Assembly (NCBI GenBank): GCA_964487045.1 | Contig: CAZAOT010000001.1 | Span: 4,875-68,874 of the forward strand | From: an uncultured Candidatus Saccharibacteria bacterium | Lineage (GTDB): Bacteria > Patescibacteriota > UBA1384 > DTJR01 | Length of the DNA: 64,000 nt | Direction of reading: 5' to 3' | Part shown: one piece after another, positions 1 through 64,000 of the stretch | Layout: each line of letters begins with the position of its first letter | Numbering within the stretch: position 1 is the stretch's first letter | Position numbers and translations under genes: made by a program | The notes under the pieces: generated by a model | The model's database searches: none | Seen by the model: only the letters and a program-made list of their open reading frames with translations | What the model was told of the DNA's origin: nothing

Positions 1-444
1 ACTCCTACCCTGCCTTTTGCCAAAATCCTCCCAGTGAGCGATATCAAGACAGACTCCAGCAAACTTATCTACGTTTTCTTTAAAGTCGGATCCGAGTTCG
101 TCTATGTTTTCGACAAAAATATCTCCTCTAAAATCTTTTAGCACGTAATCATCCGCAAGATTCTTCTTGCTAGAGTGGGTGTTAAAGAACTTAGTACCAT
201 ATCGATTCTTGAAGTAATTGATTTCATCAACATTGGTGTCTTCTACTCTGATGTGGACAAAGGGAACATACTCGATCGGGGTTTCGGCCAAAAGTTTGTA
301 GAAGTTGATTCTCTCTGCGGGGTTTAGAAATGTTGGGAAGACTGCTATTTCTTTTAGACCGAACTCTTTAATTTCTTGAATTTTTTCTTTCCAATTTGAG
401 TCCGGGGTAGTCGTTAATCCTAGGTAAATCTTTTGTTTTGCCAT
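1..444 (-). CDS. hypothetical protein, C-terminal part cut by window start
   Basis: ATG at 444-442 on minus strand; frame open to base 1 (checked by hand translation MAKQKIYLGL...FGKRQGRS); no recognisable motif. Confidence 0.4.
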   Translation of the reverse strand, partial: MAKQKIYLGLTTTPDSNWKEKIQEIKEFGLKEIAVFPTFLNPAERINFYKLLAETPIEYVPFVHIRVEDTNVDEINYFKNRYGTKFFNTHSSKKNLADDYVLKDFRGDIFVENIDELGSDFKENVDKFAGVCLDIAHWEDFGKRQGRS

Positions 445-470
445 AAAGAATCGTTCCCGAAGGGAGCTCC

Positions 471-1502
471 TTAATTTTGAGTTTTAAGCTTTGAATTTTG
501 AGTTTGACGCGAAGCGTCAAGATACTCTTTGGAGATTATCCTCTGCCACCACGGCTCGTTGTTTTTGTACCACTCAATTGTTTGCTTCAAACCCTCCTCA
601 AAGGTCACAGATGGCTTCCAGCCGAGCTCGCGGGTGATCTTTGAGTGATCCATCGCGTAGCGCATGTCGTGGCCTTTTCGGTCCTCTACGAAGGTTTTAA
701 AAGACTGATCTTTGCCGAGCTCTTTTAGAATTGCATCGGCCAGTTCGATTGTATTTTTTTCGCTATCTCCACCAATACAATATGTTTCTCCTGGCTTGCC
801 CTTCTCTAAAATCACGTCAATTGCCGAGCAGTGATCGGTGACAAATAGATAATCCCGAACGGCCTTACCTTCCCCGTAAATTGGAACTGGTTTGTCTTTT
901 AATACATTAGTGATAAACAGCGGAATAACTTTTTCCGGAAAGTGAAATGGTCCGTAATTATTGGTGCAGTTTGAGATGGTTATTGGCAGAGAGTAGGTGT
1001 CAAAATAAGCTCTTACCAGATGATCAGAGCCAGCCTTGGAAGCAGAGTATGGCGAGTGGGGATCATAAGGTGTAGTTTCGGAAAATTTGGCTTCTCTGTC
1101 CTCTAGGCTAAGCGAGCCAAAAACTTCATCGGTGGAAACATGGTGAAAGCGCTTGATCCCCTTTTCCTTGGCGGCGTCAAGAAGAATCTGAGTGCCGATC
1201 ACATTTGTCTGGACGAAAACGGCCGGTCCAGTAATTGACCTGTCGACATGACTTTCGGCGGCGAAATGGACTATCTCATCCACTCCACTAACTGCTTTTT
1301 CAACATCTTCTTTGCTCGTAATATCCCCAAGGATAAACTGATAATTAGGATTGTTTTCGACTGACTTAAGGTTGTCTAGATTGCCAGCATAGGTCAAAGA
1401 ATCGAAGTTGATTATCTTAACGTTGTCATATTTTTCAAGCATAAAACGAACAAAATTGCTGCCAATAAATCCAGCGCCACCTGTAACTAAAATAGTTCTC
1501 AT
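471..1502 (-). CDS. rfbB: dTDP-glucose 4,6-dehydratase
   Basis: 343 aa; N-terminal TGGAGFIGS Rossmann motif, YSASK catalytic YxxxK, extended SDR with typical RmlB length and order next to rfbA. Confidence 0.85.
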   Translation of the reverse strand: MRTILVTGGAGFIGSNFVRFMLEKYDNVKIINFDSLTYAGNLDNLKSVENNPNYQFILGDITSKEDVEKAVSGVDEIVHFAAESHVDRSITGPAVFVQTNVIGTQILLDAAKEKGIKRFHHVSTDEVFGSLSLEDREAKFSETTPYDPHSPYSASKAGSDHLVRAYFDTYSLPITISNCTNNYGPFHFPEKVIPLFITNVLKDKPVPIYGEGKAVRDYLFVTDHCSAIDVILEKGKPGETYCIGGDSEKNTIELADAILKELGKDQSFKTFVEDRKGHDMRYAMDHSKITRELGWKPSVTFEEGLKQTIEWYKNNEPWWQRIISKEYLDASRQTQNSKLKTQN

Positions 1503-1510
1503 TATTACCT

Positions 1511-1999
1511 CTATTTGAATTTATCCCAGCCGGCGTCAATCTCCTTGTCAAAAGGATCAATTCGCTCTTCATCAGGATTATTTCTATTATAGTGTTTAGT
1601 GACGTGATAAAAAAGCATGACTGGCTCCTTGGAAATGCTCTTATAGCCATGGGCGACTCCAACTGGAATTAGTATCAGTTTGTAATCACCCTCTCCTGCT
1701 TCCACAATTTGTTTAACTTTATATGTTTTTGAATTCTTGCGTCTGTCGTACATCACGATCACTGCTTTACCCGAAGCGACAAACCAGAGGTCGTCTTGGT
1801 ATTTGTGGTAGTGAAAAGCTTTAATCGTACCTTTGCTTGAGATGGTGAAATTGCTTTGGCCAAATTTCTTCATCAATTTGTCGTCATCACGCAAAACTTC
1901 CATGAAAATTCCAGGTTCAATCTTTTGCTCTAAGTCTGGAATATCTTTGAAGACTTTTAGTTTCTTGATTACTACTCCGTCAATTTTTCCTGTTTTCAT
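1511..1999 (-). CDS. rfbC: dTDP-4-dehydrorhamnose 3,5-epimerase-like cupin (RmlC family)
   Basis: 162 aa small cupin (KAFHYHKYQDDLWFVASGK), sits between rfbB and rfbA with overlapping start/stop; could alternatively be a FdtA-like 3,4-ketoisomerase. Confidence 0.55.
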   Translation of the reverse strand: MKTGKIDGVVIKKLKVFKDIPDLEQKIEPGIFMEVLRDDDKLMKKFGQSNFTISSKGTIKAFHYHKYQDDLWFVASGKAVIVMYDRRKNSKTYKVKQIVEAGEGDYKLILIPVGVAHGYKSISKEPVMLFYHVTKHYNRNNPDEERIDPFDKEIDAGWDKFK

Positions 2000-2760
2000 T
2001 AGAATGATTCTCCATTAGCTTTTCTCATTCTGATTTCATTTTGGATCTCGTTTAAAGCGTCGAAGGTTCCCGCATCGGCCCAGGTTCCATCAAAAACATT
2101 TACTTTGAGTTTATCTTGCTTGAGGTAAATATTGTTGAGGTCAGTGATCTCGATCTCGCCTCGCTTAGATGGTTTTAATTCCTTGGCATGCTTAATAACC
2201 TTATTGTCATAGGTATAGAGTCCGACTACTGCGTAGTTTGACTTTGGTTTTTTGGGTTTTTCCTCGATGGATTTAGCTTTCATTTTATCGTCAAAGCTGA
2301 CGACGCCAAAACGTTCTGGATCGTGAACTTCTTTGGCAAAAACCATTGCTCCGCTTTTGAAATTCTGAATCTCCTTGGAGAAATCATGACCAAGAAAGAT
2401 GTTGTCGCCGAGAATCATAGTTACATCGTCTTTGCCGATAAAGTCCTCGCCGATAATAAAAGCGTCTGCGAGGCCTCTGGGCGCAAGCTGGATTTTGAAA
2501 GTAAAGTCGACGCCGCAGAATTCTCCCCTTTCTCCGTTTTCTTTGCACTTCTGTTGTTCCATCGAGAGCAGGTTGACGAAACTGCCAGAGAAGGTTGGAG
2601 CAGTGATAATGAGAATATCCTTAATCCCGGCCTTGACCAAAGTCTTAATTGGGTAGTAAACCATCGGCTTGTCGTAAACCATCAGGAGCTGCTTGGAAGT
2701 GATATAGGTTACCGGCCTGAGTCTTGTCGCATTGCCTCCAGCTAGAACAATTCCTTTCAT
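1999..2760 (-). CDS. rfbA: glucose-1-phosphate thymidylyltransferase
   Basis: MKGIVLAGGNATRLRPVTYITSKQLL nucleotidyltransferase signature, 253 aa. Confidence 0.8.
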   Translation of the reverse strand: MKGIVLAGGNATRLRPVTYITSKQLLMVYDKPMVYYPIKTLVKAGIKDILIITAPTFSGSFVNLLSMEQQKCKENGERGEFCGVDFTFKIQLAPRGLADAFIIGEDFIGKDDVTMILGDNIFLGHDFSKEIQNFKSGAMVFAKEVHDPERFGVVSFDDKMKAKSIEEKPKKPKSNYAVVGLYTYDNKVIKHAKELKPSKRGEIEITDLNNIYLKQDKLKVNVFDGTWADAGTFDALNEIQNEIRMRKANGESF

Positions 2761-2818
2761 AAGATCCTTTCGTATTTATATGGGACAAATATAGCCGAGT
2801 CTGATAGTAAAATAAAGA

Positions 2819-4666
2819 TCAAGAATTAATTTGCTTTTTAAGACTTAGAAAAACACTTTCCGGAATTTTTTCTTCCAGGGTGCTAACATCGCCAAGATCC
2901 TTGTTTTCTAAAGCGGCTTTAAGTAGTCGCCGCATAATTTTTCCGGACCTGGTTTTGGGTAAGCTATCGATAAATATAATATTTGATACGGCGGCAAACT
3001 TACCAATCGAATTGACGATTAGCTGCTTGATCTCGGACTCAATATCAGCCTCTCTCGCATTTTTTAACTTAACAGCGAAGACAATTATCTGCTCTCCCTT
3101 GATGCTATCTTCAAAACCGATCGCGGCTGATTCGGCGATGAGTGGGTGCAGGTTAATAACGCTTTCTATCTCGGGTGAGCTAAAGCGGTGACCGGCAACT
3201 TTAATAACATCATCGAAACGGCCAAGGATATAAATATCGCCGTCTTTGTCTCTGGTCGCAAAATCTCCTGTTAAATAGCAGCCTTTGAACTTGCTAAGGT
3301 ATGAGTTGATGAATCTTTTTTGGTCTTTATAGATTCCAGTGGTCATTCCAGGCCAAGGCTGGTCAATCACTAGATATCCTTTTTGGCCAGTTGATGCTTG
3401 TCGACCACTTTCGTGAAGTACCTTAACCGACAAGCCTTGAAGAGGCTTGGTAGCCGATCCAGGTTTTTGCTTCTTAGGGCCATCTTTGCGGGGCGAGATA
3501 ATCACTCCACCGGTTTCGGTTTGCCACCAAGTATCAGCAATAGGGCATCTCCCCTGGCCGATCACATCGTGAAACCATTGCCAGGCTGATTTGTTGATAG
3601 GCTCACCGACAGAGCCGAGTTGTCTAAGGCTGGGTAAGTTGATCTTGGTCTTGTCTTCCTCGGCGAATTTCTTGAGCATCCGAATGGCGGTTGGCGAGGT
3701 ATAGAAAATGTCTATTTTATGTTTCTTGATTAGGCGGTACCAGATTTGTCTGTCTGGATAGTCAAGCGTACCTTCTTGCAGAAAAATCGTTAATCCATGC
3801 ATCAGTGGTGCGTAAGTAACATAAGAGTGTCCAGTTATCCAGCCGATATCTGCTGAGCACCAATAAACTGATTTTTGGTTGAAGTCGAAAATTTGCTCAA
3901 AGATCGAATAATTATGTACCAAATATCCGCCTACACGATGGACAATCCCTTTTGGCTTGCCAGTGGAGCCGGAGGTATAGAGAATGAAGATTGGATCGTT
4001 TGAGTCCATTTGCTCAGGTTCTACGTTTTCTTGCCCGATTGATTTTGACAAATTCTTAAAGCCGATACTTCTGCCTTTTGTGGTGAATTTTTCTCGATCA
4101 AAAATCAGTACTTTTTTGACACATTTAACTCCCCTCACAGCCTGATCTACATTTTCCTTAAGGCTGATTTTTTTGCCCCGTCTGTAAGAGATATCACAAG
4201 AGATCACTAACTTGCATGATGTCTCTTCGATCCGCTCACGAAGTGCCTTGGGGCTAAAACCCGAGAAAACAACATTGTGGACGGCGCCAAGTCTTGTGCA
4301 GGCAAGCATTGCAATTATTGCCTGAGGGATCATCGGCATATAAATAGTGATGATGTCACCCTTCTTTGCCCCAAGGCGTTTAAGACAAGCGGCCCAAAGA
4401 TTTACCTCTCTAAGTAAGTCATTGTAGCTAAGCTTAAGCATTTCGCCCGTCTCTGATTCCCAGATAATGGCTGTTTTTGTGCCATGGCCTTTGCTCACTT
4501 GCCAATCAATGCAAACACTCGAAGGATTAATTTTTCCTCCGATAAACCAATCAGTCTTGTTTCCTGATTGCCGGGCGACTTTAGTAAAATTTTGCGCCCA
4601 AGGAAGTTTTCGCCCCTCTTTATCCCAAAATATTTGGCTTTCCTTGCTTAGCTTGTTCATAGTCAT
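2819..4666 (-). CDS. acs: acetyl-CoA synthetase (AMP-forming acyl-CoA ligase family)
   Basis: 615 aa; AMP-binding motif YTSGSTGKPKG, WWQTETGG and C-terminal GRFDDVIKVAGHR typical of Acs. Confidence 0.75.
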   Translation of the reverse strand: MTMNKLSKESQIFWDKEGRKLPWAQNFTKVARQSGNKTDWFIGGKINPSSVCIDWQVSKGHGTKTAIIWESETGEMLKLSYNDLLREVNLWAACLKRLGAKKGDIITIYMPMIPQAIIAMLACTRLGAVHNVVFSGFSPKALRERIEETSCKLVISCDISYRRGKKISLKENVDQAVRGVKCVKKVLIFDREKFTTKGRSIGFKNLSKSIGQENVEPEQMDSNDPIFILYTSGSTGKPKGIVHRVGGYLVHNYSIFEQIFDFNQKSVYWCSADIGWITGHSYVTYAPLMHGLTIFLQEGTLDYPDRQIWYRLIKKHKIDIFYTSPTAIRMLKKFAEEDKTKINLPSLRQLGSVGEPINKSAWQWFHDVIGQGRCPIADTWWQTETGGVIISPRKDGPKKQKPGSATKPLQGLSVKVLHESGRQASTGQKGYLVIDQPWPGMTTGIYKDQKRFINSYLSKFKGCYLTGDFATRDKDGDIYILGRFDDVIKVAGHRFSSPEIESVINLHPLIAESAAIGFEDSIKGEQIIVFAVKLKNAREADIESEIKQLIVNSIGKFAAVSNIIFIDSLPKTRSGKIMRRLLKAALENKDLGDVSTLEEKIPESVFLSLKKQINS

Positions 4667-4668
4667 AA

Positions 4669-6893
<2,225 letters not shown>

Positions 6894-6922
<29 letters not shown>

Positions 6923-7982
6923 CGCAGTAAAAGTAGTATTTTTTGTCGTTTTTATTCTATGCGCAATAATCGCTGTCGCGATAGTTGTTATGTCAATAAA
7001 ATCTCCCTGGTCCAGTAAGCCTCAAATCAAGGAAATTGCTAATTTTGAAAGGCCTTTCTGTGTGGCGCAGGATTCGCAAGAAAGGATATTGGTTTGCGAC
7101 TTTAATGTTAATCAGATTAAGATTTTCGATCAGGCGTTAAAGCCGGTTAGTGTTATCGGGCAAACAGGTACTAAGCAGGGGGAATTTAACAAGCCTCATT
7201 CGATAGATTTTAATTCAAAATCAGAGATTATTGTCAGCGATTATGCGAACAAGCGCGTTCAAAGATTTTCACGAGATTTTGATTTTAAATCTTATCTTGC
7301 GTCTGATAAAAAACTACTGGGTCCCGCTACGGCTTATTTCGGAGGGGATGGCAACCTATACGTAAGCGATTATGACTCAAGCTCTCTTTTAAAATTTGAT
7401 AAAAATGGAAAGTATTTAGGCTGGATAGGAGCCAAGGAGGATGGAAGTCTGACCGATGGTTGGAATCTCTCCGGGAATTCGACTAATTCAACTTCTCCAG
7501 GAGGATTCGATCGCTTGCATGGGGCAAAAGTTGATTCAAATGGCATGATTTATGTTGTTGATTCGTGGAATCACCGCGTCCAGCGTTTTGACGAGGATGG
7601 TAAATTTCGTGGTTTTATCGGCAGCAGGGCGGATGGAACGCTGACCGACGGCTGGGAGCTTGAAGGCCAAGTGACTGCCAGTCAGCTTCCAGGGGGATTT
7701 AATGTACCAATTGCCATCGAAATTTCAGGTGATGACCTGTTCGTCCTTGAGTTTAAGAACGCCAGAATTCAAAGATTCTCAAAATCAGGCGAATTCCTGG
7801 GCTGGTATGGCGGCATGAAAGACGGGGGTCTGACGCCAGGATTTGTTAAATCTGGTTTGTCGATGGAAGGTAATGAGCCCGGTGCTTTTAAAGAGGCTTA
7901 CGATCTCAAGATATATGAAAATAAAATTTTTGTAGCCGATACTGGTAATAAAAGGGTTCAAATTCTAACTTTTGACAAATGA
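6894..7982 (+). CDS. NHL-repeat beta-propeller protein with N-terminal membrane anchor
   Basis: N-terminal TM helix then repeated KRVQRF / HRVQRFDEDGKF / ARIQRFSKSGEF / KRVQIL blocks characteristic of NHL repeats. Confidence 0.6.
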
Positions 7983-8665
7983 ACAGGCAAGAAAAAATAT
8001 TCAAAGAGATTAGGCTTGAATTAAAGCAACCCCAAAGACTGAGTCTCTTTGAAGAGATTGGTCGAGAACTTTTCGCGCAAATAGAAGAGTTTGAGGGTAA
8101 GGCGCAAAATATCGATACTGCTTTTACGAGTAAGCTCAAGTTAATTTGGGTTTTGTCGGGTTCGGGCTCGATCTCAAAAAGCATTCTGGATCATGAGCGA
8201 GGAAGAATTTTTGCAAATACAGATAGGGATCGAATTAAACTTGCCCTGAAGATAGCGCGTCAAAATAAAAATATTTCTATTCTTTACAATGGTACTAACG
8301 AGCAGAATAGTGACTTAGTTAAGGCGATTCGGTCGGGACGGTATGATATTTCTCTCGACCAGGTGAAAATTATTCCTGGGGAAATAAATTGCACGCTTGA
8401 CCAGGTTAGGCTTTTTAGTTATCCTGCCGATATATCGATTAAAGGCGATGAGCTGTTTGGTGTACTTTCACATGCCCCTCATCTAGTTAGGGTGCTTAGA
8501 ATGATGGCTGCTCATAAAGGTAACTTTAAGCAAGCGAAGATACTACCAATTCCGCTGATACTCGATAATCCTAGTGAGGAAGAGGAGTTTATAAAACGAG
8601 AAATAATTGGCACAATAGACTATATATTAAAAAATGAAGCAAGAAGAGAACCTTATGGAAAGTGA
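7979..8665 (+). CDS. hypothetical protein (possibly DUF218/YdcF-like)
   Basis: 228 aa, no clear motif; embedded in the pse operon. Confidence 0.3.
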   Translation: MNRQEKIFKEIRLELKQPQRLSLFEEIGRELFAQIEEFEGKAQNIDTAFTSKLKLIWVLSGSGSISKSILDHERGRIFANTDRDRIKLALKIARQNKNISILYNGTNEQNSDLVKAIRSGRYDISLDQVKIIPGEINCTLDQVRLFSYPADISIKGDELFGVLSHAPHLVRVLRMMAAHKGNFKQAKILPIPLILDNPSEEEEFIKREIIGTIDYILKNEARREPYGK

Positions 8666-9122
8666 TCAAGTAGAAATAAGCCCAATTGGGCCTGGTGATG
8701 TTTTGGATGTTTACAAGCTCTCTAGTCAAAAAAGTGTTCGCGAAAATTCCTTTAATCAAAATAAGATTGCGCTTGAAGATCATAAGAAGTGGTTTGCTAA
8801 GAAGCTCGCTGATAACAATTGTATTATGATCAAAGCTGAGCTCGGAGGGGCTTTTGTTGGTCAGCTGAGGTTGGAAATTGAAGGCAAGGAGGCGCTTATC
8901 GGCATTTCGACCGACGAGAAGGCAAGGGGACGCGGCGTTGCTTCGATGCTTCTTCGAGAGGCGATTGATATTGGCAGAAAAAATCATTTTTCGGTAATTA
9001 ATGCTTATATTAAGCCTTCTAACGAAGCCTCGATTCACCTTTTTGAGAAGAACGGCTGGGTCTACGAAAAGGATGAAATGGTATCTGATAATCTTGCAAA
9101 AAAATATATTTATAAATTCTAA
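8655..9122 (+). CDS. pseH: GNAT family N-acetyltransferase, PseH-like
   Basis: about 155 aa with GNAT acetyl-CoA binding region (ARGRGVASMLLREAI); position between pseC and pseI; start taken at MESDQ (8655). Confidence 0.5.
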   Translation: MESDQVEISPIGPGDVLDVYKLSSQKSVRENSFNQNKIALEDHKKWFAKKLADNNCIMIKAELGGAFVGQLRLEIEGKEALIGISTDEKARGRGVASMLLREAIDIGRKNHFSVINAYIKPSNEASIHLFEKNGWVYEKDEMVSDNLAKKYIYKF

Positions 9123-10174
9123 TGCAATTAAAAATCGGCAAAAAGATAATTTCGCAAAGCGCTCCAGCTTTTATTATTGCCGAGCTTTCTGCTAATCATA
9201 ATCAAGATTTTAAAGTCGCCGCAAAGACGATCGAAGCGATTAAGCAGTCGGGAGCGGATGCGGTTAAAATTCAAACTTATACAGCTGACACCCTGACGCT
9301 AGACTCTGACTTGCCCCATTTCAAAATTAATCAGGGTACGATCTGGGATAAAAAGACCTTTTATGAGCTATATAAAGAAGCTCATACTCCTTGGGAGTGG
9401 CAGCCACGCCTCAAGAAAATAGCCGAGGATCTTGGTTTGATTTTCTTTTCTTCGCCTTTTGACCTGACAGCAGTGGATTTCCTCGAGAAAATGAAAGTGC
9501 CAGCATACAAAATTGCTTCCTTTGAAATCACTGATCATGCCCTGATCGAGTATGTCGCTAAGCAAGGAAAACCGGTTATCATCTCTACTGGCATTGCGAA
9601 GAAGAAGGACATTGAAGATGCAATTAGAGTTTGCAAGAAAGCGGGAAACAAGCAGATAGCCTTACTAAAATGTACCTCGGCCTACCCAACTGCTCCTGAA
9701 GAAATGAATTTAAAGACTCTTGCCGATATGAGCAAGCGCTTCAAGGTGATTGTTGGCCTGTCGGATCATTCTGAGGGTTCGGTCGCTCCAATTACCTCGA
9801 TTGCCCTCGGAGCAAAAATAATTGAAAAGCATTTTATTTTAGATAAGAAGATCGGTGGCCCAGACGCTGAATTTTCCATGGAGCCTGTTGAATTTAAAAA
9901 AATGGTTGAGGATATTAGAGTGGCCGAAAAGACTTTGGGGAAGGTTAGCTATGAGCTGACTGAAAAAACGAAAAAAAGCCGTGGTTTTGCCAGGTCGTTA
10001 TTTGTTGTCAAAGAAATCAAGAAAGGCGAAATTTTTACTTCTAATAACATTCGTTCAATAAGGCCAAACCTTGGTGTTCATCCTAAATACCTTAAAGCAA
10101 TTATTGGTAAAAAGTCGGCTAAAGATCTTAAGCCAGGAGAGCCTATGAATTTAAAATATATTTCTAAATCATGA
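9122..10174 (+). CDS. pseI: pseudaminic acid synthase (NeuB family sialic acid synthase)
   Basis: 350 aa; FIIAELSANHNQDFKVA NeuB N-terminus and C-terminal SAF domain. Confidence 0.75.
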   Translation: MQLKIGKKIISQSAPAFIIAELSANHNQDFKVAAKTIEAIKQSGADAVKIQTYTADTLTLDSDLPHFKINQGTIWDKKTFYELYKEAHTPWEWQPRLKKIAEDLGLIFFSSPFDLTAVDFLEKMKVPAYKIASFEITDHALIEYVAKQGKPVIISTGIAKKKDIEDAIRVCKKAGNKQIALLKCTSAYPTAPEEMNLKTLADMSKRFKVIVGLSDHSEGSVAPITSIALGAKIIEKHFILDKKIGGPDAEFSMEPVEFKKMVEDIRVAEKTLGKVSYELTEKTKKSRGFARSLFVVKEIKKGEIFTSNNIRSIRPNLGVHPKYLKAIIGKKSAKDLKPGEPMNLKYISKS

Positions 10175-10851
10175 GCTGCTTAGCCATAATACCTGCTCGT
10201 GGTGGCTCAAAAAGAATTCCAAAGAAAAATATTATTTCTTTTCTTGGTTCGCCCATGATTAAATATTCGATTGATGCTGCCTTAAAAAGCAAGTGTTTTG
10301 AAGAAATCATGGTCTCAACTGACGACAAGGAAATTGCTAGCGTAGCCTCTCGCCTTGGAGCGAAGGTGCCATTTATGAGAAGTAATGATAATTCGAAAGA
10401 TTGCTCTATTCTTGCTGACGCGGTTCTTGAGGTTATTGAGCAATACGAACAATTGGGGAGAAAATTTGAATATATTTGCGTAATACTGCCAACCGCTCCC
10501 TTGATAAAAGTTAAAACTCTTAAGGAAGGTTTTGCTCTTATCAAAAAGGGGGCTCAGGCGGTTATCCCCGTTGTTGCCTTTAGCTACCCTATTCAAAGGG
10601 CATTTAAGGTTAAAAATACCAAGCTAAAGATGTTTGACGAAGCATTTATGCATGTTAATTCACAGGCTCTCGAGCCCGCTTATCATGACGCCGGTCAATT
10701 CTACTATCTGAAAACTTCTAGTTTTAAAAAACAAAAAAAGATTTTCTTGGACAAATCGCAAGCGATAATTCTTAGGGAGTCTGAGGTTCAGGATATTGAT
10801 GTCTTAGAGGACTTGAAAATCGCCGAGTTAAAATATAAGCTTCAGTCATAA
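10171..10851 (+). CDS. pseF: pseudaminic acid cytidylyltransferase (CMP-sugar synthetase family)
   Basis: AIIPARGGSKRIPKKNI acylneuraminate cytidylyltransferase signature, 226 aa. Confidence 0.7.
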   Translation: MSCLAIIPARGGSKRIPKKNIISFLGSPMIKYSIDAALKSKCFEEIMVSTDDKEIASVASRLGAKVPFMRSNDNSKDCSILADAVLEVIEQYEQLGRKFEYICVILPTAPLIKVKTLKEGFALIKKGAQAVIPVVAFSYPIQRAFKVKNTKLKMFDEAFMHVNSQALEPAYHDAGQFYYLKTSSFKKQKKIFLDKSQAIILRESEVQDIDVLEDLKIAELKYKLQS

Positions 10852-10872
10852 TCTATATAAGAGGAGTGTATT

Positions 10873-11496
10873 ATGTGTGCATTTAAAACAGATCAAGAGA
10901 ATTTCCGGGCTAGCGACTTTGGGGATGAATATATCAATCGTAATTGCGGCGAGGATTTTATTGCCAATCAGGTGAACTATTTTTCTAAAATTTTTGAATA
11001 TACTAGCTCAGTAAAATCAGTCCTCGAATTTGGCGCTAATATCGGGGAAAACCTTAAGGCCATCAAAGTGTTGAAGCCTAAAGCGGAATTATCGGCAATC
11101 GAGATAAATGCCAGAGCCGCCAAAGAAATGAAGAAATGGTCCAAGAACTCAATTAAGGTCTATGAGCAGTCAATTTTTGATTTTAAGGTAGATAAAAAGA
11201 GAGACTTTGTCTTTACAAAGGGTGTTCTTATTCATTTGAACCCGGAAAAGCTGAATCTTACTTATGAGCTTCTCTACAAATCAAGTAAGAAATATATCTG
11301 TATTGGTGAGTATTACAACCCTTTTCCTACCCAGGTTGAATATAGGGGAAATTCTGACAGATTATTCAAGCGCGATTTCGCCGGTGAGATGATGAAGAAA
11401 TATAAGGATCTTAAGCTAGTTGCTTATGGTTTTTGTTATCACAAGGACAATAACTTTCCTCAAGATGATATAACTTGGTTTCTTCTTGAAAAATAA
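10873..11496 (+). CDS. SAM-dependent methyltransferase of the pseudaminic-acid-cluster-associated type
   Basis: 207 aa; VLEFGANIGENL glycine-rich SAM-binding loop; gene position in pse cluster. Confidence 0.4.
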   Translation: MCAFKTDQENFRASDFGDEYINRNCGEDFIANQVNYFSKIFEYTSSVKSVLEFGANIGENLKAIKVLKPKAELSAIEINARAAKEMKKWSKNSIKVYEQSIFDFKVDKKRDFVFTKGVLIHLNPEKLNLTYELLYKSSKKYICIGEYYNPFPTQVEYRGNSDRLFKRDFAGEMMKKYKDLKLVAYGFCYHKDNNFPQDDITWFLLEK

Positions 11497-11499
11497 AAA

Positions 11500-12111
11500 A
11501 TGCTAGTAGTTATCAATCTAAAAATATCCAATTTGAGTTCAGTGCTAAACGCGCTTGATTTCCTTGCTATCAAATATAAGGTTTCAGATAAGGCGGAGGA
11601 TATCAAAGGGGCGAGCGGTTTGATTCTTCCGGGCGTCGGAACTTTTGAAGCGGGTATGGGTTCGCTTGAAAAAAGTGGCCTTCTGGAAGTGCTAAAGCAA
11701 GAGGTTGTAAAAAACAAGAAACCGATACTCGGAATCTGTCTTGGGATGCAGATGTTTTTTGAAGATAGCGAGGAGTCGCCAGGGGCAAAAGGGCTTTCAT
11801 TCTTCAAGGGATCTGTGAGGAAGCTTCCCAAAAACAAGGATTATACGATACCGCGAATTGGTTGGGGCGAGAGCTATGTAAAAAAAGAAATGCTTGGCCT
11901 GAATGTCGGACAAACGAAAGACTTTTATTATATTCACTCTTTCGCAGCTAACCCACTGGACAACGGTATTATTGCAATTACTACTGAGAAAACTGGTGTA
12001 TGCGGAGCGGTGTGTGAGGGAAATATCTTTGGCTGCCAATTTCATCCAGAGAAGAGTCATACTGCCGGACTCAATATACTAAAAGAGTTCGCTAATAAAT
12101 ATTCATCATGA
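11500..12111 (+). CDS. glutamine amidotransferase, HisH paralogue
   Basis: GICLGMQM nucleophile-cysteine motif and C-terminal GCQFHPEKS triad; 203 aa. Confidence 0.7.
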   Translation: MLVVINLKISNLSSVLNALDFLAIKYKVSDKAEDIKGASGLILPGVGTFEAGMGSLEKSGLLEVLKQEVVKNKKPILGICLGMQMFFEDSEESPGAKGLSFFKGSVRKLPKNKDYTIPRIGWGESYVKKEMLGLNVGQTKDFYYIHSFAANPLDNGIIAITTEKTGVCGAVCEGNIFGCQFHPEKSHTAGLNILKEFANKYSS

Positions 12112-12896
12112 AAAAACGACTAATCCCATGTATTTTTTTGAAAAACGGACTGATTATTAGAAGTGAACAATTCAAAACACATCAAATTATTGGTAATCCT
12201 CTTGACGAACTAAGTCGCTACAGCGACTGGGCGGTTGATGAGATTGTTTATATTGATATCTCGGCTGAGCAGGAATATGACATGCGTCGCGACGATCATA
12301 AGGTTAAAGACGATATAAAAAACAAGTTTGATCTGGTCAAGAAAGTCGCCCAGCACTGCTTTGTTCCGCTTGGCTTTGGTGGTGGGATTAGAACAATCGA
12401 TGAGATAAGGCAGATTCTAAATAACGGTGCCGACAAGGTCGTTTTAAATACCGTTTTATTCGAAGATGAAACGATACTACCGGAGTCTATAAAAATCTTC
12501 GGTTCGCAGGCGATCGTTGCTTGTGTCGATTATCGTGGTGATAAAGTTTATCACTCTTCTGGCAAGATTGACTCGGGGAAAAAAGTAATAGATTGGTGCA
12601 AATATTTAGACAAAAATGGAATTGGCGAAATAATATTAAACTCTATTGACCGAGATGGCATGGCCAATGGATATGACATCGATATGATTAAAGAAGTCGT
12701 TTCTGAAACATCTGTACCTGTTGTCGCGCTAGGTGGAGTCGGTGATTATTTCGATTTTGAAGAGTGCTTTAAGGAAGCGAATCCGTCAGCTTGCGCCGCT
12801 GGCAATATTTTTCATTTTAAAGAACATAGTTATTATTACGCCAAAAAAACGCTTTCTGAAGCTGGAATTGATGTACGAAGAGAGTGGGAAGCTTAA
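12108..12896 (+). CDS. imidazole-glycerol-phosphate-synthase cyclase subunit HisF paralogue
   Basis: RLIPCIF, GFGGGIRT, GIGEIILNSIDRDGMANGYD, ALGGVG match HisF barrel motifs. Confidence 0.7.
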   Translation: MKKRLIPCIFLKNGLIIRSEQFKTHQIIGNPLDELSRYSDWAVDEIVYIDISAEQEYDMRRDDHKVKDDIKNKFDLVKKVAQHCFVPLGFGGGIRTIDEIRQILNNGADKVVLNTVLFEDETILPESIKIFGSQAIVACVDYRGDKVYHSSGKIDSGKKVIDWCKYLDKNGIGEIILNSIDRDGMANGYDIDMIKEVVSETSVPVVALGGVGDYFDFEECFKEANPSACAAGNIFHFKEHSYYYAKKTLSEAGIDVRREWEA

Positions 12897-12912
12897 TTAA
12901 ATTCGGAGGAAG

Positions 12913-14049
12913 ATGAAGTTAGGAAAAGTAAAATACTGCAAAAAATGTGTCATGCCAAGCTCTTCCGCAATCCCGGTTGAGTTTAACGATGAAGGGATTT
13001 GCTCGGGATGCCTCGTATCCAAGCAAAAAGAAGAGATCGACTGGAAGAGGAGGGATAAACAGCTAAGGTCACTCCTCGAACAATATCGAAGCAAGGATAA
13101 GTCCAATTATGACTGCATTATTCCAGTAAGTGGTGGAAAGGATAGTTTTTTTCAGGTTCATATGATTAAGAATGTATATGGCATGAACCCCCTTCTCGTT
13201 ACTTACAATGGAAACAACTGGACTGAAACTGGTTACGAAAATCTTCACCGGATGAGAGAGGTTTTTTCTTGTGATCATATTTTCTTTACTCCTAGTATCG
13301 AAGTTCTAAAGAAGCTAAACAGAATTTGCTTCAAGAAGATGGGGGATATGAATTGGCACGCTCATTGCGGTATTTTTACTTACCCATTTATCATTGCGAC
13401 TAAATTCAATATTCCTTTGGTTTTCTATGGAGAGCATGGTTTTATGGATATCGGCGGAATGCATTCTTACAACGACTATATTGAATTTACTAACAGATTC
13501 CGTCATGAGCACGCTTTGAGGGGTTACGAATGGACTGATATGATGGGTGACAAGAAGGATCCTCTTGAGGAGAATGAACTACTTTGGGCCAAATATCCCT
13601 CTGATGAAGAGATCAAGCGAGTTGGTGTGAGAGGGATCTATTTATCTAACTATGTTGGTTGGTATCCTAATAAGCACGCCAAGATGGTCATCGAGAAATA
13701 TGGTTTCAAGGTTCCTAAAAAACCATTCGATCGAACTTATAGGACGATGTCCAACCTTGATGATATGCACGAAAATGGCATCCATGATTATCTCAAATAT
13801 ATTAAATTTGGTTATGGCCGATGCACCGACCATGTTTGCAAGGATATCAGGGATAAAAAAATGACTCGAGAAGAAGGTATCAAGCTGGTTAAGAAGTATG
13901 ACTCTGTCAAGCCAAGTGACCTTAAAAGGTGGCTTGAGTATGTTGGGATGACTGAAAAACAATTTGATAAGATTGCAGATAGCTTCCGCGATCCGAGAGT
14001 TTGGAAAAAGCAAAAAGGTGAGTGGGTTAAAGATAATATCTGGGATTAA
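12913..14049 (+). CDS. N-acetyl sugar amidotransferase (PP-loop ATP pyrophosphatase, WbuX/PseA-like)
   Basis: Cys-rich N-terminus (CKKC...CSGC) and PP-loop SGGKDS; co-operonic with HisH/HisF paralogues. Confidence 0.65.
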   Translation: MKLGKVKYCKKCVMPSSSAIPVEFNDEGICSGCLVSKQKEEIDWKRRDKQLRSLLEQYRSKDKSNYDCIIPVSGGKDSFFQVHMIKNVYGMNPLLVTYNGNNWTETGYENLHRMREVFSCDHIFFTPSIEVLKKLNRICFKKMGDMNWHAHCGIFTYPFIIATKFNIPLVFYGEHGFMDIGGMHSYNDYIEFTNRFRHEHALRGYEWTDMMGDKKDPLEENELLWAKYPSDEEIKRVGVRGIYLSNYVGWYPNKHAKMVIEKYGFKVPKKPFDRTYRTMSNLDDMHENGIHDYLKYIKFGYGRCTDHVCKDIRDKKMTREEGIKLVKKYDSVKPSDLKRWLEYVGMTEKQFDKIADSFRDPRVWKKQKGEWVKDNIWD

Positions 14050-14105
14050 TTCTGTTTGTAGGCAATTGTTTTAAATTAGCCTTCTACTGGCTAAATAATT
14101 AGTTT

Positions 14106-15098
14106 ATGAAGATTGTTACCTCTATAAATCGTATAATAAAGAAAGCTCTGTACTGGAGCCCGGCGGCCCGTTTGTTTGCCAAGCGTGCAAAATATGGGAT
14201 TTTTGACTTTGAAGAAAGCTCAAAGGATATTCCGCTAAAATATTTTGAAGGCTATACCCCGTCGCTCGATATTTTTAATGATTTTTATGGTAATGCGCAT
14301 CAATTGAAAAGATTTGCTGGGCTGAGAGAAAATTATAGAATTCCATACCATGTCGAGCATGGAGTTTTTTTGGATAGATCTAGCTATCATGATGAGCTTC
14401 ATGGGCCTTACAAGAGAATATTAGTTGCTTCGGTGCACCGAGAGGAGGTACTTCGTGAAGAATATAATCGCTCGGCCTATCCAATTGGACCAATCATTGT
14501 TTATGCAAAATCTTTCTTATCAAAGGGTGAAACTGATTTGATAAGAAAAAAATCCGGTAAGACCTTGACGGCTATCCCAGTTCATTCAACCAAGACTGTC
14601 GATTATAGCTATGATGTTGATGGATATTGCAAGGACTTAAAGAAAATTGCTAAGGCAAATGATTTTAAGACAGTTAGGATTTGTCTCTTTTATGAAGATA
14701 TTCAAAAGAACTTACATAAAAAATATGAAAAGTATGGTTTCGAAATTGTGTCTGCTGGCCACATGTTTGATCCTTTGTTCTTGCCTCGATTTAGGTCTAT
14801 AATCGAAATCTCTGATGTTACTTGCTCTAATGCTATTGGCACGCACGTAGTTTATAGTGTGTCTCTTGGAATACCGCATTATTTAAAAAAGCAGTCTTTA
14901 GATTATGAGGATAATGGGGGCGAGATTAGTCAGGATGTATGGGAAGCATATTATGGAGAGACTGAATTGGCTAAAGCATTTGAAAAATATAGTGAAAAAA
15001 TTTCCAATCGGCAGCTAAAGCTGTTAGGCTATTACGCTGGGTTGGATAAGATAAAAACTAAATCTCAGCTAAGACAGCTTTTACTAAAAAAGAAATGA
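14106..15098 (+). CDS. hypothetical protein, candidate glycosyltransferase of the cluster
   Basis: 330 aa, no diagnostic motif; sits between amidotransferase and flippase. Confidence 0.3.
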   Translation: MKIVTSINRIIKKALYWSPAARLFAKRAKYGIFDFEESSKDIPLKYFEGYTPSLDIFNDFYGNAHQLKRFAGLRENYRIPYHVEHGVFLDRSSYHDELHGPYKRILVASVHREEVLREEYNRSAYPIGPIIVYAKSFLSKGETDLIRKKSGKTLTAIPVHSTKTVDYSYDVDGYCKDLKKIAKANDFKTVRICLFYEDIQKNLHKKYEKYGFEIVSAGHMFDPLFLPRFRSIIEISDVTCSNAIGTHVVYSVSLGIPHYLKKQSLDYEDNGGEISQDVWEAYYGETELAKAFEKYSEKISNRQLKLLGYYAGLDKIKTKSQLRQLLLKKK

Positions 15099-16384
15099 AA
15101 AAATATTTAATTAATTTAGTGGAAAGAATTCATCTTCTTGTATTTTCTCACCCAATGTCCGATCGGATGAGAGGATTCTTGGTAAATTTATCATGGTCTT
15201 TCTTCGCTGGATTAGGAGTAATGTTTGTTACGATGCTGATTGGGACCTTGGCTGGTAGATTGATGGGCCCTGAGGAATTTGGAAAATTTAATCTTGTTGT
15301 ACTACTAAGCTCTTACGCGATTTTATTCATCTTTTTTGGTTTGGATATCTCAACGGTAAAAACAATCGTAAAATCGAAAAGCGACAAAGATAAAAAAACT
15401 GCTTTTTTTAGTTCGTTTGTTTTTATCTTCACAATGCTGGCGGTTCTAGCGATTATATCAATCGTATTTGGCGGGAAAATCGCCAGCCATTATCATATCG
15501 AAAAAATAATTATTTTATTTGCTGTTTTGTATACTGCGATGACGTCGGTCAAGTCAGTTTTGGATCTATTGGTTCGTGCGCTTGAGAATTTCAAACTTCA
15601 AGCTATTGGGAAAATGGTAGAGGTGGGGGCGATGTTGGTAGGCTTTATTTTTATCTACATCTTCCTTAAAGGAATGGACTATCGCTCTTATATCGCGATG
15701 GTTATCGCCGGGATCTTTTGCGTCTCAGTCTATTATCTCGTTTTCTTGCGAAAATTCTTCTCAGGATTTTCTCTTCCAGTGCTTGGTCGTCAACTTTCTG
15801 AGGGAAAGTTTTTCATGCTTTCCGCTCTTCTGGCAACCTTTTTTATCTCAGCCGATAGGTTATTGATCGCTAAATATATCGATCTTAAGACCTTAGGGAT
15901 TTATAGCGCATATTACTCAGGTTCATTTGCGCTAGTTCGAACTTTTTCTCAGTTATTTACCAATGTTCTTTTACCGGCTAGTGCCAAGGAAAAAGACAAA
16001 GCGTTTACGGTCAAGCTTGATCAACTAATGATTAAAGGTTTTGTACCTTTGTATCTAATTGTTTGCCTTGCCTTGGTTGTAGTTCTTAGTCTGTTTGGCA
16101 AGGAGTATCCGCTCAGATTAGACTATTTGTCTCTATTCGCTTTGGTGTCGACCCTATTCTTTTTCCAGTGCTTATACGACACTATCATCCTTGATTTACA
16201 TAAGAAAAAATATTTTATATATGTCTTGATATCGAACGTGGTTAACTTATTAACAGTGCTGGCTTATTATCTAATTCTAAGAAGTGCGCATAAATCAATT
16301 AGTTTTGTGCTAATAGGCTTTGCTCTTAATTTGATCGTAAGCATCTTAATTCAAAGAGTATTTGTAAAAAGGATGAGAGCTTAA
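15095..16384 (+). CDS. Wzx-like polysaccharide flippase (MOP superfamily)
   Basis: 429 aa, about 12 predicted TM helices, position in glycan cluster. Confidence 0.5.
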   Translation: MKKYLINLVERIHLLVFSHPMSDRMRGFLVNLSWSFFAGLGVMFVTMLIGTLAGRLMGPEEFGKFNLVVLLSSYAILFIFFGLDISTVKTIVKSKSDKDKKTAFFSSFVFIFTMLAVLAIISIVFGGKIASHYHIEKIIILFAVLYTAMTSVKSVLDLLVRALENFKLQAIGKMVEVGAMLVGFIFIYIFLKGMDYRSYIAMVIAGIFCVSVYYLVFLRKFFSGFSLPVLGRQLSEGKFFMLSALLATFFISADRLLIAKYIDLKTLGIYSAYYSGSFALVRTFSQLFTNVLLPASAKEKDKAFTVKLDQLMIKGFVPLYLIVCLALVVVLSLFGKEYPLRLDYLSLFALVSTLFFFQCLYDTIILDLHKKKYFIYVLISNVVNLLTVLAYYLILRSAHKSISFVLIGFALNLIVSILIQRVFVKRMRA

Positions 16385-16385
16385 A

Positions 16386-17381
16386 GTGGCCCTTCAAGCG
16401 AAAAAAATTGGATGTGTGATTCTAAACTGGAATAACTATCCCGATACCTTGGCTTGCCTAGACTCGCTCTTGAAGGCAAAGGGGAATTTTTCTATCTACT
16501 TGGTTGATAATAATTCTTCCGATAGGTCGGTAACTAAGATATTAGAATGGTTCGATAAGAACAAATTAAATTGTAGAGTGCTTGAAGAAAGCGAATTCCT
16601 GTCTTATAAGCCTAAGAGCAAGGACTCTAGATTCTTTTTGATAAAAAATGATGAGAACTATGGTTTTGCTGGAGGAAATAATATTGGGATTAATTTCGCT
16701 CTAAATCAATTGAATGATTACATAATGCTTCTCAATAACGATACTCTCGTGCATCATAACTTTTTAAGTCAGTTGGTCAAAAAGATTTCGTCCAGTGCAA
16801 AAATTGGTTCAGTTCAGTCGCTAATGCTCTCGATTGATGGAAAATCGATAGACTCTACGGGCCAGGAGATGATCGGAGGAAAAATTCAAGACATTGCCCA
16901 CGGAAAGAATTTTGAAAAATCGATCGAAGGCCGAGAGATATTTGGTGCTTGCGCCGGAGCTGCCCTGTTTAGATCGGAAGTATTTAAGAAAATTGGTCTT
17001 TTTGATTCAGCTTTTCATACTTCGCTAGAAGACGTTGATTTATCTTGGAGAGCTCGTTTAGCGGGGTATAAGAGCTATGTTGAGTCAAGTAGCATCGTTT
17101 ACCATAAAGGTGGGGTGTCTAGAAAAAAAGGGATTAGGCTTGATTCGACGTCGAGCTATGTCGGCTCGAGAAACACTTTAATGATTTATTTGAGATATTT
17201 CCCGGTATCAGCAAGATATTTTTTACCGAGCGTCTATCATCTATTGATCTGCTCTAGCTGTGCGCTCAAACAAGGAAAGGTCGAAGATTTATTTTCGCTC
17301 TTAACTCACTCTTTTAGTTTAAGATTAAAAATAAATAAAAATAAAAACCTAAAATCAGTTAGGAAGAAATGGCTAAAGTAG
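16386..17381 (+). CDS. glycosyltransferase family 2
   Basis: GCVILNWNNYPDTLACLDSL ... YLVDNNSSD GT-A motifs. Confidence 0.65.
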   Translation: MALQAKKIGCVILNWNNYPDTLACLDSLLKAKGNFSIYLVDNNSSDRSVTKILEWFDKNKLNCRVLEESEFLSYKPKSKDSRFFLIKNDENYGFAGGNNIGINFALNQLNDYIMLLNNDTLVHHNFLSQLVKKISSSAKIGSVQSLMLSIDGKSIDSTGQEMIGGKIQDIAHGKNFEKSIEGREIFGACAGAALFRSEVFKKIGLFDSAFHTSLEDVDLSWRARLAGYKSYVESSSIVYHKGGVSRKKGIRLDSTSSYVGSRNTLMIYLRYFPVSARYFLPSVYHLLICSSCALKQGKVEDLFSLLTHSFSLRLKINKNKNLKSVRKKWLK

Positions 17382-18511
17382 AAGAGAAGCAAAGAGAACT
17401 GACCTATCTTGATAAGGTTGATTTTTTTGACAATAATTTTGATTTCTTGCGGTTCTTAGCTGCAACCATGGTTATTGTCGGGCATACCTTTCCTCTATTT
17501 GGTAGCAATTTTGATCCACTGAGCAAAATTACTGAGACCGTGTCGCTTGGACCTCTTGGACTTTTTATATTTTTTATCATAAGCGGCTTTCTTATTACTA
17601 AGAGCTGGCTTGATAAGCCGAACTTTTTTGATTTTTTCAAGAAGAGATTGCTTCGAATAATGCCTGGTCTTATTCTGGCAACCCTTTTTGGCTTCTTGGT
17701 GATTGGTCCACTTGCTACCTCACTAAGTACCAAAGAGTATTTTAAAAACTCGTCGAGCTTCGAATATCTTAAGAATATATTTTTTATGACAAGGGTTGGA
17801 ATACCTAGCGTTTTTGAAAATAACCCTTATTCAGCCGCAATTAATGGATCCCTATGGAGTTTGCCAGTTGAATTTTGGATGTATATTGCTGTGGCAGTGC
17901 TTGGACTTATTGGAATTCTCAAACGAGCTAAGCTTTTTGTTCCTTTTGTAATTCTGGTAATTCTGGCGATGAATTGGCATGTTTTGGTTAGGCCAGAATA
18001 TAAGGGGATGGTGGTGCTCGGAATTTCAGCAGTGCAGTTTTTTCGCCTGGGCCTTTTCTTTGCACTTGGAAGCGCTTTTTATCTATATCGACGTTTGGTA
18101 ATTTTAGATATAAAACTAGTAATCTTTGCCTTAGCAATTCTTGTGCTGACGTTTCACACCACTTTGAGTGATTTAGCGCTAACTTTCATTCTTCCATACG
18201 TAGTTTTGGCATTCGCCTATATTCCGAAAGCAAGATTTCTAAGGAAGTGGGGAAAATTCGGGGATTTCTCTTATGGCATGTATGTTTATGCTTTTCCGGT
18301 TCAACAAACAATTATTCATTTTCTCAAAGATAAAATTAACATGTTCGAATTTTTTTGCTTGGCTTTCATTGTAACTTTGATTCTTTCTTACGGGTCGTGG
18401 CACTTGGTTGAAAAGCAGGCGCTAAAACTTAAAAAGAAACCGATTATTAAGCCAATAGTCGATGGCTTAAGAAAAGCTTTTAGAAAAGTAGTCCCTGGTA
18501 GCTCTCTTTAA
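17369..18511 (+). CDS. acyltransferase family 3 membrane O-acyltransferase
   Basis: FLRFLAATMVIVGHTF N-terminal motif and about 10 TM helices. Confidence 0.65.
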   Translation: MAKVEEKQRELTYLDKVDFFDNNFDFLRFLAATMVIVGHTFPLFGSNFDPLSKITETVSLGPLGLFIFFIISGFLITKSWLDKPNFFDFFKKRLLRIMPGLILATLFGFLVIGPLATSLSTKEYFKNSSSFEYLKNIFFMTRVGIPSVFENNPYSAAINGSLWSLPVEFWMYIAVAVLGLIGILKRAKLFVPFVILVILAMNWHVLVRPEYKGMVVLGISAVQFFRLGLFFALGSAFYLYRRLVILDIKLVIFALAILVLTFHTTLSDLALTFILPYVVLAFAYIPKARFLRKWGKFGDFSYGMYVYAFPVQQTIIHFLKDKINMFEFFCLAFIVTLILSYGSWHLVEKQALKLKKKPIIKPIVDGLRKAFRKVVPGSSL

Positions 18512-19337
18512 CTTCTCGAGGAAAGAGATTGAGAATCTCGGGGCGATTTTTAATCGTCTTAATACCCCGCATCAACATGTAGTCTTTGAGTGCAGTTGGG
18601 ATCAGATAGAACAATTTTATATATGCTGAGTAGAAGAGGACTTTCTTATTAAGATAATCACTCGGGTGATAATGCTCCGCAAACTTTTGATGAATTTTTC
18701 TTTCATACTCGTTCATTATTTTGGTTTTATTGACCGCTGAGGTCTTTGATAAATGATGATGGCGATAGAAATGCAGTACCTCTACCTTTTTGCCAACATA
18801 GCCGTTTATTGAGGCTCTGACCCAGAATTCTCGATCTTCTAAATATTTAAAATTCTCATCAAATCCATTTAGTTTATCGAAAACGGATTTCCTGACTAGA
18901 GATGTCACCATAAAATATTGATAATACTTGAGCAGCTTGGCATCGTAGGACATGACTTGCCAGAATCCCAGACGACTGCCAAACAAAACTTCATTTGGGA
19001 AACAGAAACTTATGTTCTTATCGTTGTCTAACTCTTTCGCCATTATTGATGCGAAATTTTTCTGAATAAGATCATCGGAGTCTAAAAAAAGCAGATACTC
19101 GCCCAGCGCCTTGCTTGCTCCAAAATTTCTAGCCGAGGCAGAGCCACCGTTTTCCTTATAAAATATTTTTAGTCCCTTGTCTTTTTCTAGACTCTTAAGC
19201 AGCTCCTTAGTTTTTGTATCATTTGATCCGTCATCAACAATGATTATTTCGTGCGAGATCTCTTCATCGATATTCTCAAGAGTCTTTTTAAGAAATTTGT
19301 GTGCATTATACACCGGGATGATGATCGAAACTTTCAT
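18480..19337 (-). CDS. glycosyltransferase family 2
   Basis: MKVSIIIPVYNAHKFL ... IIIVDDGSNDTK, DSDD motif. Confidence 0.65.
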   Translation of the reverse strand: MKVSIIIPVYNAHKFLKKTLENIDEEISHEIIIVDDGSNDTKTKELLKSLEKDKGLKIFYKENGGSASARNFGASKALGEYLLFLDSDDLIQKNFASIMAKELDNDKNISFCFPNEVLFGSRLGFWQVMSYDAKLLKYYQYFMVTSLVRKSVFDKLNGFDENFKYLEDREFWVRASINGYVGKKVEVLHFYRHHHLSKTSAVNKTKIMNEYERKIHQKFAEHYHPSDYLNKKVLFYSAYIKLFYLIPTALKDYMLMRGIKTIKNRPEILNLFPREVKESYQGLLF

Positions 19338-20164
19338 GAATAAATCTTTCCAGCTATTCTTGGGACGATATAGTTGTAGAATTTTCTAAGAAAGCTAATT
19401 TTTAGCAAGTTATACTGAACGTAATTTTTAAAATACGCTTTTGTAAATCCTGGATAATCTTTTTTATATCTCGATATGATCTGCAAATGCTCTCTCATCG
19501 CGTGAACCTTATTTTGGTTTGAGTAAGAAGTAGGGTGGAAGTGGTATTTTAGGCAGAAATCTCCCAGGTTAGCGAGTTTGGCATGAGTGCCAATGCGAAG
19601 CCAGTATTCGAAATCCTCAGTGCCGTATTTTAAATCTTCCAGATAGTATCCGATTCTATTTACTAAGCTTTTTCTAAACATTACAGAAGGGGCTACGAAC
19701 ATCGAGGCCATTAAAAGTTTTTTTCTGATCTTTTCGTCAGTTGTTGGCGGAATAAGCTCAAAATTTGGTCCATCCTCGTTTATGACTTTGGTCCAAGTTC
19801 CAATTAAGCCAAGATCGGGATCATTGAGTAGGGCTTTGGATTGTTTCTCCAGTTTCTTTTTATCAATAAACAAGTCGTCCTGATCAAGCCTGGCTATGAA
19901 TTGTCCTTTTGCAACCCTAAGACCTTTGTTTTGCGTTTTGGCTATTCCGAGATTTTTTTCGTTGATTACTAACGTGACATTGTTGGGGTTTTTCTTCTGG
20001 ATTTTTTTTGCTAATTGGAGGCTTTTATCCTTAGAGCCGTCATCAATCAAGACTATTTCTACCTGACTGAAAATTGTTTGATTAAGAACACTCGAAACAG
20101 CCCTCTCGAGTGTTTTTTCTCCGTTGTAAACCGGAATGATAACCGATACTAAAGCGTTCTTCAT
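19334..20164 (-). CDS. glycosyltransferase family 2
   Basis: VSVIIPVYNGEKTLERAVSSVLNQT ... IDDGSKDKS, DQDD motif. Confidence 0.65.
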   Translation of the reverse strand: MKNALVSVIIPVYNGEKTLERAVSSVLNQTIFSQVEIVLIDDGSKDKSLQLAKKIQKKNPNNVTLVINEKNLGIAKTQNKGLRVAKGQFIARLDQDDLFIDKKKLEKQSKALLNDPDLGLIGTWTKVINEDGPNFELIPPTTDEKIRKKLLMASMFVAPSVMFRKSLVNRIGYYLEDLKYGTEDFEYWLRIGTHAKLANLGDFCLKYHFHPTSYSNQNKVHAMREHLQIISRYKKDYPGFTKAYFKNYVQYNLLKISFLRKFYNYIVPRIAGKIYS

Positions 20165-22164
20165 TTTTTTATCTTATAAATTGCAACTCCATCTTGTTCA
20201 AAAACCTTCTCGCCGTTTGCTGGTTTTGCGGTGTTTTCTAAAAACAATCCTTTGTTGTTAATGTCGTTTGACTTATAGTAATTTGGATTTCCAACAAACT
20301 TAGTTTTTTCAAATCTATATTTAGAATAAACAAAATATATATTATCTAGGTCAATTGTCTCAAAAGGAATTTCAGTTATCTCATAAATTGTTTCTTGACC
20401 CGAGGTGTCAACATAGGCGACCTTCTTAAGTTCAACCTGGCTGGCATTATAATCTTGTGCCTGCGATAAAGTTTTGGCAAAAATATCTTGCAAGCTATTG
20501 CTCGGCATTGGGCTTACTCCAAGGAAATTCTTTCCGGCAAAAGAGCTCATATTGAAATTATACGCTTGAGTTGATGCAATTGTGCTTGAGCTTGGCAACG
20601 ATCTGATGAAGTTGATCGCCTTATCTTCTTTTTTTGAAAGTAGAATTCCTCGATTATAGGTGAGGAATATTGAGCCTGCTACACCCGATAAAATAGAGAG
20701 ACTAATAATAACCGAAATTATCGTTGTTGCAGTTTTGCTTATAAGCCTGTTTTTTATTATCAGATATAGCGCTAATACGATCAATAGTGTCAGTCCGGTA
20801 TCGAGAAATATCCAGGCTCTTTCTGGCAAAAAGGCGATCTTGGCAAATCTAGGGTATATCTCAGCAACGAAGAGAAATATTGAAGTAAAAACGATCAAAG
20901 GTAGTCCAAAAAGTAATTCTTTTCTATTAATCTTCTTGCCCACTATGGCGAGTAGGAATATAGAAATAATGGCGATAAGTAAGCCAAGGTAAAAATACCA
21001 TGCGACACCGCTTAGGCCAGGGTATTCAAAAACAATTCCGTCAGGATTGACGTAATGCGAAACATACCACCAGTTCCAAGTAAATTTATCCGGGAGGTTA
21101 TTTATAAAAAAATTTGGAATAAATGCGATCAATTTTGCTTTTTGGGGAATCTTAAGCAAAATCAGATAAGGGGCAGCGATAATTAGGGCGAATATTATTC
21201 TTTTGATTGTTTGACGTGGTTTTAAGGCAAGGCCACTGATCGTCATTGTGACTACAGCCGTGAGACTAGTAAGTATCAATATAATTGCTAATTCATGAAA
21301 AGCGATAGCCGACGTCGCTAACAGAAGGCTCATTGCAACTAATAATTTGTCGTTTTTATAAAGTCCGATCACACTAGTAAGTAAAACTGGGAAGCAGAAA
21401 ATTAGGATGAAAATTTGGGGAATTGAGTATTGAAGCTGAAAATAAAGATATGGCGAGGCAAGAAAAATTAACCCTCCTAGGATTGATAATAAATAATTTT
21501 TGCTTTTAGCAAAAATTGCTATTGGCAGGGTGAAGCTAAGCATTGCCAAAACGGGCAGGAAGAAGATTAGGATAGAATTGATTGAGAGTCCGGTTGAATT
21601 GAATATAAACAAGATAAAGTGCGTGAAGAAAGGCCTTCTCTCGATGAATGGCTGGACTATCGACTGAAGACGAATGCTCTCATTTATTGACGAGACCAGT
21701 ACATATGTATCATCTCCTACAAAATAAGGATAGATGACATAGCAAACTATAAGTAGAGCTATTGGTATCATAATCGGAATAAGCCAGATTAGGCTTTTTT
21801 TCTCAAATTTTAGGTCTGGTTCGCCTTTTATAAAATAATTTATAAGTGTTAGGGCGAGGGACGTGGTGACAACTACTGCAACCGCACCGATTTGGGAGAA
21901 GATTCCAAAGAGTGCAGAGCAAATCATTGCCATAACCAGCGAGGTAAAGACCGAGATCGAGATTGAAAGAATTAAATTAAAAGGAAAAACAAAATATTTA
22001 TTGATTGGTAGTCTGGAGACTAGAAGGGCTCCGGGAAAAAATATTAGATAAACACCTAGCAAGGCAAAAATAATTTTTCCAAAATCATTTTCTTTAAGTA
22101 GGAAAGAGCAAGCATATAGCCCGATAATAATCAGATTTAGAGCAAGAAACTTATTTTTTGGCAT
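20161..22164 (-). CDS. multi-pass membrane glycosyltransferase, GT-C-like (ArnT/PMT-like) or polymerase
   Basis: 667 aa, more than 12 TM helices in N-terminal 500 aa plus soluble C-terminal domain; adjacent to GtrB-like GT2. Confidence 0.4.
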   Translation of the reverse strand: MPKNKFLALNLIIIGLYACSFLLKENDFGKIIFALLGVYLIFFPGALLVSRLPINKYFVFPFNLILSISISVFTSLVMAMICSALFGIFSQIGAVAVVVTTSLALTLINYFIKGEPDLKFEKKSLIWLIPIMIPIALLIVCYVIYPYFVGDDTYVLVSSINESIRLQSIVQPFIERRPFFTHFILFIFNSTGLSINSILIFFLPVLAMLSFTLPIAIFAKSKNYLLSILGGLIFLASPYLYFQLQYSIPQIFILIFCFPVLLTSVIGLYKNDKLLVAMSLLLATSAIAFHELAIILILTSLTAVVTMTISGLALKPRQTIKRIIFALIIAAPYLILLKIPQKAKLIAFIPNFFINNLPDKFTWNWWYVSHYVNPDGIVFEYPGLSGVAWYFYLGLLIAIISIFLLAIVGKKINRKELLFGLPLIVFTSIFLFVAEIYPRFAKIAFLPERAWIFLDTGLTLLIVLALYLIIKNRLISKTATTIISVIISLSILSGVAGSIFLTYNRGILLSKKEDKAINFIRSLPSSSTIASTQAYNFNMSSFAGKNFLGVSPMPSNSLQDIFAKTLSQAQDYNASQVELKKVAYVDTSGQETIYEITEIPFETIDLDNIYFVYSKYRFEKTKFVGNPNYYKSNDINNKGLFLENTAKPANGEKVFEQDGVAIYKIKK

Positions 22165-22495
22165 TGTTAATATTAATGAGCATTATTTCTTTAGCTAGCG
22201 CAATTACCGCCTTCTCAACTCGGTTTGCTTTGACGTAAATTCGATAATTGATGAACAGGACAAAGGCGATTGCCATGCCAAATACCGTTCCTATCCCAGT
22301 TCGTTGTCCTCCGGTTTGCTTGATCAATTCATCGACTAGGTTTGGGTAGTAAGCCAAAGCGAGTATGCCAGCCCAAATCAAGATCCAGAAAACGGTCATT
22401 GTGAATGACTCTTTTTTTCTTTTGAAATCGATAAATGACCTAGAGATGACGAGTAGGCCTAGGACTGTCGCGAATATTTTAGCTATTATTAGCAT
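22151..22495 (-). CDS. small membrane protein (DUF2304-like) associated with polyprenyl-phosphate GT2
   Basis: 114 aa, three TM helices; overlapping stop/start with neighbours. Confidence 0.4.
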   Translation of the reverse strand: MLIIAKIFATVLGLLVISRSFIDFKRKKESFTMTVFWILIWAGILALAYYPNLVDELIKQTGGQRTGIGTVFGMAIAFVLFINYRIYVKANRVEKAVIALAKEIMLININNAKK

Positions 22496-22496
22496 T

Positions 22497-23195
22497 TCAG
22501 CCTGTTATCTTTCTGAATAACAATTTTGCCACTATGTTGATTCCGTTTAAAATTGACTGACCTTTTTTCTTGGAATATCGGCTGTAGATTACTTTGATCG
22601 GTACTTCTTTAATTTTAAGTTTATTTTTTGAGGCTTCCATGATTATTTCACTACAAAATTCATATCCAATTGTGTTGAGCTCGATCGTGTTTAAGGCTTT
22701 TTGTGAAAAGGCCTTAAATCCTGACTGTGAATCACTCGTCCATTTACGGGATAACGCATAGGTTATAAAATTTAGTCCAAAATTACCAATTTTTTTAATA
22801 ATAGGCATGCCTTTATGATTAAGCATTCTCGAGCCGATAACTAAGTCGGCTTTTTGATCTATAATCGGCTTGATCAGCTTCGCGATATCGGAAGGCGAGT
22901 GCTGACCGTCACCGTCAAACGTAACTGCGGCAGTGACGCTTAGGTCTTTTGCAAGCTTAAGTCCGGTTAGGGTGGCGCTCCCCGGCCCGAGGTTTATCGG
23001 TAAATTAAAACACATTGCTCGAGTGTTTTTGATTTCGAGCTCAGAGTTGTCAGTTGAGCCATCATTAATAGCAAGAATCGAAATCTTATTAATCCCTTCG
23101 ATTTTTTTGGGGAGACTTTCTATTACTTGCTTGATTACCTTGCCTTCATTATAAACTGGAATGATGATAGCAAGATGAGTCTTAGCTTGAGGCAT
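22497..23195 (-). CDS. polyprenyl-phosphate sugar synthase, GT2 (GtrB/DPM1-like)
   Basis: LAIIIPVYNEGKVI ... INDGSTDNS; 232 aa short GT2 typical of dolichyl/undecaprenyl-phosphate glycosyltransferases. Confidence 0.6.
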   Translation of the reverse strand: MPQAKTHLAIIIPVYNEGKVIKQVIESLPKKIEGINKISILAINDGSTDNSELEIKNTRAMCFNLPINLGPGSATLTGLKLAKDLSVTAAVTFDGDGQHSPSDIAKLIKPIIDQKADLVIGSRMLNHKGMPIIKKIGNFGLNFITYALSRKWTSDSQSGFKAFSQKALNTIELNTIGYEFCSEIIMEASKNKLKIKEVPIKVIYSRYSKKKGQSILNGINIVAKLLFRKITG

Positions 23196-24108
23196 TTTTG
23201 AAATATTCGATAGTTAGTTTTAGCCCCTCGTTTATTTCTACTTTTGGTTCCCAGCCCAATTCGTTTTTAGCTTTGTCTGCTGCAAGGCTACTATACATTT
23301 GCTCACCCGGTTTTCCTTCAGCGTGATTAATCTCGCTTTCGGACTGAGCGATCTTCTTCATTTCCTGCGCAAGAGAATTAATACTAATCTCGACACTTGT
23401 TCCGATATTGTATGAACCAGTCTTGTCGCTCTCAAGGGCTGCTAAATTAGCCGCTACAACATCTCCTACGTATACAAAATCCCTTGTTTGTTCTCCTGAT
23501 CCGTAAATTGTGCACTCTTCGTTCTTGATCATCTTCTGGCCGAATATTGCCACAACTCCTGCTTCGCCTTTTGGATTCTGTCTTGGTCCATAAACATTGG
23601 CGTAGCGTAGGCAAACAGCTTGAAGGTCTGAAGAAGCTGCGAAGTATGAGATGTATTTTTCAGCGAATAGCTTGTCGATGCCATAGGGACAAACTGGCTC
23701 CTCAGCCGATCCTTCAATGGTTGGTCTTTCAACTTTATCGCCATAAATTGCACCACCTGTTGAAGAAAAGACAAATTTCTTTGTGTTATTTTTGACAGCT
23801 AATTCAAGTAGATTGATTGTGCCGATGACGTTTATGCTCACATCGGTCTGGGGGTCTTCCGTCGAGAGTCGAACAGAAGCTTGAGCCGCAAGGTGACAAA
23901 TTGCTTCGGGGGAGAAGCCTTCAAATACCTTAGCGAGGGCATCCTTGTCGGTAATGTCGATTTCAAAGAATTTAGCCTTCTCGTTTAAGTTTTCTCTTTT
24001 TCCGGTTGATAGATTATCTACAACCGCGACCTCGTGATCACTCTGGATAAGTGCATCGACGAGATTCGATCCAATAAATCCGGCGCCTCCAGTAACTAAA
24101 ATTTTCAT
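23182..24108 (-). CDS. NAD-dependent epimerase/dehydratase (UDP-glucose 4-epimerase-like)
   Basis: MKILVTGGAGFIGSNLVDAL, YxxxK-containing SDR core, 308 aa. Confidence 0.65.
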   Translation of the reverse strand: MKILVTGGAGFIGSNLVDALIQSDHEVAVVDNLSTGKRENLNEKAKFFEIDITDKDALAKVFEGFSPEAICHLAAQASVRLSTEDPQTDVSINVIGTINLLELAVKNNTKKFVFSSTGGAIYGDKVERPTIEGSAEEPVCPYGIDKLFAEKYISYFAASSDLQAVCLRYANVYGPRQNPKGEAGVVAIFGQKMIKNEECTIYGSGEQTRDFVYVGDVVAANLAALESDKTGSYNIGTSVEISINSLAQEMKKIAQSESEINHAEGKPGEQMYSSLAADKAKNELGWEPKVEINEGLKLTIEYFKNASS

Positions 24109-24189
24109 AATTAAGCTCCCTCAAATTTATGAGTTCATCTTAGCTCTTTTCAGGAGTGATCGCAATAGAATAATCGGCGATGGTTTAGA

Positions 24190-24218
24190 TTGACTTGAAG
24201 CCGATATTATGTTATTTT
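24190..24218 (+). promoter_or_regulatory. candidate sigma70-type promoter TTGACT-N17-TATTTT
   Basis: read directly upstream of G+C-rich gene; weak -10. Confidence 0.3.
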
Positions 24219-24268
24219 TTTGTGTCAGGTTTTTTGCAGCCTGCATCACAGCAAGGGAGGGTTGTACC

Positions 24269-25675
24269 TTGAAACTTCGAGATTTGACTAGGGTTAGTAC
24301 GGCCGGTCAGCTTCATCATCTTCTGAGTAAGAAACGAACCCGCAATGAGAATGTCGAGCTGGGGGCTCTGCTCGAGAGTAATCTAGCGCTTGCCAGGCGA
24401 CTGGTCACCTTGGTGGCTGGCTCTGCTGACGCTAGTCTGGTCAAGATGTTCTCACCGATCTTCTGTCTGCTTTCGTCATCTTTGAGGGCGCAGATGATTG
24501 AGTCTTTCAAGCCGTTCAAGAGCAGAGAGTTTCTGTTCTTCGTCTCAAGTCTACCGGCCAAGGGGCTAAGGTACTTGATCAGGGCCCTCGATAAGATGTC
24601 GTCCGTTGACGACACGAGGTTTTGTCTCGGAAAGCTAGTCGTATCAGGCAATCCCGAATGGCCGGGTGTTATCGGCGAGGCTTTTTCGGACAAGGACCTT
24701 GACAGGTTGCGGGCGCGTGAGCCGATCTGTAGCGAACAATCAGAGGAATTCACTTCTCTACAGGCTATTACCTACATGATCGGTAGCTTGCTCTCAGCCA
24801 GCGTCATTCTTCTGCCGGTGTGTGGTCGGAATCCTCGACCCGAATACAACCTCGCTGGTTTCAAGCTGACAGAGATCAGGCCTCATGAGACATTGGTTAT
24901 GAATGGAGAGAAGTCTCAGAACCACTGGCTTCCTTGGGTATTTCAGACAGAGGAGGGAGTTGAGAAGGCGCTCCACTTACTCGAATTCCTCGTCGGCAGT
25001 CTGAGCCTCTGCGATCAGGGCAACGAGTTGCTCAACAGGATTGGTGACGATGCCGAAAGGATGCTGGTAGAGATCAGTGAGCGCTGGGAAGCAATCAAGA
25101 AAGGCGTGCATCGCTGGGTACTCCCAGATGGACAGATGAAGCTTCGGTTCGGAGGCGACTTTGTCTTCTGTGGCCTGATGGTGACAGAACTTCACCCCGG
25201 GAAGAAAGTACCCGAGATGACGGTCAGAATCGTACAGAATCGATTCGGTTACCTCAAGTTCAAGGATCGGCCTCTCGACGAGAATGGCCTTTTTAAGGAC
25301 ATGGACCTCGGTAAGCAGGTCGGACTGCTCGAACTTGGCATCAACCACAAGGTGGTCTGCTGGCTGGCTGATTACGCTTTGCGACCTTCAAACTACAAGC
25401 CAAAGAATGGTGAAGGCAAGAGTCTTGACCCGATCAAGGTCGCGTTTGGCGAAGGCAAGCTGCCTGCTGGGTTTCACCTTCCTGAGTATATGAATCTCCC
25501 GGACAAGATAAAGCAGAACGGCAAGCCTTACGAAGCCAGTGGCGATGCGAAGAAGCGCGCCGAAGCGCTGGGCTGGGCCGAGCCGACTGATGGTCAGACC
25601 TTTAGGATGTCGGGAGATCCTCTTAAGGAAGGCCTTGGCCTTCCGGAACCCCTCGACATCGTATATGATGTCTGA
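24269..25675 (+). CDS. hypothetical protein, G+C-rich orphan
   Basis: visibly G+C-rich relative to flanks; GGGAGGG Shine-Dalgarno 7 nt before TTG 24269 (MKLRDLTRV...); no recognisable domain. Confidence 0.5.
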   Translation: MKLRDLTRVSTAGQLHHLLSKKRTRNENVELGALLESNLALARRLVTLVAGSADASLVKMFSPIFCLLSSSLRAQMIESFKPFKSREFLFFVSSLPAKGLRYLIRALDKMSSVDDTRFCLGKLVVSGNPEWPGVIGEAFSDKDLDRLRAREPICSEQSEEFTSLQAITYMIGSLLSASVILLPVCGRNPRPEYNLAGFKLTEIRPHETLVMNGEKSQNHWLPWVFQTEEGVEKALHLLEFLVGSLSLCDQGNELLNRIGDDAERMLVEISERWEAIKKGVHRWVLPDGQMKLRFGGDFVFCGLMVTELHPGKKVPEMTVRIVQNRFGYLKFKDRPLDENGLFKDMDLGKQVGLLELGINHKVVCWLADYALRPSNYKPKNGEGKSLDPIKVAFGEGKLPAGFHLPEYMNLPDKIKQNGKPYEASGDAKKRAEALGWAEPTDGQTFRMSGDPLKEGLGLPEPLDIVYDV

Positions 25676-25692
25676 TATCTCTCTATCTCAAA

Positions 25693-25734
25693 GGGGCGCA
25701 CTGTCATCCGACAGGGCGCCCCTTCTCTTTTTTG
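25693..25734 (+). terminator. rho-independent terminator
   Basis: GGGGCGCACTGTC...GACAGGGCGCCCC stem then TTCTCTTTTTTG. Confidence 0.7.
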
Positions 25735-25742
25735 TAAAAAAA

Positions 25743-26318
25743 TTACAGACGAAAAACGCGAATTAGCTTTTCGCTGATTAACTCGCCACGTTCCAGTTTT
25801 TCCGGCAAGTATCGAAGTAAATAATTCCTAACTTCAGTCGAACTTTGGGTACCAAGGGGAATTGCAATTGGGGATTTGAAAAAACCAACTGGCTCGATAT
25901 ATAGAATTGATTTTTGCCCATGCTGGGCAATCCAAAATGACTTTAGCTCATAAAACGGAACATAATTTTCTCTTTGCAGCATTCCGCTCTCATCAATCGC
26001 AAATTCGTGAGTCTTAGGCTTCTCATGAGAAAGTTGGAAGGTAACGATGACTGCTAAAATGATTATTATTACTGGGAAAAAGTTACCGGTGTAGATCAAA
26101 ATCAGAGATAAAACCATCGAAACAAGCCCAACTACTAGTGACCAGTAAGGAGATCTTTCAAAAGTATAATAATCTGGTGCTCTCCAGCGCAATATTTTTT
26201 TGATATTACCAAGCTTGATCGGCCTTGGGGTCGTCTTTTTTTCTTCCGGCCTTTTGGAATCTTTTTTGGATTTTTGAGCCGGTTTCTTGGCTATTTTTTT
26301 GTCTTTTTCTTTGGCCAT
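25743..26318 (-). CDS. hypothetical membrane protein with lysine-rich N-terminus
   Basis: 191 aa, K-rich N-terminus then two TM helices. Confidence 0.45.
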   Translation of the reverse strand: MAKEKDKKIAKKPAQKSKKDSKRPEEKKTTPRPIKLGNIKKILRWRAPDYYTFERSPYWSLVVGLVSMVLSLILIYTGNFFPVIIIILAVIVTFQLSHEKPKTHEFAIDESGMLQRENYVPFYELKSFWIAQHGQKSILYIEPVGFFKSPIAIPLGTQSSTEVRNYLLRYLPEKLERGELISEKLIRVFRL

Positions 26319-26351
26319 TAACTTAATTATAGCACAGCGAGATTTTTTCGA

Positions 26352-26762
26352 TTAATCAATCGATTTTTTTATAGCCTCGGCGATTTTTGCTCTTTCTCCA
26401 GATGTAGTCTCTTTACCGGGCCAGAGTTTGAGGCCATCACCGGAAAAACGGGGCATAATGTGAAGATGAACATGTCCGACAACTTGCCCAGCGTCTTTGC
26501 CGTTATTTAGCCCTAGATTAAATCCGCTAGCTCCCACCGCCTCGTTCAAACTAGAGCCGATTTTTTGCGCTAGCTTCATCATCTCGCAAAGATATTTTTC
26601 TTCTACTTCTTCTAGAGAAGCAAAATGCTTCTGGGGAATTACAAGCGTGTGGCCATTATTTACCGGATTTATATCTAGAAAAGCCAAGACGTATTCATTT
26701 TCAAACACTTTGTCAGCCGGGATTTTTCCTTCTATAATTTGGCAAAAGATACAATTTTCCAT
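26352..26762 (-). CDS. HIT family hydrolase
   Basis: histidine triad GHVHLHIMPR, 136 aa. Confidence 0.75.
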   Translation of the reverse strand: MENCIFCQIIEGKIPADKVFENEYVLAFLDINPVNNGHTLVIPQKHFASLEEVEEKYLCEMMKLAQKIGSSLNEAVGASGFNLGLNNGKDAGQVVGHVHLHIMPRFSGDGLKLWPGKETTSGERAKIAEAIKKSID

Positions 26763-26764
26763 CG

Positions 26765-27217
26765 TTAAAATTTCACTAAATTTTTCTCGAGGTCCTGAAC
26801 AATTAGCTTCTTGCCCTTTGTAACTATTTTATACCCTTCTTTTTCAAGAAGCTTTTTTTGATTTTCTATTCCACCTGGGTATTTATCGTTTAATTCTCCA
26901 GAGCCTTTTAGCGTACGCCAGTAAGGGGCACCATCTTTTAATTCCTCGGAGGCGTTAGCGGCTATCCAAGTAAAGATTCCAGTTGTAAGCGGGCAAGCGA
27001 TCGCAGTTTTATGTTTTTTTGCGAAGTATTGTCTTATGAGAGCAACCGAGGCGAGTTTGCCTTTTGGAACTTTCTTCATTACTTCGTAAACTTCCTCGGG
27101 ACATGGGATGTACATTGTTTCTCCACCCCATTTTTCAGCTGCTTCTTTGTCTAATTTTACAATTTTAGGGAGGTCGTTTTTGGTTTTTAGCTTTTCTACC
27201 CATGACTTTTTAGCCAT
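26765..27217 (-). CDS. MGMT-fold DNA-binding protein lacking the catalytic cysteine (alkyltransferase-like)
   Basis: C-terminal DGAPYWRTLKGSGELNDKYPGGIENQKKLLEKEG mirrors the MGMT PCHRVV...G.L.GY.GG...K..LL..EG pattern with Cys replaced by Tyr. Confidence 0.4.
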   Translation of the reverse strand: MAKKSWVEKLKTKNDLPKIVKLDKEAAEKWGGETMYIPCPEEVYEVMKKVPKGKLASVALIRQYFAKKHKTAIACPLTTGIFTWIAANASEELKDGAPYWRTLKGSGELNDKYPGGIENQKKLLEKEGYKIVTKGKKLIVQDLEKNLVKF

Positions 27218-27225
27218 ACTGCTCC

Positions 27226-27711
27226 TTAGAATTTAGGATTTTCTTTTAAACTATCGGCCCATCCACCAACTAGTCCGCTAAGGATAATTACAACAACCGC
27301 AACCAGTAGATGCCCTAGCATTATTTTACCGACCGACCTTTTTTCAGCTTTAGCTATGAAGTAGGTAAGAATTGAGATCAAAATAAGTCCAAATAGTACT
27401 GATAAAATTATCGCTTGGTTTATTTGCAAAAAGAAAAAGGGAAGGGCAAACAAAATTCCAACAGAAAATTTAGAGATAAAGGTGGAAATTGTTTCTTCCC
27501 ATTTTGATTTTTCGTTGTCCCGCTCGGCTTCATCAGCCATAAAAATTGCAAATGAGTCCGACAAGGCGTCGGTGATGGCGATTACGGCGATACCAGCGAC
27601 AATTACAGAAACTGAATGAGTTCCTTGGTTCAGGCCAATCATCATTCCAAGCGTCGTAATAATACCGCTTGTCAGGCCAAAGCCAAATCCTTTTCTAACT
27701 GCTGATTTCAT
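27226..27711 (-). CDS. VIT1/CCC1 family membrane protein (putative iron/manganese transporter)
   Basis: GFGFGLTSGIITTLGMMIGL and overall five-TM layout typical of VIT family. Confidence 0.55.
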   Translation of the reverse strand: MKSAVRKGFGFGLTSGIITTLGMMIGLNQGTHSVSVIVAGIAVIAITDALSDSFAIFMADEAERDNEKSKWEETISTFISKFSVGILFALPFFFLQINQAIILSVLFGLILISILTYFIAKAEKRSVGKIMLGHLLVAVVVIILSGLVGGWADSLKENPKF

Positions 27712-27766
27712 AGTTTGATTTTACTCCTTAATCCAGTGTTTCGGCAAGGGTTATGTTAATTTTTCT

Positions 27767-27795
27767 TCTTGATTTGGCGCCTCGCTTGTACTATA
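27767..27795 (+). promoter_or_regulatory. sigma70-type promoter TTGATT-N17-TATACT
   Basis: -35 at 27767-27772, -10 at 27790-27795, exact 17-nt spacer; precedes G+C-rich plsY-like operon. Confidence 0.5.
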
Positions 27796-27803
27796 CTCTG
27801 CGG

Positions 27804-27821
27804 ATCTCAAGATTTCTCTTG
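27804..27821 (+). promoter_or_regulatory. perfect palindrome CTCAAGA-TTTC-TCTTGAG (candidate operator)
   Basis: 7-bp inverted repeat immediately downstream of the -10 element. Confidence 0.4.
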
Positions 27822-27868
27822 AGTTGCGACGAAATAGTGAACATTGACATAGAAGGGAATGGTTACGA

Positions 27869-29638
27869 ATGCAAGAGCTGGTGCTGTTTGTTGCTGTAAT
27901 CGGCTATCTGATCGGGTCGATACCGATCGGCTATCTGATTGGCAAGAAGTTCGGCGTGAATCTTCTCGAAGAAGGGTCTAAGGCGATCGGCCGGACCAAC
28001 CTCGAGCGGGTTCTCGCGCCGATCATCGGCGCCAAGCGCGCCAAGCTCTGGGGTTATATCGGCGAGGCAGGCGACCAGCTCAAGGGACTCGTCCCAATTC
28101 TGATTGGTATGCTTCTGCTTCGTCTTGACCCCATCTCGCTCGCTGTCCTCGCTACTTCGCTCATTCTCGGCCACTGCTACTCTGCGTTTCTTTTCTTCAG
28201 GGGTGGCAAGGGAGTCGCGACGACGATGGGCATCGTGCTTGCTCTTTGCTGGTACATCGCTGTGCCATGCTACGTGTTCTGGTTTGCCGCCAAGAAAGCG
28301 CTCGAGACCAAGACGCAGGAGGCAACCGCACTCGCTTCGATTCGCGGAGGTCTTCTGGTTGGTGTTCTGGGAGTCATGGTCACGCACGACCTGGCCATGC
28401 AGATCTTCTTCGCCTTTGCTGCGCTTCACATCGTTTTTGCTCACCGCGAGAACCTGAAGCGCTACAGGCAGGAACAGCTGCAGAAGAAGCTTGAGAAAGC
28501 AAGCTTCCCGGACGATATGCCGACCGGTGTATTCATCACCGATGCGGCTACGAACAATCCTGAGACGGTCAAGCGGCTTCTGATGCAAAAGAAGAAGTTC
28601 GCCTGGCTCGTCAACCTCTTTCCGGCCCAGTTCGTCTGCGACGTGATTCTCCCCATCATCCCGATGAAGTACCTGAAGATGGGCGAGGTCATCCTCGAGA
28701 ATGATCTTGGGGCCAAGGTCAGAGTTGTGACCTGGGGCTACCCGGACATCCCAAGACGAATGATGGAGAACCCGGGCCGTACGATCTCGAGGCTACTTGA
28801 TCTTTGTTCATACGTCGAGTCGCTTGGTGCAGACGACATCTGCCTTGGCGCCAACACAGCCAGTGTCGGCGACAAGGGAGCAACGCTTCAGCAGTTTGCC
28901 CAGTCGATCACGAACGGCAATCGCCTAACCTGCGTCTATGCGGTTAAGGCTGCTCTCAAAGTGCTAGACACAATGCTAATCCCTCGAGGAACCGCTGTAG
29001 CAACTGTGGTTGGCAGTGGCGGCTCAGTAGGAGATGGCGTGTGTCAGCTTCTGCTCAAGGCCGGTATCGGACGCCTGTATTTGGTTGGAAGCACTCTTGG
29101 TAAACAGGCTGGTCAGGCAACTGAGCTCTCGAGGCGTTTTGGGGTTCCGGTTGAAGAACTGGGACTAATGGACGCCCTCTCGCGAAGTCATCTGGCCATC
29201 TTTGCCTCTAGTGGTACGGCCAGAGAGAACGCGCACAAGATCAATCCCGAGGCGCTTCCAGCAGGCTTGATTGTCGTTGACATGGAACGCCCGCGCGAGA
29301 TCTCAAAGATGCTTGCCGAGTATGTGTGGCTTCTGCCGAACGATGGTGGCATGGTTGCTATCGAAGGAACGGGCAAGGCTGGGACTGGCTTGCCTGAAGG
29401 CGTTTACTTCCCTTGTTTCAGCGAACTAGCCTTGCGCCTCTTCCGCGGAATCAGGACGAAGTGGTGCTATCCAGCTACTCTCGAGGAATTGAGGGAGGTT
29501 TGGGAAGCGGCTGAGGAGGAAGGCTTCTCTCTAGCTGGTCTGCGTCTTAATGAGCAGCCAGTTGAAGATCATGAGCTTGCTTTCCGTATCGAGCAAGCAG
29601 AGATGGCAAAAGCCTACAAACCCAGGAGGGTGACATGA
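27869..29638 (+). CDS. PlsY-like glycerol-3-phosphate acyltransferase domain fused to a C-terminal Rossmann-fold (GxGxxG) domain
   Basis: N-terminal 200 aa align by eye with PlsY (YLIGSIP, LGHCYSAFLFFRGGKGVATTMG, FAHRENLKRY) but GSGNxGATN motif is GSKAIGRTN; C-terminal about 390 aa contains VVGSGGSVGDGVCQLLLKAGIGRLYLVGST dinucleotide-binding motif; G+C-rich. Confidence 0.55.
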   Translation: MQELVLFVAVIGYLIGSIPIGYLIGKKFGVNLLEEGSKAIGRTNLERVLAPIIGAKRAKLWGYIGEAGDQLKGLVPILIGMLLLRLDPISLAVLATSLILGHCYSAFLFFRGGKGVATTMGIVLALCWYIAVPCYVFWFAAKKALETKTQEATALASIRGGLLVGVLGVMVTHDLAMQIFFAFAALHIVFAHRENLKRYRQEQLQKKLEKASFPDDMPTGVFITDAATNNPETVKRLLMQKKKFAWLVNLFPAQFVCDVILPIIPMKYLKMGEVILENDLGAKVRVVTWGYPDIPRRMMENPGRTISRLLDLCSYVESLGADDICLGANTASVGDKGATLQQFAQSITNGNRLTCVYAVKAALKVLDTMLIPRGTAVATVVGSGGSVGDGVCQLLLKAGIGRLYLVGSTLGKQAGQATELSRRFGVPVEELGLMDALSRSHLAIFASSGTARENAHKINPEALPAGLIVVDMERPREISKMLAEYVWLLPNDGGMVAIEGTGKAGTGLPEGVYFPCFSELALRLFRGIRTKWCYPATLEELREVWEAAEEEGFSLAGLRLNEQPVEDHELAFRIEQAEMAKAYKPRRVT

Positions 29639-30804
29639 ACAGTAGGGTGGCCGTGCTTGGAGCGGGCCAGTTTGGCTTTGCTCTTGCTTGCCGATTGGCT
29701 CAAGGCGGGATAAAGACGGTTCTGTGGGGCCGTAGTCCGCATATTCTCAGCGGTCCGCGGGCAGTCTCACAGCGGTTCAGTGGTGGATCGCCGCCCCTTG
29801 GGCTTCAAGTTACTGGCGGATCAGGTCTTCCCAGCCTGGATGACTTTGACCTGGTCTTTGTCGCCACTGATTCTTCTGGACTCGCTGAGCTAGTCCCGAT
29901 GATCGCCCAGAGTGATATTGGCGATACGCCGGTTCTTCTTGTCCAGAAGGGTCTTGTGAATGGTGTCTCTCCCGTGGAATTCGCTAGCGCCGCCGGACTT
30001 AACGCCGGTTCGTTTACCGGCGCGGCCTTCGCAAGTGACATCTATCTCGGCTCTGAGGCGATGATGATCGTCGCAGCCGAGGACGTTACCCTCTGCATTA
30101 CAGTGATGGAGCTGCTTAAGCCCCTTAAGTTCTGGATAACTGCATGTAGTGATCCAGACGCGATCTGCGCTGCCAACGTAGCGCGAACGATCACCTCGAT
30201 CGAGATGGGTATTGTCAGCGGCTTCGCGGACTACTTGCAGCGCCAATCAAAGTATGCACTGGTGCCGCATAGGTCGCCTGACTTTACTCCAACCGAGATC
30301 GCGGCGGCCACCGCTAGCATCCAGTACGAGTGGCGGGTTGTCTCAGCGATGCTTAGTCCGGTGATTAACTCCTTGCTCTATCCAGAAGTAGTCTCGGATG
30401 ATGTTTCGATCGTGCGCAACATCAATCGCGAGCGCATTCTCAGGGTCCTTTCCGCTGACAACTACCTCTGCAGCGGGATGATACTCGACCGTAACGACAG
30501 GGGAGGAGATTCTCGGGTGACTCTGGGTCTTCCTCTCGCCACACCGGTCTCGCGCAACTGGCGGTTTGGCTATGCGCTTGGCTGCTGGCGTTATGTCCCG
30601 GATGCCATAAGGGCGGTTGCTGACCTTGGAGTGATCCAGGGGCAGCAGAACGCTCTTGATCTATACAAGCGGTTCGGTGCGAGCGCCCCGCCGTTTCTCA
30701 CCTCCCTTGGCCGAATCTTGACTGAAGTGTCAAAGGTCGAGGAGGAGATCCAGGTCATTCGCGATCGTCGCGATGCCTGGTATGAAAAGTACGCTTCTAG
30801 CTGA
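29635..30804 (+). CDS. divergent NAD(P)H-dependent glycerol-3-phosphate dehydrogenase (GpsA)-like protein
   Basis: VAVLGAGQFGFALACRLAQGGIKTVLWGRS matches GpsA N-terminus; region equivalent to GGAVKNVIAIGAG reads AANVARTITSIEMG (Lys to Arg); overlapping stop/start with upstream gene. Confidence 0.5.
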   Translation: MNSRVAVLGAGQFGFALACRLAQGGIKTVLWGRSPHILSGPRAVSQRFSGGSPPLGLQVTGGSGLPSLDDFDLVFVATDSSGLAELVPMIAQSDIGDTPVLLVQKGLVNGVSPVEFASAAGLNAGSFTGAAFASDIYLGSEAMMIVAAEDVTLCITVMELLKPLKFWITACSDPDAICAANVARTITSIEMGIVSGFADYLQRQSKYALVPHRSPDFTPTEIAAATASIQYEWRVVSAMLSPVINSLLYPEVVSDDVSIVRNINRERILRVLSADNYLCSGMILDRNDRGGDSRVTLGLPLATPVSRNWRFGYALGCWRYVPDAIRAVADLGVIQGQQNALDLYKRFGASAPPFLTSLGRILTEVSKVEEEIQVIRDRRDAWYEKYASS

Positions 30805-30823
30805 GCTATGCTCGGTCTTACAC

Positions 30824-30861
30824 GGGCTCCCGGAAGTTTTCCGGGAGCCCGTTTCTTTTTT
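30824..30861 (+). terminator. rho-independent terminator
   Basis: perfect 10-bp stem GGGCTCCCGG/CCGGGAGCCC, 7-nt loop, GTTTCTTTTTT tail. Confidence 0.75.
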
Positions 30862-31729
30862 AGTACAAATCTAACTTTGGTTTTTTCTTTTGATAATTTG
30901 CGAATGCTTTTTTCCAACTTTTTGACCAGTAACCGGGCTTCTTGCGGTAATCTTCAAACAGAAATAATCCGCAGTACGGACAAAGTTTCTCCAATTGTTC
31001 GCGCATCGAATCTTTATCCTCTGGCAGAGTTTTTCTTCCTAAATTGAAGCCCATAATTCGATCAATTGATCCAGCATTCGGGCAAGCATAATAGCCGTGC
31101 TTGGTAAGTGATTTGCCGCACTGGTTTAGAACTAGGCAGCCATTTCTAAAATCTGCATCCTTATATCGTTTGCGATCTCGAGGTGCAGCGTTGATAGAGA
31201 TAAAGTAGCCGTGTATTTGAGAGGTCTTTTTATTGTTTTGGATAATTATGCCTTCTGGCAACTTTTTAATCTCATCTTGAACTTTTTTACCGACCCCATT
31301 GGTGATGATTTTAATTTCTGATTTTGGTGAAAAATCGCGTTTATATTTTAAAAGCAAGCGAAACATCCCCATAGTTTCTGGTTCGAGCGTTGATTCTCCG
31401 CCATAAACCGTTATCCTTCCCCATTTCTTACCCGCTTTTTTCGACTCGGAAATAAATTTTTTCACTTGCTCAATCGTCATTTTCTCGCGCGATGGAGCTT
31501 GGCGACACATCTGAGAGCAGTCGTAACATTTGAGGTTGCAATGATAGGTGGTGATTAAATCTACTTTATTAGGGTCGCTTCTGTAAGCATAACCAAGTAT
31601 CTTGGTCACTCTAGGATTGATTCGAAAACGGTGCCAATTATCTTTTAAGAAAAAATAGCTCCAGCGAGCAGCTTTTTTCAGTGGTTTTATTCTATATACT
31701 ATCTTCCGAACAAAAAAGTTTTCTGTCAC
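30860..31729 (-). CDS. radical SAM domain protein, function unknown
   Basis: CNLKCYDCS (CxxxCxxC) 4Fe-4S motif about 60 aa from N-terminus; extra C-terminal cysteines (CPNAGS, CPYCG). Confidence 0.55.
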   Translation of the reverse strand: MTENFFVRKIVYRIKPLKKAARWSYFFLKDNWHRFRINPRVTKILGYAYRSDPNKVDLITTYHCNLKCYDCSQMCRQAPSREKMTIEQVKKFISESKKAGKKWGRITVYGGESTLEPETMGMFRLLLKYKRDFSPKSEIKIITNGVGKKVQDEIKKLPEGIIIQNNKKTSQIHGYFISINAAPRDRKRYKDADFRNGCLVLNQCGKSLTKHGYYACPNAGSIDRIMGFNLGRKTLPEDKDSMREQLEKLCPYCGLFLFEDYRKKPGYWSKSWKKAFANYQKKKPKLDLY

Positions 31730-31734
31730 GTGGA

Positions 31735-32277
31735 CTATTTTATTTCAATTGATTCGATCTTATCACCGATTTTGATTTTCTTAACGATGTCCATGCCTGA
31801 ACTGACCTTGCCAAAATATGTATACTGCTTGTTTAGGAATGAGCAGTCGACTGTGCAGATGAAGAATTGGTCGGCATTTGAAACTTTAATATCGCCGGCC
31901 CTGGCAATACCTACCGCTCCCTCTGAAAAATTGCTGTCAGATAACTCAGTTGCTTGATCGCCACCGCCGGTGCCGTCTCCCTTTGGGTCACCTCCTTGTA
32001 CGACCCAATCCTCGACGCGGTGAAAAGTTCTCCCAGCATACTCACCGGCAGTAACTTTCTTGATGAAATTATCGACTGTGTTTGGTGCCGACTTAGCGTC
32101 GAGGTCGATTGTAAAACTTCCAGCATTTGTTTTGATAGTAGCCTTCTTATTAATCACATTATTCACGATATTTTCCTTCGATGTCTGCTTGCTAGATGCG
32201 CAAGCGGTTAATGTTAGAGCGAGCCCAAAAACAAAAAAAGCGATAAATATTTTTCTCATAAAGACAATGTAAAACAA
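31735..32277 (-). CDS. cyclophilin-type peptidyl-prolyl cis-trans isomerase, lipoprotein
   Basis: lipobox LTLTAC, cyclophilin core FHRVEDWVVQGGDP...GGGDQ. Confidence 0.7.
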   Translation of the reverse strand: MFYIVFMRKIFIAFFVFGLALTLTACASSKQTSKENIVNNVINKKATIKTNAGSFTIDLDAKSAPNTVDNFIKKVTAGEYAGRTFHRVEDWVVQGGDPKGDGTGGGDQATELSDSNFSEGAVGIARAGDIKVSNADQFFICTVDCSFLNKQYTYFGKVSSGMDIVKKIKIGDKIESIEIK

Positions 32278-32301
32278 CTTAGCCGTTTTGGCAAATCAAT
32301 G

Positions 32302-33474
32302 TTATCTGTTAGATAGGTCACCAATAATTTTTTTGTATGTAGCGACGCTCTTTCTTGGTTTGCGGTCAATTGTATGCAGACCAAACATCATCGAGTAACC
32401 ACTGGCCCACTCAAAGTTATCAAGAAGCGACCAATAGAAATAGCCACGAAGATCATATCCGTCCTTTATCGACTCGCCAAGCTCCTGAAAAACGTTCTCT
32501 AGATAAGCTTGGCGCTTATCGTCATCGATCGTGTCATCGCAAGGAATGCCGTTTTCAGTAATATAAATTGGTTTATTATATTTGCTTGCCTCCTTGATAA
32601 CTTCACAAATTCCAGACGGCTTTTGGATCCAGTGATATTTTTCTTTTTCGGTAATTCGATCGCGGATGAATTTTGGGCTAAAACAGACGAAATGACTCAA
32701 ATAATGATTGATACCTACAAAATCAAAATGTCCCTTTATCTTGTTTAAGAAAAATTCGTTAACTAACCATTTGGCAAGACCAGTTAGTAGTCTATCTTGC
32801 CAAACGGGACGAGAAGGGAAAAATGCGCTCATATTATAAGCAATTCCAATTTGAATATCCTTACTTTCTTTTTTCATTGCTAAATAGGACTGCTTTTGGG
32901 CTGAAATAAGATTAAAAAAAGTTCTGACGCCGTCTAGGTATGCGCCTCGTCTTCCAGGATACCAGTTCCCAGCGATGAATCCGGTCATTACATAGACATT
33001 TGGTTCGTTTAGGACAGACCATAGCTTCACTTCATTGCCGAACTCCTTCGCCATCCTAGAGGCAAACCTAGCAAAATACCAAGGGGCTTTGCGATTGGTC
33101 AGGCCTCCCTTGTCATCTAGCCAGACGGGTAGGGTGAAGTGAAACAGCGTCACCATAGGCTCAATTTTGTTTCTATTGAGCTCGGCAATTATTTCCCGGT
33201 AATGTTCAACAGCCTCTTGATTGAATTTTCCTTCTTCGGGCTCGATTCGTGACCATTCTATCGAAAAACGATAAGCATTTTGAGAAGAATCCTTCAGAAG
33301 TTTAATATCATCACGCCATTTATTGTAACTATCCGCCGCTATTTCAGCAGTATCATGATTATGAATCTTTCCGGGAAGTTTCTCCCACTCAGACCAGTCA
33401 TTGTGCTGGTGCCCTTCGATTTGGTGAGCGCTTGTGGCTGAGCCGAATAAAAATCCTTTTGGAAATTTTATCAT
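32302..33474 (-). CDS. glycoside hydrolase family 1 beta-glucosidase
   Basis: N-terminal FLFGSATSAHQIEG and nucleophile motif IYITENG; 390 aa. Confidence 0.75.
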   Translation of the reverse strand: MIKFPKGFLFGSATSAHQIEGHQHNDWSEWEKLPGKIHNHDTAEIAADSYNKWRDDIKLLKDSSQNAYRFSIEWSRIEPEEGKFNQEAVEHYREIIAELNRNKIEPMVTLFHFTLPVWLDDKGGLTNRKAPWYFARFASRMAKEFGNEVKLWSVLNEPNVYVMTGFIAGNWYPGRRGAYLDGVRTFFNLISAQKQSYLAMKKESKDIQIGIAYNMSAFFPSRPVWQDRLLTGLAKWLVNEFFLNKIKGHFDFVGINHYLSHFVCFSPKFIRDRITEKEKYHWIQKPSGICEVIKEASKYNKPIYITENGIPCDDTIDDDKRQAYLENVFQELGESIKDGYDLRGYFYWSLLDNFEWASGYSMMFGLHTIDRKPRKSVATYKKIIGDLSNR

Positions 33475-33893
33475 CTGACTTTTTTTGAATATTTAGTAAT
33501 CAGATCTTTTACTCCAGCGATGACCGCGTCGCGTACTTCAGGATCACTTTGCGCCACCCAAATTGCCAGGTTGTAGAGCTTAGCCGGCTGAATTGTCATC
33601 CATCTTTTATTTAAGAACAAAAAGATAAGCAATGTTGTGACGGCAATGCGCTTGTTGCCATTTTGAAAGGGATGGTTTTTGATGAGTAGATAAAATAATA
33701 CCGCCGCCTTTTCTTCGAATTCAGGATAGAGATCCTTGCGATTATAGGTCTGAAAGGGTACAGCAAGACAGCTTTCCAGCACTTTTGGAAATCTTGTCTC
33801 AAACGCAGGGATTGGTTCATCCCAAGCCATAGTAGCGATGGCGAGCTGGTGAGCAATATCTTTGATGTGATCAACTCCAATACGCTTGATCAT
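33471..33893 (-). CDS. doc: Doc/Fic family toxin
   Basis: HPFQNGNKRIA matches Doc variant (HxFx[DN]GNKR) of the Fic motif; 140 aa; overlapping stop/start with upstream HTH gene. Confidence 0.65.
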   Translation of the reverse strand: MIKRIGVDHIKDIAHQLAIATMAWDEPIPAFETRFPKVLESCLAVPFQTYNRKDLYPEFEEKAAVLFYLLIKNHPFQNGNKRIAVTTLLIFLFLNKRWMTIQPAKLYNLAIWVAQSDPEVRDAVIAGVKDLITKYSKKVR

Positions 33894-34147
33894 TCTGCTC
33901 CCAAGTCCTTAATGACCGACCCATAATCTCGAAGTGTTTTCTCTACACCCTTAGTAATCAGAGACTTATCGTTGCCAGAAATTTCCCCCGTAATTTTATT
34001 GAGCTCTCCGATTGGTATCAGGTAATTTTTACCAAAACGCTCAGACTTAATAAGCCCAGCCTTTACTCTTCTAAAGATCTGAGATCTGCTCATACCGATT
34101 GCAAGTGCGAAATCGGGGATAGTGATAAATTCCTTTTCATGTTGCAT
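33890..34147 (-). CDS. helix-turn-helix DNA-binding antitoxin partner of Doc
   Basis: 85 aa, HTH (FALAIGMSRSQIFRRVKAGLIKS); start codon overlaps Doc stop; TTGCAT/ATGCAA operator-like repeats upstream. Confidence 0.55.
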   Translation of the reverse strand: MQHEKEFITIPDFALAIGMSRSQIFRRVKAGLIKSERFGKNYLIPIGELNKITGEISGNDKSLITKGVEKTLRDYGSVIKDLGAE

Positions 34148-34569
34148 ATAAGTATATTATGAAACATATGTTGCATCTTGTCAATAGTATGCAACCAAAA
34201 AGAACCATCTTGCAATGGTTCCTTCGGGTGTCTAGCTATAAACTGGTTCGAAGATAGCTTAAACTCTTAACATAAGCTTACCATGAGTTGTCAATGGGGG
34301 TTAGGTAATATAAAAAGCCGGTTTGTTGCCGGTATTTCATTTTTGGCGGAGCGATTTTTGAGAGCTTTTGCGAGGTGGAATCGCAAAATTCCTAAGCAAA
34401 AATCTAATGTATGAGGGATTCGGTCAGCGGTCAAAATTTGCTATTTTTTCCTTATGGAGGGATCCTCGTAAGGCTGGGCAAAGCCCATCTTCCTTGCGCA
34501 CCCTCGTCGAGGGTTCGATCCTTTCCCTCGCAGAAATAAAACACCGACACGAGGTCGGCATTTTATTTC

Positions 34570-34659
34570 TGGCGGAGAGGGAGGGATTCGAACCCTCGGG
34601 CCCCTTGCGAGACCAACACATTAGCAGTGTGTCCCATTCGACCACTCTGGCACCTCTCC
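34570..34659 (-). tRNA. tRNA-Ser(GCT)
   Basis: 90-nt cloverleaf read by hand: acceptor GGAGAGG, anticodon loop CUGCUAA, long variable arm, T-arm GGGTTCGAATCCC, CCA encoded. Confidence 0.8.
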
Positions 34660-34722
34660 ACTCCTGAAATTTTAGCACAAAAAATGAAAAACTCAATTAA
34701 TTGCTAGCTTATTTGAGACTCT

Positions 34723-35628
34723 CTATTTTTTAAGCTCTAGGTAGACCAAAGTCCAGTATGATGAGAAATAAGCCTGTACGATGCCAGCTAGAAAAAACAT
34801 CACGGCCAAAAATGGAATTCCTAGAATTATCGAATAAACGACGGTACTGATTAGGCCGAGCGTCGTATAAACCCCGAAACCAATTAGGGAAAGTATCAGA
34901 CCGATGACTCCGATAACTATCAAAATCCCAAGTCCAGCACCCATATTTAGAACCATTTGTAGAAGCATCGCTAAAATCGAATTGCCAAGATTAGCTTTAA
35001 TTTTTCTAAGAGATCTTACAAAAGCCTCGTAAGTACCTGCCTTTTCCAGAACAATTTCCCTCTTGGCATATTCGACTGTTGGAACTAATCCAAAGCAGAT
35101 TAAAATCATTCCAAGAATGCCGACGAATACTAGGATTCCACCCAAAATGTAAATCGGTAGCGCCTGAACAAAGACCATAAGTAGAATTGGCATGGCCATA
35201 AATACTAACATCCAACCCATGACCAAGGCGCAGACTAACAGTCCGAGAAGAAATAATTTTCCAGCGTAACCCTTGCTAGATGCCCACGCCTGTGAAAAAT
35301 TCTTGAAGTGAGTTTTATTTTCAATTTTATCTACTGAGTTTATAAGCCCTGCTTCTGCTCGAAGAGATAAATAAATAAAAACAATTGCCAAGACAAACAT
35401 GATAAGGGTAGCGATAATTATCGCTGATTCGTGCGTTGAGACCCAATTTGAAATATTATCAGCAATAGGACCAACCTGATCTGATTCATTCATGTTATAT
35501 CCAGAGGACATGCTGTTTGGCATACTGCTTGATCCACCTGCCAAGGAAGCAAGTACTCCAAGACCCCATAAATATCGGTAATGTTTTATATTCTGGAAAG
35601 ATTTCGAAATAATTTTGCCAAAGTCCAT
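34723..35628 (-). CDS. hypothetical polytopic membrane protein
   Basis: 301 aa, about 6 TM helices, no motif. Confidence 0.45.
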   Translation of the reverse strand: MDFGKIISKSFQNIKHYRYLWGLGVLASLAGGSSSMPNSMSSGYNMNESDQVGPIADNISNWVSTHESAIIIATLIMFVLAIVFIYLSLRAEAGLINSVDKIENKTHFKNFSQAWASSKGYAGKLFLLGLLVCALVMGWMLVFMAMPILLMVFVQALPIYILGGILVFVGILGMILICFGLVPTVEYAKREIVLEKAGTYEAFVRSLRKIKANLGNSILAMLLQMVLNMGAGLGILIVIGVIGLILSLIGFGVYTTLGLISTVVYSIILGIPFLAVMFFLAGIVQAYFSSYWTLVYLELKK

Positions 35629-35700
35629 ATTTTCTCCAATTTATTTATATTTTAATTATAAACTTTTTTTTAGGAGTTTGTCTTCTGCTAGAATAATACT

Positions 35701-36828
35701 ATGAAGCGAGATACTAAGATATTTATTACTCTGCTAATTTTTTTCCTAGCAGTTTTGGCTTTCTTCTGTAAGAAGGAGTATGAAAATCTTGATTATTTTT
35801 TGCCGCTTGCTAACTCGATCTTGCATGGAAAATTCAGTGTTAATTGCAACCTAGCGCTAAACGAACTCGTAAACATCAAAAATAGATGCTTTGTAGTTTA
35901 TCCGCCGGCGCCGGCGATCGCACTACTACCGTTTGCGCTTTTATTTGGCAGCAAATTAAGCCAAGTATACCCTGGAATCATCTATGCCTCGCTCGCCGGC
36001 GCCTTGTTCTATCTGGTTCTAAGACGTCTCACAAAAGAACCAGAAGCAATAGCGCTTAGTTTATTTCTGATGTTTGGCACTAATTTCTTCATGATTTCGC
36101 TGATTGGAAGGTCATGGTATTTTGCCCATGTCACCGGAATATTTTTCATGGTTATTTCAGTACTCTTTGCCCTCAAAAAAAAGCCATACTTAGCTGGAAT
36201 TTTCTTAGGCTTAGCTGGCATGAGCCGTTTGCCGATGCTCTTTGCTTTTCCAGCAGTCTTATATCTTCTCAAACCTACCAAAAAAGATTATATAAAGTTT
36301 TTTATTCCAGTTAGCGCAGTTGTTCTTATTTTCTTAGCCTATAATTACTATCGTTTCGGCTCGATATTTCAAACTGGCTACTCCCTGATTCCGGGAGTGC
36401 TTGATGAAGCTTGGTACAAGCAGGGGATTATGTCGCTTAGCTATATACCTAGAAATCTCAAAGCGATGTTCCTGCAAATGCCAGAATATATATCCGTTTT
36501 CCCTTGGTTTGTTCCCAAGACTTATGCCATGGCCTTGTGGCTAACTTCGCCGGCCCTTCTGCTTCTTGTTTTTGGCCTTAAGGACAAGCGCTCCTTAGTA
36601 ATGATGCTGAGCTTCGCTTTAATAATTTTCACCGATTTAATGCACGGCGCGGTCGGATTTAGTCAGTTTGGTTACAGATTTGCGCTTGATGGAATGATTT
36701 TTCTTATTATCGCGATGATTCCAGCCCTTGAGTCACAGCCGATACTATCACTAAGCTTAATCTTTGTAAGTGTAGTGATAAACTTTTACGCTGTTTTGGA
36801 ATATGCGCTTGGTTACTTTCATCCTTAA
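35701..36828 (+). CDS. multi-pass membrane protein, possible GT-C-type glycosyltransferase (DUF2029/GT87-like)
   Basis: 375 aa, 10 or more TM helices; assignment by topology only. Confidence 0.3.
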   Translation: MKRDTKIFITLLIFFLAVLAFFCKKEYENLDYFLPLANSILHGKFSVNCNLALNELVNIKNRCFVVYPPAPAIALLPFALLFGSKLSQVYPGIIYASLAGALFYLVLRRLTKEPEAIALSLFLMFGTNFFMISLIGRSWYFAHVTGIFFMVISVLFALKKKPYLAGIFLGLAGMSRLPMLFAFPAVLYLLKPTKKDYIKFFIPVSAVVLIFLAYNYYRFGSIFQTGYSLIPGVLDEAWYKQGIMSLSYIPRNLKAMFLQMPEYISVFPWFVPKTYAMALWLTSPALLLLVFGLKDKRSLVMMLSFALIIFTDLMHGAVGFSQFGYRFALDGMIFLIIAMIPALESQPILSLSLIFVSVVINFYAVLEYALGYFHP

Positions 36829-37230
36829 ATATCGATTCTGCTATAATTAATCTGTACTAATTTTTCTGCAAAACATTTACTTCTGCGTGAAGTATCTCAA
36901 AAGAGGGGGCACCCCGATTAAATTTACATATTTAACGGGTCGAGGTGACGTACTTTTTTCGCCTAAAATCTGATAGGTAATCGTTCAGTCTCGCCTGGCA
37001 CCCTATTGCATAGCGCGATAGAACTATCACAAGTCTAACAACCTCTTTTTGCTCGCTTTGTTAAAGTCGAAATCATTTCTTTGGTTTTTACAAAGTAGAG
37101 CTAAGCGAAACCAGTCGCTATTATTAGTTTTTTGTTCGAAGGAGGGGAAAATTCGGCAATTGTTTTGTTAGTGATTTTTTTCATACTAATGAGTGGGCGG
37201 TAAGATTTTAAAAAATATTTAAACAAAAGA

Positions 37231-37264
37231 GGCGGGAGCGAAGGGGTTGCCCTTCGCTCCCGCC
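37231..37264 (-). terminator. rho-independent terminator for minus-strand small-protein operon
   Basis: 14-bp stem GGCGGGAGCGAAGG/CCTTCGCTCCCGCC; on minus strand followed by TCTTTTGTTTAAATATTTTTT. Confidence 0.65.
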
Positions 37265-37270
37265 GGGATG

Positions 37271-37423
37271 CTACGCGCTTTTCGCGCGCTTGATGTGGTA
37301 GGCGAGTGAGATGATGGCGCACACCCCACAGAAGAATGGGATTGCGCGTATGTGCTCACCTCCATAGGCCTCAATAAGGCCGCCAGTGACCAGCGATAGA
37401 ATCGAATAGCCCAGAAGACTCAT
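37271..37423 (-). CDS. small hydrophobic protein (50 aa), G+C-rich cassette
   Basis: ATG 37423 preceded by AGGAGTA; translation MSLLGYSILSLVTGGLIEAYGGEHIRAIPFFCGVCAIISLAYHIKRAKSA done by hand. Confidence 0.45.
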   Translation of the reverse strand: MSLLGYSILSLVTGGLIEAYGGEHIRAIPFFCGVCAIISLAYHIKRAKSA

Positions 37424-37433
37424 CGTGATACTC

Positions 37434-37709
37434 CTATTCTAATCCCAGAGTTGCTCCGCCGGCAAAGCGGCGTTCTGTTTCAGCGAGGAGAGCCTTTCCC
37501 TCGATCGTCACCATGTTGTCCGACATGATTCCTTGCTTGTCTGGACAAATGATGAGTTCTGCTTCGCCTGTCAGTCTGACTTCAGCGGAACTCGTTTCCG
37601 CTATCTCGACAAAAAGAGGTGGCTCGTGTGAGCCAGACTTATTCTTCAGACAGACCCAGATACGCGAGCCGACAGGTTGGCGCCTGAGGTCGAAGAAGTT
37701 TAGCTTCAC
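37434..37709 (-). CDS. small soluble protein (91 aa), G+C-rich cassette
   Basis: GTG 37709 preceded by GAGGAGGTAG; GTGA overlap with upstream gene stop; MKLNFFDLRRQ...GATLGLE. Confidence 0.4.
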   Translation of the reverse strand: MKLNFFDLRRQPVGSRIWVCLKNKSGSHEPPLFVEIAETSSAEVRLTGEAELIICPDKQGIMSDNMVTIEGKALLAETERRFAGGATLGLE

Positions 37710-37927
37710 GCTACCTCCTCGCTTGACGCTTCGGCTGTTTCTTCTCTTCTTCCTCTGAACGAAGAGATGATGGCAAGGCCGCCACAGAAGATGCAATTGC
37801 CGCTTGCGAGGAGAGTCACTGAGACTGGCACGTCCTGCTTGATGTAGAGAATACCGAGCAGGACAAGTCCCATGGCGATTAGTCCGAGACCGCTAAGGAT
37901 CAGGCTTATATCCGGTTTGTATTTCAT
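37706..37927 (-). CDS. small membrane protein (73 aa), G+C-rich cassette
   Basis: ATG 37927 preceded by AAAGGGAAAG; two TM helices (LILSGLGLIAMGLVLLGILYI, CIFCGGLAIISSF). Confidence 0.45.
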   Translation of the reverse strand: MKYKPDISLILSGLGLIAMGLVLLGILYIKQDVPVSVTLLASGNCIFCGGLAIISSFRGRREETAEASSEEVA

Positions 37928-37942
37928 TGGTGCTTTCCCTTT

Positions 37943-38077
37943 CTAGCGCGTGAATGCGAACTGGGGAAGGTGCTGCCAGGCGAGAGCAATGGCAGCACAG
38001 AAGATGATCACTAGTCCTACCAAGGCGAGGTAGGCCGGCAGATTGTGCCTTTCTGATTCTAGGAATCTTAGTCGCAT
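37943..38077 (-). CDS. small membrane protein (44 aa), G+C-rich cassette
   Basis: ATG 38077 preceded by GGGAGAGGGAT; MRLRFLESERHNLPAYLALVGLVIIFCAAIALAWQHLPQFAFTR. Confidence 0.4.
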   Translation of the reverse strand: MRLRFLESERHNLPAYLALVGLVIIFCAAIALAWQHLPQFAFTR

Positions 38078-38244
38078 GATCCCTCTCCCTATGTCAAGTT
38101 TCTTGTGTTTTACAGAATTAGGATATTTTACATCAAAAAACCCACCTTATCAAGGGTGGGCGATCATTATTTGATCAGATCATGATATATTAAATGTCTT
38201 AGTCTTGAAAACTTTGCGCATAAGAAGTAGTATTACCCTGATAT

Positions 38245-38321
38245 GCACCCGTAGCTCAGCTGGATAGAGCGTTGGCTTGCGGAGCCAAAGGTCGTAGGTT
38301 CGAATCCTATCGGGTGTACCA
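38245..38321 (+). tRNA. tRNA-Arg, anticodon read as GCG
   Basis: 77-nt cloverleaf: acceptor GCACCCG/CGGGTGT, D-arm GCTCAGCTGGATAGAGC, anticodon stem TTGGC/GCCAA with loop UUGCGGA, T-arm GTAGGTTCGAATCCTAT, CCA encoded; close to E. coli tRNA-Arg by eye. Confidence 0.8.
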
Positions 38322-38322
38322 G
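38301..38322 (+). repeat. direct repeat DR-L (tRNA-Arg 3' end CGAATCCTATCGGGTGTACCAG)
   Basis: exact 22-nt match to 41187-41208. Confidence 0.85.
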
Positions 38323-39776
38323 TACGGAAATGTCAAATTTTGGGAGTTTGCGCCGCCTGCGGCGGCGACTAAATTGTAGGGAATTTTTGCTTCAAAATGC
38401 CACTTTCGATTCTGTAAGAAATGGTTCGAGCCGATATTTTTGAGAAATGTTAGAATTTCCGAATAATCTTCGGAATTTTTTAGTTTATCTGCTTTGGCAA
38501 GCGATAAAATGAACTCTTTGGCCGGTTCGAGCCAAGACAATCCTTTTTGTTCAAAATCTGTAATTTTTTCGTTAATCTCCAGCTTTTCGCTAAGTAGCTT
38601 TTGTTTTCGCAAAGTATATTCTTCGGTTGTAATGACTTCGCTCAGATATACATCGAGTAATTTTTCAAGCTGTTTCGTAATTTCTTCGAGCTTTACTTTG
38701 AGATTTTGAACAGAAGTTTTAGCCAACGTTCTTGCTTGAGTTTCTTGTTTCTCTAATTCAAACAAAACTTTTTTGGTATCTTGGCTCGACAAAGAAACTT
38801 TTTGTAAATACCCATTTATTTGCTCAACGAGTTTTTCTTCTCGCAGATAATGCTTTTCTTGGCAACCACTTTTCTTTTTTGTGCATCGGTAATAGTTGTG
38901 GCCTTTTTGTATTTCGGCAGTAATCGCACAGCCGCAACTTTTACATTTCATAAGCCCAAGAAAAGCAAAATGATGTTTTTCCTTTTTGCGAGGCTTGCCA
39001 CGATCTTTCAATACTTCTTGGCATTTATCAAAAAGTTTCTTTGGGATTATCGGTTTGTGTTTTCCTTCGTATATTTCGCCGTTATATTTCATTAGCCCAA
39101 TGTAGAAAATATTTTGTAGAATTGAATTGATATTGCTGATAGAAATCCTCTTGTTGAGATTCCCGAATAACATGTCATCTTCCGCCCAATTTGCGAGAGA
39201 ATTAAAGGTATATTTGCCGGTTGAATAGAGCTCAAAAAGCTTTCTGACTTTTCTAACCTTTATTTCGTCGACATCAATATTTCTTGTTCTCGGATTATTT
39301 ATATAGCCAACCGGCGCCCAGCCGGGCCAAACTCCATTTCGTATTTTTTGCCTTAACCCTCGTTTTACATTCTCTCGCAAATTGTCTACAAAATATTTTG
39401 ATTGACCAAAAGCAATGTTCAACATGAAAATCCCTTGAGGTGTTGGTTCAAACCAGAACGAAGGAAAACACAAGGATTTGATTTTCTGCCGGTCTATCAT
39501 GTGGATTATCTTTCCACCGTCTACACTATTTCTTGCTAACCTGTCAGGGTGCCAACTCAAAATCCCTTCCGCCTTTCCTTTTTCGATCAATTCTAACATT
39601 TCAGCGAACTTCGTTCGACCAGGTTCTTTGGCAGTTTTGGCTTCGCACAGCGAAGCGACAATTTCAAGTTTTTCTTTGGCGGCAAATTCCCGAAGCTCAA
39701 CTAGTTGAGCTTCAATCGAAAGAACTTGTCTGTCATCATCTTCAGTACTTTTGCGAGCGTAAATTATGTAGCGCAT
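38307..39776 (-). CDS. large serine recombinase (resolvase N-terminal domain, zinc ribbon, coiled coil)
   Basis: MRYIIYARKSTEDDDRQVLSIEAQ catalytic-Ser N-terminus, CKSCGC...YYRCTKKKSGC zinc ribbon, C-terminal coiled coil; start ATG 39776 preceded by AAGGAGGAAA; 3' end runs through IR1-L and 15 nt into tRNA-Arg. Confidence 0.8.
   Translation of the reverse strand: MRYIIYARKSTEDDDRQVLSIEAQLVELREFAAKEKLEIVASLCEAKTAKEPGRTKFAEMLELIEKGKAEGILSWHPDRLARNSVDGGKIIHMIDRQKIKSLCFPSFWFEPTPQGIFMLNIAFGQSKYFVDNLRENVKRGLRQKIRNGVWPGWAPVGYINNPRTRNIDVDEIKVRKVRKLFELYSTGKYTFNSLANWAEDDMLFGNLNKRISISNINSILQNIFYIGLMKYNGEIYEGKHKPIIPKKLFDKCQEVLKDRGKPRKKEKHHFAFLGLMKCKSCGCAITAEIQKGHNYYRCTKKKSGCQEKHYLREEKLVEQINGYLQKVSLSSQDTKKVLFELEKQETQARTLAKTSVQNLKVKLEEITKQLEKLLDVYLSEVITTEEYTLRKQKLLSEKLEINEKITDFEQKGLSWLEPAKEFILSLAKADKLKNSEDYSEILTFLKNIGSNHFLQNRKWHFEAKIPYNLVAAAGGANSQNLTFPYWYTR
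38316..38415. repeat. inverted repeat IR1 left copy (about 100 bp)
   Basis: near-perfect reverse complement of 39817-39916 (2 mismatches); begins with GTACCAGTAC overlapping the tRNA 3' end. Confidence 0.85.
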
Positions 39777-39816
39777 TTTCCTCCTTTTAATTTCATAAAA
39801 ATTTTCTTTTACAATC

Positions 39817-39916
39817 ACAGAATCAAAAGTGGCAATTTGAAGCAAAAATTCCCTACAATTTAGTCGCCGCCGCAGGCGGCGCAAACTCCCAAAATTTGAC
39901 ATTTCCGTACTGGTAC
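39817..39916. repeat. inverted repeat IR1 right copy
   Basis: reverse complement of 38316-38415; ends CCGTACTGGTAC. Confidence 0.85.
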
Positions 39917-40004
39917 TCTATCCTGAAAATTGTTCGAACGTATTTTGGCCGCGAAGCGGCCGAGAAAACACCCCCGAAAATTCCCGACTGAAATTCTGAA
40001 CTTT
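39910..40004. repeat. inverted repeat IR2 left copy (about 95 bp)
   Basis: perfect reverse complement of 40970-41064; starts CTGGTACTCTATCC, shares CTGGTAC with the end of IR1-R. Confidence 0.85.
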
Positions 40005-40161
40005 CAAAACTGCCAAAGAATCTGTTTCAAAAATATCGGCTCGAATCCATTAGTTTGTAAAAGAAAATTTTTATTAATTCAATCAGCACTGATTGATTTT
40101 TTATTCTTCTTGGTATATGCTTTTATTCAACAATCGAAAGCAGAAATATTGAGTTTCTCAA

Positions 40162-40184
40162 TTTCCTGCTTTCGAAGCAGGAAA
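40162..40184 (+). promoter_or_regulatory. perfect 10-bp stem / 3-nt loop hairpin in leader of cargo gene
   Basis: TTTCCTGCTT-TCG-AAGCAGGAAA read directly; not followed by a T-run. Confidence 0.35.
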
Positions 40185-40225
40185 ATCTCTGTACAGGCCA
40201 CAAGGCCGTGCAAGGAGTGAGAACA

Positions 40226-40846
40226 TTGTCTAAGGTCAACAGTATCCAGCTCACGTGTCTCAAGCCGAATGACTGTTCCACCCGACTTGCTCTTCCCGAA
40301 GTCACCTACGACTTTCGGGTGTGGGCTATCATCAACGACCTTGAGAAGGCCGTTGAGAAGGCGGGCGGTGCAACGCTCGCAGTCTTCGCGGGTGTTCCGT
40401 GGGAGTACGGGAGCCGCTCGGTCAACTTTCTCAACTATGTGGCCGAGATGGTGGTGAGAACAAACCGCGGCAAAGGGGAATTCATCGGAAGAAGCTATCT
40501 TGCGAGTGGCGGGATGTCACGGCTCGCAAGCTTGATGAAGGACGTTCGGCCAGACGGACAGATCAGAGCTGTGGTCGACCAAATCACGCGAACAATCTGG
40601 TCCGACCAGCCGATCCCGCGCGGTTTGCCCGACAATCTCTGGTACGAGCAGACGGACTACGAGTCGTTCTGCATCAAGTCGGGCAAAGGTGACATCATCA
40701 GGTGGGTTCCCGAGAATCAAGTTCAGGAGGAGCGGACGATGGGATTTCTCCGCTTGGAGTTTGAGGAGCCCTCTGTCAAGCACTTCTGTCAGCTAATTCA
40801 ACAGCTACATCGCTTTCCGGGTGTGGCCGAGTTCGCCAACGGCTAG
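40226..40846 (+). CDS. hypothetical protein, G+C-rich cargo of IR2 cassette
   Basis: AGGAG 8 nt before in-frame TTG 40226 (MSKVNSIQLTCLKP...); no recognisable domain; composition contrasts with A+T-rich recombinase gene. Confidence 0.5.
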   Translation: MSKVNSIQLTCLKPNDCSTRLALPEVTYDFRVWAIINDLEKAVEKAGGATLAVFAGVPWEYGSRSVNFLNYVAEMVVRTNRGKGEFIGRSYLASGGMSRLASLMKDVRPDGQIRAVVDQITRTIWSDQPIPRGLPDNLWYEQTDYESFCIKSGKGDIIRWVPENQVQEERTMGFLRLEFEEPSVKHFCQLIQQLHRFPGVAEFANG

Positions 40847-40869
40847 CTGTAGACCGGAGTACAAGCAAC

Positions 40870-40899
40870 AGGCAGACCAGCAGTGGCCTGCCTTTTTTC
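40870..40899 (+). terminator. possible rho-independent terminator
   Basis: AGGCAGACC...GGCCTGCCT imperfect stem then TTTTTTCTTG. Confidence 0.4.
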
Positions 40900-40969
40900 T
40901 TGCCGCCAAAGGAGAAATCTGCTAAGATTTCTCTAGTGAGCGAAGCTCACTAAAAAACTTGAAATTGTC

Positions 40970-41064
40970 AAAGTTCAGAATTTCAGTCGGGAATTTTCGG
41001 GGGTGTTTTCTCGGCCGCTTCGCGGCCAAAATACGTTCGAACAATTTTCAGGATAGAGTACCAG
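40970..41064. repeat. inverted repeat IR2 right copy
   Basis: reverse complement of 39910-40004; ends GGATAGAGTACCAG. Confidence 0.85.
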
Positions 41065-41186
41065 AATAAAATTTGCCCCTCGCGGGCTAATTTTATTATT
41101 TGGGAACCATAGGATTCGAAGGCCGCAGCGAGCGTAGGCGAGCGAGGCGGGGTCGATGAATTTGCCAGCAGGCAAATATCAGTGAC

Positions 41187-41208
41187 CGAATCCTATCGGG
41201 TGTACCAG
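41187..41208 (+). repeat. direct repeat DR-R (copy of tRNA-Arg 3' end)
   Basis: exact 22-nt match to 38301-38322, followed by hairpin ATATGAC...GTCATAT and T8 that looks like the native tRNA terminator. Confidence 0.85.
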
Positions 41209-41288
41209 AATATGACCCCGCACAAGTGGAGTCATATTTTTTTTATTGATGTTGTTTGATGAGCGGGGTAAAATTAAATAAATAATTA

Positions 41289-41828
41289 ATGGCAAATTAT
41301 ATGAACGAAGATACAAAGCATAAGTTTCTGTTAGCAATTTTGATTATATTGATCATAGTGCTCCTAGGCTTGGTTGGGCTTATCTATAGACAGATTAAGT
41401 CTGCTAGAGACGTGGCAGCTCGAGAGGATGGCTTGGTGTCAAGCTCAGCTACAATCGCTCCTACGGACAATATCAGTGTATCCTACGACTTGGGGTCACC
41501 AAGCAGCGCAAATACGGAGATACTTGATGGCGTTAAGGACGTCGCAAATAGGTTTATGCAAGCCAAAGAAAATCGATCTCTAGAAGAAGCCAAGCCTTAT
41601 ATGACTGAAGATCTATTTAAGTCGACAGCTCAGGAAGAATTCGCTGGAACGTCTAGTCCGTCAATGGATCGATTTGAGGTTAAAAGTGCCCAAGCGGTTA
41701 AGACTCCAAATACTTATGAAGTTGATGTGGTTAGCTACTGGAAATTAAACGGCGAAGATGCCGAAACGGTTAATTATAGTTTGATAGTTATAAAACAAGA
41801 CGAAAATTATCTGGTTAGTAAATTCTAG
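41289..41828 (+). CDS. hypothetical protein with N-terminal TM anchor
   Basis: 179 aa, single N-terminal TM then soluble domain. Confidence 0.45.
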   Translation: MANYMNEDTKHKFLLAILIILIIVLLGLVGLIYRQIKSARDVAAREDGLVSSSATIAPTDNISVSYDLGSPSSANTEILDGVKDVANRFMQAKENRSLEEAKPYMTEDLFKSTAQEEFAGTSSPSMDRFEVKSAQAVKTPNTYEVDVVSYWKLNGEDAETVNYSLIVIKQDENYLVSKF

Positions 41829-41981
41829 TCCTATTATTTTGATAGAGGACCTCTTAGAGCATTTCGGCTCTACTGATTTTGATATATTTTTCTAATATTT
41901 CAAACAACCTTAATTATATCTGGCAACACAAATAATAATTATTTTTTGGCCAAACACAATTAAGGTTGTATTTAAGTTAAC

Positions 41982-42305
41982 TTAGATATTAAACTTGTCT
42001 GCGTACTGTCCAATGATAGGTAACGGCTTTTCTTGTCCTCCAACTGCATTGATTATACCCATAATCCAGAGGATGAAGACGACTAAACCTCCGACGATGG
42101 AGATGATCTGTCCGATCACCGGTATCACATTAATAATGCTTACCGCTATCGAAGCGATGATCAAAACCAAACCTTGCTTGATGTGAAATTTTACAAACGC
42201 ATCGTTCTTCGCATCAGTTAACAAGGGAACCACGATCAAGATACCTAGATAACACAAAACAGCCATTCCAATATTTTTACTTCCTTCGGCCATATTATCA
42301 CCCAC
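41982..42305 (-). CDS. small membrane protein (DUF4870-like)
   Basis: 107 aa, FVKFHIKQGLVL motif between two TM helices. Confidence 0.45.
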   Translation of the reverse strand: MGDNMAEGSKNIGMAVLCYLGILIVVPLLTDAKNDAFVKFHIKQGLVLIIASIAVSIINVIPVIGQIISIVGGLVVFILWIMGIINAVGGQEKPLPIIGQYADKFNI

Positions 42306-42717
42306 CTTTCTTACTAAATTGTAGCAAAAATTCTGATAAGTAAATACCTTTTAAAATTTTGATTATTATGCTTGCTTTAGCGTGGTTTATCTGGTAAAAA
42401 ATGCATATCACGACCATGTTCGAAGGATGGTGAGCAGATGGCCAGGCATATGAGTTGGCGTAAAGGTGGTCGGGCGAGACCCAAGAGGTGTCACCGAGAG
42501 CAACCGGGTCACCCCGATCCGCAAGGTGCCCAGTGGCGTCACGAACGGTACATCGAGCAGATGCGCGCAAGCCTGAAGCCGGGACAGCTTGAGGCCCTTC
42601 AGGCGCTCAGCCACGGTTACCACAGGTACCGATGAACCACGAGCGCAGTCGTATCCAGAGTCTCAAGCTGGTCTTGTACCGGCGCGAGACTCTTCTTCTT
42701 TAATGATTGATTTTCCG

Positions 42718-43452
42718 TTATTTCTCTTGCCACACTTCTGTGATTACCTGTCTATTTTTTTTGAGGCCCGAACTTAGTGCCCAGCCATCTGCGGTTACAA
42801 ATGCGCATGCGGACTCGCCCCTTCCTCTGGGAATGATTTCTGCAGTTGGGGAAATTGCTCTTACGGATGCGACGGCTTGTTGTAAATCCTTTGTATCAAC
42901 TCGGGGAGAAAAAATAGTGTCGAGAACCTTGAATTGACTTTGCTTTACAGACTCGCCAATATGAGCGATTTGCTTTGCTGGAAGTCGGTATAGGATATGA
43001 CTTAGTAAAATAAAGAACTGGCCATCTTTTTCTAGACGCATCATTAGTGGGCAACAGTCCTTGGCTCTATCAGTATAAGCGCTAACACCACTGTCTGCTG
43101 GTAGAATAACAGCTGCGCTCCAGTTACTTTCATCAATGTAAACAACTTTTCCATCTTTATTTGAAAAAACAGGCATCTCTCCAGAATTATATGATCGAAT
43201 TGTTTGCCCATTCTCATCTTTAATATCCTCTATGGGTCCCTCGATCACAAATTGTTTATCTAAAGTTTCAGTCGGGCCTTCTCCTGAAAATATCATAACT
43301 TTAATGTTGCGGTACTGGTCCAGGATTTTTGCTCTTTTTTGTTCATCGTTAGGATCTTCGGGGGCAGCAGGTGCGCTTGGTATCTCCGTCATACGTTGAT
43401 CGTTAGGGGAAAGATTTTCTGGGTCTATCTGCGAGCGGCTTTCGTTAAGCAT
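42718..43452 (-). CDS. hypothetical protein
   Basis: 244 aa, acidic/proline-rich N-terminus, no motif. Confidence 0.4.
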   Translation of the reverse strand: MLNESRSQIDPENLSPNDQRMTEIPSAPAAPEDPNDEQKRAKILDQYRNIKVMIFSGEGPTETLDKQFVIEGPIEDIKDENGQTIRSYNSGEMPVFSNKDGKVVYIDESNWSAAVILPADSGVSAYTDRAKDCCPLMMRLEKDGQFFILLSHILYRLPAKQIAHIGESVKQSQFKVLDTIFSPRVDTKDLQQAVASVRAISPTAEIIPRGRGESACAFVTADGWALSSGLKKNRQVITEVWQEK

Positions 43453-43496
43453 AACTAGCCTTTAAACTATTATTTAAAATATGTAATATTCCCTAC

Positions 43497-43586
<90 letters not shown>

Positions 43587-43677
43587 CTCCGTCCTCTATT
43601 CTACGGAATTCTATCTTATTTTAGCAATTATTTCAATCCATTTACTAATTATTTTATATTTCCGCTATCTTTTGCTC

Positions 43678-43706
43678 TTGATTGTATGGGTATATTCTAG
43701 TATTAT
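43678..43706 (+). promoter_or_regulatory. sigma70-type promoter TTGATT-N17-TATTAT
   Basis: -35 43678-43683, -10 43701-43706, 17-nt spacer; same -35 hexamer as promoter at 27767. Confidence 0.5.
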
Positions 43707-43750
43707 GACGTGACGAGAATTCGCGTTCATTACAGAGGAGAGAGTGCCAT

Positions 43751-44179
43751 ATGTGTAAGAAACTGATATTTGCTAGTACGCTGGCACCGAAACTCTACTG
43801 CTTGTGCACACCGAGTGAGGAGTTGCTGGAGGTCTTGCTTGAGCGTGCCAAGGACGATGAGTGTCGCGCCGAGCCACTTATGGTGGCCGAACAGGAGATC
43901 GAGTTCGGGCCAGCCAACTATCTTTATGACGAGGCCCGCATGCGCGTCTGTGAGGCTAGTGCAGGCATGGCTACGGTCATGATCCAGGTCGGTAGTCATG
44001 CTGATGGAATTCGATCAGTGCTTGTGCCTGTTGGCGAGAAGGAGGGTGATGACGAAGCCCTGCCTGAAGGGGCTTTGATGCCAGGTATCGGTTGCCCGAT
44101 GGAATGTCTGCTGGGCCTGGGGCTGTTTTGTCTCGTGATCAAAGGCGGCATTTGCGCCGTCCATTATCTGCTCGGCTAA
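43751..44179 (+). CDS. hypothetical cysteine-rich protein with hydrophobic C-terminus, G+C-rich cassette
   Basis: GAGGAGAG SD before ATG; 142 aa with CxC, C-rich C-terminal segment GIGCPMECLLGLGLFCLVIKGGICAV. Confidence 0.45.
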   Translation: MCKKLIFASTLAPKLYCLCTPSEELLEVLLERAKDDECRAEPLMVAEQEIEFGPANYLYDEARMRVCEASAGMATVMIQVGSHADGIRSVLVPVGEKEGDDEALPEGALMPGIGCPMECLLGLGLFCLVIKGGICAVHYLLG

Positions 44180-44200
44180 TGGCCGGGAGGGGAGTACAGC

Positions 44201-44512
44201 ATGTCTTTGTTTGGCAAAAAGGGAGAGCCGAAGCCGCCTAAGGTGAGGAAGGAGCGCAAGCCGCGCGCTCCGATCACCAAGGAGCGAGTCTTTGAAGGGT
44301 TGTTGGCTTTTGGCCGCAACCTGTTGCTGGTAGTGACCGTCGTAGGCATCTTGGCGCTCTCGGCGCTCGTCTACGTCCTGTTCCAGAAGATCGGCGGCGG
44401 CAGTAGCGACCCAGCAACGAAGAACCTGATTCTCGTCGCGACTGCGATGACGGCCGGAGGCGGCTTTTTCACGCTCTGGCTCGGCCGCACCTGGGGCATC
44501 ATCCCGTACTAG
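44201..44512 (+). CDS. small membrane protein with lysine-rich N-terminus, G+C-rich cassette
   Basis: 103 aa; KPPKVRKERKPRAP then two TM helices. Confidence 0.45.
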   Translation: MSLFGKKGEPKPPKVRKERKPRAPITKERVFEGLLAFGRNLLLVVTVVGILALSALVYVLFQKIGGGSSDPATKNLILVATAMTAGGGFFTLWLGRTWGIIPY

Positions 44513-44535
44513 GGCTGATGCCTGCGAGCATCTTT

Positions 44536-44576
44536 GGCGGTTTGTCCGGTCACCCGGACAAACCGCCTTCTTTTTT
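44536..44576 (+). terminator. rho-independent terminator
   Basis: perfect 14-bp stem GGCGGTTTGTCCGG/CCGGACAAACCGCC, loop TCAC, TTCTTTTTT tail. Confidence 0.8.
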
Positions 44577-44644
44577 AAAAACAAAAAAATCGCCCTTTGG
44601 CGAAATAGAGTTCTCTCGTTCTTAGCTCTTAGTTTTTAGTTTTT

Positions 44645-45286
44645 TTATCCTCCAATTTCAGTCTCGAAACCAAATTGTTTGGCTTTGGCGAACTCCTTCT
44701 TGGCGGTTGTATTGTCTTTTAGCTCTTGATAGGTGAGGGATAGAAGATAATGGGCTTGGCCGCAAAGAGGATCGATTTTAAGAGCTTGCTCGAAGGCCGT
44801 TTTAGCCTCATCAAATTTGTTAGCAACCAGAAGAACATGGCCTTGATTGATATATCCATCGCGCCACGAAGCATCTTTTTCAACTGCCAATCTTGCCGCT
44901 GCTTCGGCTCGTTCTACGTCTTTATTTTTCAAAAACTGCTCAGAAAGGGCGACAAATCCTAGGGCATCAGTAGCCTGCGAAGCAACTTCTGCTTTAATTT
45001 TAGTAATATGCTCTTCATAGGTTTGTTTTTGCGCTACCATTGCCGCTTCGTTTGATTTGGCCGAGTATTCATAAACTGACTTAATACCAATATAACTCAT
45101 CACGATCAAGGCAAAGACTCCAAGAACCAAACCGATGCCCTTAAAGGGCACCTTTTTCAAATTTATCGAAGTTATTAGGTCAATTGGCGAGTATTTAAAT
45201 GAAGAAAAAGAGGTAGCTGATTTTCGGTTGTGATGTAATTCGGCTTTTAATTGAGCCGAAAGATGATACGACTTTAGATTATTCAT
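44645..45286 (-). CDS. TPR-repeat protein with N-terminal TM anchor
   Basis: TPR-like helices (AEAAARLAVEKD..., KTAFEQALKIDPLCGQAHYLLSLTYQELKD); start taken at ATG 45286 preceded by AAGGTGGG. Confidence 0.55.
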   Translation of the reverse strand: MNNLKSYHLSAQLKAELHHNRKSATSFSSFKYSPIDLITSINLKKVPFKGIGLVLGVFALIVMSYIGIKSVYEYSAKSNEAAMVAQKQTYEEHITKIKAEVASQATDALGFVALSEQFLKNKDVERAEAAARLAVEKDASWRDGYINQGHVLLVANKFDEAKTAFEQALKIDPLCGQAHYLLSLTYQELKDNTTAKKEFAKAKQFGFETEIGG

Positions 45287-45321
45287 CCCCACCTTGTTAA
45301 GAATAAAAATTAAAAATTCGA

Positions 45322-47427
45322 TCAGAGAGCTGGCCAGGAAGCGTCGATGAGCATTTTGCTCTCTCGTTGCTCCTCGGGTAGCTCTTGCCAACATGCTTCA
45401 GTTACAAACGGCATGTATGGGTGAAGCAATTTCAAGCTTGTTTTCAATATTTTTGTAAGCTTTAAGAGAGACGTCTTTTTTTCTCGTTCATCGCCGCCAT
45501 AAAGACGTTTCTTTTCCTGCTCTATAATCTTATCAGCAAACTCATGCCAAATATAAGCGTACAAATGTTCGCCTGCTTGTGAAAATTTAAACTCATCGAT
45601 CAGTTTTGTAACTTCTGAAGTAACCTTATCCAGATTCTCTATATCTTTTTTATCTTGATCTGAAAAATTAGATTCCTCAGTATCAATTTCAATATTTTCC
45701 AGATTTGTTACTACAAATCTGGCAATATTCCAAATCTTGTTTGAAAAATTACGATACCCTCTGATTTTGCTTTCACCAAGGGCTATATCCTGACCTGCGG
45801 TAGTTCCGACAATCAAGGAATATCTCAGGGCGTCGGCGCCGTATTTTTCGATAATATCTATTGGATCAATCACGTTGCCAAGAGATTTGGACATCTTGCG
45901 ATTCTTTTCGTCCCTTACGAGGCCATGCAGGTAAACAGTCTCAAAAGGAGCTTTGCCTGTCAGCTCTAATCCCATCATGATCATCCTGGCGACCCAGAAA
46001 AACAAGATGTCATAACCTGTTTCCATGACTGTTGTTGGGTAGAAGTTCTTGTAATCTTCAGCATCTTTGTCTGGCCAGCCAAGAGTGGAGAATGGCCAAA
46101 GTCCACTTGAGAACCAAGTATCGAGTACATCTTCTTCTTGCACCCAGCCGTCACCCTCGGGAGCTTTTTTGCCAACATAAATTTCTTCTCCCTTATACCA
46201 AACCGGAATTTGGTGGCCCCACCAGAGTTGGCGCGAGATACACCAGTCGCGTATATTATCCATCCAATGGAAGTAAACTTTTTCAAAACGCTTTGGCATA
46301 ATTTTGATCTCGCCTGACTCCACCGTTTTTTTGGCTTTCTCGGTGAGTGGTTTCATCTTTACGAACCATTGCTTTGATGGAATTGGTTCAATTTGACCAC
46401 CGCAGCGGTAACAAGTGGCTATATTATGTTCGTAATTTTCTTCAATATGATCGATTAGACCCATTTTCTGCATATCTTCGACAATTGCTTCGCGAGCCTC
46501 CTTGGTCTTCATGCCGGTATATTTACCGGTGTTCTCCATCATGCGGCCGTTTTCGTCTATCACTTGTTTAAGTGGAATATCGTTGCGCTGAGCAATTTCA
46601 AAATCAACCAAGGAGTGAGCAGGGGTAACCTTGATCGCACCTGTGCCGAATTTTGGGTCGACGGCGTTATCAGCGACGACAACAATTTCAAAATCTCCCA
46701 GTACTCCCGGAATCATAAATTTCTTGCCAACCATATCCTTATATCTCTTATCGGTTGGGTGAACGGCGACTGCAGTGTCGCCAAGCTTTGTCTCTGGTCT
46801 AGCGGTAGCTAAGGTAAATGGACCATATTTAATCCAGTAGAATTTGCCAACTTCTGGTTTGTGCTCAACTTCATCATCGGCAATTGCGGTGTGGCAGCGG
46901 GGGCACCAGTTAACTGTGCGCAGCCCCTGATAAATAAGTCCCTTATCGTATAAATTTACAAATGCTTCTTTGACTGCTTCGGATAGTCCCTCGTCTAGGG
47001 TAAAGCGTTCTCTTGTCCAGTCACAGGAAGCACCAAGTTTTCTAATTTGAGAGGTGATAGTATTGCCGTATTCTTCTTTCCATTGCCAAACTCGCTCCAC
47101 AAACTTTTCACGTCCTAAGTCGTGTCGCCTCAAACCTTCTTTGGAAAGTTGCTTTTCGACAACATTTTGAGTGGCGATGCCAGCGTGGTCAGTTCCGGGA
47201 AGCCAAAGAGTTGGTTCTCCCCTCATGCGATGGTAGCGAGCCATAATGTCCTCGAGCGTTACGTACATACCATGGCCGATATGAAGTTTGCCGGTCACGT
47301 TTGGCGGAGGCATCGAAATAACAAAAGGTTTTTTACCTTCTTCTATTTTTGGAGTGAAGGATCCGCTATCTTCCCATTTTTTATATATTTCGTCTTCAAA
47401 AACTTTGTGGTTGTAAGCCTTATCCAT
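45322..47427 (-). CDS. valS: valyl-tRNA synthetase, short form
   Basis: PPPNVTGKLHIGHG (class I HIGH, ValRS-type PPPNVTG) and KMSKS; about 700 aa, lacks long C-terminal coiled coil. Confidence 0.75.
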   Translation of the reverse strand: MDKAYNHKVFEDEIYKKWEDSGSFTPKIEEGKKPFVISMPPPNVTGKLHIGHGMYVTLEDIMARYHRMRGEPTLWLPGTDHAGIATQNVVEKQLSKEGLRRHDLGREKFVERVWQWKEEYGNTITSQIRKLGASCDWTRERFTLDEGLSEAVKEAFVNLYDKGLIYQGLRTVNWCPRCHTAIADDEVEHKPEVGKFYWIKYGPFTLATARPETKLGDTAVAVHPTDKRYKDMVGKKFMIPGVLGDFEIVVVADNAVDPKFGTGAIKVTPAHSLVDFEIAQRNDIPLKQVIDENGRMMENTGKYTGMKTKEAREAIVEDMQKMGLIDHIEENYEHNIATCYRCGGQIEPIPSKQWFVKMKPLTEKAKKTVESGEIKIMPKRFEKVYFHWMDNIRDWCISRQLWWGHQIPVWYKGEEIYVGKKAPEGDGWVQEEDVLDTWFSSGLWPFSTLGWPDKDAEDYKNFYPTTVMETGYDILFFWVARMIMMGLELTGKAPFETVYLHGLVRDEKNRKMSKSLGNVIDPIDIIEKYGADALRYSLIVGTTAGQDIALGESKIRGYRNFSNKIWNIARFVVTNLENIEIDTEESNFSDQDKKDIENLDKVTSEVTKLIDEFKFSQAGEHLYAYIWHEFADKIIEQEKKRLYGGDEREKKTSLLKLTKILKTSLKLLHPYMPFVTEACWQELPEEQRESKMLIDASWPAL

Positions 47428-47495
47428 AGGTTTAATATTAGCGCAATTCAAGGAGAAAACAAGATGAAACTGTGAAAGCTGGAAGCAATTAGTGA

Positions 47496-47524
47496 TTGAC
47501 TAATTATTACTCTTGAGCTATATT
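47496..47524 (+). promoter_or_regulatory. sigma70-type promoter TTGACT-N17-TATATT
   Basis: -35 47496-47501, -10 47519-47524, 17-nt spacer; followed by GCCCC-TTAT-GGGGC leader hairpin. Confidence 0.5.
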
Positions 47525-47575
47525 TTCAGGATTGAGTGCCCCTTATGGGGCCCAAAGGACATTGAGGTGATGGCG

Positions 47576-48730
47576 ATGCGAATCGGCATGTTCACTTTGA
47601 CTTATGGAAGGTCTAACGGCGTGGCCGTCTCCGTCGCCAATCTGAGCCGCGCGCTTCGCGAAGCCGGCCATGAAGTTCATATCTTCGGGCCAAGCGGTGT
47701 GGCGGATACAGACGAATTCTACCATCCGTTCGTGACGGTGCGATTTCCCCAGGCTCCGGACTATCCGGTGCCAATACCGAACTTCCTGCGTGCTCTCAAG
47801 ATAGCGCGTCGGTACAATCTTAAGCTTATGCACACTCACCATCCTTGGCTGCTCGGCAGTGATGCGGTGAGGGTGGCGCGCGAGCTGGAGGTGCCGGTAG
47901 TTTCCACGGTGCACACTCAGTATGATTTCTACTCCGAGCTTTTCCCGTGGATTCCGAGCAAATGGAAGCGCAAAGCGCTGCATTGGGTGCTCAGGCGTCA
48001 CCTCTGCAGTGTCGATCTGGTGACGACGCCGGGCATTGGTTCCAAGGCGCGCCTGGATGACATGCAGCTGACTACGCCGGTTCGTCTCGTCACCAACGGC
48101 ACCGACCTGTCGCTCTTCGGGTATGGCGGCGCCAACGAAATCAGACGCCAGCTCAGAATTCCGGAAGGCGCCCAGGTCTTCGGCTATGTTGGCCGGTTCG
48201 ATCCCGAAAAAGATCTCGGCACCCTGATCGATGCGGCGGCTAAAGTGTTCAAATGGCATCCGCGAGCCGTGCTGCTCATGGTCGGCGACGGTAAAGAGCG
48301 CGAATCGCTCGAGTGGAAATCCAAACCGCTCGGCAACCGAGTCATCTTCACCGGCCGAATTGCCCACGAGCAAATCGCGCCCTACTACAGCGCGATGGAT
48401 ATCTTCGTCACGCCGAGTAGGTTCGAGGTTCAGCCGATGACCATCGCCGAAGCGTTTGCCAGCGGTTTGCCGGTCGTTGCTTTGGATGTGCCTGGCAGCG
48501 AGATGGTCCATCACGGCTACAACGGCCTGCTCGTGGATCCAGCCCAACCGGTAAGCGCCCTGGCTCGAGGAGTCAGTCAGATCTTTAGCGACCCATTCCG
48601 ACATCTGACGCTACAGGGCCACGCCAGAGAGTCGGCGCGGCAGTACGAAACCGCCGAAGCTTTGTCACAGATGCTCAGTGCCTACCAAGACGCCGGCTAC
48701 TTCTGCCGCACTCGTCAGTCGTCCGTCTAA
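47576..48730 (+). CDS. GT4 family glycosyltransferase (GT-B), G+C-rich xenologue of the adjacent gene
   Basis: aligns by eye with 48804-49958 product (VHTQYDFYSELFPWIP vs VHTQYDLYAKLIPLPQ; VDLVTTPGIGSKARL vs VDLVTTPGEGSKQRL; EVQPMTIAEAFASGLPVV vs EVQPMTFAEAMATGTPIV); start ATG 47576 with GAGG 8 nt upstream. Confidence 0.65.
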   Translation: MRIGMFTLTYGRSNGVAVSVANLSRALREAGHEVHIFGPSGVADTDEFYHPFVTVRFPQAPDYPVPIPNFLRALKIARRYNLKLMHTHHPWLLGSDAVRVARELEVPVVSTVHTQYDFYSELFPWIPSKWKRKALHWVLRRHLCSVDLVTTPGIGSKARLDDMQLTTPVRLVTNGTDLSLFGYGGANEIRRQLRIPEGAQVFGYVGRFDPEKDLGTLIDAAAKVFKWHPRAVLLMVGDGKERESLEWKSKPLGNRVIFTGRIAHEQIAPYYSAMDIFVTPSRFEVQPMTIAEAFASGLPVVALDVPGSEMVHHGYNGLLVDPAQPVSALARGVSQIFSDPFRHLTLQGHARESARQYETAEALSQMLSAYQDAGYFCRTRQSSV

Positions 48731-48746
48731 CAAGTAATGGTTCCGT

Positions 48747-48778
48747 GGCCGGAGGTTCGCCTCCGGCCTGTTTTTTTT
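48747..48778 (+). terminator. rho-independent terminator
   Basis: GGCCGGAGG-TTCG-CCTCCGGCC then TGTTTTTTTT. Confidence 0.75.
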
Positions 48779-48803
48779 GAAAAAAGGTTCTACAATTAGG
48801 GTG

Positions 48804-49958
48804 ATGAAGATCGCAATTTTTACTAATACCTATTGGCCAACTGTAAATGGCGTAGCTGTTTCGGCGACTAATTTGCGCGAAGGACTCATTCAGCTTGGAC
48901 ATGAGGTTTTTATCTTTGCGCCAGACGACGAAGATTTGAAGAAGTTGAAAGAACAGGCTAACGTTTATCGCTATCCATCTTTCAATATTAAAGAAATTGC
49001 TGATTATGAATTGGCGCTTCCGTCCTTGAAGATTAATGAAGTTTTAGATAAAAATTCCTTTGATATCGTGCACAGCGAACATCCGCTCTGGATAGGAAAG
49101 TGGGGGATGAATTATGCCAAAAAAACCAATACCCCGATTATTACAACCGTTCATACTCAGTACGATCTCTACGCCAAATTAATACCGCTACCCCAGGGAA
49201 TTTTGGTACCAATTTTACATAAAAATCTTAATCGATATTTAAATAATGTTGATTTAGTGACGACTCCAGGGGAGGGATCGAAGCAAAGGCTGATTGAGCA
49301 AGGAGTGAAGACGCCGATCAGGGTGGTTTCAAACGCGACCGATCTCAGTAGGTACTGGAAGGCCAAAGGAGATAAGGTACGCCGTGAGCTGACTAACAAT
49401 AATGAGAAATTGATTGGGTTTGTCGGGCGGCTATCGAAGGAAAAAGACGTTTCTGTCTTACTTGATGCAATGAATCTTATTTTAAATAAAATGCCTGATA
49501 GTAAGCTCATTTTGATTGGTGATGGTCCGGATAGAAAAGAGCTCGAGGAAAAAGCCAAAACTATTTCAAACAAAATTGTTTTTCTTGGCAAAATTGATCA
49601 TAAACAAATCCCTGATTATTATGCCTCCTTTGATATTTTTCTCTCGGCTAGCCAGTCGGAGGTTCAGCCAATGACTTTTGCCGAAGCGATGGCAACCGGT
49701 ACGCCGATTGTTGTTTTTAATGTTGCTGGTTGTAATGATATGGTGAAAAATCGCGAGAATGGACTATTGATTGACCCTAAAAAGGGCGCCCAGGGATTGG
49801 CAGATGCGGTGACAAAGATTTTAGTAAACGAAAAAGAGTTAAAAAAATTAAGCTCTCAGGCTAGAAAATGGGCCAGCCGCTATGATCTGATGACGGCGAC
49901 CAAAGATATGGTTGAAGCCTATGAGCAGGCAATCAAGATTCACTCAAACAAGAACTAA
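48804..49958 (+). CDS. GT4 family glycosyltransferase (GT-B), A+T-rich native copy
   Basis: MKIAIFTNTYWPTVNGVAVS N-terminus and E-x7-E region typical of GT4 retaining transferases (resembles diacylglycerol alpha-glycosyltransferases by eye). Confidence 0.65.
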   Translation: MKIAIFTNTYWPTVNGVAVSATNLREGLIQLGHEVFIFAPDDEDLKKLKEQANVYRYPSFNIKEIADYELALPSLKINEVLDKNSFDIVHSEHPLWIGKWGMNYAKKTNTPIITTVHTQYDLYAKLIPLPQGILVPILHKNLNRYLNNVDLVTTPGEGSKQRLIEQGVKTPIRVVSNATDLSRYWKAKGDKVRRELTNNNEKLIGFVGRLSKEKDVSVLLDAMNLILNKMPDSKLILIGDGPDRKELEEKAKTISNKIVFLGKIDHKQIPDYYASFDIFLSASQSEVQPMTFAEAMATGTPIVVFNVAGCNDMVKNRENGLLIDPKKGAQGLADAVTKILVNEKELKKLSSQARKWASRYDLMTATKDMVEAYEQAIKIHSNKN

Positions 49959-51079
49959 ATACCTAGCCCAATTGCTGTTTTGGCTTCCTTTAGAGTTTCC
50001 TGCGCATCGGGGGCGACTTTTGAAGCGCCGTCCGAGAGAATTTTTTTGAGGTTTTCTTTATCGGCAATCAGTTCGTTAAATTTTTCTCTAACTGGCTTTA
50101 ACTCGGCGATGACTGCTTCTGCCAAGGCCTCTTTGAATTCGCCATAGGTTTTGCCTTCAAATTCTTTTTCAATTTCGCTAATTTCCCGGCCGGTAACCCC
50201 GGAAAAAATATTAAGTAGATTGGTGATAGCAGGTTTATCTTCTCCAGCTTTGATTTCATTTCCAGAATCTGTGACCGCTTTTTTAATCTTGGTTCTAATC
50301 GTCTTATCATCATCAGTTATAGCAATGTAATTTGCGGGTGATGGGGCTGATTTTGACATTTTCTTTTTAGGATCATCAAGTCCCATAATTCTAGCGGTTT
50401 CTTTGCGGATTAAAGGTTCTGGAACGGTAAAGATTTGCCCATATTTATTATTAATTCTTTGGGCAATATCTCGGGTTATCTCAATATGTTGTTTTTGATC
50501 TTCGCCGACCGGAACTTGATCGGTTTGGTAAAGCAAGATATCAGCGGCCATGAGCGCTGGGTAGTCAAAAAGGCCAACTGAACTTATATCGTAGGATTTA
50601 CGTTCGGATTCTTCTAGGATATTTTTTGCAAGGTCTATTCTCTTTTCATTATTATCTTGTAATTCTTTTAGCTGTTCGGGTGAATTTATTTTATCGACTA
50701 ATCTTTTTATGACATTATCTGAAATTCTGTCTCTTATTTCACTCGATTTTTCCTTAAATTGGGTCATGCGGTTAAGCTCACCCATATAGGTATGGCAATT
50801 TAAAATCCAAGCTAGTTCGGAGTGCTCGGGACGGTCAGACTGAACAAAAATTGTTGATTTATTGGGGTCGATGCCAGAAGCAATATAGAGTGCGGCGACT
50901 TCTAGTGTCTTTTCTTTTAAAACTTTTGGATCTTGGGGAACGGTAATTGCATGCAGATCGACGATGCAAAAGATGCACTCGGCTTCATCTTGAACCTTGG
51001 CCCATTGCTTAAGTGCCCCTAAATAATTTCCTAAATGTAGGTTGCCCGACGGCTGTACGCCGGAAAAGATTTTTTTCAT
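49955..51079 (-). CDS. trpS: tryptophanyl-tRNA synthetase
   Basis: GVQPSGNLHLGNYLGA (HIGH-type) and KMSKS; 374 aa. Confidence 0.75.
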   Translation of the reverse strand: MKKIFSGVQPSGNLHLGNYLGALKQWAKVQDEAECIFCIVDLHAITVPQDPKVLKEKTLEVAALYIASGIDPNKSTIFVQSDRPEHSELAWILNCHTYMGELNRMTQFKEKSSEIRDRISDNVIKRLVDKINSPEQLKELQDNNEKRIDLAKNILEESERKSYDISSVGLFDYPALMAADILLYQTDQVPVGEDQKQHIEITRDIAQRINNKYGQIFTVPEPLIRKETARIMGLDDPKKKMSKSAPSPANYIAITDDDKTIRTKIKKAVTDSGNEIKAGEDKPAITNLLNIFSGVTGREISEIEKEFEGKTYGEFKEALAEAVIAELKPVREKFNELIADKENLKKILSDGASKVAPDAQETLKEAKTAIGLGI

Positions 51080-51244
51080 TTTTATAGATCCTTCGACAAG
51101 CTCAGGATTAAAATGCCTTTTTAATTTTCTATTAAAACATTTTCAATTTAACAAAATTAAGGGGTTACCACAACTATTTGCTTGAAAATCGTCTGAAGGG
51201 TGTTAATTTTAATATAGATTCGGGGACCGAAGGGTAGGTGATAG

Positions 51245-51538
51245 ATGAAACTAGCATTTGTCCGCACTGAGAAGGGCTGGCAGCGAGGTTACTTCAGCGG
51301 AAGGATGCTGGTCGTAGGAGACAGCAAGCCAATCTCTGAAGTAGAGGCCAGAAGGCAGCTCAGCTTGCCAGGGGAAACGATCGTCAAGGTGATCGTTTCA
51401 GACCAAGTCTTTCGCGCCTATGACGTACTGATGAGACGGGACGATATGAAACCGGAGCAGGTCCAAATGGGTCTGCTGCCAAAGCCTGACAAACCCCGAA
51501 GAGGGTGCTTGATGTGGTTTCTTCCGCGCCATCATTGA
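51245..51538 (+). CDS. hypothetical protein, G+C-rich
   Basis: 97 aa; SD GGGTAGGTGA before ATG; no motif. Confidence 0.35.
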   Translation: MKLAFVRTEKGWQRGYFSGRMLVVGDSKPISEVEARRQLSLPGETIVKVIVSDQVFRAYDVLMRRDDMKPEQVQMGLLPKPDKPRRGCLMWFLPRHH

Positions 51539-51553
51539 TCCCGAATCTTACAA

Positions 51554-51592
51554 GGGACGCTCCGCCTTGTGCGGTACGTCCCTTTTCCTTTT
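51554..51592. terminator. possible bidirectional terminator between convergent G+C-rich genes
   Basis: GGGACG...CGTCCC stem followed by TTTTCCTTTT; A-run on the other side. Confidence 0.35.
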
Positions 51593-51648
51593 AAAAGTAA
51601 AACGCCCCCCGGACCGTTGGCTCGGGGCATGAGGTTGGCTGGCCGGTG

Positions 51649-51924
51649 CTACTTCTTCTTTGGCCACGCCGGGCAGAGGACGAAGGCAAGCAAGGTGAAT
51701 CCGAGCGCGATGGGCGTTCCGAGGAACGCCCAGGCGACCCCGCTCCATCCCCAGATGGCTCCGGCTGTGACGCACCACCCGATCCATCCGGCGATCCCGA
51801 TGACAAGGGTCCAGAGAATCTTGTCGCCGGCATGGCGGATCCTGGGACAACTTAGGCCGATGAAGACAGCGGCCAAGAGCAATCCCCCTCCAACCGAAAT
51901 CAATGCGGGTACCATCGCACCCAT
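51649..51924 (-). CDS. small membrane protein, G+C-rich
   Basis: 91 aa, three TM helices rich in Trp/Gly; SD AAAGGATGG. Confidence 0.4.
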   Translation of the reverse strand: MGAMVPALISVGGGLLLAAVFIGLSCPRIRHAGDKILWTLVIGIAGWIGWCVTAGAIWGWSGVAWAFLGTPIALGFTLLAFVLCPAWPKKK

Positions 51925-52024
51925 CCTTTCTGTTCTGTTGCCAGATTGTCAAAACGCGATCTGGATATACTAACTCAAGGACAGCTATATTGCAAGCGTA
52001 TGGTTTCGATAATATAGTCGGTTT

Positions 52025-52651
52025 GTGAGTAAATTAATCAAAAGAGCCCGCTTGGCCGGACAAGTTCTGAGATTTGTTCCTTTCTTAAGGATGGCAGCTC
52101 TTAACGGTTCAATTGTCCGCGGGGAAGAAAACAAACAAAGCGATATTGATATTTTAATTATCGCCTGTGCCGGCCGGCTTTATACCTGCCGCGCGTTTGC
52201 AAGTGCATTAATTCATCTAACTGGCTGGCGACGTCATGGCAAAAAAATTTCTGGCCGAATATGCCTCAATTGTTATCTTAGCGACCAGTATTTAGATATA
52301 TTTCCGGAGAATAAAACCTCCGCTTATAAAGTGGCGAAAGCCTATAAATCGTCAATTGCACTAGTAGATGAAGGGCTAGCCCAAAAATTCCAAATTGAGA
52401 ACTCTTGGTTTGAAAAGTTTGAAAAATCATCAAACACCCATACAAAACTTTTACAAGAAGCTTGTTTCATAGGATTTCCATTGAAGCCAAGTGCCAGACT
52501 GCTTGAAAAAATGTTGCTCGGTAAGGTCGGCAATTTTGTAGAGAGAAGGTTAATGCAATATCAACAAAGTCGTATTCTCAGAGGTAAGCGAAAAGGTGAC
52601 GAAATTTACGCAAGCGAAAAAGCGATCAAATTGCATCCAAAAAAGTACTAA
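52025..52651 (+). CDS. nucleotidyltransferase-domain protein (Pol-beta superfamily)
   Basis: GS...SDIDILI motif about 30 aa from N-terminus; 208 aa. Confidence 0.5.
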   Translation: MSKLIKRARLAGQVLRFVPFLRMAALNGSIVRGEENKQSDIDILIIACAGRLYTCRAFASALIHLTGWRRHGKKISGRICLNCYLSDQYLDIFPENKTSAYKVAKAYKSSIALVDEGLAQKFQIENSWFEKFEKSSNTHTKLLQEACFIGFPLKPSARLLEKMLLGKVGNFVERRLMQYQQSRILRGKRKGDEIYASEKAIKLHPKKY

Positions 52652-52658
52652 ATTCAGC

Positions 52659-52687
52659 TTGTTTGCAATGTAGAAAAAAGGTATAAT
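52659..52687 (+). promoter_or_regulatory. sigma70-type promoter TTGTTT-N17-TATAAT
   Basis: consensus -10 at 52682-52687; AAGGAGGG SD follows at 52702-52709. Confidence 0.45.
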
Positions 52688-52711
52688 TTTAGGTGGATTA
52701 TAAGGAGGGAA

Positions 52712-55700
52712 TTGGTCCAAATACCAAAGATTTTTAGCAAATCCAAATTCTTCAGGTTTAGCGAGGTTAAAACTCGCCCGAATCTTGTTATCAAATTTGG
52801 CAAGATAGAAAAAACGGCTGAAGAAAATGCTAAAAAACCTTCTAATTGGTTGATAGTTCTAACGCTAGTTGCAATTGTCATCGTTCAGTCATATTATCCG
52901 TCTGTTCAGACCAAGGCTTCGGGACAGACTTCGATTTCAAAAACTAGCACTTCTGATTGGGCTAAAGGAACTAATTCCGGAGTTAGTACTAGCTCGGATG
53001 AGGTCAAGATCTCTTCTGTGGATGGTTGGGCTAGTGATAACTACGCCTATCGTAAACAATTGACAGTTTCTGCTCAAGCATCTAATACTGTCACAAAAGG
53101 TCATACCTTAAATGCTGCTGGAGTTGGAAGCGGAACTTTTGATGGTAGCGGTGATTATTTTGATCTGGGCGATAATTATAATTCAACTGCATTGCCTGTA
53201 ACGGTTGAAGCCTGGGTCAAGATTACCGGTTCTGCTCCTGGTAGTGCGGGCTGGATGATTTTTGATTCTGATTCAAGCCCAACTTTCTATTATGGTTTTT
53301 GGATGTATGTGGATGTAAATAGAAATGTTTTTTTAAGTTATGGCGATGGTGGAGGTCAGCTATCTACAAATCGTCGCTCTAAAGTTTCTACCGGGACAGT
53401 ATCTCTTGATACTTGGACTCATGTAACTGGAGTGATTCGAGGTGCGACGGATATGTCGATTTATCTAAATGGTGTAGATGCAGGCGGATCTTACTCTGGG
53501 ACGACGAACAATGCTATGGCTCATTCTGTGGATAAAGCTAGGATTGGCTATCGTAATGTTGCAGTTAACCCAATGATGCGAGGAAATATTGACGATCTCA
53601 GAGTTTGGACAAAAGCTCGAACGACCACTGAAGTTACGGCTGATATGAACAAGGAGATATCTGCCCAGGCTAATTTGGAAGGTTATTATAAATTTAATCA
53701 GTCATCTGGAACTTTAGCCGATGATTCTGGTCATAATATCACTGGTACTGCGACTGGAGACGCAGGTTATTCACCATATTCATACGTTTGGGGTGGTATT
53801 GATACAAAGTCTCTAGTTGACGCAGGTAAGATGCGTTCGGACGGGAATGATTTGAGGGTATATTATGGTTCAAATGAAATTGAAAGGGAGTTAGTTCCAG
53901 CGAATGGAAAAACCCTGGCTACATCAGAGGCGACGCAGGTTTTGTTTAAAGCTCAGGCCCAGGTTGCAGGCGGAGCGACGGATAACGGATATTACTTGTA
54001 TTATGGTGATTCAGACGCTACTGATCCAATTGCGAATGTTTATGAAAAGAAGATGCGGGTTAAGAATGCCTATATCAACCCATCCGATGGAGACTCAACG
54101 GCGAACTCTTTGCAGTATAGCGCTGATAATTTTCCAACCGGCGGGGATGGTACTCTCGAACTGTGGTACAAATGGTCGAATCCGGTTTCTAAGTCGTGGG
54201 CAGGACCAATATTTACCGGCAACGACGATAACTCCTGGAGTATCTTCTATGGCAGATCGGGTTATAGGGTGAGATATGGCATTGGTAGTAGCCTTGTTGA
54301 ACCGTCAGGTAGCAATAATGAAGGAGGCGATTGGAACCATGTAGTACTCACATGGCATAACACGGACACCAATTCACAAATTAGAATCTACGAAAATAAT
54401 GCTTTAACACTTTCCAATGATGCTGGAACCAAAATCACAAAATGGCCCGATTATCTAAGGCTTCAAGATCCCCGAGCAGGGTTTGATGGCATAGAGATTG
54501 GTTTGTTTGACATTTATAACACTGCTAAAGATGCAGCATGGGTGTCGAGCCAATACTCAAGGACAACGGCCGTTCCATATGCAGCCGGCAGAGATACCGC
54601 TGCAACTTTTATACACAACTTTGACGGATCCACGTTTGATGCAACGGAAGCCAATGGGGGTTATGCTTTGGGAACCGCAACAGCTACGGCAACAAATGTA
54701 GCAATGAGTGGAGACTATCGAATGGGCGATACCTACGATGAAAGAGCCAATAATTCTTGGGTTAGCGGCGTTTACTATTGGTATGACGATTTTGCCGGCA
54801 ACGGAACGAAGTCGACGCCATGGAGAGAGATTGGAAAAATAAACACCGTTTCGGATGCTACGGTCTTAGGAAATGACCAGCATCTACTTATGAATAAAAA
54901 TAACATTCCAAGCAGCGTCAGAGTGGAAGCCGAAGCCAAAGGTACTGGACCGAAATTTATTTTCAACGACAGCGGTGCCTTTAACACTAACTTTTGCGGC
55001 GATCAGATGACTAGAGATGTCTATCCCGGCGATAGTGTATGGTGGCCAAGGGGTGCGGCGAGCACTTTTATCAGCGCGACTAATCAAAGTTTCATCTTGC
55101 AAAAACGTGATTATATTACTAACGGCAAGAGGATGTATATCGATATTGTAACTCCCGGGAGCTATAGTGGGCTAACCTATGAATACTGGAATGGAACGGC
55201 CTGGACATCTTTTACTCCAACCGATACAACTGCTGGGTTCACTAAAAGCGGTTATATCGATTTCTCGAATATTTATGATTCTCTAAGCGGTAGCAACCCA
55301 CCCACCGTGGGTACTTGTAACTTTTCGGGTCAAACGTATAACCGATTTATTAAAATTACTGCCACGTCAGTTACTACTGCGGCTACTTATAATATTATCT
55401 ACAATCAGTCAGATCATGCCGAAAATTTATTTACTAATGTGTCAAATGCGTTATCCGGTGATCTTCATAGTGCAACTGGTTCGACTACTATCACTCGAAA
55501 TACTAGTGCGTACAAAACAATCGGCATGTCAAAAACGTCAAACACTATCACAAGCTACATGGACGGCTATCAGACCTTTACCTCGACCGCTTCAGGTGGA
55601 GCTTGGGATAATGCGATGATTGGCCTTTCGGCCACGACTGATGCAACTTACGATAGTTTTAAAGCTTACAAAACATTAACTAGTGAACCTTCGACCGCTC

Positions 55701-58615
55701 AGGCTTCCGAGGCTCCTAAATATATAACTGGTTCGTATTATTCATCACCAACTTCTACAGCGGCTGATTCAGGAATTATTAATCTCGGTTGGATAGGAGA
55801 TTGGGGAACTCCAACCGGCTTTTCGGCAAATGTTACTATTCCGACCAATACCTCAATTGAATTCAAGGTCCGTTCTTCTTCGGTAGCCGGGTCAAATGAT
55901 GCTGACTGGACTGATTGGGCGACGATCGGCTCAGCCACAACGACTGGTGAATATAGTGTAGCTCATGCTTCGATGCCAAATATTACTTTGGGCTTGAATA
56001 AATATTTACAAATTAAGGCCACTTTAAACACTACTGACGGAGCTAGTACGCCTATTTTGAGCGACTATACTATATATTATGTTGCTGATACGGATGCTCC
56101 AACTAATCCTTCCGTTAGCTCTCTTACAGTCAATGGAACGTCAATTACTGCTTCTAACTGGACAAGCGTAAATGGAGCGGTTTTGGCGCAATTCTCTGGA
56201 GCAACGGACGCCGACGACCAATCTGGAGTAGCAGGATATTATATATATTTTGGAACGTCCTCTTCGGCTGATCCAGCTGCAAGCGGAGCATACCAAGCTC
56301 ATGTTGGAGCTGTTGGTGATACTCAAAGCTATGCTTCAACAATTACTACATCAGACGATGGAAAATATTACTATCTAATCTATAAAACCAAGGATGGCGC
56401 TGGTAACACTTCAAATGCGTCGACTTTGTATCAATTTGGCTATGATAAAACTAGTCCGATCAAGCCATCATTTGTCTCGGTTTCACCACTTGGATACACA
56501 ACGTCAAATTCGTTCACTTTTACCTGGCCAGCCGCCTCTGACCCAGATGGAGCAAATGGATCTTCAGGGATTAAATATTACGAATATCGTCGTGGCAATG
56601 AAGCCAACTGGTCGCATACGCTAAATAGCAGCCAGACCTCGGTTGCTTCACTTCAAGCTTATCAGGAAGGAGCGAACGCTTTTTATGTGAGGACGGTCGA
56701 TAGAGCTGATAATATCTCCTCTTCATACTCTCAAGTTACATATTATTGGTCAGGAACTGCTCCTGATAAGCCTGTAAATTTATCGGTTAGTCCCGATACA
56801 GCTGATGAAAATAATTTCGTAATATCTTGGGATAAGCCAACTGTTACAGAGGGGAATCCTCCAGTTGCTGGCTATTACTATTCCATCAATGCTTCTCCGA
56901 CGCTAAACAATATTACTTATATTGCTTCGACTGCAAGCCACGTCGAGCTCCCTGCTTCTAGCTATGCTACTAAGCAAGGGGCCAACATAGTTTATGTATT
57001 ATCCGTTAATGAAGCGGGTAACTTCTCGCTAGAGGAAGCATACATCGCCCAGGCAACTTTTAATTGTCAGACCGCTGCTCCGCCAATTCCGGTATCAGTT
57101 TCTATATCAGATACTACCAACCGCGCATATAATATTTATTCTCTCACTACAAAATGGTCGGCTGGAACTGGCCAAAATCAAACAAGTTTTGATCATTATA
57201 CTATTGAGAGATCAACTGACGCGGTAAATTATTCTGAACTTGCTACTACTACTTCTACAGCGTACATCGATGCTTCAAGTTTAAACAATTCAACAACATA
57301 CTACTATCGTATCAAAGCAGTTGATGATGCTGGCTCGACTTCGGCGGTTTCAACTGTGGTCTTTAAAACTCCGACCGGCAAATATCAGACCCCGCCCAAC
57401 TATCTTTCAAACCCTCAAACTTCAAATATTAAATCTTCTTCGGCCACTATTTCTTGGGCCACAGACCGAGTTTCAAATTCAATTGTAAAGTACGGAAAGA
57501 CTCAGTCGAGCCTAAGTGCTTCTAGCGGACAGCTTGACTCGGTTCTAAATCACGTAGTAGAGCTGCTTGGTCTTGAGCCATCTACTACTTATTATTATCA
57601 AGCTCAGTCGCTGGACAACGAAAGAGATTATCAATCTGACGAAGCTAATAGCGAGATGCAATCATTTACGACCTTGGCGGCGCCTGCAATATCAAATGTA
57701 AATGTATCAAATGTCACACTTTCTTCTGCTGATGTAACTTGGGAAACAACGACTCTTGCTGTTAGCTCGCTTAATTATGGTAATAATTCTAATCTTGATA
57801 AAACGCTTGATGATATTTCGGGATCAAATACTACCAAACACTCGGTTAAGCTTACCGATCTAGGGCATTCAACGCGTTATGGTTTTAGAATTTCCGGAAC
57901 AGATGCAGATAATAATGAACTCACTTCAGACCTTTATTATTTTGAGACACTACCAATGCCTCGAGTTGAAAATTTGAAATTAGAAATCGTGAAGGATAAA
58001 TCTAGGCCAGCCATCAAGGTTAATTGGAATACGAATGTTGCTACTTCTAGCATTGTTAAATATTCTGGATCAGAAGAAACACCAAAAGAAGAAGTGAAGG
58101 CCAAATTAGTCACAGAGCATGAAGTATTGCTTGAAAATCTTTCAGACGAAACTAGCTATAAAGTATCGGTATCAGGAATGGACTCGATCGGTAATTTGAC
58201 CGAAGCTTCATCGGCTTCGATTTTGACTCCGCAGGACTCAAGGCCTCCACAGATTTCTGATATTTCGATTGAAACTTCTAACGTTGGGCTAAACCGTCAG
58301 GATAAGGCTCAAGTCGTAGTTTCCTGGAGGACTGATGAACCGGCCACCAGTCGCGTCGAATATGGAGTTGGGCTAAGTGGTGACAATTATGAGAAGCAAA
58401 CCAGTGAAGATGCCAACCTAACAACAAATCATGTTGTGATCTTATCCGACCTCGAGCCAACCTCGCCATATCATCTAAAGGTTAATTCAAAAGATAAGGC
58501 GGGAAATACTTCAAAAAGTGACGATCAAGTAATTGTCTCTAGCGAAGTACCAAGATCGGTCTTGAGAGTTTTGCTAAACGCCTTAGAAGGAATATTTGGA
58601 TGGATAAAGATATGA
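52712..58615 (+). CDS. giant surface protein (1967 aa) with signal anchor, LamG/concanavalin-like and fibronectin-III-like modules
   Basis: N-terminal TM anchor; LamG-like blocks (NIDDLRVWTKARTTTEV); repeated FN3-like modules (YYYRIKAVDDAGSTSAV, TTYYYQAQSLDNERDY); S/T/N-rich. Confidence 0.6.
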   Translation: MVQIPKIFSKSKFFRFSEVKTRPNLVIKFGKIEKTAEENAKKPSNWLIVLTLVAIVIVQSYYPSVQTKASGQTSISKTSTSDWAKGTNSGVSTSSDEVKISSVDGWASDNYAYRKQLTVSAQASNTVTKGHTLNAAGVGSGTFDGSGDYFDLGDNYNSTALPVTVEAWVKITGSAPGSAGWMIFDSDSSPTFYYGFWMYVDVNRNVFLSYGDGGGQLSTNRRSKVSTGTVSLDTWTHVTGVIRGATDMSIYLNGVDAGGSYSGTTNNAMAHSVDKARIGYRNVAVNPMMRGNIDDLRVWTKARTTTEVTADMNKEISAQANLEGYYKFNQSSGTLADDSGHNITGTATGDAGYSPYSYVWGGIDTKSLVDAGKMRSDGNDLRVYYGSNEIERELVPANGKTLATSEATQVLFKAQAQVAGGATDNGYYLYYGDSDATDPIANVYEKKMRVKNAYINPSDGDSTANSLQYSADNFPTGGDGTLELWYKWSNPVSKSWAGPIFTGNDDNSWSIFYGRSGYRVRYGIGSSLVEPSGSNNEGGDWNHVVLTWHNTDTNSQIRIYENNALTLSNDAGTKITKWPDYLRLQDPRAGFDGIEIGLFDIYNTAKDAAWVSSQYSRTTAVPYAAGRDTAATFIHNFDGSTFDATEANGGYALGTATATATNVAMSGDYRMGDTYDERANNSWVSGVYYWYDDFAGNGTKSTPWREIGKINTVSDATVLGNDQHLLMNKNNIPSSVRVEAEAKGTGPKFIFNDSGAFNTNFCGDQMTRDVYPGDSVWWPRGAASTFISATNQSFILQKRDYITNGKRMYIDIVTPGSYSGLTYEYWNGTAWTSFTPTDTTAGFTKSGYIDFSNIYDSLSGSNPPTVGTCNFSGQTYNRFIKITATSVTTAATYNIIYNQSDHAENLFTNVSNALSGDLHSATGSTTITRNTSAYKTIGMSKTSNTITSYMDGYQTFTSTASGGAWDNAMIGLSATTDATYDSFKAYKTLTSEPSTAQASEAPKYITGSYYSSPTSTAADSGIINLGWIGDWGTPTGFSANVTIPTNTSIEFKVRSSSVAGSNDADWTDWATIGSATTTGEYSVAHASMPNITLGLNKYLQIKATLNTTDGASTPILSDYTIYYVADTDAPTNPSVSSLTVNGTSITASNWTSVNGAVLAQFSGATDADDQSGVAGYYIYFGTSSSADPAASGAYQAHVGAVGDTQSYASTITTSDDGKYYYLIYKTKDGAGNTSNASTLYQFGYDKTSPIKPSFVSVSPLGYTTSNSFTFTWPAASDPDGANGSSGIKYYEYRRGNEANWSHTLNSSQTSVASLQAYQEGANAFYVRTVDRADNISSSYSQVTYYWSGTAPDKPVNLSVSPDTADENNFVISWDKPTVTEGNPPVAGYYYSINASPTLNNITYIASTASHVELPASSYATKQGANIVYVLSVNEAGNFSLEEAYIAQATFNCQTAAPPIPVSVSISDTTNRAYNIYSLTTKWSAGTGQNQTSFDHYTIERSTDAVNYSELATTTSTAYIDASSLNNSTTYYYRIKAVDDAGSTSAVSTVVFKTPTGKYQTPPNYLSNPQTSNIKSSSATISWATDRVSNSIVKYGKTQSSLSASSGQLDSVLNHVVELLGLEPSTTYYYQAQSLDNERDYQSDEANSEMQSFTTLAAPAISNVNVSNVTLSSADVTWETTTLAVSSLNYGNNSNLDKTLDDISGSNTTKHSVKLTDLGHSTRYGFRISGTDADNNELTSDLYYFETLPMPRVENLKLEIVKDKSRPAIKVNWNTNVATSSIVKYSGSEETPKEEVKAKLVTEHEVLLENLSDETSYKVSVSGMDSIGNLTEASSASILTPQDSRPPQISDISIETSNVGLNRQDKAQVVVSWRTDEPATSRVEYGVGLSGDNYEKQTSEDANLTTNHVVILSDLEPTSPYHLKVNSKDKAGNTSKSDDQVIVSSEVPRSVLRVLLNALEGIFGWIKI

Positions 58616-61600
58616 GATACATAGCAAAAATTAAAAATCATTTATTGTTTGCCCTTATCTCCATAATGATCTTATCTGTTGTTGTGATTTCGCCGTGGCA
58701 CAAGCCATCTGTTGCGAGAGCGTCCTGGTATCCTGACGCTGCATGGCAATATCGTCAACAGATTGTAATCGATCATACAAAGGTTGCTGCCGATCAATCT
58801 GATTTTCCGGTAATGCTTAAAATTACCAGTCAGTACAATCCAGTTTTTGCTTCAGCCAAAGACGACGGAACTGATATTTTATTCACCTCAAGTGACGGCG
58901 CCACAAAACTATCTCATGAGATTGAAACTTTCTCTAAAACATCAAAAGAACTTTGGGCATGGGTTAAAATTCCTACATTATCATCGAGTAATGATGTGAC
59001 ACTTTATATGTACTACGGCAATGCAGACGCTACGAACCAACAAAATAATAATGACGTATGGTCCAACAATTATTCGGCTGTTTGGCATTTAGGTGAAGCG
59101 AGTGGCAATTCGTTAGATTCCACATCGAGTGGTATTAGTGGAACGATTGGCACTGGGGTGACCCAAAATGTTTCAAATAAGCTAGCTCGATATTATTCTT
59201 TGGCTGGAGCTGGTTCGGTCAATTATGGAAATTCTAGCGCTCTGCCAAATGGTACTTCAGCAAAAACGCTTTGCGGATGGGGAAGGTCTAATAGTGTAGC
59301 TGTAGGCTATCGCTGGATGGCGGCATATGGAACTGGTGCAACTAACCAAGCACTATTTATCGGGATGAATGGTACTACAGCTTATGGAGGAGGGTATGGT
59401 AACGATCTAACTTCGTCGAATTTTTGGTCTGCAGGTGAATGGAAATATCTGTGTGTAACTTATGACGGGACACAAGGAGCTTTGTACGGCAATGGATCGC
59501 AGCTAGTGGCGCCAACCACAAAACCTTGGAGCTTAGTCAGAAATCAGACATATCTTGGTCAGCAAGTGGGTGCAACTGAATACTGGAATGGAGATCTCGA
59601 TCAGGTTACAATCTCATCAACCGCCAGATCTTCAACATGGATTCAGACGGAATACAATAACCAGAATGATCCCGGAAGTTTTGCTACTTTTTACTGGGAA
59701 AAAAATCAGAACAATTATAATCAGACAACGGAAAGTGATTGGCTTTCATCGAACTGGCTTTATAGACAAAAAATTCAGGTCACAAACAATACCGCTTCGG
59801 CGCTTACAGATTATCAAGTTCTAATTGATAGCGGGTCGTTGAACTTATCTAACGTATTTAGCAAGGCAAATTCGGATGGTTCGGATATAAGATTTGGAAA
59901 TAATTCATCTAGTGAAGAGCTTAATTATTATATGCAATCTTATTCTAAGGTTTCTGGTACGGCTAAAATTTGGGTTAAAATACCTTATTTGCCGGCTAGC
60001 GGGAGCGGATATATTTACCTATATTATGGAAATTCTGGCGCTGCTTCACTTTCAAATTTGACAAATGTCAATTCCTCTACTGAAACTAAAATTAGCATTG
60101 GCTTAACAGCAAATGCTACTTCTTATTTTTCATCCTACGTGCCAGCTAACACTATCGACGGCAATACATCTTCAACTTTTTGGCATGGTAATAATGATGG
60201 TCAGCTGCATAATTTATGGGTTTCGGGGATATCTAATAAAATTTTATCGTCTGTTAAGGTTTATCATTACGCTGGACAGTGGGCTTCAACATTCAAAATT
60301 CAGGGATCAAATGATAATTTTGCTTCAGATATTCGGGAATTTGCCAGTGTTACCTCACCAACTCAAAATATGACTTTCTCTAATATTAATGATTCTGCAT
60401 CTTCGGTAAGATATCAAACCCTTACAACTACAAACTGGTATAATCCTACAATTTATGAAATTGAGATTTATACCAAATTTAAAACTGCCTCTAGCGAGCC
60501 AACCTTAATTTTGAGTGGGAGTGAGGTAGCCTTTGATTCCGATATTCCAAGCAATCCATCATCATTTGTCGGAAAAAATATCTCTGGGGGAGCAATAACA
60601 CTTGATCCAACCGCATATTATAATTACACCACGCCAGAAATCTCCTGGCCTACAGTTGGTTCAGCGGGAGGAGCCAGTGACTCAACTACCGGTGTCGACG
60701 GTTATTATATGTATTTTGGGACCAGTTGCGGCGGCGGAGGTGCTGATCCAGCACTGACCAGAGGGCTACTTAGTGACACGGGCTCGGGTCTTCATTACTC
60801 GGCAGCAGTTTCTATATCTGCTCCGACATTATCGACTGATGGAACTTATTGTCTGCGTCTAAAAACTAAAGATGTTGCAGGCAATATTTCTAGTGCTGTT
60901 GAGGCGTTTGTGTATAAGTTTGATGCCTCATCGCCTTCACAGCCAACATATATAGCCGCGAATCCCGCCGGATATACTTCAACCAATTCCTTTTCGTTCT
61001 CCTGGCCAGCCGCTTCCGATACAGGCGGTTCACTTTTTGCAGGGTATCAGTATAAGCGAGGTGGTAGCTCAGGGGACGGTTGGTCATCGACAATTACTCA
61101 AACCAGTGTATCGGGAATTCAATCTTATCAGACAGGTGAAAATATTTTCTTGGTCAGGGCTATTGATAACGCTCAAAATGTTTCAAGCGAGACCCAAACA
61201 AATTACTATTATTCTTCGAACGCTCCAACCAAGCCGACTAGTTTCTCGGCTTCTCCTGAAATATCTGCAACTAACAACTTTTCCTTTAGCTGGACAGCTC
61301 CAGTGCATGACATAGAAATTGATGAGTATGGCTATTCTATAAATGCCGCGCCAACGATGCAAAATATTACTTGGACAGGCTCAAATTCAACTTCAATTGC
61401 GGCCGGGCCATTTGCCACCAAGCAGGGCGTCAATACTATTTATCTTGTTGCCAAAGATGCTGCGGGTAACTACGCTTTTGATCAGGCTAATTATGCTACA
61501 GCGAATTTCGATTGTCAGACTTCCGCCCCGCCAACTCCAGTGGCCGTATCAGCGGTTGACTCCTCGGATAGATCAATTAGCAGATGGATGATCACAACTC

Positions 61601-63063
61601 AGTGGGCAACTGGCACTGGCCAAGACAGCGCCACATTCCATCATTATTCAGTCGAGCGCTCGACAGATAATGCTACATTTACCGAACTTGCTACTACCAC
61701 ATCAACTGCCTACATCGATGCTGATCTATCAAATACTTCCGCGTATTACTATCGAATAAAGTCTGTTGATAATGCTGGATCCAGTTCGGTTGCTTCGACG
61801 ACAGTTTCGAAAACTCCTACCGGGAACTATCCCACGCCTCCAACGATAGTGTCTGAGCCAACTTCAGTTGTTAAAGCGACTTCAGCGACAGTGACTTGGG
61901 TCACAAATAGAGCTTCAACTGGTGCGGTTAAATTTGGCACATCGGAAAGTGATATGGATCGAAGTCAGCTTGATGCGGAGGAGAGGACGGAGCATCAGAT
62001 CACTCTTCCCGGCTTAGAGCCAAATACGACCTATTATTTCAAGGTTCAATCGCTTGATAGTGCTAGGGACTATTCTGATTCCGAAGCATATTCTTCGATT
62101 TTTACGCTAAAGACACTTGCCTCCCCAGGAATTCAAAACGTAAAAATTACCAATATTAGCTTAGATTCGGCTGATATTTCCTGGGAGACTTCGTCCGCTT
62201 CTACAACCTTGATCAGATATGGGACAACGATCAATTATGATAAGTCGTGGGAAGACGCATCCTCATATACGACTAATCACACATTTAAACTTCAGGACTT
62301 AAATCATACGAGCACATATCACTTTAAAATCAGTGGCCTAGATGCTGATGAGAATAGTATCAATTCAGATGACTATGTTTTTGATACTCTACCATTACCG
62401 AAGATCTCCGCGGTTTCTTTTGACACTGACTATTCGGATGCTGAGCCCCAAACATCAATTAGTTGGACGACCAATGTTGCGACAACTTCCTCGGTTGAAT
62501 ATTTTCCAAAAAGCGGAGGCAATGTCGCTTACGAAGAAAGCCAATCAGACCTGATCACTACTCACAAGGTTAAGCTTACAAAGCTTTCCGACAATACGTC
62601 TTATAGTTTTTATGTTTCTGGAACGGATCAATTTGGAAATAAGGCTACTTCAGATGAATATATCTTTAATACCCCGTTTGACTCAAGGCCGGCCCGAATC
62701 ACCGATGTCCAGGTAGAAACTTCAAATGTCGGATTAGATAAACAGGATAAGGCTCAAATCATTGTGTCGTGGAAGACTGACGAGCCGGCTACGACTCAAG
62801 TCGAATACGGCAAAGGTGTAAGCGGTGATTATACAAATAAGACCAGCGAAGATAAAACTCTCACTAATGAGCATTTTGTTATACTCTCAGATCTCGAACC
62901 AAACCAACCATATCATTTACGGGTAATTTCCAAGGACAAGGGTGGTAACGAATCAATCGGAGAGGATACAAACTCCATTCCTGGAGAAGTACCACGATCC
63001 ATGCTGCAGGTCATATTCTCAACTTTTGAAAAAGTGTTTGGTTGGTTGGAAAAATTAGTATAG
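58612..63063 (+). CDS. giant surface protein paralogue (about 1480 aa)
   Basis: start ATG overlaps upstream TGA (ATGA); cleavable signal-like N-terminus; C-terminal about 700 aa collinear with upstream gene (FDCQTSAPPTPVAVS..., YYYRIKSVDNAGSSSVAS); conserved tail EVPRSMLQV...FGWL. Confidence 0.6.
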   Translation: MRYIAKIKNHLLFALISIMILSVVVISPWHKPSVARASWYPDAAWQYRQQIVIDHTKVAADQSDFPVMLKITSQYNPVFASAKDDGTDILFTSSDGATKLSHEIETFSKTSKELWAWVKIPTLSSSNDVTLYMYYGNADATNQQNNNDVWSNNYSAVWHLGEASGNSLDSTSSGISGTIGTGVTQNVSNKLARYYSLAGAGSVNYGNSSALPNGTSAKTLCGWGRSNSVAVGYRWMAAYGTGATNQALFIGMNGTTAYGGGYGNDLTSSNFWSAGEWKYLCVTYDGTQGALYGNGSQLVAPTTKPWSLVRNQTYLGQQVGATEYWNGDLDQVTISSTARSSTWIQTEYNNQNDPGSFATFYWEKNQNNYNQTTESDWLSSNWLYRQKIQVTNNTASALTDYQVLIDSGSLNLSNVFSKANSDGSDIRFGNNSSSEELNYYMQSYSKVSGTAKIWVKIPYLPASGSGYIYLYYGNSGAASLSNLTNVNSSTETKISIGLTANATSYFSSYVPANTIDGNTSSTFWHGNNDGQLHNLWVSGISNKILSSVKVYHYAGQWASTFKIQGSNDNFASDIREFASVTSPTQNMTFSNINDSASSVRYQTLTTTNWYNPTIYEIEIYTKFKTASSEPTLILSGSEVAFDSDIPSNPSSFVGKNISGGAITLDPTAYYNYTTPEISWPTVGSAGGASDSTTGVDGYYMYFGTSCGGGGADPALTRGLLSDTGSGLHYSAAVSISAPTLSTDGTYCLRLKTKDVAGNISSAVEAFVYKFDASSPSQPTYIAANPAGYTSTNSFSFSWPAASDTGGSLFAGYQYKRGGSSGDGWSSTITQTSVSGIQSYQTGENIFLVRAIDNAQNVSSETQTNYYYSSNAPTKPTSFSASPEISATNNFSFSWTAPVHDIEIDEYGYSINAAPTMQNITWTGSNSTSIAAGPFATKQGVNTIYLVAKDAAGNYAFDQANYATANFDCQTSAPPTPVAVSAVDSSDRSISRWMITTQWATGTGQDSATFHHYSVERSTDNATFTELATTTSTAYIDADLSNTSAYYYRIKSVDNAGSSSVASTTVSKTPTGNYPTPPTIVSEPTSVVKATSATVTWVTNRASTGAVKFGTSESDMDRSQLDAEERTEHQITLPGLEPNTTYYFKVQSLDSARDYSDSEAYSSIFTLKTLASPGIQNVKITNISLDSADISWETSSASTTLIRYGTTINYDKSWEDASSYTTNHTFKLQDLNHTSTYHFKISGLDADENSINSDDYVFDTLPLPKISAVSFDTDYSDAEPQTSISWTTNVATTSSVEYFPKSGGNVAYEESQSDLITTHKVKLTKLSDNTSYSFYVSGTDQFGNKATSDEYIFNTPFDSRPARITDVQVETSNVGLDKQDKAQIIVSWKTDEPATTQVEYGKGVSGDYTNKTSEDKTLTNEHFVILSDLEPNQPYHLRVISKDKGGNESIGEDTNSIPGEVPRSMLQVIFSTFEKVFGWLEKLV

Positions 63064-63072
63064 ACTATTCGC

Positions 63073-63762
63073 ATGGCAGATCTAGCAAAAAAAATACTTG
63101 AAAGTATAAAAGCTGGCTTGGGTTTGATAGGAAAGTATCTTTTAATGGTAATTATAATTGCCAGAAATTTTATCACTCGTAAACGAAGACTTTATGCAAA
63201 CCCGGTATTTTATATTGCTCTTATTGGTGCTTTTTGTGCTGGAGTCTATTTAAGACAACCTGCTCAGAATATAATGTCGAAAAATTCTAAGTCAAAAGAA
63301 AAGACGCAGGTAGCTAAAGTTGTTGAAACTGATTTTTATACTGGTTGGGAAAAATATGAAGATCAGTTGGGATATACGATTCGCTACCCGAAAGATTGGC
63401 AATTTAAAAAAGAAGATGAGCTGTCTAGGTCGTTGTGTAAAGATGAATATTGTCTGTATTTTGCGATGAATAAACAAGGGAGTGGGGAATTAAAAATTTT
63501 CCAGCGCTACGACAAAGAGAAGCCAACAGACTCTGGATACTTAAAAATAGGGGAAGAAAAGCTTAAAAAGCAGAAATATCTAGTTGGCGAGAAAGCAAAA
63601 GAATATTATTATCCAAAAACAGTTCAAAATGTTAAAAATTTTCAAATTATTGCCAGTTTTGCTTATAAAAACAAAAAAGTTGAAGAAGCGAGCGTAGATA
63701 TGGAAACGCTTGATTCAAGAGCGATTGCAGAAAAAATCTTGCAATCAATCGAGCTAAAGTAG
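63073..63762 (+). CDS. hypothetical membrane-anchored protein
   Basis: 229 aa, two N-terminal TM helices then K/E-rich soluble domain. Confidence 0.45.
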   Translation: MADLAKKILESIKAGLGLIGKYLLMVIIIARNFITRKRRLYANPVFYIALIGAFCAGVYLRQPAQNIMSKNSKSKEKTQVAKVVETDFYTGWEKYEDQLGYTIRYPKDWQFKKEDELSRSLCKDEYCLYFAMNKQGSGELKIFQRYDKEKPTDSGYLKIGEEKLKKQKYLVGEKAKEYYYPKTVQNVKNFQIIASFAYKNKKVEEASVDMETLDSRAIAEKILQSIELK

Positions 63763-64000
63763 GTTGTTGAATCGGTTCTAACGGGTGATATAATTGACTT
63801 GTATCAAAAAAGGCGGGGGTGCATCTGAAGAAATTCAGATTAGACCTAAATATAAGAGAAAAGTTCTCTCTAGATTCTAAGTCTCGGGGGTATTTATATT
63901 TGACTCATATTTGCAAGTTGAATCGATTTAAGATATCATCTTCCTTTCTAGAGCGAGCTCAAAAAGTGCTTAAAAATATCTGGGACCTTGCCTATCAAAA

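What the first reader, a model, noticed from the sequence alone, without database searches (positions are those of the whole stretch)
38245..41220. Composite element in tRNA-Arg: serine-recombinase cassette and a cargo cassette, each bracketed by its own ~100-bp inverted repeats, with GTACCAG/CTGGTAC junction motifs
Seen directly in the sequence.

- The last 22 nt of tRNA-Arg (38301-38322) recur exactly at 41187-41208. Only after the second copy does a hairpin plus T8 follow, as expected downstream of a tRNA. About 2.9 kb therefore appears inserted into the tRNA 3' end.
- Inside, the large serine recombinase gene is flanked by a near-perfect 100-bp inverted repeat (38316-38415 / 39817-39916).
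- A second, unrelated, perfect 95-bp inverted-repeat pair (39910-40004 / 40970-41064) flanks a G+C-rich orphan gene. That gene has its own Shine-Dalgarno, a TTG start and a 10-bp leader hairpin.
- Every junction sits on the same motif: GTACCAG|TAC at the tRNA/IR1 junction, GTA|CTGGTAC at the IR1/IR2 junction, and GTACCAG|AAT at both the IR2 end and the distal tRNA copy. If the recombinase cassette were removed, tRNA end plus IR2 would form the perfect palindrome GTACCAGCTGGTAC.

Large serine recombinases normally use short att sites with a 2-bp crossover, not tRNA 3' duplications or 100-bp inverted repeats, and the recombinase is A+T-rich like the host while the cargo is G+C-rich. Whether this is a nested insertion, two invertible or excisable cassettes, or a recombinase-driven cassette-capture site cannot be decided from sequence alone. 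It is an unusual and cleanly delimited architecture either way.
Basis: seen in the sequence. Interest (0 to 1): 0.88.

Follow-up and report, generated by a model that had tools for sequence, protein, structure and literature searches.

The report
Two-module serine-recombinase element at tRNA ends
The window holds one copy of a very common, apparently undescribed mobile element of the tiny CPR/Patescibacteria bacteria: a serine-recombinase module plus a one-gene cargo module, each framed by 100-bp inverted repeats, inserted exactly at the 3' end of a tRNA gene.

Summary
In detail: tRNA-Arg, the 22-nt repeat, both ~100-nt inverted repeats and the GTACCAG junctions are all where stated.

It is not a one-off. 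About 80 related loci show the same layout. Reading leftward from the tRNA 3' end, it is [b arm, one cargo gene, b' arm][a arm, large serine recombinase, a' arm][tRNA 3' end].
- Ten kinds of tRNA are used.
- The junction motif is the last ~6 nt of the tRNA (core T). It occurs three times in alternating orientation.
- The middle junction is the reverse complement of the joint that excision would create, so it is a spare attP.
- The b' arm mimics a tRNA 3' half, with its TTCGAA motif 5 bp further out. That is the known attP/attB geometry of large serine recombinases.
- Cargo is hypervariable (35 unrelated proteins in 38 loci) and sits in a conserved frame built from recombinase-gene fragments.
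- A conserved promoter spans the a/b junction.
- Identical recombinases abut different tRNAs, so recombination at T is recent.

Best reading (confidence 0.55): one bipartite element that integrates as a unit. It is not two nested insertions.

The 22-nt repeat and the 122-nt spacer are specific to this window and remain unexplained. No circular form was seen.

The parts
38245..38321 (+). tRNA-Arg(gcg), the integration target. Its 3' end (T-arm to CCA) acts as the attB-type left half-site.
   Evidence: ARAGORN; Rfam RF00005, 69.8 bits.
38316..38322 (+). Core T, copy 1 (GTACCAG): last acceptor base pairs, discriminator, CCA and one further G. Junction tRNA/a arm (attL-like).
   Evidence: three-site comparison.
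38316..38415 (.). IR1 left arm ('a' arm next to the tRNA). It also encodes the last ~33 codons of the recombinase.
   Evidence: Homologues stay conserved through this arm up to ...LTFPYW, then read into antisense tRNA.
38307..39776 (-). Large serine recombinase gene (489 aa). The catalytic Ser lies in MRYIIYARKST.
   Evidence: Pfam PF00239, PF07508, PF13408; thousands of CPR homologues at 69-87% identity; Y6, R8 and S10 invariant.
38425..38443 (-). 'K' segment (codons for FLKNIGSN). Synonymous variation is suppressed here. It is copied in the cargo module at 40027-40045.
   Evidence: I5, 19 nt, 100%; codons 441-451, entropy 0.23 against a mean of 0.59.
38790..38804 (.). One arm of a 15-nt perfect inverted repeat inside the recombinase ORF (CAAAGAAACTTTTTG), about codons 320-333. 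Synonymous sites are nearly frozen.
   Evidence: I13; entropy 0.11-0.16.
39029..39043 (.). Partner arm of the intragenic 15-nt inverted repeat, about codons 242-252.
   Evidence: I13; entropy 0.20-0.25.
39620..39685 (-). N2 (39620-39639), a 17-nt hairpin (39640-39656) and N1 (39657-39685) in recombinase codons ~31-52. Nucleotide-level constraint is strong. Both flanks are copied at the inner ends of the cargo-module arms.
   Evidence: I6, I7, I15; codons 31-40, entropy 0.09-0.13.
39787..39814 (-). Recombinase 5' leader/promoter-like segment (TTGTAAAAGAAAATTTTTATGAAATTAA), followed by AAGGAGG and the ATG. A copy sits upstream of the cargo gene.
   Evidence: I3; sequence read; conserved in all cargo modules.
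39817..39916 (.). IR1 right arm (a').
39910..39916 (-). Core T, copy 2, inverted (CTGGTAC). The junction a'-T'-b is the reverse complement of the predicted excision joint b'-T-a, so it is an intact attP-like site.
39896..39924 (+). Junction promoter reading into the cargo module: -35 TTGACA in the a' arm, a 17-nt spacer across the core, -10 TATCCT in the b arm.
   Evidence: 10 of 12 matches. The same arrangement is found in 50 of 57 loci with a 17-nt spacer and is absent at tRNA junctions.
39910..40009 (.). IR2 left arm (b).
40005..40082 (+). Conserved 5' frame of the cargo module, made of recombinase-gene fragments: N2-like (40005-40024), K-like (40027-40045) and leader/promoter-like (40055-40082).
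   Evidence: I6, I5, I3; conserved in the same order in all 38 cargo modules; co-varies with the element's own recombinase gene.
40208..40846 (+). Cargo ORF. It is 212 aa from the GTG, or 206 aa from the TTG at 40226 with AAGGAG 8 nt upstream. It is G+C-rich and has no family.
   Evidence: no Pfam hit; the only match among 5.8 billion proteins is a 100%-identical copy of itself; composition.
40866..40899 (+). Hairpin plus T-run downstream of the cargo ORF, a likely terminator.
   Evidence: sequence read. The scan reported this stem-loop on the minus strand.
40900..40969 (+). Conserved 3' frame of the cargo module. It is an N1-like recombinase fragment split in two (40900-40916 and 40953-40969) by two small hairpins.
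   Evidence: I15, I7; alignment (TTGCCGCCAAAGAAAAACTTGAAATTGT in all loci).
40965..41064 (.). IR2 right arm (b'). With core T it mimics a tRNA 3' half: TTCGAA lies 19 nt before CCA, against 14 nt in the real tRNA.
41058..41064 (+). Core T, copy 3 (GTACCAG). This is the distal end of the conserved element (attR-like, b'-T-flank).
   Evidence: In L061 and L072 this end lies within a few bases of the 5' end of the next tRNA.
41065..41186 (+). 122-nt highly structured spacer of unknown origin. It is not part of the conserved element.
   Evidence: no relative in any of ~95 loci and no Rfam match; MFE -60 kcal/mol for 41065-41208, which includes the 22-nt tRNA-end copy.
41187..41208 (+). Second exact copy of the last 22 nt of the tRNA plus G. 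It is specific to this window. It may be the displaced native tRNA end left by an older event.
   Evidence: D2; no equivalent in other loci.
41209..41245 (+). Hairpin plus T8, the probable native terminator of the tRNA gene.
   Evidence: sequence read.

Best explanation
Window 38316-41064 is one copy of a bipartite integrative element that is widespread in CPR/Patescibacteria. It has two modules. R holds a large serine recombinase (LSR) gene between two 'a' arms. C is a one-gene expression cassette between two 'b' arms. A short core T, the last ~6 nt of the target tRNA, stands at both ends and between the modules, in alternating orientation: tRNA-T-a-R-a'-T'-b-C-b'-T-flank.

Inferred mechanism:
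- The recombinase recombines an attP-type site (b'-T-a) with the 3' end of a tRNA gene (attB).
- In attB the T-loop TTCGAA and the acceptor end serve as the left half-site.
- In attP the b' arm presents the same motif 5 bp further out.
- The crossover lies in the first ~3 nt of T. The element therefore hands the tRNA a new discriminator and CCA.
- Because the cores alternate, only a pair of modules lies between directly repeated cores. The excisable unit is thus R+C, a circle carrying two inverted copies of the same site. This would explain why R is almost never found without a partner module.
- Recombination between inverted cores can flip R.
- The a'/b junction forms a promoter that, together with a recombinase-derived promoter inside C, drives the cargo gene.

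Shown: the architecture, its conservation, the use of many tRNAs, the 5-bp offset, the cargo diversity, the junction promoter, the cis-constrained segments, and recent recombination at T.

Inferred: the circular intermediate, which sites actually recombine, the position of the crossover, and how new cargo genes enter the frame.
For: - Same architecture elsewhere: 4 genome loci and ~80 metagenome loci from many samples.
- Arm identity: IR1 detected in 71 loci, median arm identity 99%; IR2 in 38 loci, median 98.5%.
- tRNA abutment: a tRNA 3' end abuts the recombinase 3' end in 46 of 63 loci, with ten tRNA types. Of 120 homologue C-termini, 100 either run into antisense tRNA or stop within 5 aa, as the window's does.
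- Pairing: a b arm abuts a1 in 59 of 63 loci; no solo R was seen.
- Core: T is shared by all three junctions and changes with the tRNA.
- Site geometry: the TTCGAA-type motif lies 19 nt from CCA in b' arms (25 of 37) and 14 nt in tRNAs (28 of 36). This matches the 5-bp attP/attB shift of the zinc-ribbon-domain motif (PMC3783163).
- Recent recombination: five recombinases identical up to ...RWY carry five different tails. In L089/L090/L091 about 3 kb is ~99.9% identical, then diverges exactly after TGGTAC into three different tRNAs.
- Inversion: R is found flipped in L053 and L066.
- Arrays: multi-module arrays with d and e arms exist.
- Promoter: junction promoter in 50 of 57 loci.
- Enzyme: the domain set is that of an LSR.
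Against: - No circular or tandem junction (N1-b'-T-a-recombinase 3' end) was found in any contig.
- Canonical LSRs do not recombine attP with attP or attL with attP. They also need a directionality factor for excision. No such gene is present in the 2.75 kb.
- If either of the two identical sites on a circle could be used, or if C could flip, both C orientations should occur. Only one is seen (39 of 39), and R is about 90:10.
- The right half of the presumed attB (the sequence downstream of the tRNA) is not conserved.
- Arms of 100 nt at ~99% identity are far longer than an LSR needs. Their homogenisation is unexplained.
- The three-site comparison does not give one consistent 2-nt crossover. 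L045 and L049 conflict.
- L089-L091 share the same left flank. That fits exchange of the tRNA junction, or chimeric assembly, better than simple transposition.
Confidence: 0.55

Rival explanations
1. Two independent small circles inserted one after the other at the tRNA end. Each would carry a ~200-bp perfectly palindromic attachment site (a'-core-a for the recombinase circle, b'-core-b for the cargo circle). Opening a palindrome at its centre automatically gives 100-bp terminal inverted repeats.
For: - The junction sequences are compatible. CATTTCCGTACTG-GTAC-CAGTACGGAAATG and GGATAGA-GTAC-TCTATCC are perfect palindromes.
- It explains the near-identity of the arms.
- In cargo modules the recombinase C-terminal fragment is fused directly to the recombinase leader. 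That is what a recombinase circle would look like after losing its a-palindrome.
Against: - An autonomous recombinase circle should often be found alone at a tRNA. Instead 0 of 63 loci are recombinase-only, and 59 of 63 have the b arm on the recombinase's 5' side.
- Module order and cargo orientation are fixed (39 of 39). A symmetric palindromic site would give random orientation.
- In L089-L091 the same cargo travels with the same recombinase.
Confidence: 0.12
2. A module-exchange system like the Xer pdif modules of Acinetobacter plasmids. Modules bounded by inversely oriented sites are swapped between elements by pairs of site-specific crossovers (cassette exchange), not by excision and insertion of a whole element.
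For: - Cores alternate in orientation, and each module carries its own kind of arm (a, b, d, e).
- Arrays have different module sets: C-R-d, C-R-e, tRNA-R-d, C2-C1-R.
- The a1 and a2 arms are mosaic, with differences confined to the ~30 nt next to the core.
- One recombinase sequence is joined to several different neighbours.
Against: - Cargo diversity does not break at the cores. The breakpoints lie inside the module, right after the promoter and right before N1.
- The module frame co-varies with its own recombinase gene.
- Exchange alone does not explain first arrival at ten kinds of tRNA.
Confidence: 0.2
3. A fixed, domesticated invertible switch. The recombinase only flips its own segment, or its neighbour, to regulate expression next to a tRNA gene. 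The locus is inherited vertically.
For: - Inverted cores flank the recombinase gene, and both orientations occur.
- There is a constrained cis element inside the 5' coding region, as with the Fis enhancer inside hin/gin (my knowledge of those systems).
- A promoter spans the junction.
Against: - The element sits at ten different tRNA types.
- Recombinases 69-87% identical are spread over many CPR phyla.
- Identical recombinases lie next to different tRNAs.
- Cargo is unrelated between loci.
- The enzyme is a large, not a small, serine recombinase.
Confidence: 0.05
4. An assembly artefact: inverted repeats created by mis-joining of reads.
For: - Many metagenome contigs end at or inside the arms.
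- L089-L091 could be chimeric across a repeat.
Against: - The same architecture, with different sequences, appears in ~80 independent contigs from many samples and assemblers, and in NCBI genomes.
- The arms carry conserved functional signals.
Confidence: 0.01

Closest known systems
Phage-type large serine integrases (Listeria A118/LI, Bxb1, phiC31) with attP/attB
   Same: Same domain set. The donor and target half-sites carry the same motif offset by 5 bp (PMC3783163). The shared core is short.
   Different: - Not on a phage; no close relative in IMG/VR.
- The target is the 3' end of any of many tRNAs rather than one gene.
- The arms are 100 nt and inverted.
- The integrated element keeps a complete inverted spare site.
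- There is no directionality-factor gene.
- Solved structures match only the catalytic domain.
Large-serine-recombinase transposons Tn4451/Tn5397 (TnpX, TndX) and SCC elements (CcrAB)
   Same: A large serine recombinase appears to be the only mobility gene of a cargo-carrying chromosomal element that uses many or conserved targets. For Tn4451 a promoter formed at a junction is known from my own knowledge; here.
   Different: Those elements are 6-60 kb. They have no 100-nt inverted arms, no internal inverted site and no tRNA targeting. Their ends carry a GA dinucleotide (from my knowledge). This element is 2.75 kb with one cargo gene.
pdif (XerC/XerD) modules of Acinetobacter plasmids
   Same: Discrete gene modules are bounded by inversely oriented recombination sites. 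Neighbouring modules share a site, and site orientation alternates along the array.
   Different: pdif modules rely on host tyrosine recombinases and 28-bp sites, and they sit on plasmids. Here a serine recombinase is encoded in one of the modules, the arms are 100 nt, and the array is anchored at a tRNA end.
Integrons
   Same: A recombinase is paired with single-gene cassettes of extremely diverse and mostly unknown function, expressed from a platform promoter.
   Different: Integrons use a tyrosine recombinase, and each cassette carries one attC site recombined as a folded single strand. Integron arrays are long. Here there is usually one cassette, flanked on both sides by inverted arms. New genes replace a fixed stretch inside a conserved frame.
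Serine DNA invertases (Hin, Gin, Cin, Pin)
   Same: Inverted crossover sites flank a segment that can contain the recombinase gene. A cis element lies inside the 5' part of the recombinase coding sequence.
   Different: Those are small recombinases with 26-bp sites and a Fis-bound enhancer, and they are not mobile between tRNA genes.
Yeast 2-micron plasmid (FLP) and other circles with two inverted repeats
   Same: The predicted free form is a small circle in which two identical inverted repeats separate two unique regions, one of them encoding the recombinase that acts on the repeats.
   Different: FLP is a tyrosine recombinase and the plasmid replicates autonomously. Here neither a replication function nor the circle itself has been seen.
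Tycheposons and other tRNA-targeting cargo islands
   Same: Small cargo-carrying elements in streamlined genomes, inserted at tRNA genes.
   Different: Those use tyrosine recombinases and direct repeats of the tRNA 3' part, and they have no inverted-arm modules.

Membership tests
Large serine recombinase (protein family) | N-terminal resolvase-type catalytic domain with the nucleophilic serine | tested here: met
   PF00239, E = 6.7e-22, residues 4-150. Y6, R8, K9 and S10 are invariant in 30 homologues.
Large serine recombinase (protein family) | Recombinase domain followed by a zinc-ribbon domain | tested here: met
   PF07508, E = 6.6e-14; PF13408, E = 1.2e-6, above the curated cut-off.
Large serine recombinase (protein family) | Coiled-coil motif inserted in the zinc-ribbon domain, which controls which sites pair | not tested
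   Residues ~330-440 look heptad-rich and helical by eye. No structure prediction was run.
attP x attB integration system of large serine integrases | The zinc-ribbon-domain motif lies 5 bp closer to the crossover in attB than in attP | tested here: met
   Met for the left half-site only. TTCGAA-type motif: 14 nt from CCA in tRNAs (28 of 36), 19 nt in b' arms (25 of 37). Rule taken from PMC3783163.
attP x attB integration system of large serine integrases | Donor and target share only a central 2-bp crossover | tested here: inconclusive
   The sequence common to all three junctions is 2-9 nt, most often GCACCA or GCAC. No single dinucleotide fits every locus.
attP x attB integration system of large serine integrases | Both sites are short (40-50 bp) and quasi-symmetric, with both half-sites recognisable | tested here: not met
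   The sequence downstream of the tRNA is not conserved between loci. The a and b arms show no significant mutual similarity. The arms are ~100 nt.
attP x attB integration system of large serine integrases | Excision depends on a separate directionality factor | not testable with these tools
   The only other gene is the hypervariable cargo, so no conserved candidate exists inside the element.
Serine DNA invertase systems (Hin/Gin type) | Small serine recombinase with a C-terminal helix-turn-helix | tested here: not met
   The protein has 489 aa and the domain set of a large serine recombinase.
Serine DNA invertase systems (Hin/Gin type) | A segment between inverted crossover sites is found in both orientations | tested here: met
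   The R module is flipped in L053 and L066. About 13% of homologue tails read into another arm instead of a tRNA. The C module is never flipped (39 of 39).
Integron | Tyrosine integrase IntI with attI, and cassettes each ending in an attC site | tested here: not met
   The enzyme is a serine recombinase. The cassette is flanked on both sides by inverted 100-nt arms.
pdif / Xer modules | 28-bp XerC/XerD binding sites as module boundaries | tested here: not met
   The boundaries are the tRNA-end core plus a, b, d or e arms. The resemblance is limited to alternating inverted sites.
Tn4451/Tn5397-type transposons | Excision to a circular intermediate and re-insertion by the same large serine recombinase | not testable with these tools
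   No circular joint was found among the contigs held. Recent recombination at T is shown.

The most novel reading that the evidence does not exclude
This may be a serine-recombinase counterpart of integrons and pdif modules that is specific to CPR bacteria. Under this reading, self-contained modules bounded by inverted arms and alternating tRNA-end cores are assembled into arrays at tRNA genes. A dedicated expression cassette, built from a circularly permuted and gutted copy of the recombinase gene and kept similar to it, takes up single foreign genes at two fixed breakpoints by a mechanism not yet known.

A further untested possibility concerns DNA uptake. A single strand of the element, as taken up by naturally competent CPR cells, could fold so that its two ends (T-a and b'-T) pair with the internal a'-T'-b. 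That would rebuild a double-stranded attachment site without second-strand synthesis.
Probability: 0.3. Interest if true: 0.9.

Novelty: new variant of a known kind. Interest (0 to 1): 0.8.

Why it matters
- CPR/Patescibacteria make up a large share of bacterial diversity. They have tiny genomes and few recognised mobile elements, and how they gain genes is poorly understood.
- This element is among the most common recombinase families in them: 7,836 of the 8,000 candidates scored were significant homologues, and the best 120 are 69-87% identical across many CPR phyla. Each copy delivers one foreign gene in a ready-made expression cassette.
- If the model holds, it is a main route of gene gain in these organisms. 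It would also be a natural example of a large serine recombinase that reads a structural feature shared by all tRNA genes, which is of interest for genome engineering.
- The embedded cis elements, the junction promoter and the fixed cargo breakpoints are concrete, testable handles.

Tried and rejected
- Direct repeats: I searched for a tRNA-end direct repeat beyond the cargo module in the related loci whose recombinase abuts a tRNA. None was found, so the 22-nt repeat is not a family feature.
- Phages: IMG/VR holds only 23-26% identical general recombinases, so the element is not phage-borne.
- Arm homology: local alignment of a against b arms in both orientations gave only short, weak matches.
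- Structure in the arms: the MAFFT alignment of a arms did not line up the variable hairpins, so I ran no covariation count on it. A ViennaRNA window scan timed out. A simple stem search supports a G+C-rich hairpin 30-36 nt from the core in b arms (6.5 bp against 4.3 in shuffles). In a arms the support is weak, because the common hairpin has tandem G-A mismatches.
- Terminator role: the arm hairpins are not followed by a T-run on either strand (read).
- Window 41065-41260: no match in any locus or elsewhere in the window, and no Rfam family.
- Source record: an exact look-up of the window's recombinase found nothing on record. The cluster table shows only that it comes from an NCBI record with a 320-kb contig.
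- Cargo protein: no family and no relatives.
- Literature: seven full-text searches on CPR taxa with serine recombinase, tRNA, cassette and inverted repeats found no description of this element. One of the seven was used to find the attP/attB geometry paper.
- Crossover position: I tried to fix one crossover dinucleotide from three-site comparisons. The result is ambiguous.

Full report
**1. The observation**

- tRNA-Arg(gcg) lies at 38245-38321.
- Its last 21 nt plus the following G recur exactly at 41187-41208.
- Two unrelated inverted-repeat pairs of 100 nt, each 98% complementary, lie at 38316-38415 / 39817-39916 and at 39910-40009 / 40965-41064.
- Probes from either arm match nowhere else in the 64 kb.
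- GTACCAG is over-represented in the window: 9 matches against 2.4 expected. It marks all four junctions.
- Between the first pair, on the minus strand, lies a 489-aa large serine recombinase with Resolvase, Recombinase and zinc-ribbon domains. Its reading frame runs through the arm next to the tRNA and stops inside the tRNA.
- Between the second pair lies a G+C-rich ORF of 206-212 aa. It has no family and no relative other than itself.

**2. It is a family, not a curiosity**

The recombinase has thousands of relatives at 69-87% identity. They are named, where named at all, from Berkelbacteria, Parcubacteria, Kuenenbacteria, Nealsonbacteria, Jorgensenbacteria and 'Patescibacteria group'.

I fetched 4 genome loci and 80 metagenome loci and compared each with itself.
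- In 71 loci the recombinase gene is framed by an inverted repeat of about 100 nt. Median identity between the two arms is 99%.
- In 46 of 63 loci with enough sequence, ARAGORN finds a tRNA whose 3' end overlaps the outer end of the arm at the recombinase's 3' end. The tRNAs are Leu, Arg, Ala, Lys, Gln, Ile, Met, Val, Tyr and Glu.
- In 59 of 63 loci a second kind of arm abuts the arm at the recombinase's 5' end.
- Where the contig reaches far enough (38 loci), that second arm has an inverted partner 575-1570 nt away.
- No locus shows a recombinase module alone between a tRNA and ordinary flank.

I call the arms a (recombinase module, R) and b (cargo module, C).

**3. The junction motif is the end of the tRNA**

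Printing all junctions shows that the motif changes with the target: GCACCA, CCACCA, GGAGCCA, GCAGCCA, GGACAC, and GTACCA here. It consists of the last acceptor base pairs, the discriminator and CCA. I call it core T.

It occurs three times: at the tRNA end, inverted between the a and b arms, and, fully or as its first 3-4 nt, at the far end of the b' arm. Written in the direction of the tRNA, the element is tRNA-T-a-R-a'-T'-b-C-b'-T-flank.

The middle junction a'-T'-b is the exact reverse complement of b'-T-a. That is the joint which recombination between the two outer, directly repeated cores would create. The integrated element therefore carries a complete spare copy of its own presumptive attachment site.

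The sequence common to all three junctions is 6 nt in many loci, but only GCAC, GCA or AC in others. This places the crossover in the first ~3 nt of T. It also implies that the discriminator and CCA at the tRNA end are supplied by the element. No single dinucleotide fits every locus.

In L061 and L072 the far b arm starts within a few bases of the 5' end of the next tRNA. The outer cores are therefore the true ends.

**4. Agreement with serine-integrase site logic**

The b' arm contains GTTCGAAC or GTCCGAAC. The distance from this TTCGAA-type motif to the CCA of T is 19 nt in 25 of 37 b' arms. The T-loop TTCGAA of the target tRNAs is 14 nt from CCA in 28 of 36. In this window the values are 19 and 14.

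A 5-bp outward shift of the same motif in attP relative to attB is what Rutherford et al. described for the zinc-ribbon-domain motif of the Listeria integrase (PMC3783163, read). With a crossover near tRNA positions 71-73, the motif would lie about 13-18 bp from the centre in the tRNA and 18-23 bp in b'. This is close to their 11-19 and 16-24.

I conclude, by inference, that b'-T imitates a tRNA 3' half in the donor configuration. The enzyme would recognise the T-arm and acceptor end common to all tRNAs, which explains the many targets.

The other half-sites do not fit the canonical picture. The sequence downstream of the tRNAs is not conserved, and the a and b arms are not similar to each other.

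**5. Evidence of recent recombination at T**

One 90%-identity protein cluster holds five recombinases that are identical up to ...NLTNSRWY. They then continue in five different ways: four as antisense translations of different tRNAs and one into another kind of arm.

Three of their contigs (L089, L090, L091) come from three samples. They are about 99.9% identical over ~3 kb, covering the left flank with three tRNA genes, a 175-aa cargo gene and the recombinase. They diverge exactly after TGGTAC into tRNA-Lys(ttt), tRNA-Arg(tct) and tRNA-Arg(cct).

The shared left flank means this is not simple transposition of the whole unit. Either the tRNA-side junction is exchanged between tRNA genes, as proposed for a plasmid integrase in Thermococcales (PMC5495485; seen only as a title and abstract in the results), or several copies exist and the assemblies are chimeric across the repeat. 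In both cases the breakpoint is at T.

**6. Orientation and arrays**

- Of the 120 best homologues, 72 end in antisense tRNA, 28 stop within 5 aa as here, and about 16 read into other arms.
- In L053 the recombinase module is flipped relative to the tRNA. In L066 it is flipped relative to the cargo module.
- The cargo module has one orientation relative to its cores in 39 of 39 cases.
- Further arm types exist. Type d has the consensus T'-N19-GAACCTATTTTCAAAAC. Type e begins T'-TCAATCGTAAACGATGTTAGAAC. They frame larger modules on the recombinase's 3' side.
- L077 has two cargo modules in a row.
- Cores alternate in orientation along these arrays. Because of that, only an even number of modules lies between directly repeated cores. 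This would explain why the recombinase module always travels with a partner.

**7. The cargo module**

- The longest ORFs of 38 cargo modules fall into 35 unrelated clusters.
- Those with a Pfam family include a short-chain dehydrogenase, an Asp/Glu racemase, a GNAT acetyltransferase, an asparaginase, a cyclodipeptide synthase, an APH-type kinase and HisG. Most have none.
- The G+C content of the module interior ranges from 0.29 to 0.55, against 0.35-0.44 for the recombinase module.
- The frame around the gene is conserved in every locus. In cargo direction it reads: T', b arm, N2 (recombinase codons ~47-52), K (codons for FLKNIGSN near the C-terminus), the recombinase's own leader/promoter, the cargo gene, N1 (codons ~31-40), b' arm, T.
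- The cargo module thus looks like a circularly permuted, gutted recombinase module. It is opened at a 17-nt hairpin in the N-terminal coding region instead of behind the C-terminus.
- Cargo breakpoints are sharp. For example, L043 and L061 are 98% and 96% identical in the two frame parts and unrelated in between.
- The frame fragments resemble the recombinase gene of their own element more than those of other elements (N2: 0.94 against 0.86), including synonymous codon differences.
- I cannot explain how new genes enter or why the frame tracks the recombinase gene.

**8. Cis elements**

- Synonymous-codon entropy in 60 recombinase genes averages 0.59. It drops to 0.09-0.13 at codons 31-40 (N1), 0.20-0.25 at 242-252, 0.11-0.16 at 320-333, 0.23 at 441-451 (K) and about 0.3 in the a arm.
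- Codons 242-252 and 320-333 are the two arms of a perfect 15-nt inverted repeat, window 39029-39043 / 38790-38804.
- The a arm always uses TTG for a conserved leucine. This TTG starts a -35-like hexamer, TTGAC[TA] or TTGCAA. Seventeen nt later, across the core, the b arm offers TATTCT, TATATT or TATACT. The arrangement occurs in 50 of 57 loci, and 86% have TAnnnT. Nothing comparable exists at the tRNA junction.
- In the window the hexamers are TTGACA at 39896 and TATCCT at 39919. A promoter reading into the cargo module is therefore assembled only where an a arm meets a b arm.
- Both arm types contain a G+C-rich hairpin about 30-36 nt from the core. Its sequence varies while its pairing is kept. 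Support is clear for b arms and weak for a arms.

**9. What remains specific to this window**

The 122 nt at 41065-41186 and the second tRNA-end copy have no counterpart in any other locus and no Rfam match. The 144-nt stretch 41065-41208 folds strongly, at -60 kcal/mol.

The simplest reading is a remnant of an older, different insertion that displaced the native tRNA end and its terminator. This is a guess.

**10. Verdict**

The finding is real and leads to a large family of small modular elements that I could not find described. The library searched is limited, so this is not proof of novelty.

The enzyme and the donor/target geometry place it among large-serine-recombinase integrative elements. 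Several traits set it apart:
- tRNA-end targeting;
- the alternating inverted cores;
- the obligatory pairing of modules;
- the recombinase-derived cargo frame;
- the junction promoter.

I rate the bipartite-unit model at 0.55. The main gaps are the unseen circular form, the fixed orientation of the cargo module, the length and homogeneity of the arms, and the way cargo is acquired.

Noticed in passing
window 41065-41208: A 122-nt spacer lies between the element and a second exact copy of the last 22 nt of the tRNA. Together the 144 nt fold to -60 kcal/mol. The spacer contains ATAGGATTCG, the complement of the CGAATCCTAT in the tRNA-end copy. It has no relative in any fetched locus and no Rfam family.
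   Followed up: partly
window 38790-38804 and 39029-39043 (recombinase codons ~320-333 and ~242-252): A perfect 15-nt inverted repeat (CAAAGAAACTTTTTG) lies inside the recombinase ORF. In 60 homologues the synonymous sites of both arms are almost frozen. The related motif AAAGAAA(N)TTTTT also occurs in the leader and in N1. Whether it acts as an RNA stem or a protein-binding site is unknown.
   Followed up: partly
L089, L090, L091 (about positions 3090-3135): The same left flank, cargo and recombinase (~99.9% identical) are joined at TGGTAC to three different tRNAs in three samples. This could mean recombinase-driven exchange or inversion between tRNA genes, or chimeric assembly across a multi-copy element.
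   Followed up: partly
L092 8440-15500: A different arm type ('e') lies next to the recombinase's 3' end. It leads into a module of more than 7 kb with an OLD-family nuclease (AAA_15/AAA_21/TOPRIM) and an N6/N4 DNA methyltransferase, which are defence-like genes.
   Followed up: no
L053 1871-5253; L093 9480-11898; L095 4172-4955: 'd'-type modules have long arms (at least 120 nt, 100% identical, cut by contig ends). The L053 and L093 modules carry two genes each. By eye, one of the two L053 proteins (598 aa) looks like a cell-wall enzyme and the other (366 aa) looks repeat-rich. The translated end of L095 looks like a transposase N-terminus by eye. None of these annotations was checked.
   Followed up: no
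L077 1-360 and L013 100-1600: L077 has two cargo modules in tandem, and the outer one uses a short a-type arm instead of a b arm. L013 has a tandem duplication of flank, distal b arm and N1.
   Followed up: partly
window 37100-38000, 42350-42800, 43700-44600: Further G+C-rich patches (0.52-0.59 against about 0.40) lie just upstream of tRNA-Arg and near tRNA-Ser(tga) at 43498-43586. They may be other foreign DNA near tRNA genes.
   Followed up: no
window 38245-38321: The acceptor stem of tRNA-Arg closes with a G1-U72 wobble (GCACCCG...CGGGTGT-A-CCA). Position 72 lies inside core T, which in the model is supplied by the element. The distal 22-nt copy carries the same base.
   Followed up: no
L014, L021, L028, L082, just beyond the a2 arm: tRNA-like 3' halves (for example CGGGTAGGATTCGAACCTAC) abut the element, but ARAGORN calls no tRNA. 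These may be tRNAs with introns, or disrupted tRNAs.
   Followed up: no

What the first reader, a model, noticed from the sequence alone, without database searches (positions are those of the whole stretch)
47496..49958. Tandem GT4 glycosyltransferase homologues with sharply contrasting base composition
The two adjacent genes encode collinear GT4 proteins, and many blocks align by eye. The upstream copy is G+C-rich with its own consensus promoter, leader hairpin and terminator. The downstream copy matches the host A+T-rich composition.

Tandem GT4 paralogues that make mono- and di-glycosyl-diacylglycerol are known in Acholeplasma and Streptococcus. Here the pair looks like a native gene plus a xenologous copy inserted precisely beside it.
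Basis: seen in the sequence. Interest (0 to 1): 0.65.

Follow-up and report, generated by a model that had tools for sequence, protein, structure and literature searches.

The report
GC-rich fast-evolving glycosyltransferase gene cassette
Two neighbouring sugar-transferase genes really do differ sharply in base composition, but the G+C-rich one is not a fresh foreign insert: it is an old, self-contained cassette that stays G+C-rich and evolves unusually fast across a group of related uncultured bacteria, and it is one of many such islands in their A+T-rich genomes.

Summary
Two collinear GT4 genes, "up" (47570-48730) and "dn" (48804-49958), share 38% identity (E 7e-93). Up has 59.0% GC and dn 40.7%. 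Up has its own promoter-like site, 5' hairpin and strong terminator.

The reading "native gene plus recently inserted xenologue" is only partly right.
- **The cassette is old and shared.** The same GC-rich cassette, with homologous promoter, leader and terminator, sits after ValRS in at least seven other related assemblies.
- **No donor exists.** In 1.84 billion representative proteins, no hit other than up itself exceeds 43% identity to up.
- **The contrast is not a relic.** Fourfold sites between these genomes are near saturation, yet up keeps GC3 at 0.63-0.71 and dn at 0.37-0.47.
- **Up diverges fast.** Up counterparts are 36-51% identical, against 64-86% for dn and 65-89% for ValRS.

The window holds eight such islands (56.8% GC against 40.1%). 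Five have GC-rich counterparts at the same position in relatives, and four are shown there to be hyperdivergent or unrecognisable. Islands from different genomes share a dinucleotide signature.

Best reading: small flexible-gene cassettes at fixed hotspots, held GC-rich by an unidentified cassette-confined bias. The enzymes are GT4 glycolipid-synthase-like, with acceptors unknown.

The parts
47496..47524 (+). Promoter-like site of the up cassette (-35 TTGACT, 17 nt, -10 TATATT)
   Evidence: The -35 ATTGAC and the -10 region are conserved in the window, L004, L160, L161 and L164 and in L167.
47530..47569 (+). 5' leader. It has an invariant GATTG, a stem-loop at 47538-47551 (GCCCC/GGGGC), a CAA...TTG box, and the Shine-Dalgarno GAGGTG at 47564-47569.
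   Evidence: The hairpin sits at the same place with different sequence in six genomes. In a five-sequence alignment, 5 of 6 pairs show a double change. The motif GATTG-N12-28-CAANGCTCNT occurs only at up cassettes among 167 loci, apart from one hit that is probably chance.
47570..48730 (+). Up: the GC-rich GT4 glycosyltransferase (386 aa; alternative start at 47576)
   Evidence: Pfam. GC 0.59 and GC3 0.70. AlphaFold model pLDDT 94.3 with a two-domain GT-B fold. Foldseek top hits are MshA, BshA, PimA and SPS. The EX7E motif EVQPMTIAE is read.
48747..48778 (+). Intrinsic terminator of up (9-bp GC stem, TTCG loop, T8)
   Evidence: Homologous GGCCGG...CCGGCC terminators follow up in L003, L004, L160, L164 and L167. 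L161 has a GGCCGA...TCGGCC variant.
48791..48796 (+). TACAAT box 7 nt before the dn ATG. It is probably the dn -10 element, and the mRNA may be leaderless.
   Evidence: TACAATTA is conserved before dn in the window, L003, L081, L006 and L080. Function is inferred, not shown.
48804..49958 (+). Dn: the AT-rich GT4 glycosyltransferase (384 aa), the resident copy
   Evidence: Orthologues are 86%, 73% and 64% identical in L003, L160 and L004. It occurs as the single copy in L081, L006 and L080.
45322..47451 (-). ValRS, the conserved AT-rich left flank, transcribed divergently from up
49955..51079 (-). TrpRS, the conserved AT-rich right flank
24335..25722 (+). GC-rich island with a 488-aa ORF of unknown family. 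The positional counterpart in L165 (453 aa, GC 0.55) shows no detectable similarity.
27901..30851 (+). GC-rich island holding the PlsY-fusion gene (27869-29638) and a GpsA-like gene (29635-30804)
   Evidence: It is syntenic and GC-rich in L165 and L166. Identity there is 46% and 62% for the PlsY fusion and 29% and 26% for the GpsA-like gene, against 60-87% for most AT-rich neighbours (a HIT-domain gene at 35% is the exception).
43779..44567 (+). GC-rich island with two small ORFs (43751-44179 and 44201-44512, the second with two TM-like segments)
   Evidence: A GC-rich segment sits at the same position in L160 and L161, with no detectable protein similarity.
51260..51926 (.). GC-rich island after TrpRS, with convergent small genes 51245-51538 (+) and 51649-51924 (-, three TM-like segments)
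   Evidence: The counterpart in L003 is 51% identical over 77 aa. None is detectable in L004 although an island is present there.
37229..38049 (.). GC-rich island with small ORFs, next to tRNA-Arg. Synteny in relatives was not tested.
40194..40892 (+). GC-rich island with a 212-aa ORF and no family hit. Synteny in relatives was not tested.
42409..42692 (.). Short GC-rich island (61% GC) with no convincing ORF or RNA family

Best explanation
**What is there.** Dn is the resident GT4 glycosyltransferase of an uncultured AT-rich bacterial lineage. Up is a second GT4 that forms its own transcription unit, with promoter, 5' stem-loop leader, coding sequence and strong terminator. It was placed once directly against the dn promoter.

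**Age and spread.** That event is old. The cassette, with the same regulatory frame, is shared by at least eight related genomes. Since then it has been kept, lost, or has outlived dn in different lineages.

**The base-composition contrast.** The high G+C of up is a maintained state, not the residue of a recent foreign origin. Up belongs to a class of small cassettes (eight in this window) that sit at fixed positions between conserved AT-rich genes. These cassettes share a common ~57% GC dinucleotide signature across genomes. They diverge much faster than their neighbours, or turn over in gene content.

**Most likely mechanism (inferred, not shown).** These are flexible-gene hotspots whose contents circulate by recombination within this lineage. 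A bias confined to the cassette favours G/C variants against the genome's A/T-biased mutation. This tug-of-war raises substitution turnover. The leading candidate for the bias is GC-biased gene conversion tied to frequent recombination. Selection on the transcript is the close second.

**Function (inferred).** Both proteins are retaining GT-B enzymes closest to diacylglycerol glucosyltransferases. They probably glycosylate a membrane lipid acceptor, either in sequence or as alternatives.
For: **Shown.**
- The pair and its signals are confirmed.
- Independent assemblies reproduce the junctions.
- A GC-rich up (GC 0.55-0.59, GC3 0.63-0.71) lies after ValRS in L003, L004/L005, L160, L161, L164 and L167, in backbones of 40-47% GC.
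- The promoter is conserved, with an invariant GATTG, a covarying hairpin, the CAAnGCTCnTTG box and GGCCGG...CCGGCC terminators.
- The L003 and L167 terminators are 88% identical over 82 nt, while the proteins are 43% identical.
- The dn TACAATTA box is shared with dn-only genomes. The up terminator occupies the place of their -35 box.
- No homologue other than up itself exceeds 43% identity in 1.84 billion representatives. The best hits are the dn clade and other up genes. No viral contig carries it.
- Fourfold-site identity is 0.35-0.47 even for the closest pair, so the GC3 contrast is at equilibrium.
- Up-to-up identity is 36-51% among genomes with known context. It is 36-66% when up-type proteins from short contigs are added. 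This compares with dn 64-86%, ValRS 61-89% and TrpRS 68-78% by BLASTP.
- There are eight islands in the window, and relatives have islands at matching positions.
- GC-rich positional orthologues have median identity 39%, against 69% for AT-rich ones (Mann-Whitney p 5e-6). Some are unrecognisable.
- Islands of different genomes have delta* of 25-57 to each other, but 125-260 to their own backbone.
- Backbone genes give conflicting relationships, so recombination among lineages is common. The up tree conflicts with ValRS.
- The up model has pLDDT 94.3 with a GT-B fold, and catalytic motifs are kept in all up proteins.

**Established knowledge.** Recombining bacterial genes have higher GC3 (PMC4450053).
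Against: **Unresolved origin.** The origin of up is not settled. The NJ tree has weak deep support. HMM scores slightly favour a GC-rich Armatimonadota-like clade over the dn clade, which may be a composition effect.

**Against gene conversion.**
- The GC boundary is sharp, under about 50 bp. Dn, only 30 nt downstream, is wholly AT-rich. A regional recombination effect would be expected to blur this.
- The GC3 gap of about 0.28 is larger than I recall (own knowledge) being reported for bacterial gene conversion. No magnitude was read from PMC4450053.

**No direct measurements.** No population data were available, so neither recombination nor a fixation bias was measured.

**Limits of the sample.**
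- Not every GC-rich gene is hyperdivergent. The PlsY fusion is 62% identical in L166, against 68% for GH1.
- One AT-rich gene (a HIT-domain gene, 35%) is also divergent.
- Only five of the eight islands could be checked in relatives.
Confidence: 0.5

Rival explanations
1. Recent xenologue. A GT4 gene from a GC-rich donor was recently inserted beside the native gene and has not yet ameliorated.
For: Up has atypical composition at all three codon positions. It is self-contained, with its own promoter and terminator. It abuts the dn promoter. HMM scores are marginally higher against a GC-rich clade.
Against: The orthologous cassette is present in at least seven other related assemblies that differ at near-saturated synonymous sites. 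No homologue other than up itself exceeds 43% identity among 1.84 billion representatives, a library that should cover the runs that yielded this genome. There are no integrase genes, repeats or tRNA genes at the borders.
Confidence: 0.04
2. Selection at the transcript level. These particular mRNAs are selected to be G+C-rich and structured, for example for stability, with a 5' stem-loop and a 3' hairpin. Composition therefore follows the transcription unit, and the conflict with A/T-biased mutation speeds up turnover.
For: The island edges coincide with the transcript edges. Promoter spacers inside multi-gene islands are AT-rich. Every cassette examined has a hairpin after the promoter and a strong terminator. 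GC-rich genes fold more stably than their synonymous-codon shuffles in 9 of 9 cases, with z from -1.3 to -5.3. AT-rich genes give z from -1.2 to +1.3.
Against: The excess structure is modest and diffuse, and it is equally present on the antisense strand. No precedent known to me shows selection of this size on GC3 of single bacterial genes. This reading does not explain gene-content turnover in the islands or the conflicting trees.
Confidence: 0.22
3. Targeted hypermutation. A lineage-specific mechanism directs G+C-biased mutation to these cassettes, for example a retroelement-like or deaminase-like diversifier.
For: The coding sequence diverges faster than its own non-coding frame. Islands share a signature across genomes. 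Adenine on the coding strand is strongly depleted.
Against: There is no template/variable repeat pair. The only repeat is a 71-bp, 76% match to dn at the EX7E region. No reverse transcriptase was found among the window ORFs scanned. T at third positions falls as much as A, so there is no strand-specific signature. Catalytic motifs are retained.
Confidence: 0.07
4. Repeated import from an unsampled GC-rich pool. The fixed positions are landing pads, and unrelated GC-rich genes keep arriving from a host, plasmid or virus that has not been sequenced.
For: Counterpart islands can hold unrelated or unrecognisable genes, such as the 488-aa against the 453-aa ORF. L165 and L166 carry extra pyrC-like and pyrD-like genes. 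The island upstream of the TPR gene also differs between genomes. The islands share a common signature.
Against: Up, the PlsY fusion and their regulatory frames are specific to this lineage. No viral contig carries up. PHROGs gives no hits at E 0.01 for nine of the ten island proteins scanned, and only one weak hit of unknown function for the tenth. No donor-like homologue was found for the two island proteins that were searched.
Confidence: 0.12

Closest known systems
Tandem GT4 membrane-glycolipid synthases: A. laidlawii alMGS/alDGS, S. pneumoniae Spr0982/CpoA, E. faecalis BgsB/BgsA
   Same: Two adjacent, collinear GT4 (GT-B, EX7E) paralogues. The best full-length NCBIfam match for both is alpha-monoglucosyl-DAG synthase. 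The adjacency of bgsA/bgsB and the role of cpoA are described in PMC3083329 and PMC3901891, seen only as titles and abstracts. The remaining details are from my own knowledge.
   Different: Scores are far below the equivalog cut-off: 175 and 106 bits against 400. The two genes are separated by a strong terminator rather than forming a plain operon. Relatives manage with either gene alone (L081 and L006 have dn only; L161 and L167 have up only). A fixed two-step pathway is therefore not required. The base-composition contrast has no counterpart in those systems, as far as I know.
Laterally acquired genes with atypical composition, including phage 'morons' (promoter-gene-terminator units) and 'fast-lane' evolution of transferred genes
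   Same: A single gene with its own promoter and terminator, with composition unlike its neighbours and accelerated protein evolution. This comparison rests on my own knowledge of the literature.
   Different: The cassette is not in a prophage. It is conserved at one site across related genomes whose synonymous sites are near saturation. No donor exists. Its composition has not ameliorated, and it is G+C-richer than the genome rather than A+T-richer, as flexible genes usually are.
Surface-polysaccharide loci (O-antigen, capsule) with hyperdivergent glycosyltransferase alleles between conserved flanks
   Same: Glycosyltransferase alleles far more divergent than the flanking genes, atypical GC, a fixed chromosomal site, and signs of exchange between lineages.
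   Different: Here it is a single gene rather than a locus, and G+C is higher rather than lower than the genome. The same pattern covers PlsY, GpsA-like, pyrC-like and pyrD-like genes and small membrane-protein genes. These are not obvious targets of antigenic selection.
GC-biased gene conversion in recombining bacterial genes (Lassalle et al. 2015, PMC4450053)
   Same: GC is raised, most strongly at third positions, in particular genes of a genome whose mutation is A/T-biased. Codon-usage selection does not explain it.
   Different: The GC3 gap here, about 0.28, is larger than I recall from that literature (own knowledge; no magnitude was read from the paper). The boundaries are sharp and follow gene limits. 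Recombination in these cassettes has not been measured.
Diversity-generating retroelements
   Same: Hypervariation of a coding sequence inside a conserved frame, in a kind of bacterium where such elements are common (own knowledge).
   Different: There is no template repeat, no reverse transcriptase in the window, no adenine-specific pattern, and the whole gene is affected rather than a ~100-bp region.

Membership tests
GT4 retaining glycosyltransferases (Pfam Glyco_transf_4 + Glycos_transf_1) | N-terminal Glyco_transf_4 and C-terminal Glycos_transf_1 domains above the gathering scores | tested here: met
   Up scores 96.9 and 115.1 bits, and dn scores 96.5 and 139.1 bits. The cut-offs are 28.5 and 26.4.
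GT4 retaining glycosyltransferases (Pfam Glyco_transf_4 + Glycos_transf_1) | GT-B fold (two Rossmann-like domains) | tested here: met
   The up model has pLDDT 94.3 and pTM 0.90. Foldseek finds MshA, BshA, PimA and SPS at E 1e-18 to 1e-22. Dn was not modelled. By sequence it hits BshA and PimA.
GT4 retaining glycosyltransferases (Pfam Glyco_transf_4 + Glycos_transf_1) | EX7E motif in the C-terminal domain | tested here: met
   Read from the sequences. Up has EVQPMTIAE and dn has EVQPMTFAE. The motif is invariant in ten up-type proteins.
GT4 retaining glycosyltransferases (Pfam Glyco_transf_4 + Glycos_transf_1) | Glycosyl transfer with retention of configuration | not testable with these tools
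   This needs an enzyme assay.
alpha-Monoglucosyldiacylglycerol synthase (NCBIfam NF049988 equivalog) | Whole-protein score at or above the curated cut-off (400 bits) | tested here: not met
   Dn scores 175.1 bits and up 106.2 bits. It is the best full-length match for both, but far below the cut-off.
alpha-Monoglucosyldiacylglycerol synthase (NCBIfam NF049988 equivalog) | UDP-glucose:1,2-diacylglycerol glucosyltransferase activity | not testable with these tools
   JGI names several relatives '1,2-diacylglycerol 3-alpha-glucosyltransferase'. This is automatic annotation only.
Recently acquired genomic island or xenologue | A closer homologue in a donor lineage than in relatives of the recipient | tested here: not met
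   The best hits other than up itself are 39-43% identical. They are the dn clade and positional counterparts in related genomes.
Recently acquired genomic island or xenologue | Absence from the same site in related genomes | tested here: not met
   Up is present after ValRS in L003, L004, L160, L161, L164 and L167. It is absent in L081, L006 and L080.
Recently acquired genomic island or xenologue | Atypical base composition | tested here: met
Recently acquired genomic island or xenologue | Mobility signatures at the borders (integrase, tRNA, direct repeats) | tested here: not met
   The flanks are ValRS and dn. There are no repeats and no tRNA at this island.
Diversity-generating retroelement target | Template/variable repeat pair differing at adenines | tested here: not met
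   The only repeat is a 71-bp, 76% match between up and dn at the EX7E region.
Diversity-generating retroelement target | Reverse transcriptase gene nearby | tested here: not met
   No RT domain was found among about 40 window ORFs scanned. Not every ORF was scanned, and only 64 kb is visible.
Recombination hotspot with GC-biased gene conversion | GC3 raised relative to the rest of the genome | tested here: met
   GC3 is 0.61-0.70 in the island genes, against about 0.35-0.45 in backbone genes.
Recombination hotspot with GC-biased gene conversion | Excess recombination in the region | tested here: inconclusive
   The up, ValRS, TPR and TrpRS relationships conflict. The sequences are saturated and there are few taxa.
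Recombination hotspot with GC-biased gene conversion | A/T-to-G/C variants segregating at higher frequency than G/C-to-A/T variants | not testable with these tools
   This needs read-level population data.

The most novel reading that the evidence does not exclude
A whole lineage of uncultured AT-rich bacteria keeps a defined set of self-contained transcription units permanently G+C-rich and hyper-evolving. The set includes lipid-synthesis genes such as this GT4, a PlsY fusion and a GpsA-like gene. The cause would be a dedicated mechanism confined to the cassette: targeted G+C-biased mutation or conversion, or strong selection on the transcripts. That would amount to a second, stable compositional compartment inside a small bacterial genome.
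Probability: 0.15. Interest if true: 0.85.

Novelty: new variant of a known kind. Interest (0 to 1): 0.55.

Why it matters
Atypical base composition is routinely read as evidence of recent horizontal transfer. Here that inference fails. The contrast has persisted across related genomes whose synonymous sites are near saturation, no donor exists, and the G+C-rich genes are the fastest-diverging ones.

If the pattern holds genome-wide, this lineage offers a natural test of what maintains G+C heterogeneity within bacterial genomes. Mutation, gene conversion and selection make different predictions, and existing metagenomic reads could check them.

It also matters for annotation. The G+C-rich genes include very divergent versions of lipid and pyrimidine enzymes that fall far below curated family thresholds. 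Pathway inventories for such organisms may therefore wrongly score these steps as absent.

Tried and rejected
- **Assembly chimera.** Rejected. Two independent Logan assemblies are identical across both junctions, and the same architecture appears in other projects.
- **Donor search.** A word-indexed search, an exhaustive HMMER search and a viral contig scan found no candidate donor.
- **DGR-like mechanism.** Rejected. There is no repeat pair, no RT in the ORFs scanned, and no adenine-only signature.
- **Avoidance of a nuclease or restriction motif.** Counts of 3- to 5-mers against synonymous shuffles showed ordinary context biases and no missing word.
- **Known RNA families.** Rfam found nothing for the leader or for the 42409-42692 island.
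- **Phage or defence origin of island ORFs.** PHROGs gave no hits at E 0.01 for nine of ten island proteins, and only one weak hit of unknown function for the tenth. PADLOC was not run.
- **Duplication versus ancient transfer.** An NJ tree with bootstrap and clade HMM scores could not decide. No maximum-likelihood or composition-aware tool was available.
- **Covariance model of the leader.** Not built, because MAFFT put the hairpins out of register. A pattern search was used instead.
- **Automatic reciprocal-best-hit table.** It mis-paired up with dn, so positional orthologues were tabulated by hand.
- **Naming the organism.** This failed. Cluster look-ups carry no names, and the genome is not among the GTDB species representatives that were scanned.
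- **Literature.** Searches found no description of this pattern.


Full report
**1.
The region contains two same-strand ORFs. I call them up (ATG 47570, or 47576, to 48730) and dn (ATG 48804 to 49958). They align end to end at 38% identity over 379 residues, with 11 gapped positions and E 7e-93. Both carry the two GT4 domains far above Pfam thresholds.

Up has 59.0% GC, with GC1/2/3 of 0.63/0.44/0.70. Dn has 40.7%, with 0.48/0.32/0.42. The flanking ValRS and TrpRS genes have 43.2% and 39.9%. A two-state HMM places the GC-rich segment at 47534-48770, which is from just after the -10 box to the end of the terminator stem.

The promoter-like site (TTGACT-17-TATATT, 47496-47524), the leader hairpin (47538-47551) and the terminator (48747-48778, -20.2 kcal/mol, z -3.2) are all present. 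Taken alone, the promoter and hairpin matches are no better than chance. Their reality rests on conservation in relatives, described in section 4.

The junctions are not an assembly artefact. Logan contigs from two separate runs are 100% identical to window 46393-49469 and 44682-50352.

**2. What the proteins are.**
The best full-length NCBIfam match for both is alpha-monoglucosyl-diacylglycerol synthase. The scores are 175 bits for dn and 106 bits for up, far below the 400-bit equivalog cut-off.

An AlphaFold model of up is confident (pLDDT 94.3). It has the two-domain GT-B fold and matches MshA, BshA, PimA and sucrose-phosphate synthase. The EX7E motif is intact in both proteins, and the catalytic motifs are invariant across ten up-type proteins.

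Both are therefore functional-looking GT4 enzymes of the diacylglycerol-glycosyltransferase type. The acceptor and the sugar remain unknown.

**3. The pair is shared by relatives, and so is the contrast.**
Context look-ups of homologues gave related contigs from other projects: L003, L004/L005, L160, L161, L164 and L167. In every one, a GT4 gene with 55-59% GC and GC3 of 0.63-0.71 lies directly after ValRS. The backbone in each is 40-47% GC.

| Gene content at the site | Genomes |
|---|---|
| up and dn | window, L003, L004, L160, L164 |
| up only | L161, L167 |
| single AT-rich dn-type gene | L081, L006, L080 |

Identities between genomes by BLASTP are as follows.

| Gene | Identity between genomes |
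|---|---|
| dn | 64-86% |
| ValRS | 61-89% |
| TrpRS | 68-78% |
| up (genomes with known context) | 36-51% |
| up-type (adding proteins from short contigs) | 36-66% |

The window's up is the most derived, at 36-42% to every other up-type protein.

**4. The cassette has one origin and was set against the dn promoter.**
The up genes share a promoter (an ATTGAC -35 box and a conserved -10 region). They also share an invariant GATTG, a stem-loop whose sequence differs but whose pairing is kept, a CAAnGCTCnTTG box and a Shine-Dalgarno site. In the five-sequence alignment, 5 of 6 hairpin pairs show double changes.

Their terminators nearly all have the form GGCCGG...CCGGCC; L161 has a GGCCGA...TCGGCC variant. 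The leader motif occurs only at up cassettes among 167 fetched loci, apart from one hit that is probably chance.

These non-coding parts are better conserved than the coding sequence. The L003 and L167 terminators are 88% identical over 82 nt, while the proteins are 43% identical.

Dn carries a TACAATTA box 7-10 nt before its ATG. The box is shared with the dn-only genomes. Those genomes have a proper -35 box (TTGAGA or TTGCTA) at the place where the up terminator's T-tract lies in the window and in L003.

It also shows that the event is shared, not recent.

**5. No donor exists.**
A search of 5.8 billion proteins found nothing closer than 40% to up, apart from up itself. An exhaustive HMMER search of 1.84 billion representatives found the dn-clade representative as the best hit (274 bits, 40%). 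It was followed by the up genes of L004 and L167. The up gene of L003 came lower in score, at the highest identity found (43%). No viral contig carries the gene.

An NJ tree resolves the dn clade with 100% support, but it leaves the up genes on long, poorly supported branches. Clade HMM scores slightly favour a GC-rich Armatimonadota-like clade over the dn clade. Shared amino-acid composition could cause that. Duplication versus ancient transfer is therefore unresolved.

**6. The contrast is an equilibrium, not a relic.**
Fourfold-degenerate sites are 35-47% identical even between the window and L003 in dn. Chance identity for this composition is about 0.29 by my own estimate. Neutral sites have therefore largely turned over, yet up stays at GC3 0.63-0.71 and dn at 0.37-0.47 in every genome. 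Simple slow amelioration cannot explain this.

**7. Up is one of a class.**
The window has eight GC-rich segments totalling 8.8 kb at 56.8% GC, against a 40.1% backbone. None is an rRNA or tRNA gene. They hold:
- a PlsY fused to an acyl-ACP-reductase-like domain;
- a GpsA-like gene;
- ORFs of 488 and 212 aa with no family hit;
- several small membrane-protein genes.

Five of the eight could be checked against relatives. All five have a GC-rich counterpart at the same position. Four were compared protein by protein in relatives:

| Island gene | Identity to positional counterpart |
|---|---|
| PlsY fusion | 46% (L165), 62% (L166) |
| GpsA-like | 29% (L165), 26% (L166) |
| 488-aa ORF against 453-aa ORF | none detectable |
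| small membrane protein after TrpRS | 51% (L003); none detectable in L004 |

For comparison, AT-rich neighbours are mostly 60-87% identical, with one exception at 35%. For the fifth, the island upstream of the TPR gene, the window's two ORFs find no match in L160 or L161.

Over all positional orthologues, the median identity is 39% for GC-rich genes and 69% for AT-rich genes (p 5e-6). L165 and L166 carry additional GC-rich, very divergent pyrC-like and pyrD-like genes that the window lacks.

Islands from different genomes have nearly the same dinucleotide signature (delta* 25-57). They differ from their own backbones (delta* 125-260).

**8. Tests of mechanism.**
- **Strand asymmetry.** Adenine on the coding strand is depleted, but T at third positions falls as much. 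There is no strand-specific signature.
- **Repeats.** No template/variable repeat pair exists.
- **Reverse transcriptase.** No RT domain was found in the ORFs scanned.
- **Missing words.** No short word is missing.
- **Promoter spacers.** Inside multi-gene islands these are AT-rich, so composition tracks the transcribed or coding segments.
- **RNA structure.** GC-rich genes fold more stably than their synonymous shuffles in nine of nine cases (z -1.3 to -5.3). AT-rich genes do not. The effect is diffuse and also appears on the antisense strand.
- **Recombination.** Backbone genes give conflicting relationships. ValRS between L081 and L006 is 70% identical, but the TPR gene is 90%. L161 (up only) and L006 (dn only) are each other's closest ValRS relatives. 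Recombination among these lineages is therefore frequent.

**9. Interpretation.**
*Shown:*
- the pair and its signals;
- the shared, single-origin cassette;
- the absence of a donor;
- the persistence of the contrast past near-saturation;
- the wider class of GC-rich, fast-diverging islands.

*Inferred:*
- The islands are small flexible-gene hotspots whose contents circulate within the lineage.
- They are held G+C-rich by a bias that acts only inside the cassette and opposes A/T-biased mutation.

I rank gene conversion linked to recombination first. It is a known process in bacteria (PMC4450053), and recombination is evident here. Selection on the transcript is a close second, because the edges are sharp and RNA structure is in excess. 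Import from an unsampled pool comes next, and targeted hypermutation after that. A recent xenologue is last.

None of the first four can be excluded without population data. The overall model gets confidence 0.5. The negative conclusion, that this is not a recent identifiable xenologue, deserves about 0.9.

**10. Function.**
Relatives carry either gene alone, so a strict two-step pathway is not required. The two enzymes may act in sequence, as in the Acholeplasma, Streptococcus and Enterococcus pairs. PMC3083329 and PMC3901891 were seen as titles and abstracts, and the further details are from my own knowledge. Alternatively, they may make alternative glycolipids.

The strong terminator and dn's own -10 box suggest that the two genes are expressed separately.

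**11. Caveats.**
- The related contigs are short (2-18 kb).
- Only five of the eight islands were checked in relatives.
- The phylogeny used NJ on saturated data.
It resembles members of the candidate phyla radiation in gene content, which is an inference only.
- I found no description of this pattern in the searchable literature. That is not proof that none exists.

Noticed in passing
window 27869-29638: PlsY (a multi-TM acyltransferase) is fused to a ~350-aa Rossmann domain. That domain weakly resembles acyl-ACP reductase and the N-terminal part of PigE. The search of 5.8 billion proteins returned only eight hits, all apparently from this lineage or very distant. In two of them the C-terminal domain stands alone.
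   Followed up: partly
window 29635-30804; L165 11745-12815; L166 2121-3089: A GpsA-like gene overlaps the PlsY fusion by 4 bp. It is only 26-29% identical to its positional counterparts and scores 39-67 bits against GpsA models whose cut-offs are 200-450 bits.
   Followed up: partly
L165 12966-13940; L166 3215-4640: The relatives' islands carry extra GC-rich genes that the window lacks at this position. They are very divergent, dihydroorotate-dehydrogenase-like and dihydroorotase-like.
   Followed up: no
window 38245-39902: A large serine recombinase (531 aa, minus strand) abuts tRNA-Arg(GCG). GC-rich islands at 37229-38049 and 40194-40892 lie on either side. This may be an integrated element.
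   Followed up: no
window 48791-48806; L003, L081, L006, L080 upstream of dn: A conserved TACAATTA box lies only 7-10 nt before the dn start codon, which suggests a leaderless mRNA. In the window and in L003 the usual -35 position is occupied by the up terminator.
   Followed up: partly
L081, L006, L161 and window (ValRS, TPR, TrpRS genes): Neighbouring backbone genes give conflicting relationships. ValRS between L081 and L006 is 70% identical but the TPR gene is 90%. ValRS of L161 is closest to L006. This indicates a mosaic backbone shaped by recombination.
   Followed up: partly
window GC-rich genes against AT-rich genes: GC-rich genes have lower folding energy than synonymous-codon shuffles (z -1.3 to -5.3 in 9 of 9 genes). 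AT-rich genes do not. The effect is diffuse and also seen on the antisense strand.
   Followed up: partly
window 471-23195: A long AT-rich cluster for nucleotide-sugar and glycan synthesis. It includes RmlA/B-like genes, PseB/PseC-like genes, NeuB, a Wzx-like flippase, an acyltransferase and GT2 genes. It contains no GC-rich island.
   Followed up: partly
window 52712-63063: Two giant predicted surface proteins of 1967 and 1487 aa, with Laminin_G_3, fn3 and DUF2341 domains. They are AT-rich, and the first is 75% identical to its L004 counterpart. Size and surface exposure alone therefore do not give the GC-rich, fast-diverging pattern.
   Followed up: no
L004 3286-5604; L081 3084-3455: Lineage-specific insertions at the same locus. 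L004 has a 772-aa ORF with no family hit between dn and TrpRS. L081 has a 123-aa ORF between ValRS and its single GT4.
   Followed up: no
window 42409-42692: A 284-bp segment at 61% GC with no convincing ORF and no Rfam match. Its folding energy is no better than shuffles.
   Followed up: partly
P0008, P0009, P0012 (Logan contigs of 1.26-1.32 kb): Three further up-type genes, 57-66% identical to each other and to L004 up, lie on contigs barely longer than the gene. Their flanks were not examined.
   Followed up: no

What the first reader, a model, noticed from the sequence alone, without database searches (positions are those of the whole stretch)
52659..63063. Two translationally coupled giant surface proteins sharing a conserved C-terminal tail
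The second gene's ATG overlaps the first gene's TGA (ATGA). Both encode very large S/T/N-rich proteins with LamG-like and FN3-like modules. Their C-terminal ~700 residues are collinear.

Both end in a similar tail: EVPRSVLRVLLNALEGIFGWIKI versus EVPRSMLQVIFSTFEKVFGWLEKLV. This could be an uncharacterised sorting or anchoring signal. Giant adhesin-like proteins of this kind are typical of host-attached ultrasmall bacteria.
Basis: partly seen in the sequence, partly recalled or inferred. Interest (0 to 1): 0.55.

Follow-up and report, generated by a model that had tools for sequence, protein, structure and literature searches.

The report
Conserved tail helix on CPR surface fibres
Two overlapping genes encode large secreted fibre proteins that end in a short conserved helix; this helix ends hundreds of similar proteins in ultrasmall (CPR) bacteria, and their genes usually sit beside a MacB/FtsX-type ABC transporter, so it may be an undescribed way of attaching surface fibres to the cell.

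Summary
Gene 1 (52712-58615, 1967 aa) and gene 2 (58612-63063, 1483 aa) overlap by ATGA. Both carry LamG heads and FN3-type arrays. They are 45% identical over their last ~880 residues and end in the same tail.

The tail is a family-wide element, not a local curiosity. A 16-residue core, S-x-[LI]-[QDE]-x-I-x-x-[NT]-[FL]-E-x-[TI]-F-G-[WF], ends 60 of the 150 best representative relatives. It also ends 89 ORFs in the window and 91 fetched loci. Every match lies within 12 residues of a stop and none is internal. Named sources are all CPR lineages.

The tail is an amphipathic helix, not a transmembrane segment. It matches no Pfam or NCBIfam sorting-signal model, and it always follows the same FN3 domain.

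The new lead is genetic linkage. A MacB_PCD/FtsX permease plus ABC ATPase lies next to the tail gene for 36 of 70 distinct tails; 7 lack it on both sides. In a ~70%-identical syntenic relative it directly follows the same overlapping pair.

My best reading is that the helix is the cell-proximal attachment element, engaged by this transporter. This is inferred, not shown. No such transporter lies inside the window.

The parts
52712..58615 (+). Gene 1: 1967-aa exported protein with an N-terminal hydrophobic segment, a LamG domain, ~800 aa with no family match, an FN3/PAP_N array and the tail
   Evidence: ORF and translation. Identical to public protein P0084. Pfam domains.
52847..52918 (+). Gene 1 N-terminal hydrophobic segment (aa 46-58, WLIVLTLVAIVIV) with a possible signal-peptidase site T-K-A|S after aa 69. 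It follows a 45-aa basic N-region, so it may instead be an uncleaved signal anchor.
   Evidence: Read from the translation. No signal-peptide predictor was available.
53141..53635 (+). Gene 1 Laminin_G_3 (concanavalin-like lectin) domain, aa ~144-308
   Evidence: Pfam PF13385, E=1.5e-20, 74 bits
56006..58537 (+). Gene 1 FN3 / purple-acid-phosphatase-N-type repeat array, collinear with gene 2
   Evidence: BLASTP 45% identity over 884 columns. Pfam fn3 and Pur_ac_phosph_N. AlphaFold2 model of the last repeat is an FN3 sandwich with pLDDT above 90. Foldseek hits are FN3 domains.
58538..58612 (+). Gene 1 C-terminal tail SSEVPRSVLRVLLNALEGIFGWIKI. The helix core SVLRVLLNALEGIFGW is 58556-58603.
   Evidence: Translation. 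Tail HMM 27.9 bits at aa 1944-1966 of 1967. Predicted helix at residues 118-130 of the last 135 aa, pLDDT 63-76. Hydrophobic moment 0.49.
58612..58615 (+). ATGA overlap: gene 2 start codon and gene 1 stop codon
   Evidence: Sequence. The same overlap is present in relative L091.
58612..63063 (+). Gene 2: 1483-aa exported protein with a signal peptide, DUF2341, LamG, DUF2341, F5/8-type-C, an FN3 array and the tail
   Evidence: ORF and translation. Pfam. Orthologue P0103 is 69% identical.
58612..58722 (+). Gene 2 signal peptide (MRYIAKIKNHLLFALISIMILSVVVISPWHKPSVARA|SW), with a likely A-x-A cleavage site
   Evidence: Read from the translation. The orthologue has ...VKA|AW. Inference only.
58864..60441 (+). 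Gene 2 head: DUF2341 (aa ~85-169), Laminin_G_3 (aa 207-345), DUF2341 (aa 422-486), F5/8 type C (aa ~500-610)
   Evidence: Pfam
60460..62979 (+). Gene 2 FN3/PAP_N repeat array, collinear with gene 1
62980..63060 (+). Gene 2 C-terminal tail PGEVPRSMLQVIFSTFEKVFGWLEKLV
   Evidence: Translation. Tail HMM 39.3 bits at aa 1461-1486 of the 1487-aa ORF. Hydrophobic moment 0.50.
63073..63762 (+). Downstream 229-aa ORF with predicted membrane segments, starting 9 bp after gene 2. Whether it belongs to the system is unknown. It sits where the relative L091 has the ABC ATPase.
   Evidence: ORF. No Pfam or NCBIfam match. No homologue in any fetched locus.

Best explanation
Genes 1 and 2 are paralogous, Sec-exported surface fibres of a CPR (Patescibacteria) bacterium. 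Each has a different lectin-like head (LamG alone, or DUF2341/LamG/F5-8C). Behind the head is a shared stalk of FN3-type domains. Each ends in a ~25-residue tail whose 16-residue core folds as an amphipathic helix.

I propose that this helix is the cell-proximal attachment element. After export it stays at the outer face of the cytoplasmic membrane. There it is bound or handled by a dedicated MacB/FtsX-family (type VII, mechanotransmission) ABC transporter, so the stalk projects the binding head outwards. The transporter could hold the fibre, release it, or transmit force to it.

**Shown**
- The gene pair, its domains and the tail.
- The tail's family-wide conservation and its strictly C-terminal position.
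- Its helical, amphipathic character.
- The operon-level linkage of tail genes to the transporter in relatives.

**Inferred**
- Export and signal-peptide cleavage.
- The orientation of the fibre.
- Any physical contact between the helix and the transporter or the membrane.
For: **Conservation**
- The tail is conserved in orthologues and paralogues at 54-88% identity.
- It is also conserved across a far wider family. A profile search found 12,068 relatives of the last domain; 60 of the best 150 end in the tail.
- A metagenome scan seeded on two peptide patterns, NFExTFGW and one from the last FN3 domain, gave 290 confirmed places.

**Position**
- A tail-only HMM hits 89 ORFs, all within 12 aa of the stop. 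There are no internal hits there or in the 150 long representatives.

**Strength of constraint**
- The helix core is more conserved than the FN3 domain before it (2.9 vs 2.1 bits per column; F invariant, W 86%, I 91%).
- Conserved polar residues (N/T and T) sit on the hydrophobic face. This suggests a specific protein contact rather than generic lipid binding (helical-wheel reading).

**Structure**
- AlphaFold2 gives an FN3 sandwich (pLDDT above 90) followed by a separate helix (pLDDT 63-76).
- The hydrophobic moment is 0.42-0.50, against 0.21 for shuffled sequence.

**Export**
- Many members have N-terminal signal peptides with A-x-A sites. The mature protein therefore has no other anchor.

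**Linkage to the transporter**
- An ABC ATPase plus a MacB_PCD/FtsX permease are adjacent to the tail gene for 36 of 70 distinct tails. Only 7 lack it on both sides; the rest are not fully assessable.
- Gaps between the tail gene and the ATPase are often -11 to +20 bp.
- 37 permease genes lie within 3.5 kb of tail genes, in 345 kb of sequence. None lies in the 292 kb farther away.
- Domain identities are confirmed.
- In L091, the syntenic relative of this window (trpS, nucleotidyltransferase-like gene, gene 1 at 72%, gene 2 at 69%, same ATGA), the transporter starts 60 bp after gene 2.

**Comparative argument**
- Homologous FN3 arrays outside this group carry T9SS sorting domains or transmembrane anchors at the same end.

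**Orientation**
- The binding modules are N-terminal. In L008/L009 the head of a tail-bearing protein is diversified by a DGR. That fits a head-out, tail-in arrangement.
Against: - No ABC ATPase or FtsX permease lies in this 64-kb window. A 229-aa unknown membrane protein follows gene 2 instead.
- One tail subfamily (ENIIQIIIGNFTEIFGWAKF) has no transporter within 8 kb.
- The linkage is between gene families. It cannot by itself be attributed to the tail rather than to another shared part such as the FN3 array.
- No contact was modelled or measured.
- Gene 1 has a long basic N-region before its hydrophobic segment. It may be N-terminally anchored, which would weaken the argument that the tail is the only anchor.
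- The loci were retrieved through the tail or last domain, so the taxonomic and contextual sample is not unbiased.
- MacB-type transporters are not known to anchor proteins.
Confidence: 0.45

Rival explanations
1. Autonomous in-plane lipid anchor. The amphipathic helix lies on the outer leaflet of the cytoplasmic membrane by itself, as in E. coli PBP5/PBP6 or pestivirus Erns. The neighbouring ABC transporter serves some other purpose.
For: - High hydrophobic moment and only moderate hydrophobicity.
- An aromatic F-G-W followed by alternating hydrophobic and basic residues (W-L-K-K-I-K), which is typical of interfacial binding.
- The helix is predicted as separate from the domain.
- The window itself has no transporter.
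Against: - Lipid-binding helices usually conserve physicochemical pattern rather than residues. Here S, Q/D, N, E, T and G are conserved, with N and T on the hydrophobic face.
- A 16-residue helix is a weak anchor for a 150-650 kDa fibre.
- This reading leaves the strong operon linkage unexplained.
Confidence: 0.2
2. Extraction or release signal. The tail transiently holds the newly exported fibre in the membrane. The MacB-type transporter then pulls it out, as LolCDE does with lipoproteins, to release it or pass it to the wall, S-layer or a pilus.
For: - The same linkage evidence as for the best explanation.
- The ATPase and permease score best against LolD, LolC/E, MacB and FtsE/X models, all below their cut-offs.
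Against: - The tail is not lipidated and not hydrophobic enough to need extraction.
- No acceptor component recurs in the neighbourhood, apart from a TM+TPR protein in 16 loci.
Confidence: 0.15
3. Structural or oligomerisation element. The helix caps the last FN3 domain or pairs with the helix of another chain. For example, it could join the gene 1 and gene 2 stalks made from the coupled genes.
For: - Heptad-like spacing of hydrophobic residues.
- Tandem tail-bearing paralogues recur: the window, L091, L001, L053 and L059.
- MacB transporters are dimers, so two tails per transporter is conceivable. This rests on general knowledge of the family.
Against: - 13-16 helical residues are too few for a stable coiled coil.
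- Most loci have a single tail gene.
- The helix has lower model confidence than the domain, so it is not obviously packed onto it.
- This reading does not explain the transporter linkage.
Confidence: 0.12
4. Classical cleaved sorting signal. The tail is recognised and removed by a sortase-, exosortase- or rhombosortase-like enzyme that attaches the protein covalently.
For: - Strictly C-terminal, with a conserved motif and often basic residues at the very end.
- Related proteins in other lineages use known sorting signals at this position.
Against: - No membrane-spanning hydrophobic segment.
- No match to any NCBIfam CTERM model.
- No sortase-like family among recurrent neighbours.
- The tail is found only behind one domain type rather than on unrelated proteins.
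Confidence: 0.06

Closest known systems
FtsEX with EnvC / PcsB / CwlO / RipC, and LolCDE with lipoproteins (type VII, MacB-family ABC systems)
   Same: An ABC ATPase plus a four-helix FtsX-type permease with an extracytoplasmic domain (MacB_PCD). It is encoded next to an exported partner that carries a helical element. The transporter acts on the partner outside the membrane rather than carrying a solute across it. Domain evidence.
   Different: - The partner here is a 0.5-6 kaa FN3 fibre with one short C-terminal helix. It is not a coiled-coil hydrolase activator or an acylated N-terminus.
- The ATPase and permease score below every NCBIfam equivalog cut-off.
- Most ATPases carry a ~200-aa C-terminal extension with no family match.
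- No interaction has been shown.
C-terminal amphipathic-helix membrane anchors of exported proteins (E. coli PBP5/PBP6; pestivirus Erns, PMC3937272)
   Same: An exported protein with a terminal amphipathic helix and no transmembrane segment. The hydrophobic moment is well above shuffled controls.
   Different: The tail shows residue-level conservation across CPR classes, a fixed position behind one FN3 domain, and genetic linkage to an ABC transporter.
Tripartite C-terminal sorting signals (LPXTG/sortase, PEP-CTERM/exosortase, GlyGly-CTERM/rhombosortase, MYXO-CTERM) and the T9SS C-terminal domain
   Same: A strictly C-terminal conserved element on exported surface proteins. It occupies the position that T9SS domains or transmembrane anchors occupy in homologous FN3-array proteins.
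   Different: - No hydrophobic transmembrane helix.
- No cognate peptidase nearby.
- Not found on unrelated proteins.
- It is a 25-residue helix, not a ~70-100-residue beta-sandwich.
Large DUF2341 / FhaB-type proteins of Patescibacteria discussed as adhesion factors (PMC11809585)
   Same: Large CPR proteins with DUF2341 and repeat arrays, proposed to mediate adhesion or host interaction.
   Different: In the passages I retrieved by term search, that paper does not describe a conserved C-terminal tail or the transporter linkage.
Type 1 secretion adhesins (LapA, SiiE) with C-terminal secretion signals
   Same: A giant repeat adhesin, a C-terminal signal and an adjacent ABC transporter.
   Different: - These proteins have N-terminal Sec signals.
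- They have no RTX repeats.
- The transporter is MacB/FtsX-type, not a T1SS exporter.
- No membrane-fusion or outer-membrane partner is present.

Membership tests
FN3 / PAP_N repeat surface proteins with LamG-type heads | Multiple fn3 / Pur_ac_phosph_N domains and a concanavalin-like lectin domain in an exported protein | tested here: met
   Pfam hits are above the gathering cut-offs in both genes. The predicted structure is an FN3 fold.
Tripartite C-terminal sorting signals (LPXTG, PEP-CTERM, GlyGly-CTERM, MYXO-CTERM and similar) | A hydrophobic membrane-spanning helix of ~18-22 residues after the signature motif | tested here: not met
   Core GRAVY is 0.6 for the family and 0.8-1.25 for the window tails. 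Q/D, N and E are conserved inside the helix.
Tripartite C-terminal sorting signals | A match to a curated CTERM model | tested here: not met
   The NCBIfam scan of whole proteins and of the last 135 aa at E<=0.1 gave only weak hits in the FN3 part.
Tripartite C-terminal sorting signals | A cognate sortase, exosortase or rhombosortase, with the signal present on many unrelated proteins of a genome | tested here: inconclusive
   No such family is among the recurrent neighbours. In the window the tail is only on the two paralogues. Whole genomes could not be surveyed.
T9SS type A C-terminal sorting domain | A ~70-100-aa beta-sandwich matching TIGR04183 | tested here: not met
   There is no hit for the window tails. 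Non-CPR relatives P0003 and P0004 do hit, at 36-46 bits.
In-plane amphipathic-helix anchors (PBP5 type) | A terminal helix with a high hydrophobic moment on an exported protein | tested here: met
   AlphaFold2 predicts a helix. The hydrophobic moment is 0.42-0.50, against 0.21 +/- 0.11 for shuffled sequence.
In-plane amphipathic-helix anchors (PBP5 type) | Binding to lipid bilayers | not testable with these tools
   This needs liposome flotation or fractionation.
Partner proteins of MacB/FtsEX/LolCDE-type ABC systems | Encoded with an ABC ATPase and an FtsX-type permease that has an extracytoplasmic domain | tested here: inconclusive
   Met in relatives: 36 of 70 distinct tails, and L091, the syntenic relative of this window. 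Not met inside this window. The sequence past 64000 could not be obtained.
Partner proteins of MacB/FtsEX/LolCDE-type ABC systems | Physical binding of the partner's helical element to the permease | not testable with these tools
   Only single-chain prediction without contact output was available.
Type 1 secretion (RTX) adhesins | No N-terminal signal peptide, RTX repeats, and a T1SS ABC exporter with a membrane-fusion protein | tested here: not met
   N-terminal hydrophobic signals are present. There are no RTX hits. The linked transporter is MacB/FtsX-type.

The most novel reading that the evidence does not exclude
The F-G-W helix and its MacB/FtsX-type ABC transporter form a previously unrecognised, CPR-wide system for mounting surface fibres. 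A mechanotransmission ABC transporter would hold the C-terminal helix of FN3 fibres and use ATP to hold, release or pull on them. In some members the heads are DGR-diversified. This would amount to a new class of C-terminal anchoring system, and a possible force-generating link in attachment to host cells.
Probability: 0.3. Interest if true: 0.8.

Novelty: new variant of a known kind. Interest (0 to 1): 0.62.

Why it matters
CPR bacteria may make up a large share of bacterial diversity. The cultivated ones live attached to host cells, yet apart from type IV pili and the recently described Pam pili little is known about how their surface structures are mounted.

This work defines a short conserved C-terminal helix shared by hundreds of large lectin-headed fibres across Berkelbacteria, WWE3, Uhrbacteria, Parcubacteria-group and Saccharibacteria-labelled genomes. 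It is genetically tied to one transporter type.

That gives three things:
- a sequence signature for finding these fibres;
- a specific two-component hypothesis that can be tested;
- a possible new job for MacB-family transporters.

If the tail turns out to be only a structural end-piece, the result is still a useful family definition. It would not then be a new mechanism.

Tried and rejected
**Searches that gave little**
- The word-indexed protein search returned only one hit each time, so it was of little use for this family.
A narrower alignment worked.
- Exact look-ups of gene 2 with either start found nothing.
- The look-up of gene 1 returned only a 9.3-kb contig. I therefore could not see what lies beyond position 64000, where the transporter might be.
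- Promoter and terminator scans were no better than shuffled sequence.
- Foldseek against the PDB gave only generic FN3 matches.
- PF28407, listed for a relative, turned out to be an Ig-like family (Ig_ANOS1) unrelated to the tail.
- Six literature searches found no description of the tail or of the linkage.

**Ideas considered and dropped**
- I considered modelling the tail fused by a linker to two permease copies. I did not run it. The structure tool reports no contacts or PAE and restricts the sequences it accepts, so the result could not have been interpreted.
- A transmembrane tail-anchor reading was rejected on hydrophobicity.
- A type 1 secretion reading was rejected because of the N-terminal signals and the transporter type.

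Full report
**1. The observation**

The region holds two long same-strand ORFs. Gene 1 runs from a TTG at 52712 to a TGA at 58613-58615 (1967 aa). Gene 2 runs from 58612 to 63063.

The frame opens at 52652, and the first start codon is the TTG at 52712, three bases after AAGGAGGG. The public protein P0084 is identical to the product of that start.

Gene 2's ATG at 58612 overlaps gene 1's TGA as ATGA. A second ATG lies 12 nt upstream. The relative L091 has no such upstream ATG and starts its gene 2 at the ATG of the same ATGA overlap.

Both proteins are about 31% Ser+Thr+Asn.

Pfam finds the following:
- Laminin_G_3 in gene 1 (aa ~144-308, E=1.5e-20).
- DUF2341, Laminin_G_3, DUF2341 and F5/8-type-C in gene 2.
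- fn3 / Pur_ac_phosph_N repeats in the C-terminal halves of both.

A single BLASTP alignment joins the last ~880 residues at 45% identity and runs through the tails. Each gene begins with a basic stretch and a hydrophobic segment. Gene 2's ends in V-A-R-A|S, a plausible signal-peptidase site. Gene 1 has an unusually long basic N-region and could be a signal anchor (read by eye).

**2. The tail beyond this window**

In the window the tail occurs only on these two ORFs.

A scan of one genome per species found six loci, all in CPR metagenome-assembled genomes: Berkelbacteria (three copies in one genome), two labelled Saccharibacteria, and ADurb.Bin212. All six end in the same tail at 54-69% identity in the last domain.

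A profile of the last FN3 domain plus tail, run against 1.84 billion representative proteins, found 12,068 relatives. Among the best 150, 60 proteins of 0.9-6.3 kaa end in the tail.

The consensus is T-[IL]-L-T-P-x4-S-[VI]-[LI]-[QD]-[ILV]-I-[ILV]-x-[NT]-[FL]-E-x-[TI]-F-G-[WF], followed by 3-10 residues that are often hydrophobic alternating with basic. The window's "EVPRS..." version is one subfamily of this.

A metagenome scan, seeded on two peptide patterns (NFExTFGW and a second one from the last FN3 domain), gave 290 confirmed places, of which 80 were fetched.

A tail-only HMM then hit 89 ORFs in the window and the fetched loci. Every hit lay within 12 residues of a stop. None was internal, either there or in the 150 long representatives.

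Named members come from Uhrbacteria, WWE3 and a Parcubacteria-group genome, as well as the lineages above.

Across 114 sequences the helix core is more conserved than the FN3 domain before it. The core averages 2.9 bits per column and the domain 2.1. F is invariant, W is at 86% and the central I at 91%.

**3. What the tail is physically**

AlphaFold2, run on a 48-sequence alignment of the last 135 residues, gives a confident FN3 sandwich (pLDDT above 90). A linker and a separate helix follow at residues 118-130, with pLDDT 63-76. Foldseek confirms the FN3 fold.

The core has a hydrophobic moment of 0.42-0.50, against 0.21 +/- 0.11 for shuffled versions. Its GRAVY is only ~0.6, and Q/D, N and E are conserved inside it. 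It is therefore amphipathic, not membrane-spanning.

On a helical wheel the hydrophobic residues cover about 200 degrees. The conserved N/T and T fall inside that face. I read this as a sign of a specific protein contact (inference).

No Pfam or NCBIfam model covers the tail.

**4. The comparative argument for a sorting or anchoring role**

Among the same 150 relatives, 22 end like T9SS C-terminal domains and 2 end in a hydrophobic helix followed by basic residues. Of three T9SS-like endings tested, two exceed the TIGR04183 cut-off.

The C-terminus of this kind of FN3 array is therefore where different lineages place their sorting or anchoring device. The CPR proteins place the helix there.

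Tail-bearing proteins share only the FN3 array and the tail. Their N-terminal halves differ and mostly match no family. Many have clear signal peptides with A-x-A sites.

With binding modules at the N-terminus and the stalk next to the tail, a head-out, tail-in arrangement is the natural geometry (inference).

**5. The linkage to a MacB/FtsX-type ABC transporter**

All-against-all comparison of neighbouring ORFs showed two families recurring next to the tail gene: an ABC ATPase and a ~400-aa permease. Pfam identifies them as ABC_tran and MacB_PCD + FtsX. NCBIfam scores them best against LolD/FtsE/MacB and MacB/LolCE/FtsX models, all below the equivalog cut-offs.

The breakdown for the 70 distinct tails is as follows:

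| Situation | Distinct tails |
|---|---|
| Transporter adjacent, downstream | 30 |
| Transporter adjacent, upstream | 6 |
| None on either side | 7 |
| None downstream, upstream not visible | 17 |
| Flanks too short to judge | 10 |

Gaps between the tail gene and the ATPase are often -11 to +20 bp. As an internal control, 37 permease genes lie within 3.5 kb of a tail gene, in 345 kb of sequence. None lies in the remaining 292 kb of fetched sequence.

The most relevant locus is L091, a 64.7-kb contig syntenic with this window. It carries, in order:
- trpS on the opposite strand;
- a nucleotidyltransferase-like gene;
- a gene 1 orthologue (72% identity);
- a gene 2 orthologue (69% identity) with the same ATGA overlap;
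- 60 bp later, a 232-aa ABC ATPase and a 400-aa MacB_PCD/FtsX permease.

In the window a 229-aa unknown membrane protein occupies that position, and the window ends 240 bp later. No ABC ATPase is present anywhere in the 64 kb.

Other recurrent neighbours are a TM+TPR protein (16 loci), PilT-like ATPases (8 loci) and response regulators (8 loci).

**6. Mechanism**

MacB-family transporters are known to use cytoplasmic ATP hydrolysis to do work on partners outside the membrane. Examples are LolCDE on lipoproteins and FtsEX on EnvC/PcsB-type helical partners (established knowledge; reviews PMC5985334, PMC7668044).

The simplest reading of the data is that the tail helix is the element through which the fibre meets this transporter at the outer face of the membrane.

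I cannot tell whether the transporter anchors, releases or pulls on the fibre. I also cannot exclude that the helix binds lipid on its own, pairs chains, or is a cleaved signal. These are listed as rivals.

The weakest points are:
- the absence of the transporter from this window;
- one tail subfamily with no transporter nearby;
- the fact that linkage between gene families does not identify which part of the protein is involved.

**7. Novelty and verdict**

Large FN3/DUF2341 proteins of CPR bacteria are known and are discussed as adhesins (PMC11809585). I found no family model and no paper describing the conserved C-terminal helix or its linkage to MacB-type transporters.

I classify it as a new variant of a known kind: a C-terminal attachment element, and a partner of a type VII ABC system. 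I give about a 30% chance that it is a distinct anchoring system in its own right.

Noticed in passing
L009 4299-4417 (TR), 4611-5711 (RT), 6873-6991 (VR); L008 4243-4331 and 6862-6950: A canonical diversity-generating retroelement targets a tail-bearing protein. 13 of 14 mismatches (L009) and 8 of 8 (L008) fall at template adenines. The variable region lies at aa 365-404 of the 1544-aa tail-bearing protein, so its head is hypervariable. The same contigs carry the ABC pair and phage genes (SU10 major capsid).
   Followed up: yes
N-termini of representatives P0010, P0019, P0025, P0078, P0089, P0139: Many tail-bearing proteins share a conserved mature N-terminus directly after the A-x-A signal-peptidase site: (A)T[FY]TW.Q..W.GG. 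This is a second conserved terminal element of unknown role. It is absent from the window's two genes.
   Followed up: no
e.g. L085 3990-5315, L010 8624-10114: Most ABC ATPases linked to tail genes are 413-496 aa. They carry a ~200-aa helical C-terminal extension with no Pfam or NCBIfam match. The window-type subfamily (L003, L004, L006, L091) has the ordinary 232-252-aa form.
   Followed up: partly
e.g. L017 680-1321, L022 8436-9077: A ~213-aa protein with an N-terminal membrane segment and TPR repeats lies directly after the tail gene, or after the ABC pair, in 16 loci. It may be a fourth component of the module.
   Followed up: partly
window 51200-52000: A GC-rich patch (0.50-0.68, against 0.35-0.44 around it) between trpS and the nucleotidyltransferase-like gene. 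Overlapping Pro/Arg/Gly-rich ORFs occur on both strands. There is no Rfam match at E<=1 and no counterpart in the relative L091. It remains unexplained.
   Followed up: partly
window 27869-30804: A GC-rich island (0.56 against a window mean of ~0.42). It encodes a 589-aa protein with an N-terminal PlsY-type glycerol-3-phosphate acyltransferase domain and a GpsA-like dehydrogenase. It may have been acquired horizontally.
   Followed up: partly
window 38245-39902: A large serine recombinase (Resolvase + Recombinase + zinc ribbon, 531 aa, minus strand) abuts tRNA-Arg (38245-38321). This suggests an integrated mobile element.
   Followed up: no
window 47513-49958: Two tandem GT4 glycosyltransferase paralogues (38% identity). 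The first is more GC-rich and contains a 353-aa antisense ORF (47543-48604), probably an artefact of composition.
   Followed up: no
window 58595-58614; L091 ~9985-10003: The conserved F-G-W-I codons (TTT GGN TGG AT.) at the end of gene 1 lie 8-17 nt before gene 2's ATG and are purine-rich (GGATGGA / GGTTGGA). The tail coding sequence may double as a weak ribosome-binding site for gene 2.
   Followed up: no
C-termini of representatives P0057, P0058, P0093, P0095, P0140: Several non-tail relatives end in an acidic or glycine-rich run followed by C-F-[IV]-x-[AST]... This may be another uncharacterised C-terminal signal. No NCBIfam model matched the one tested (P0058).
   Followed up: partly
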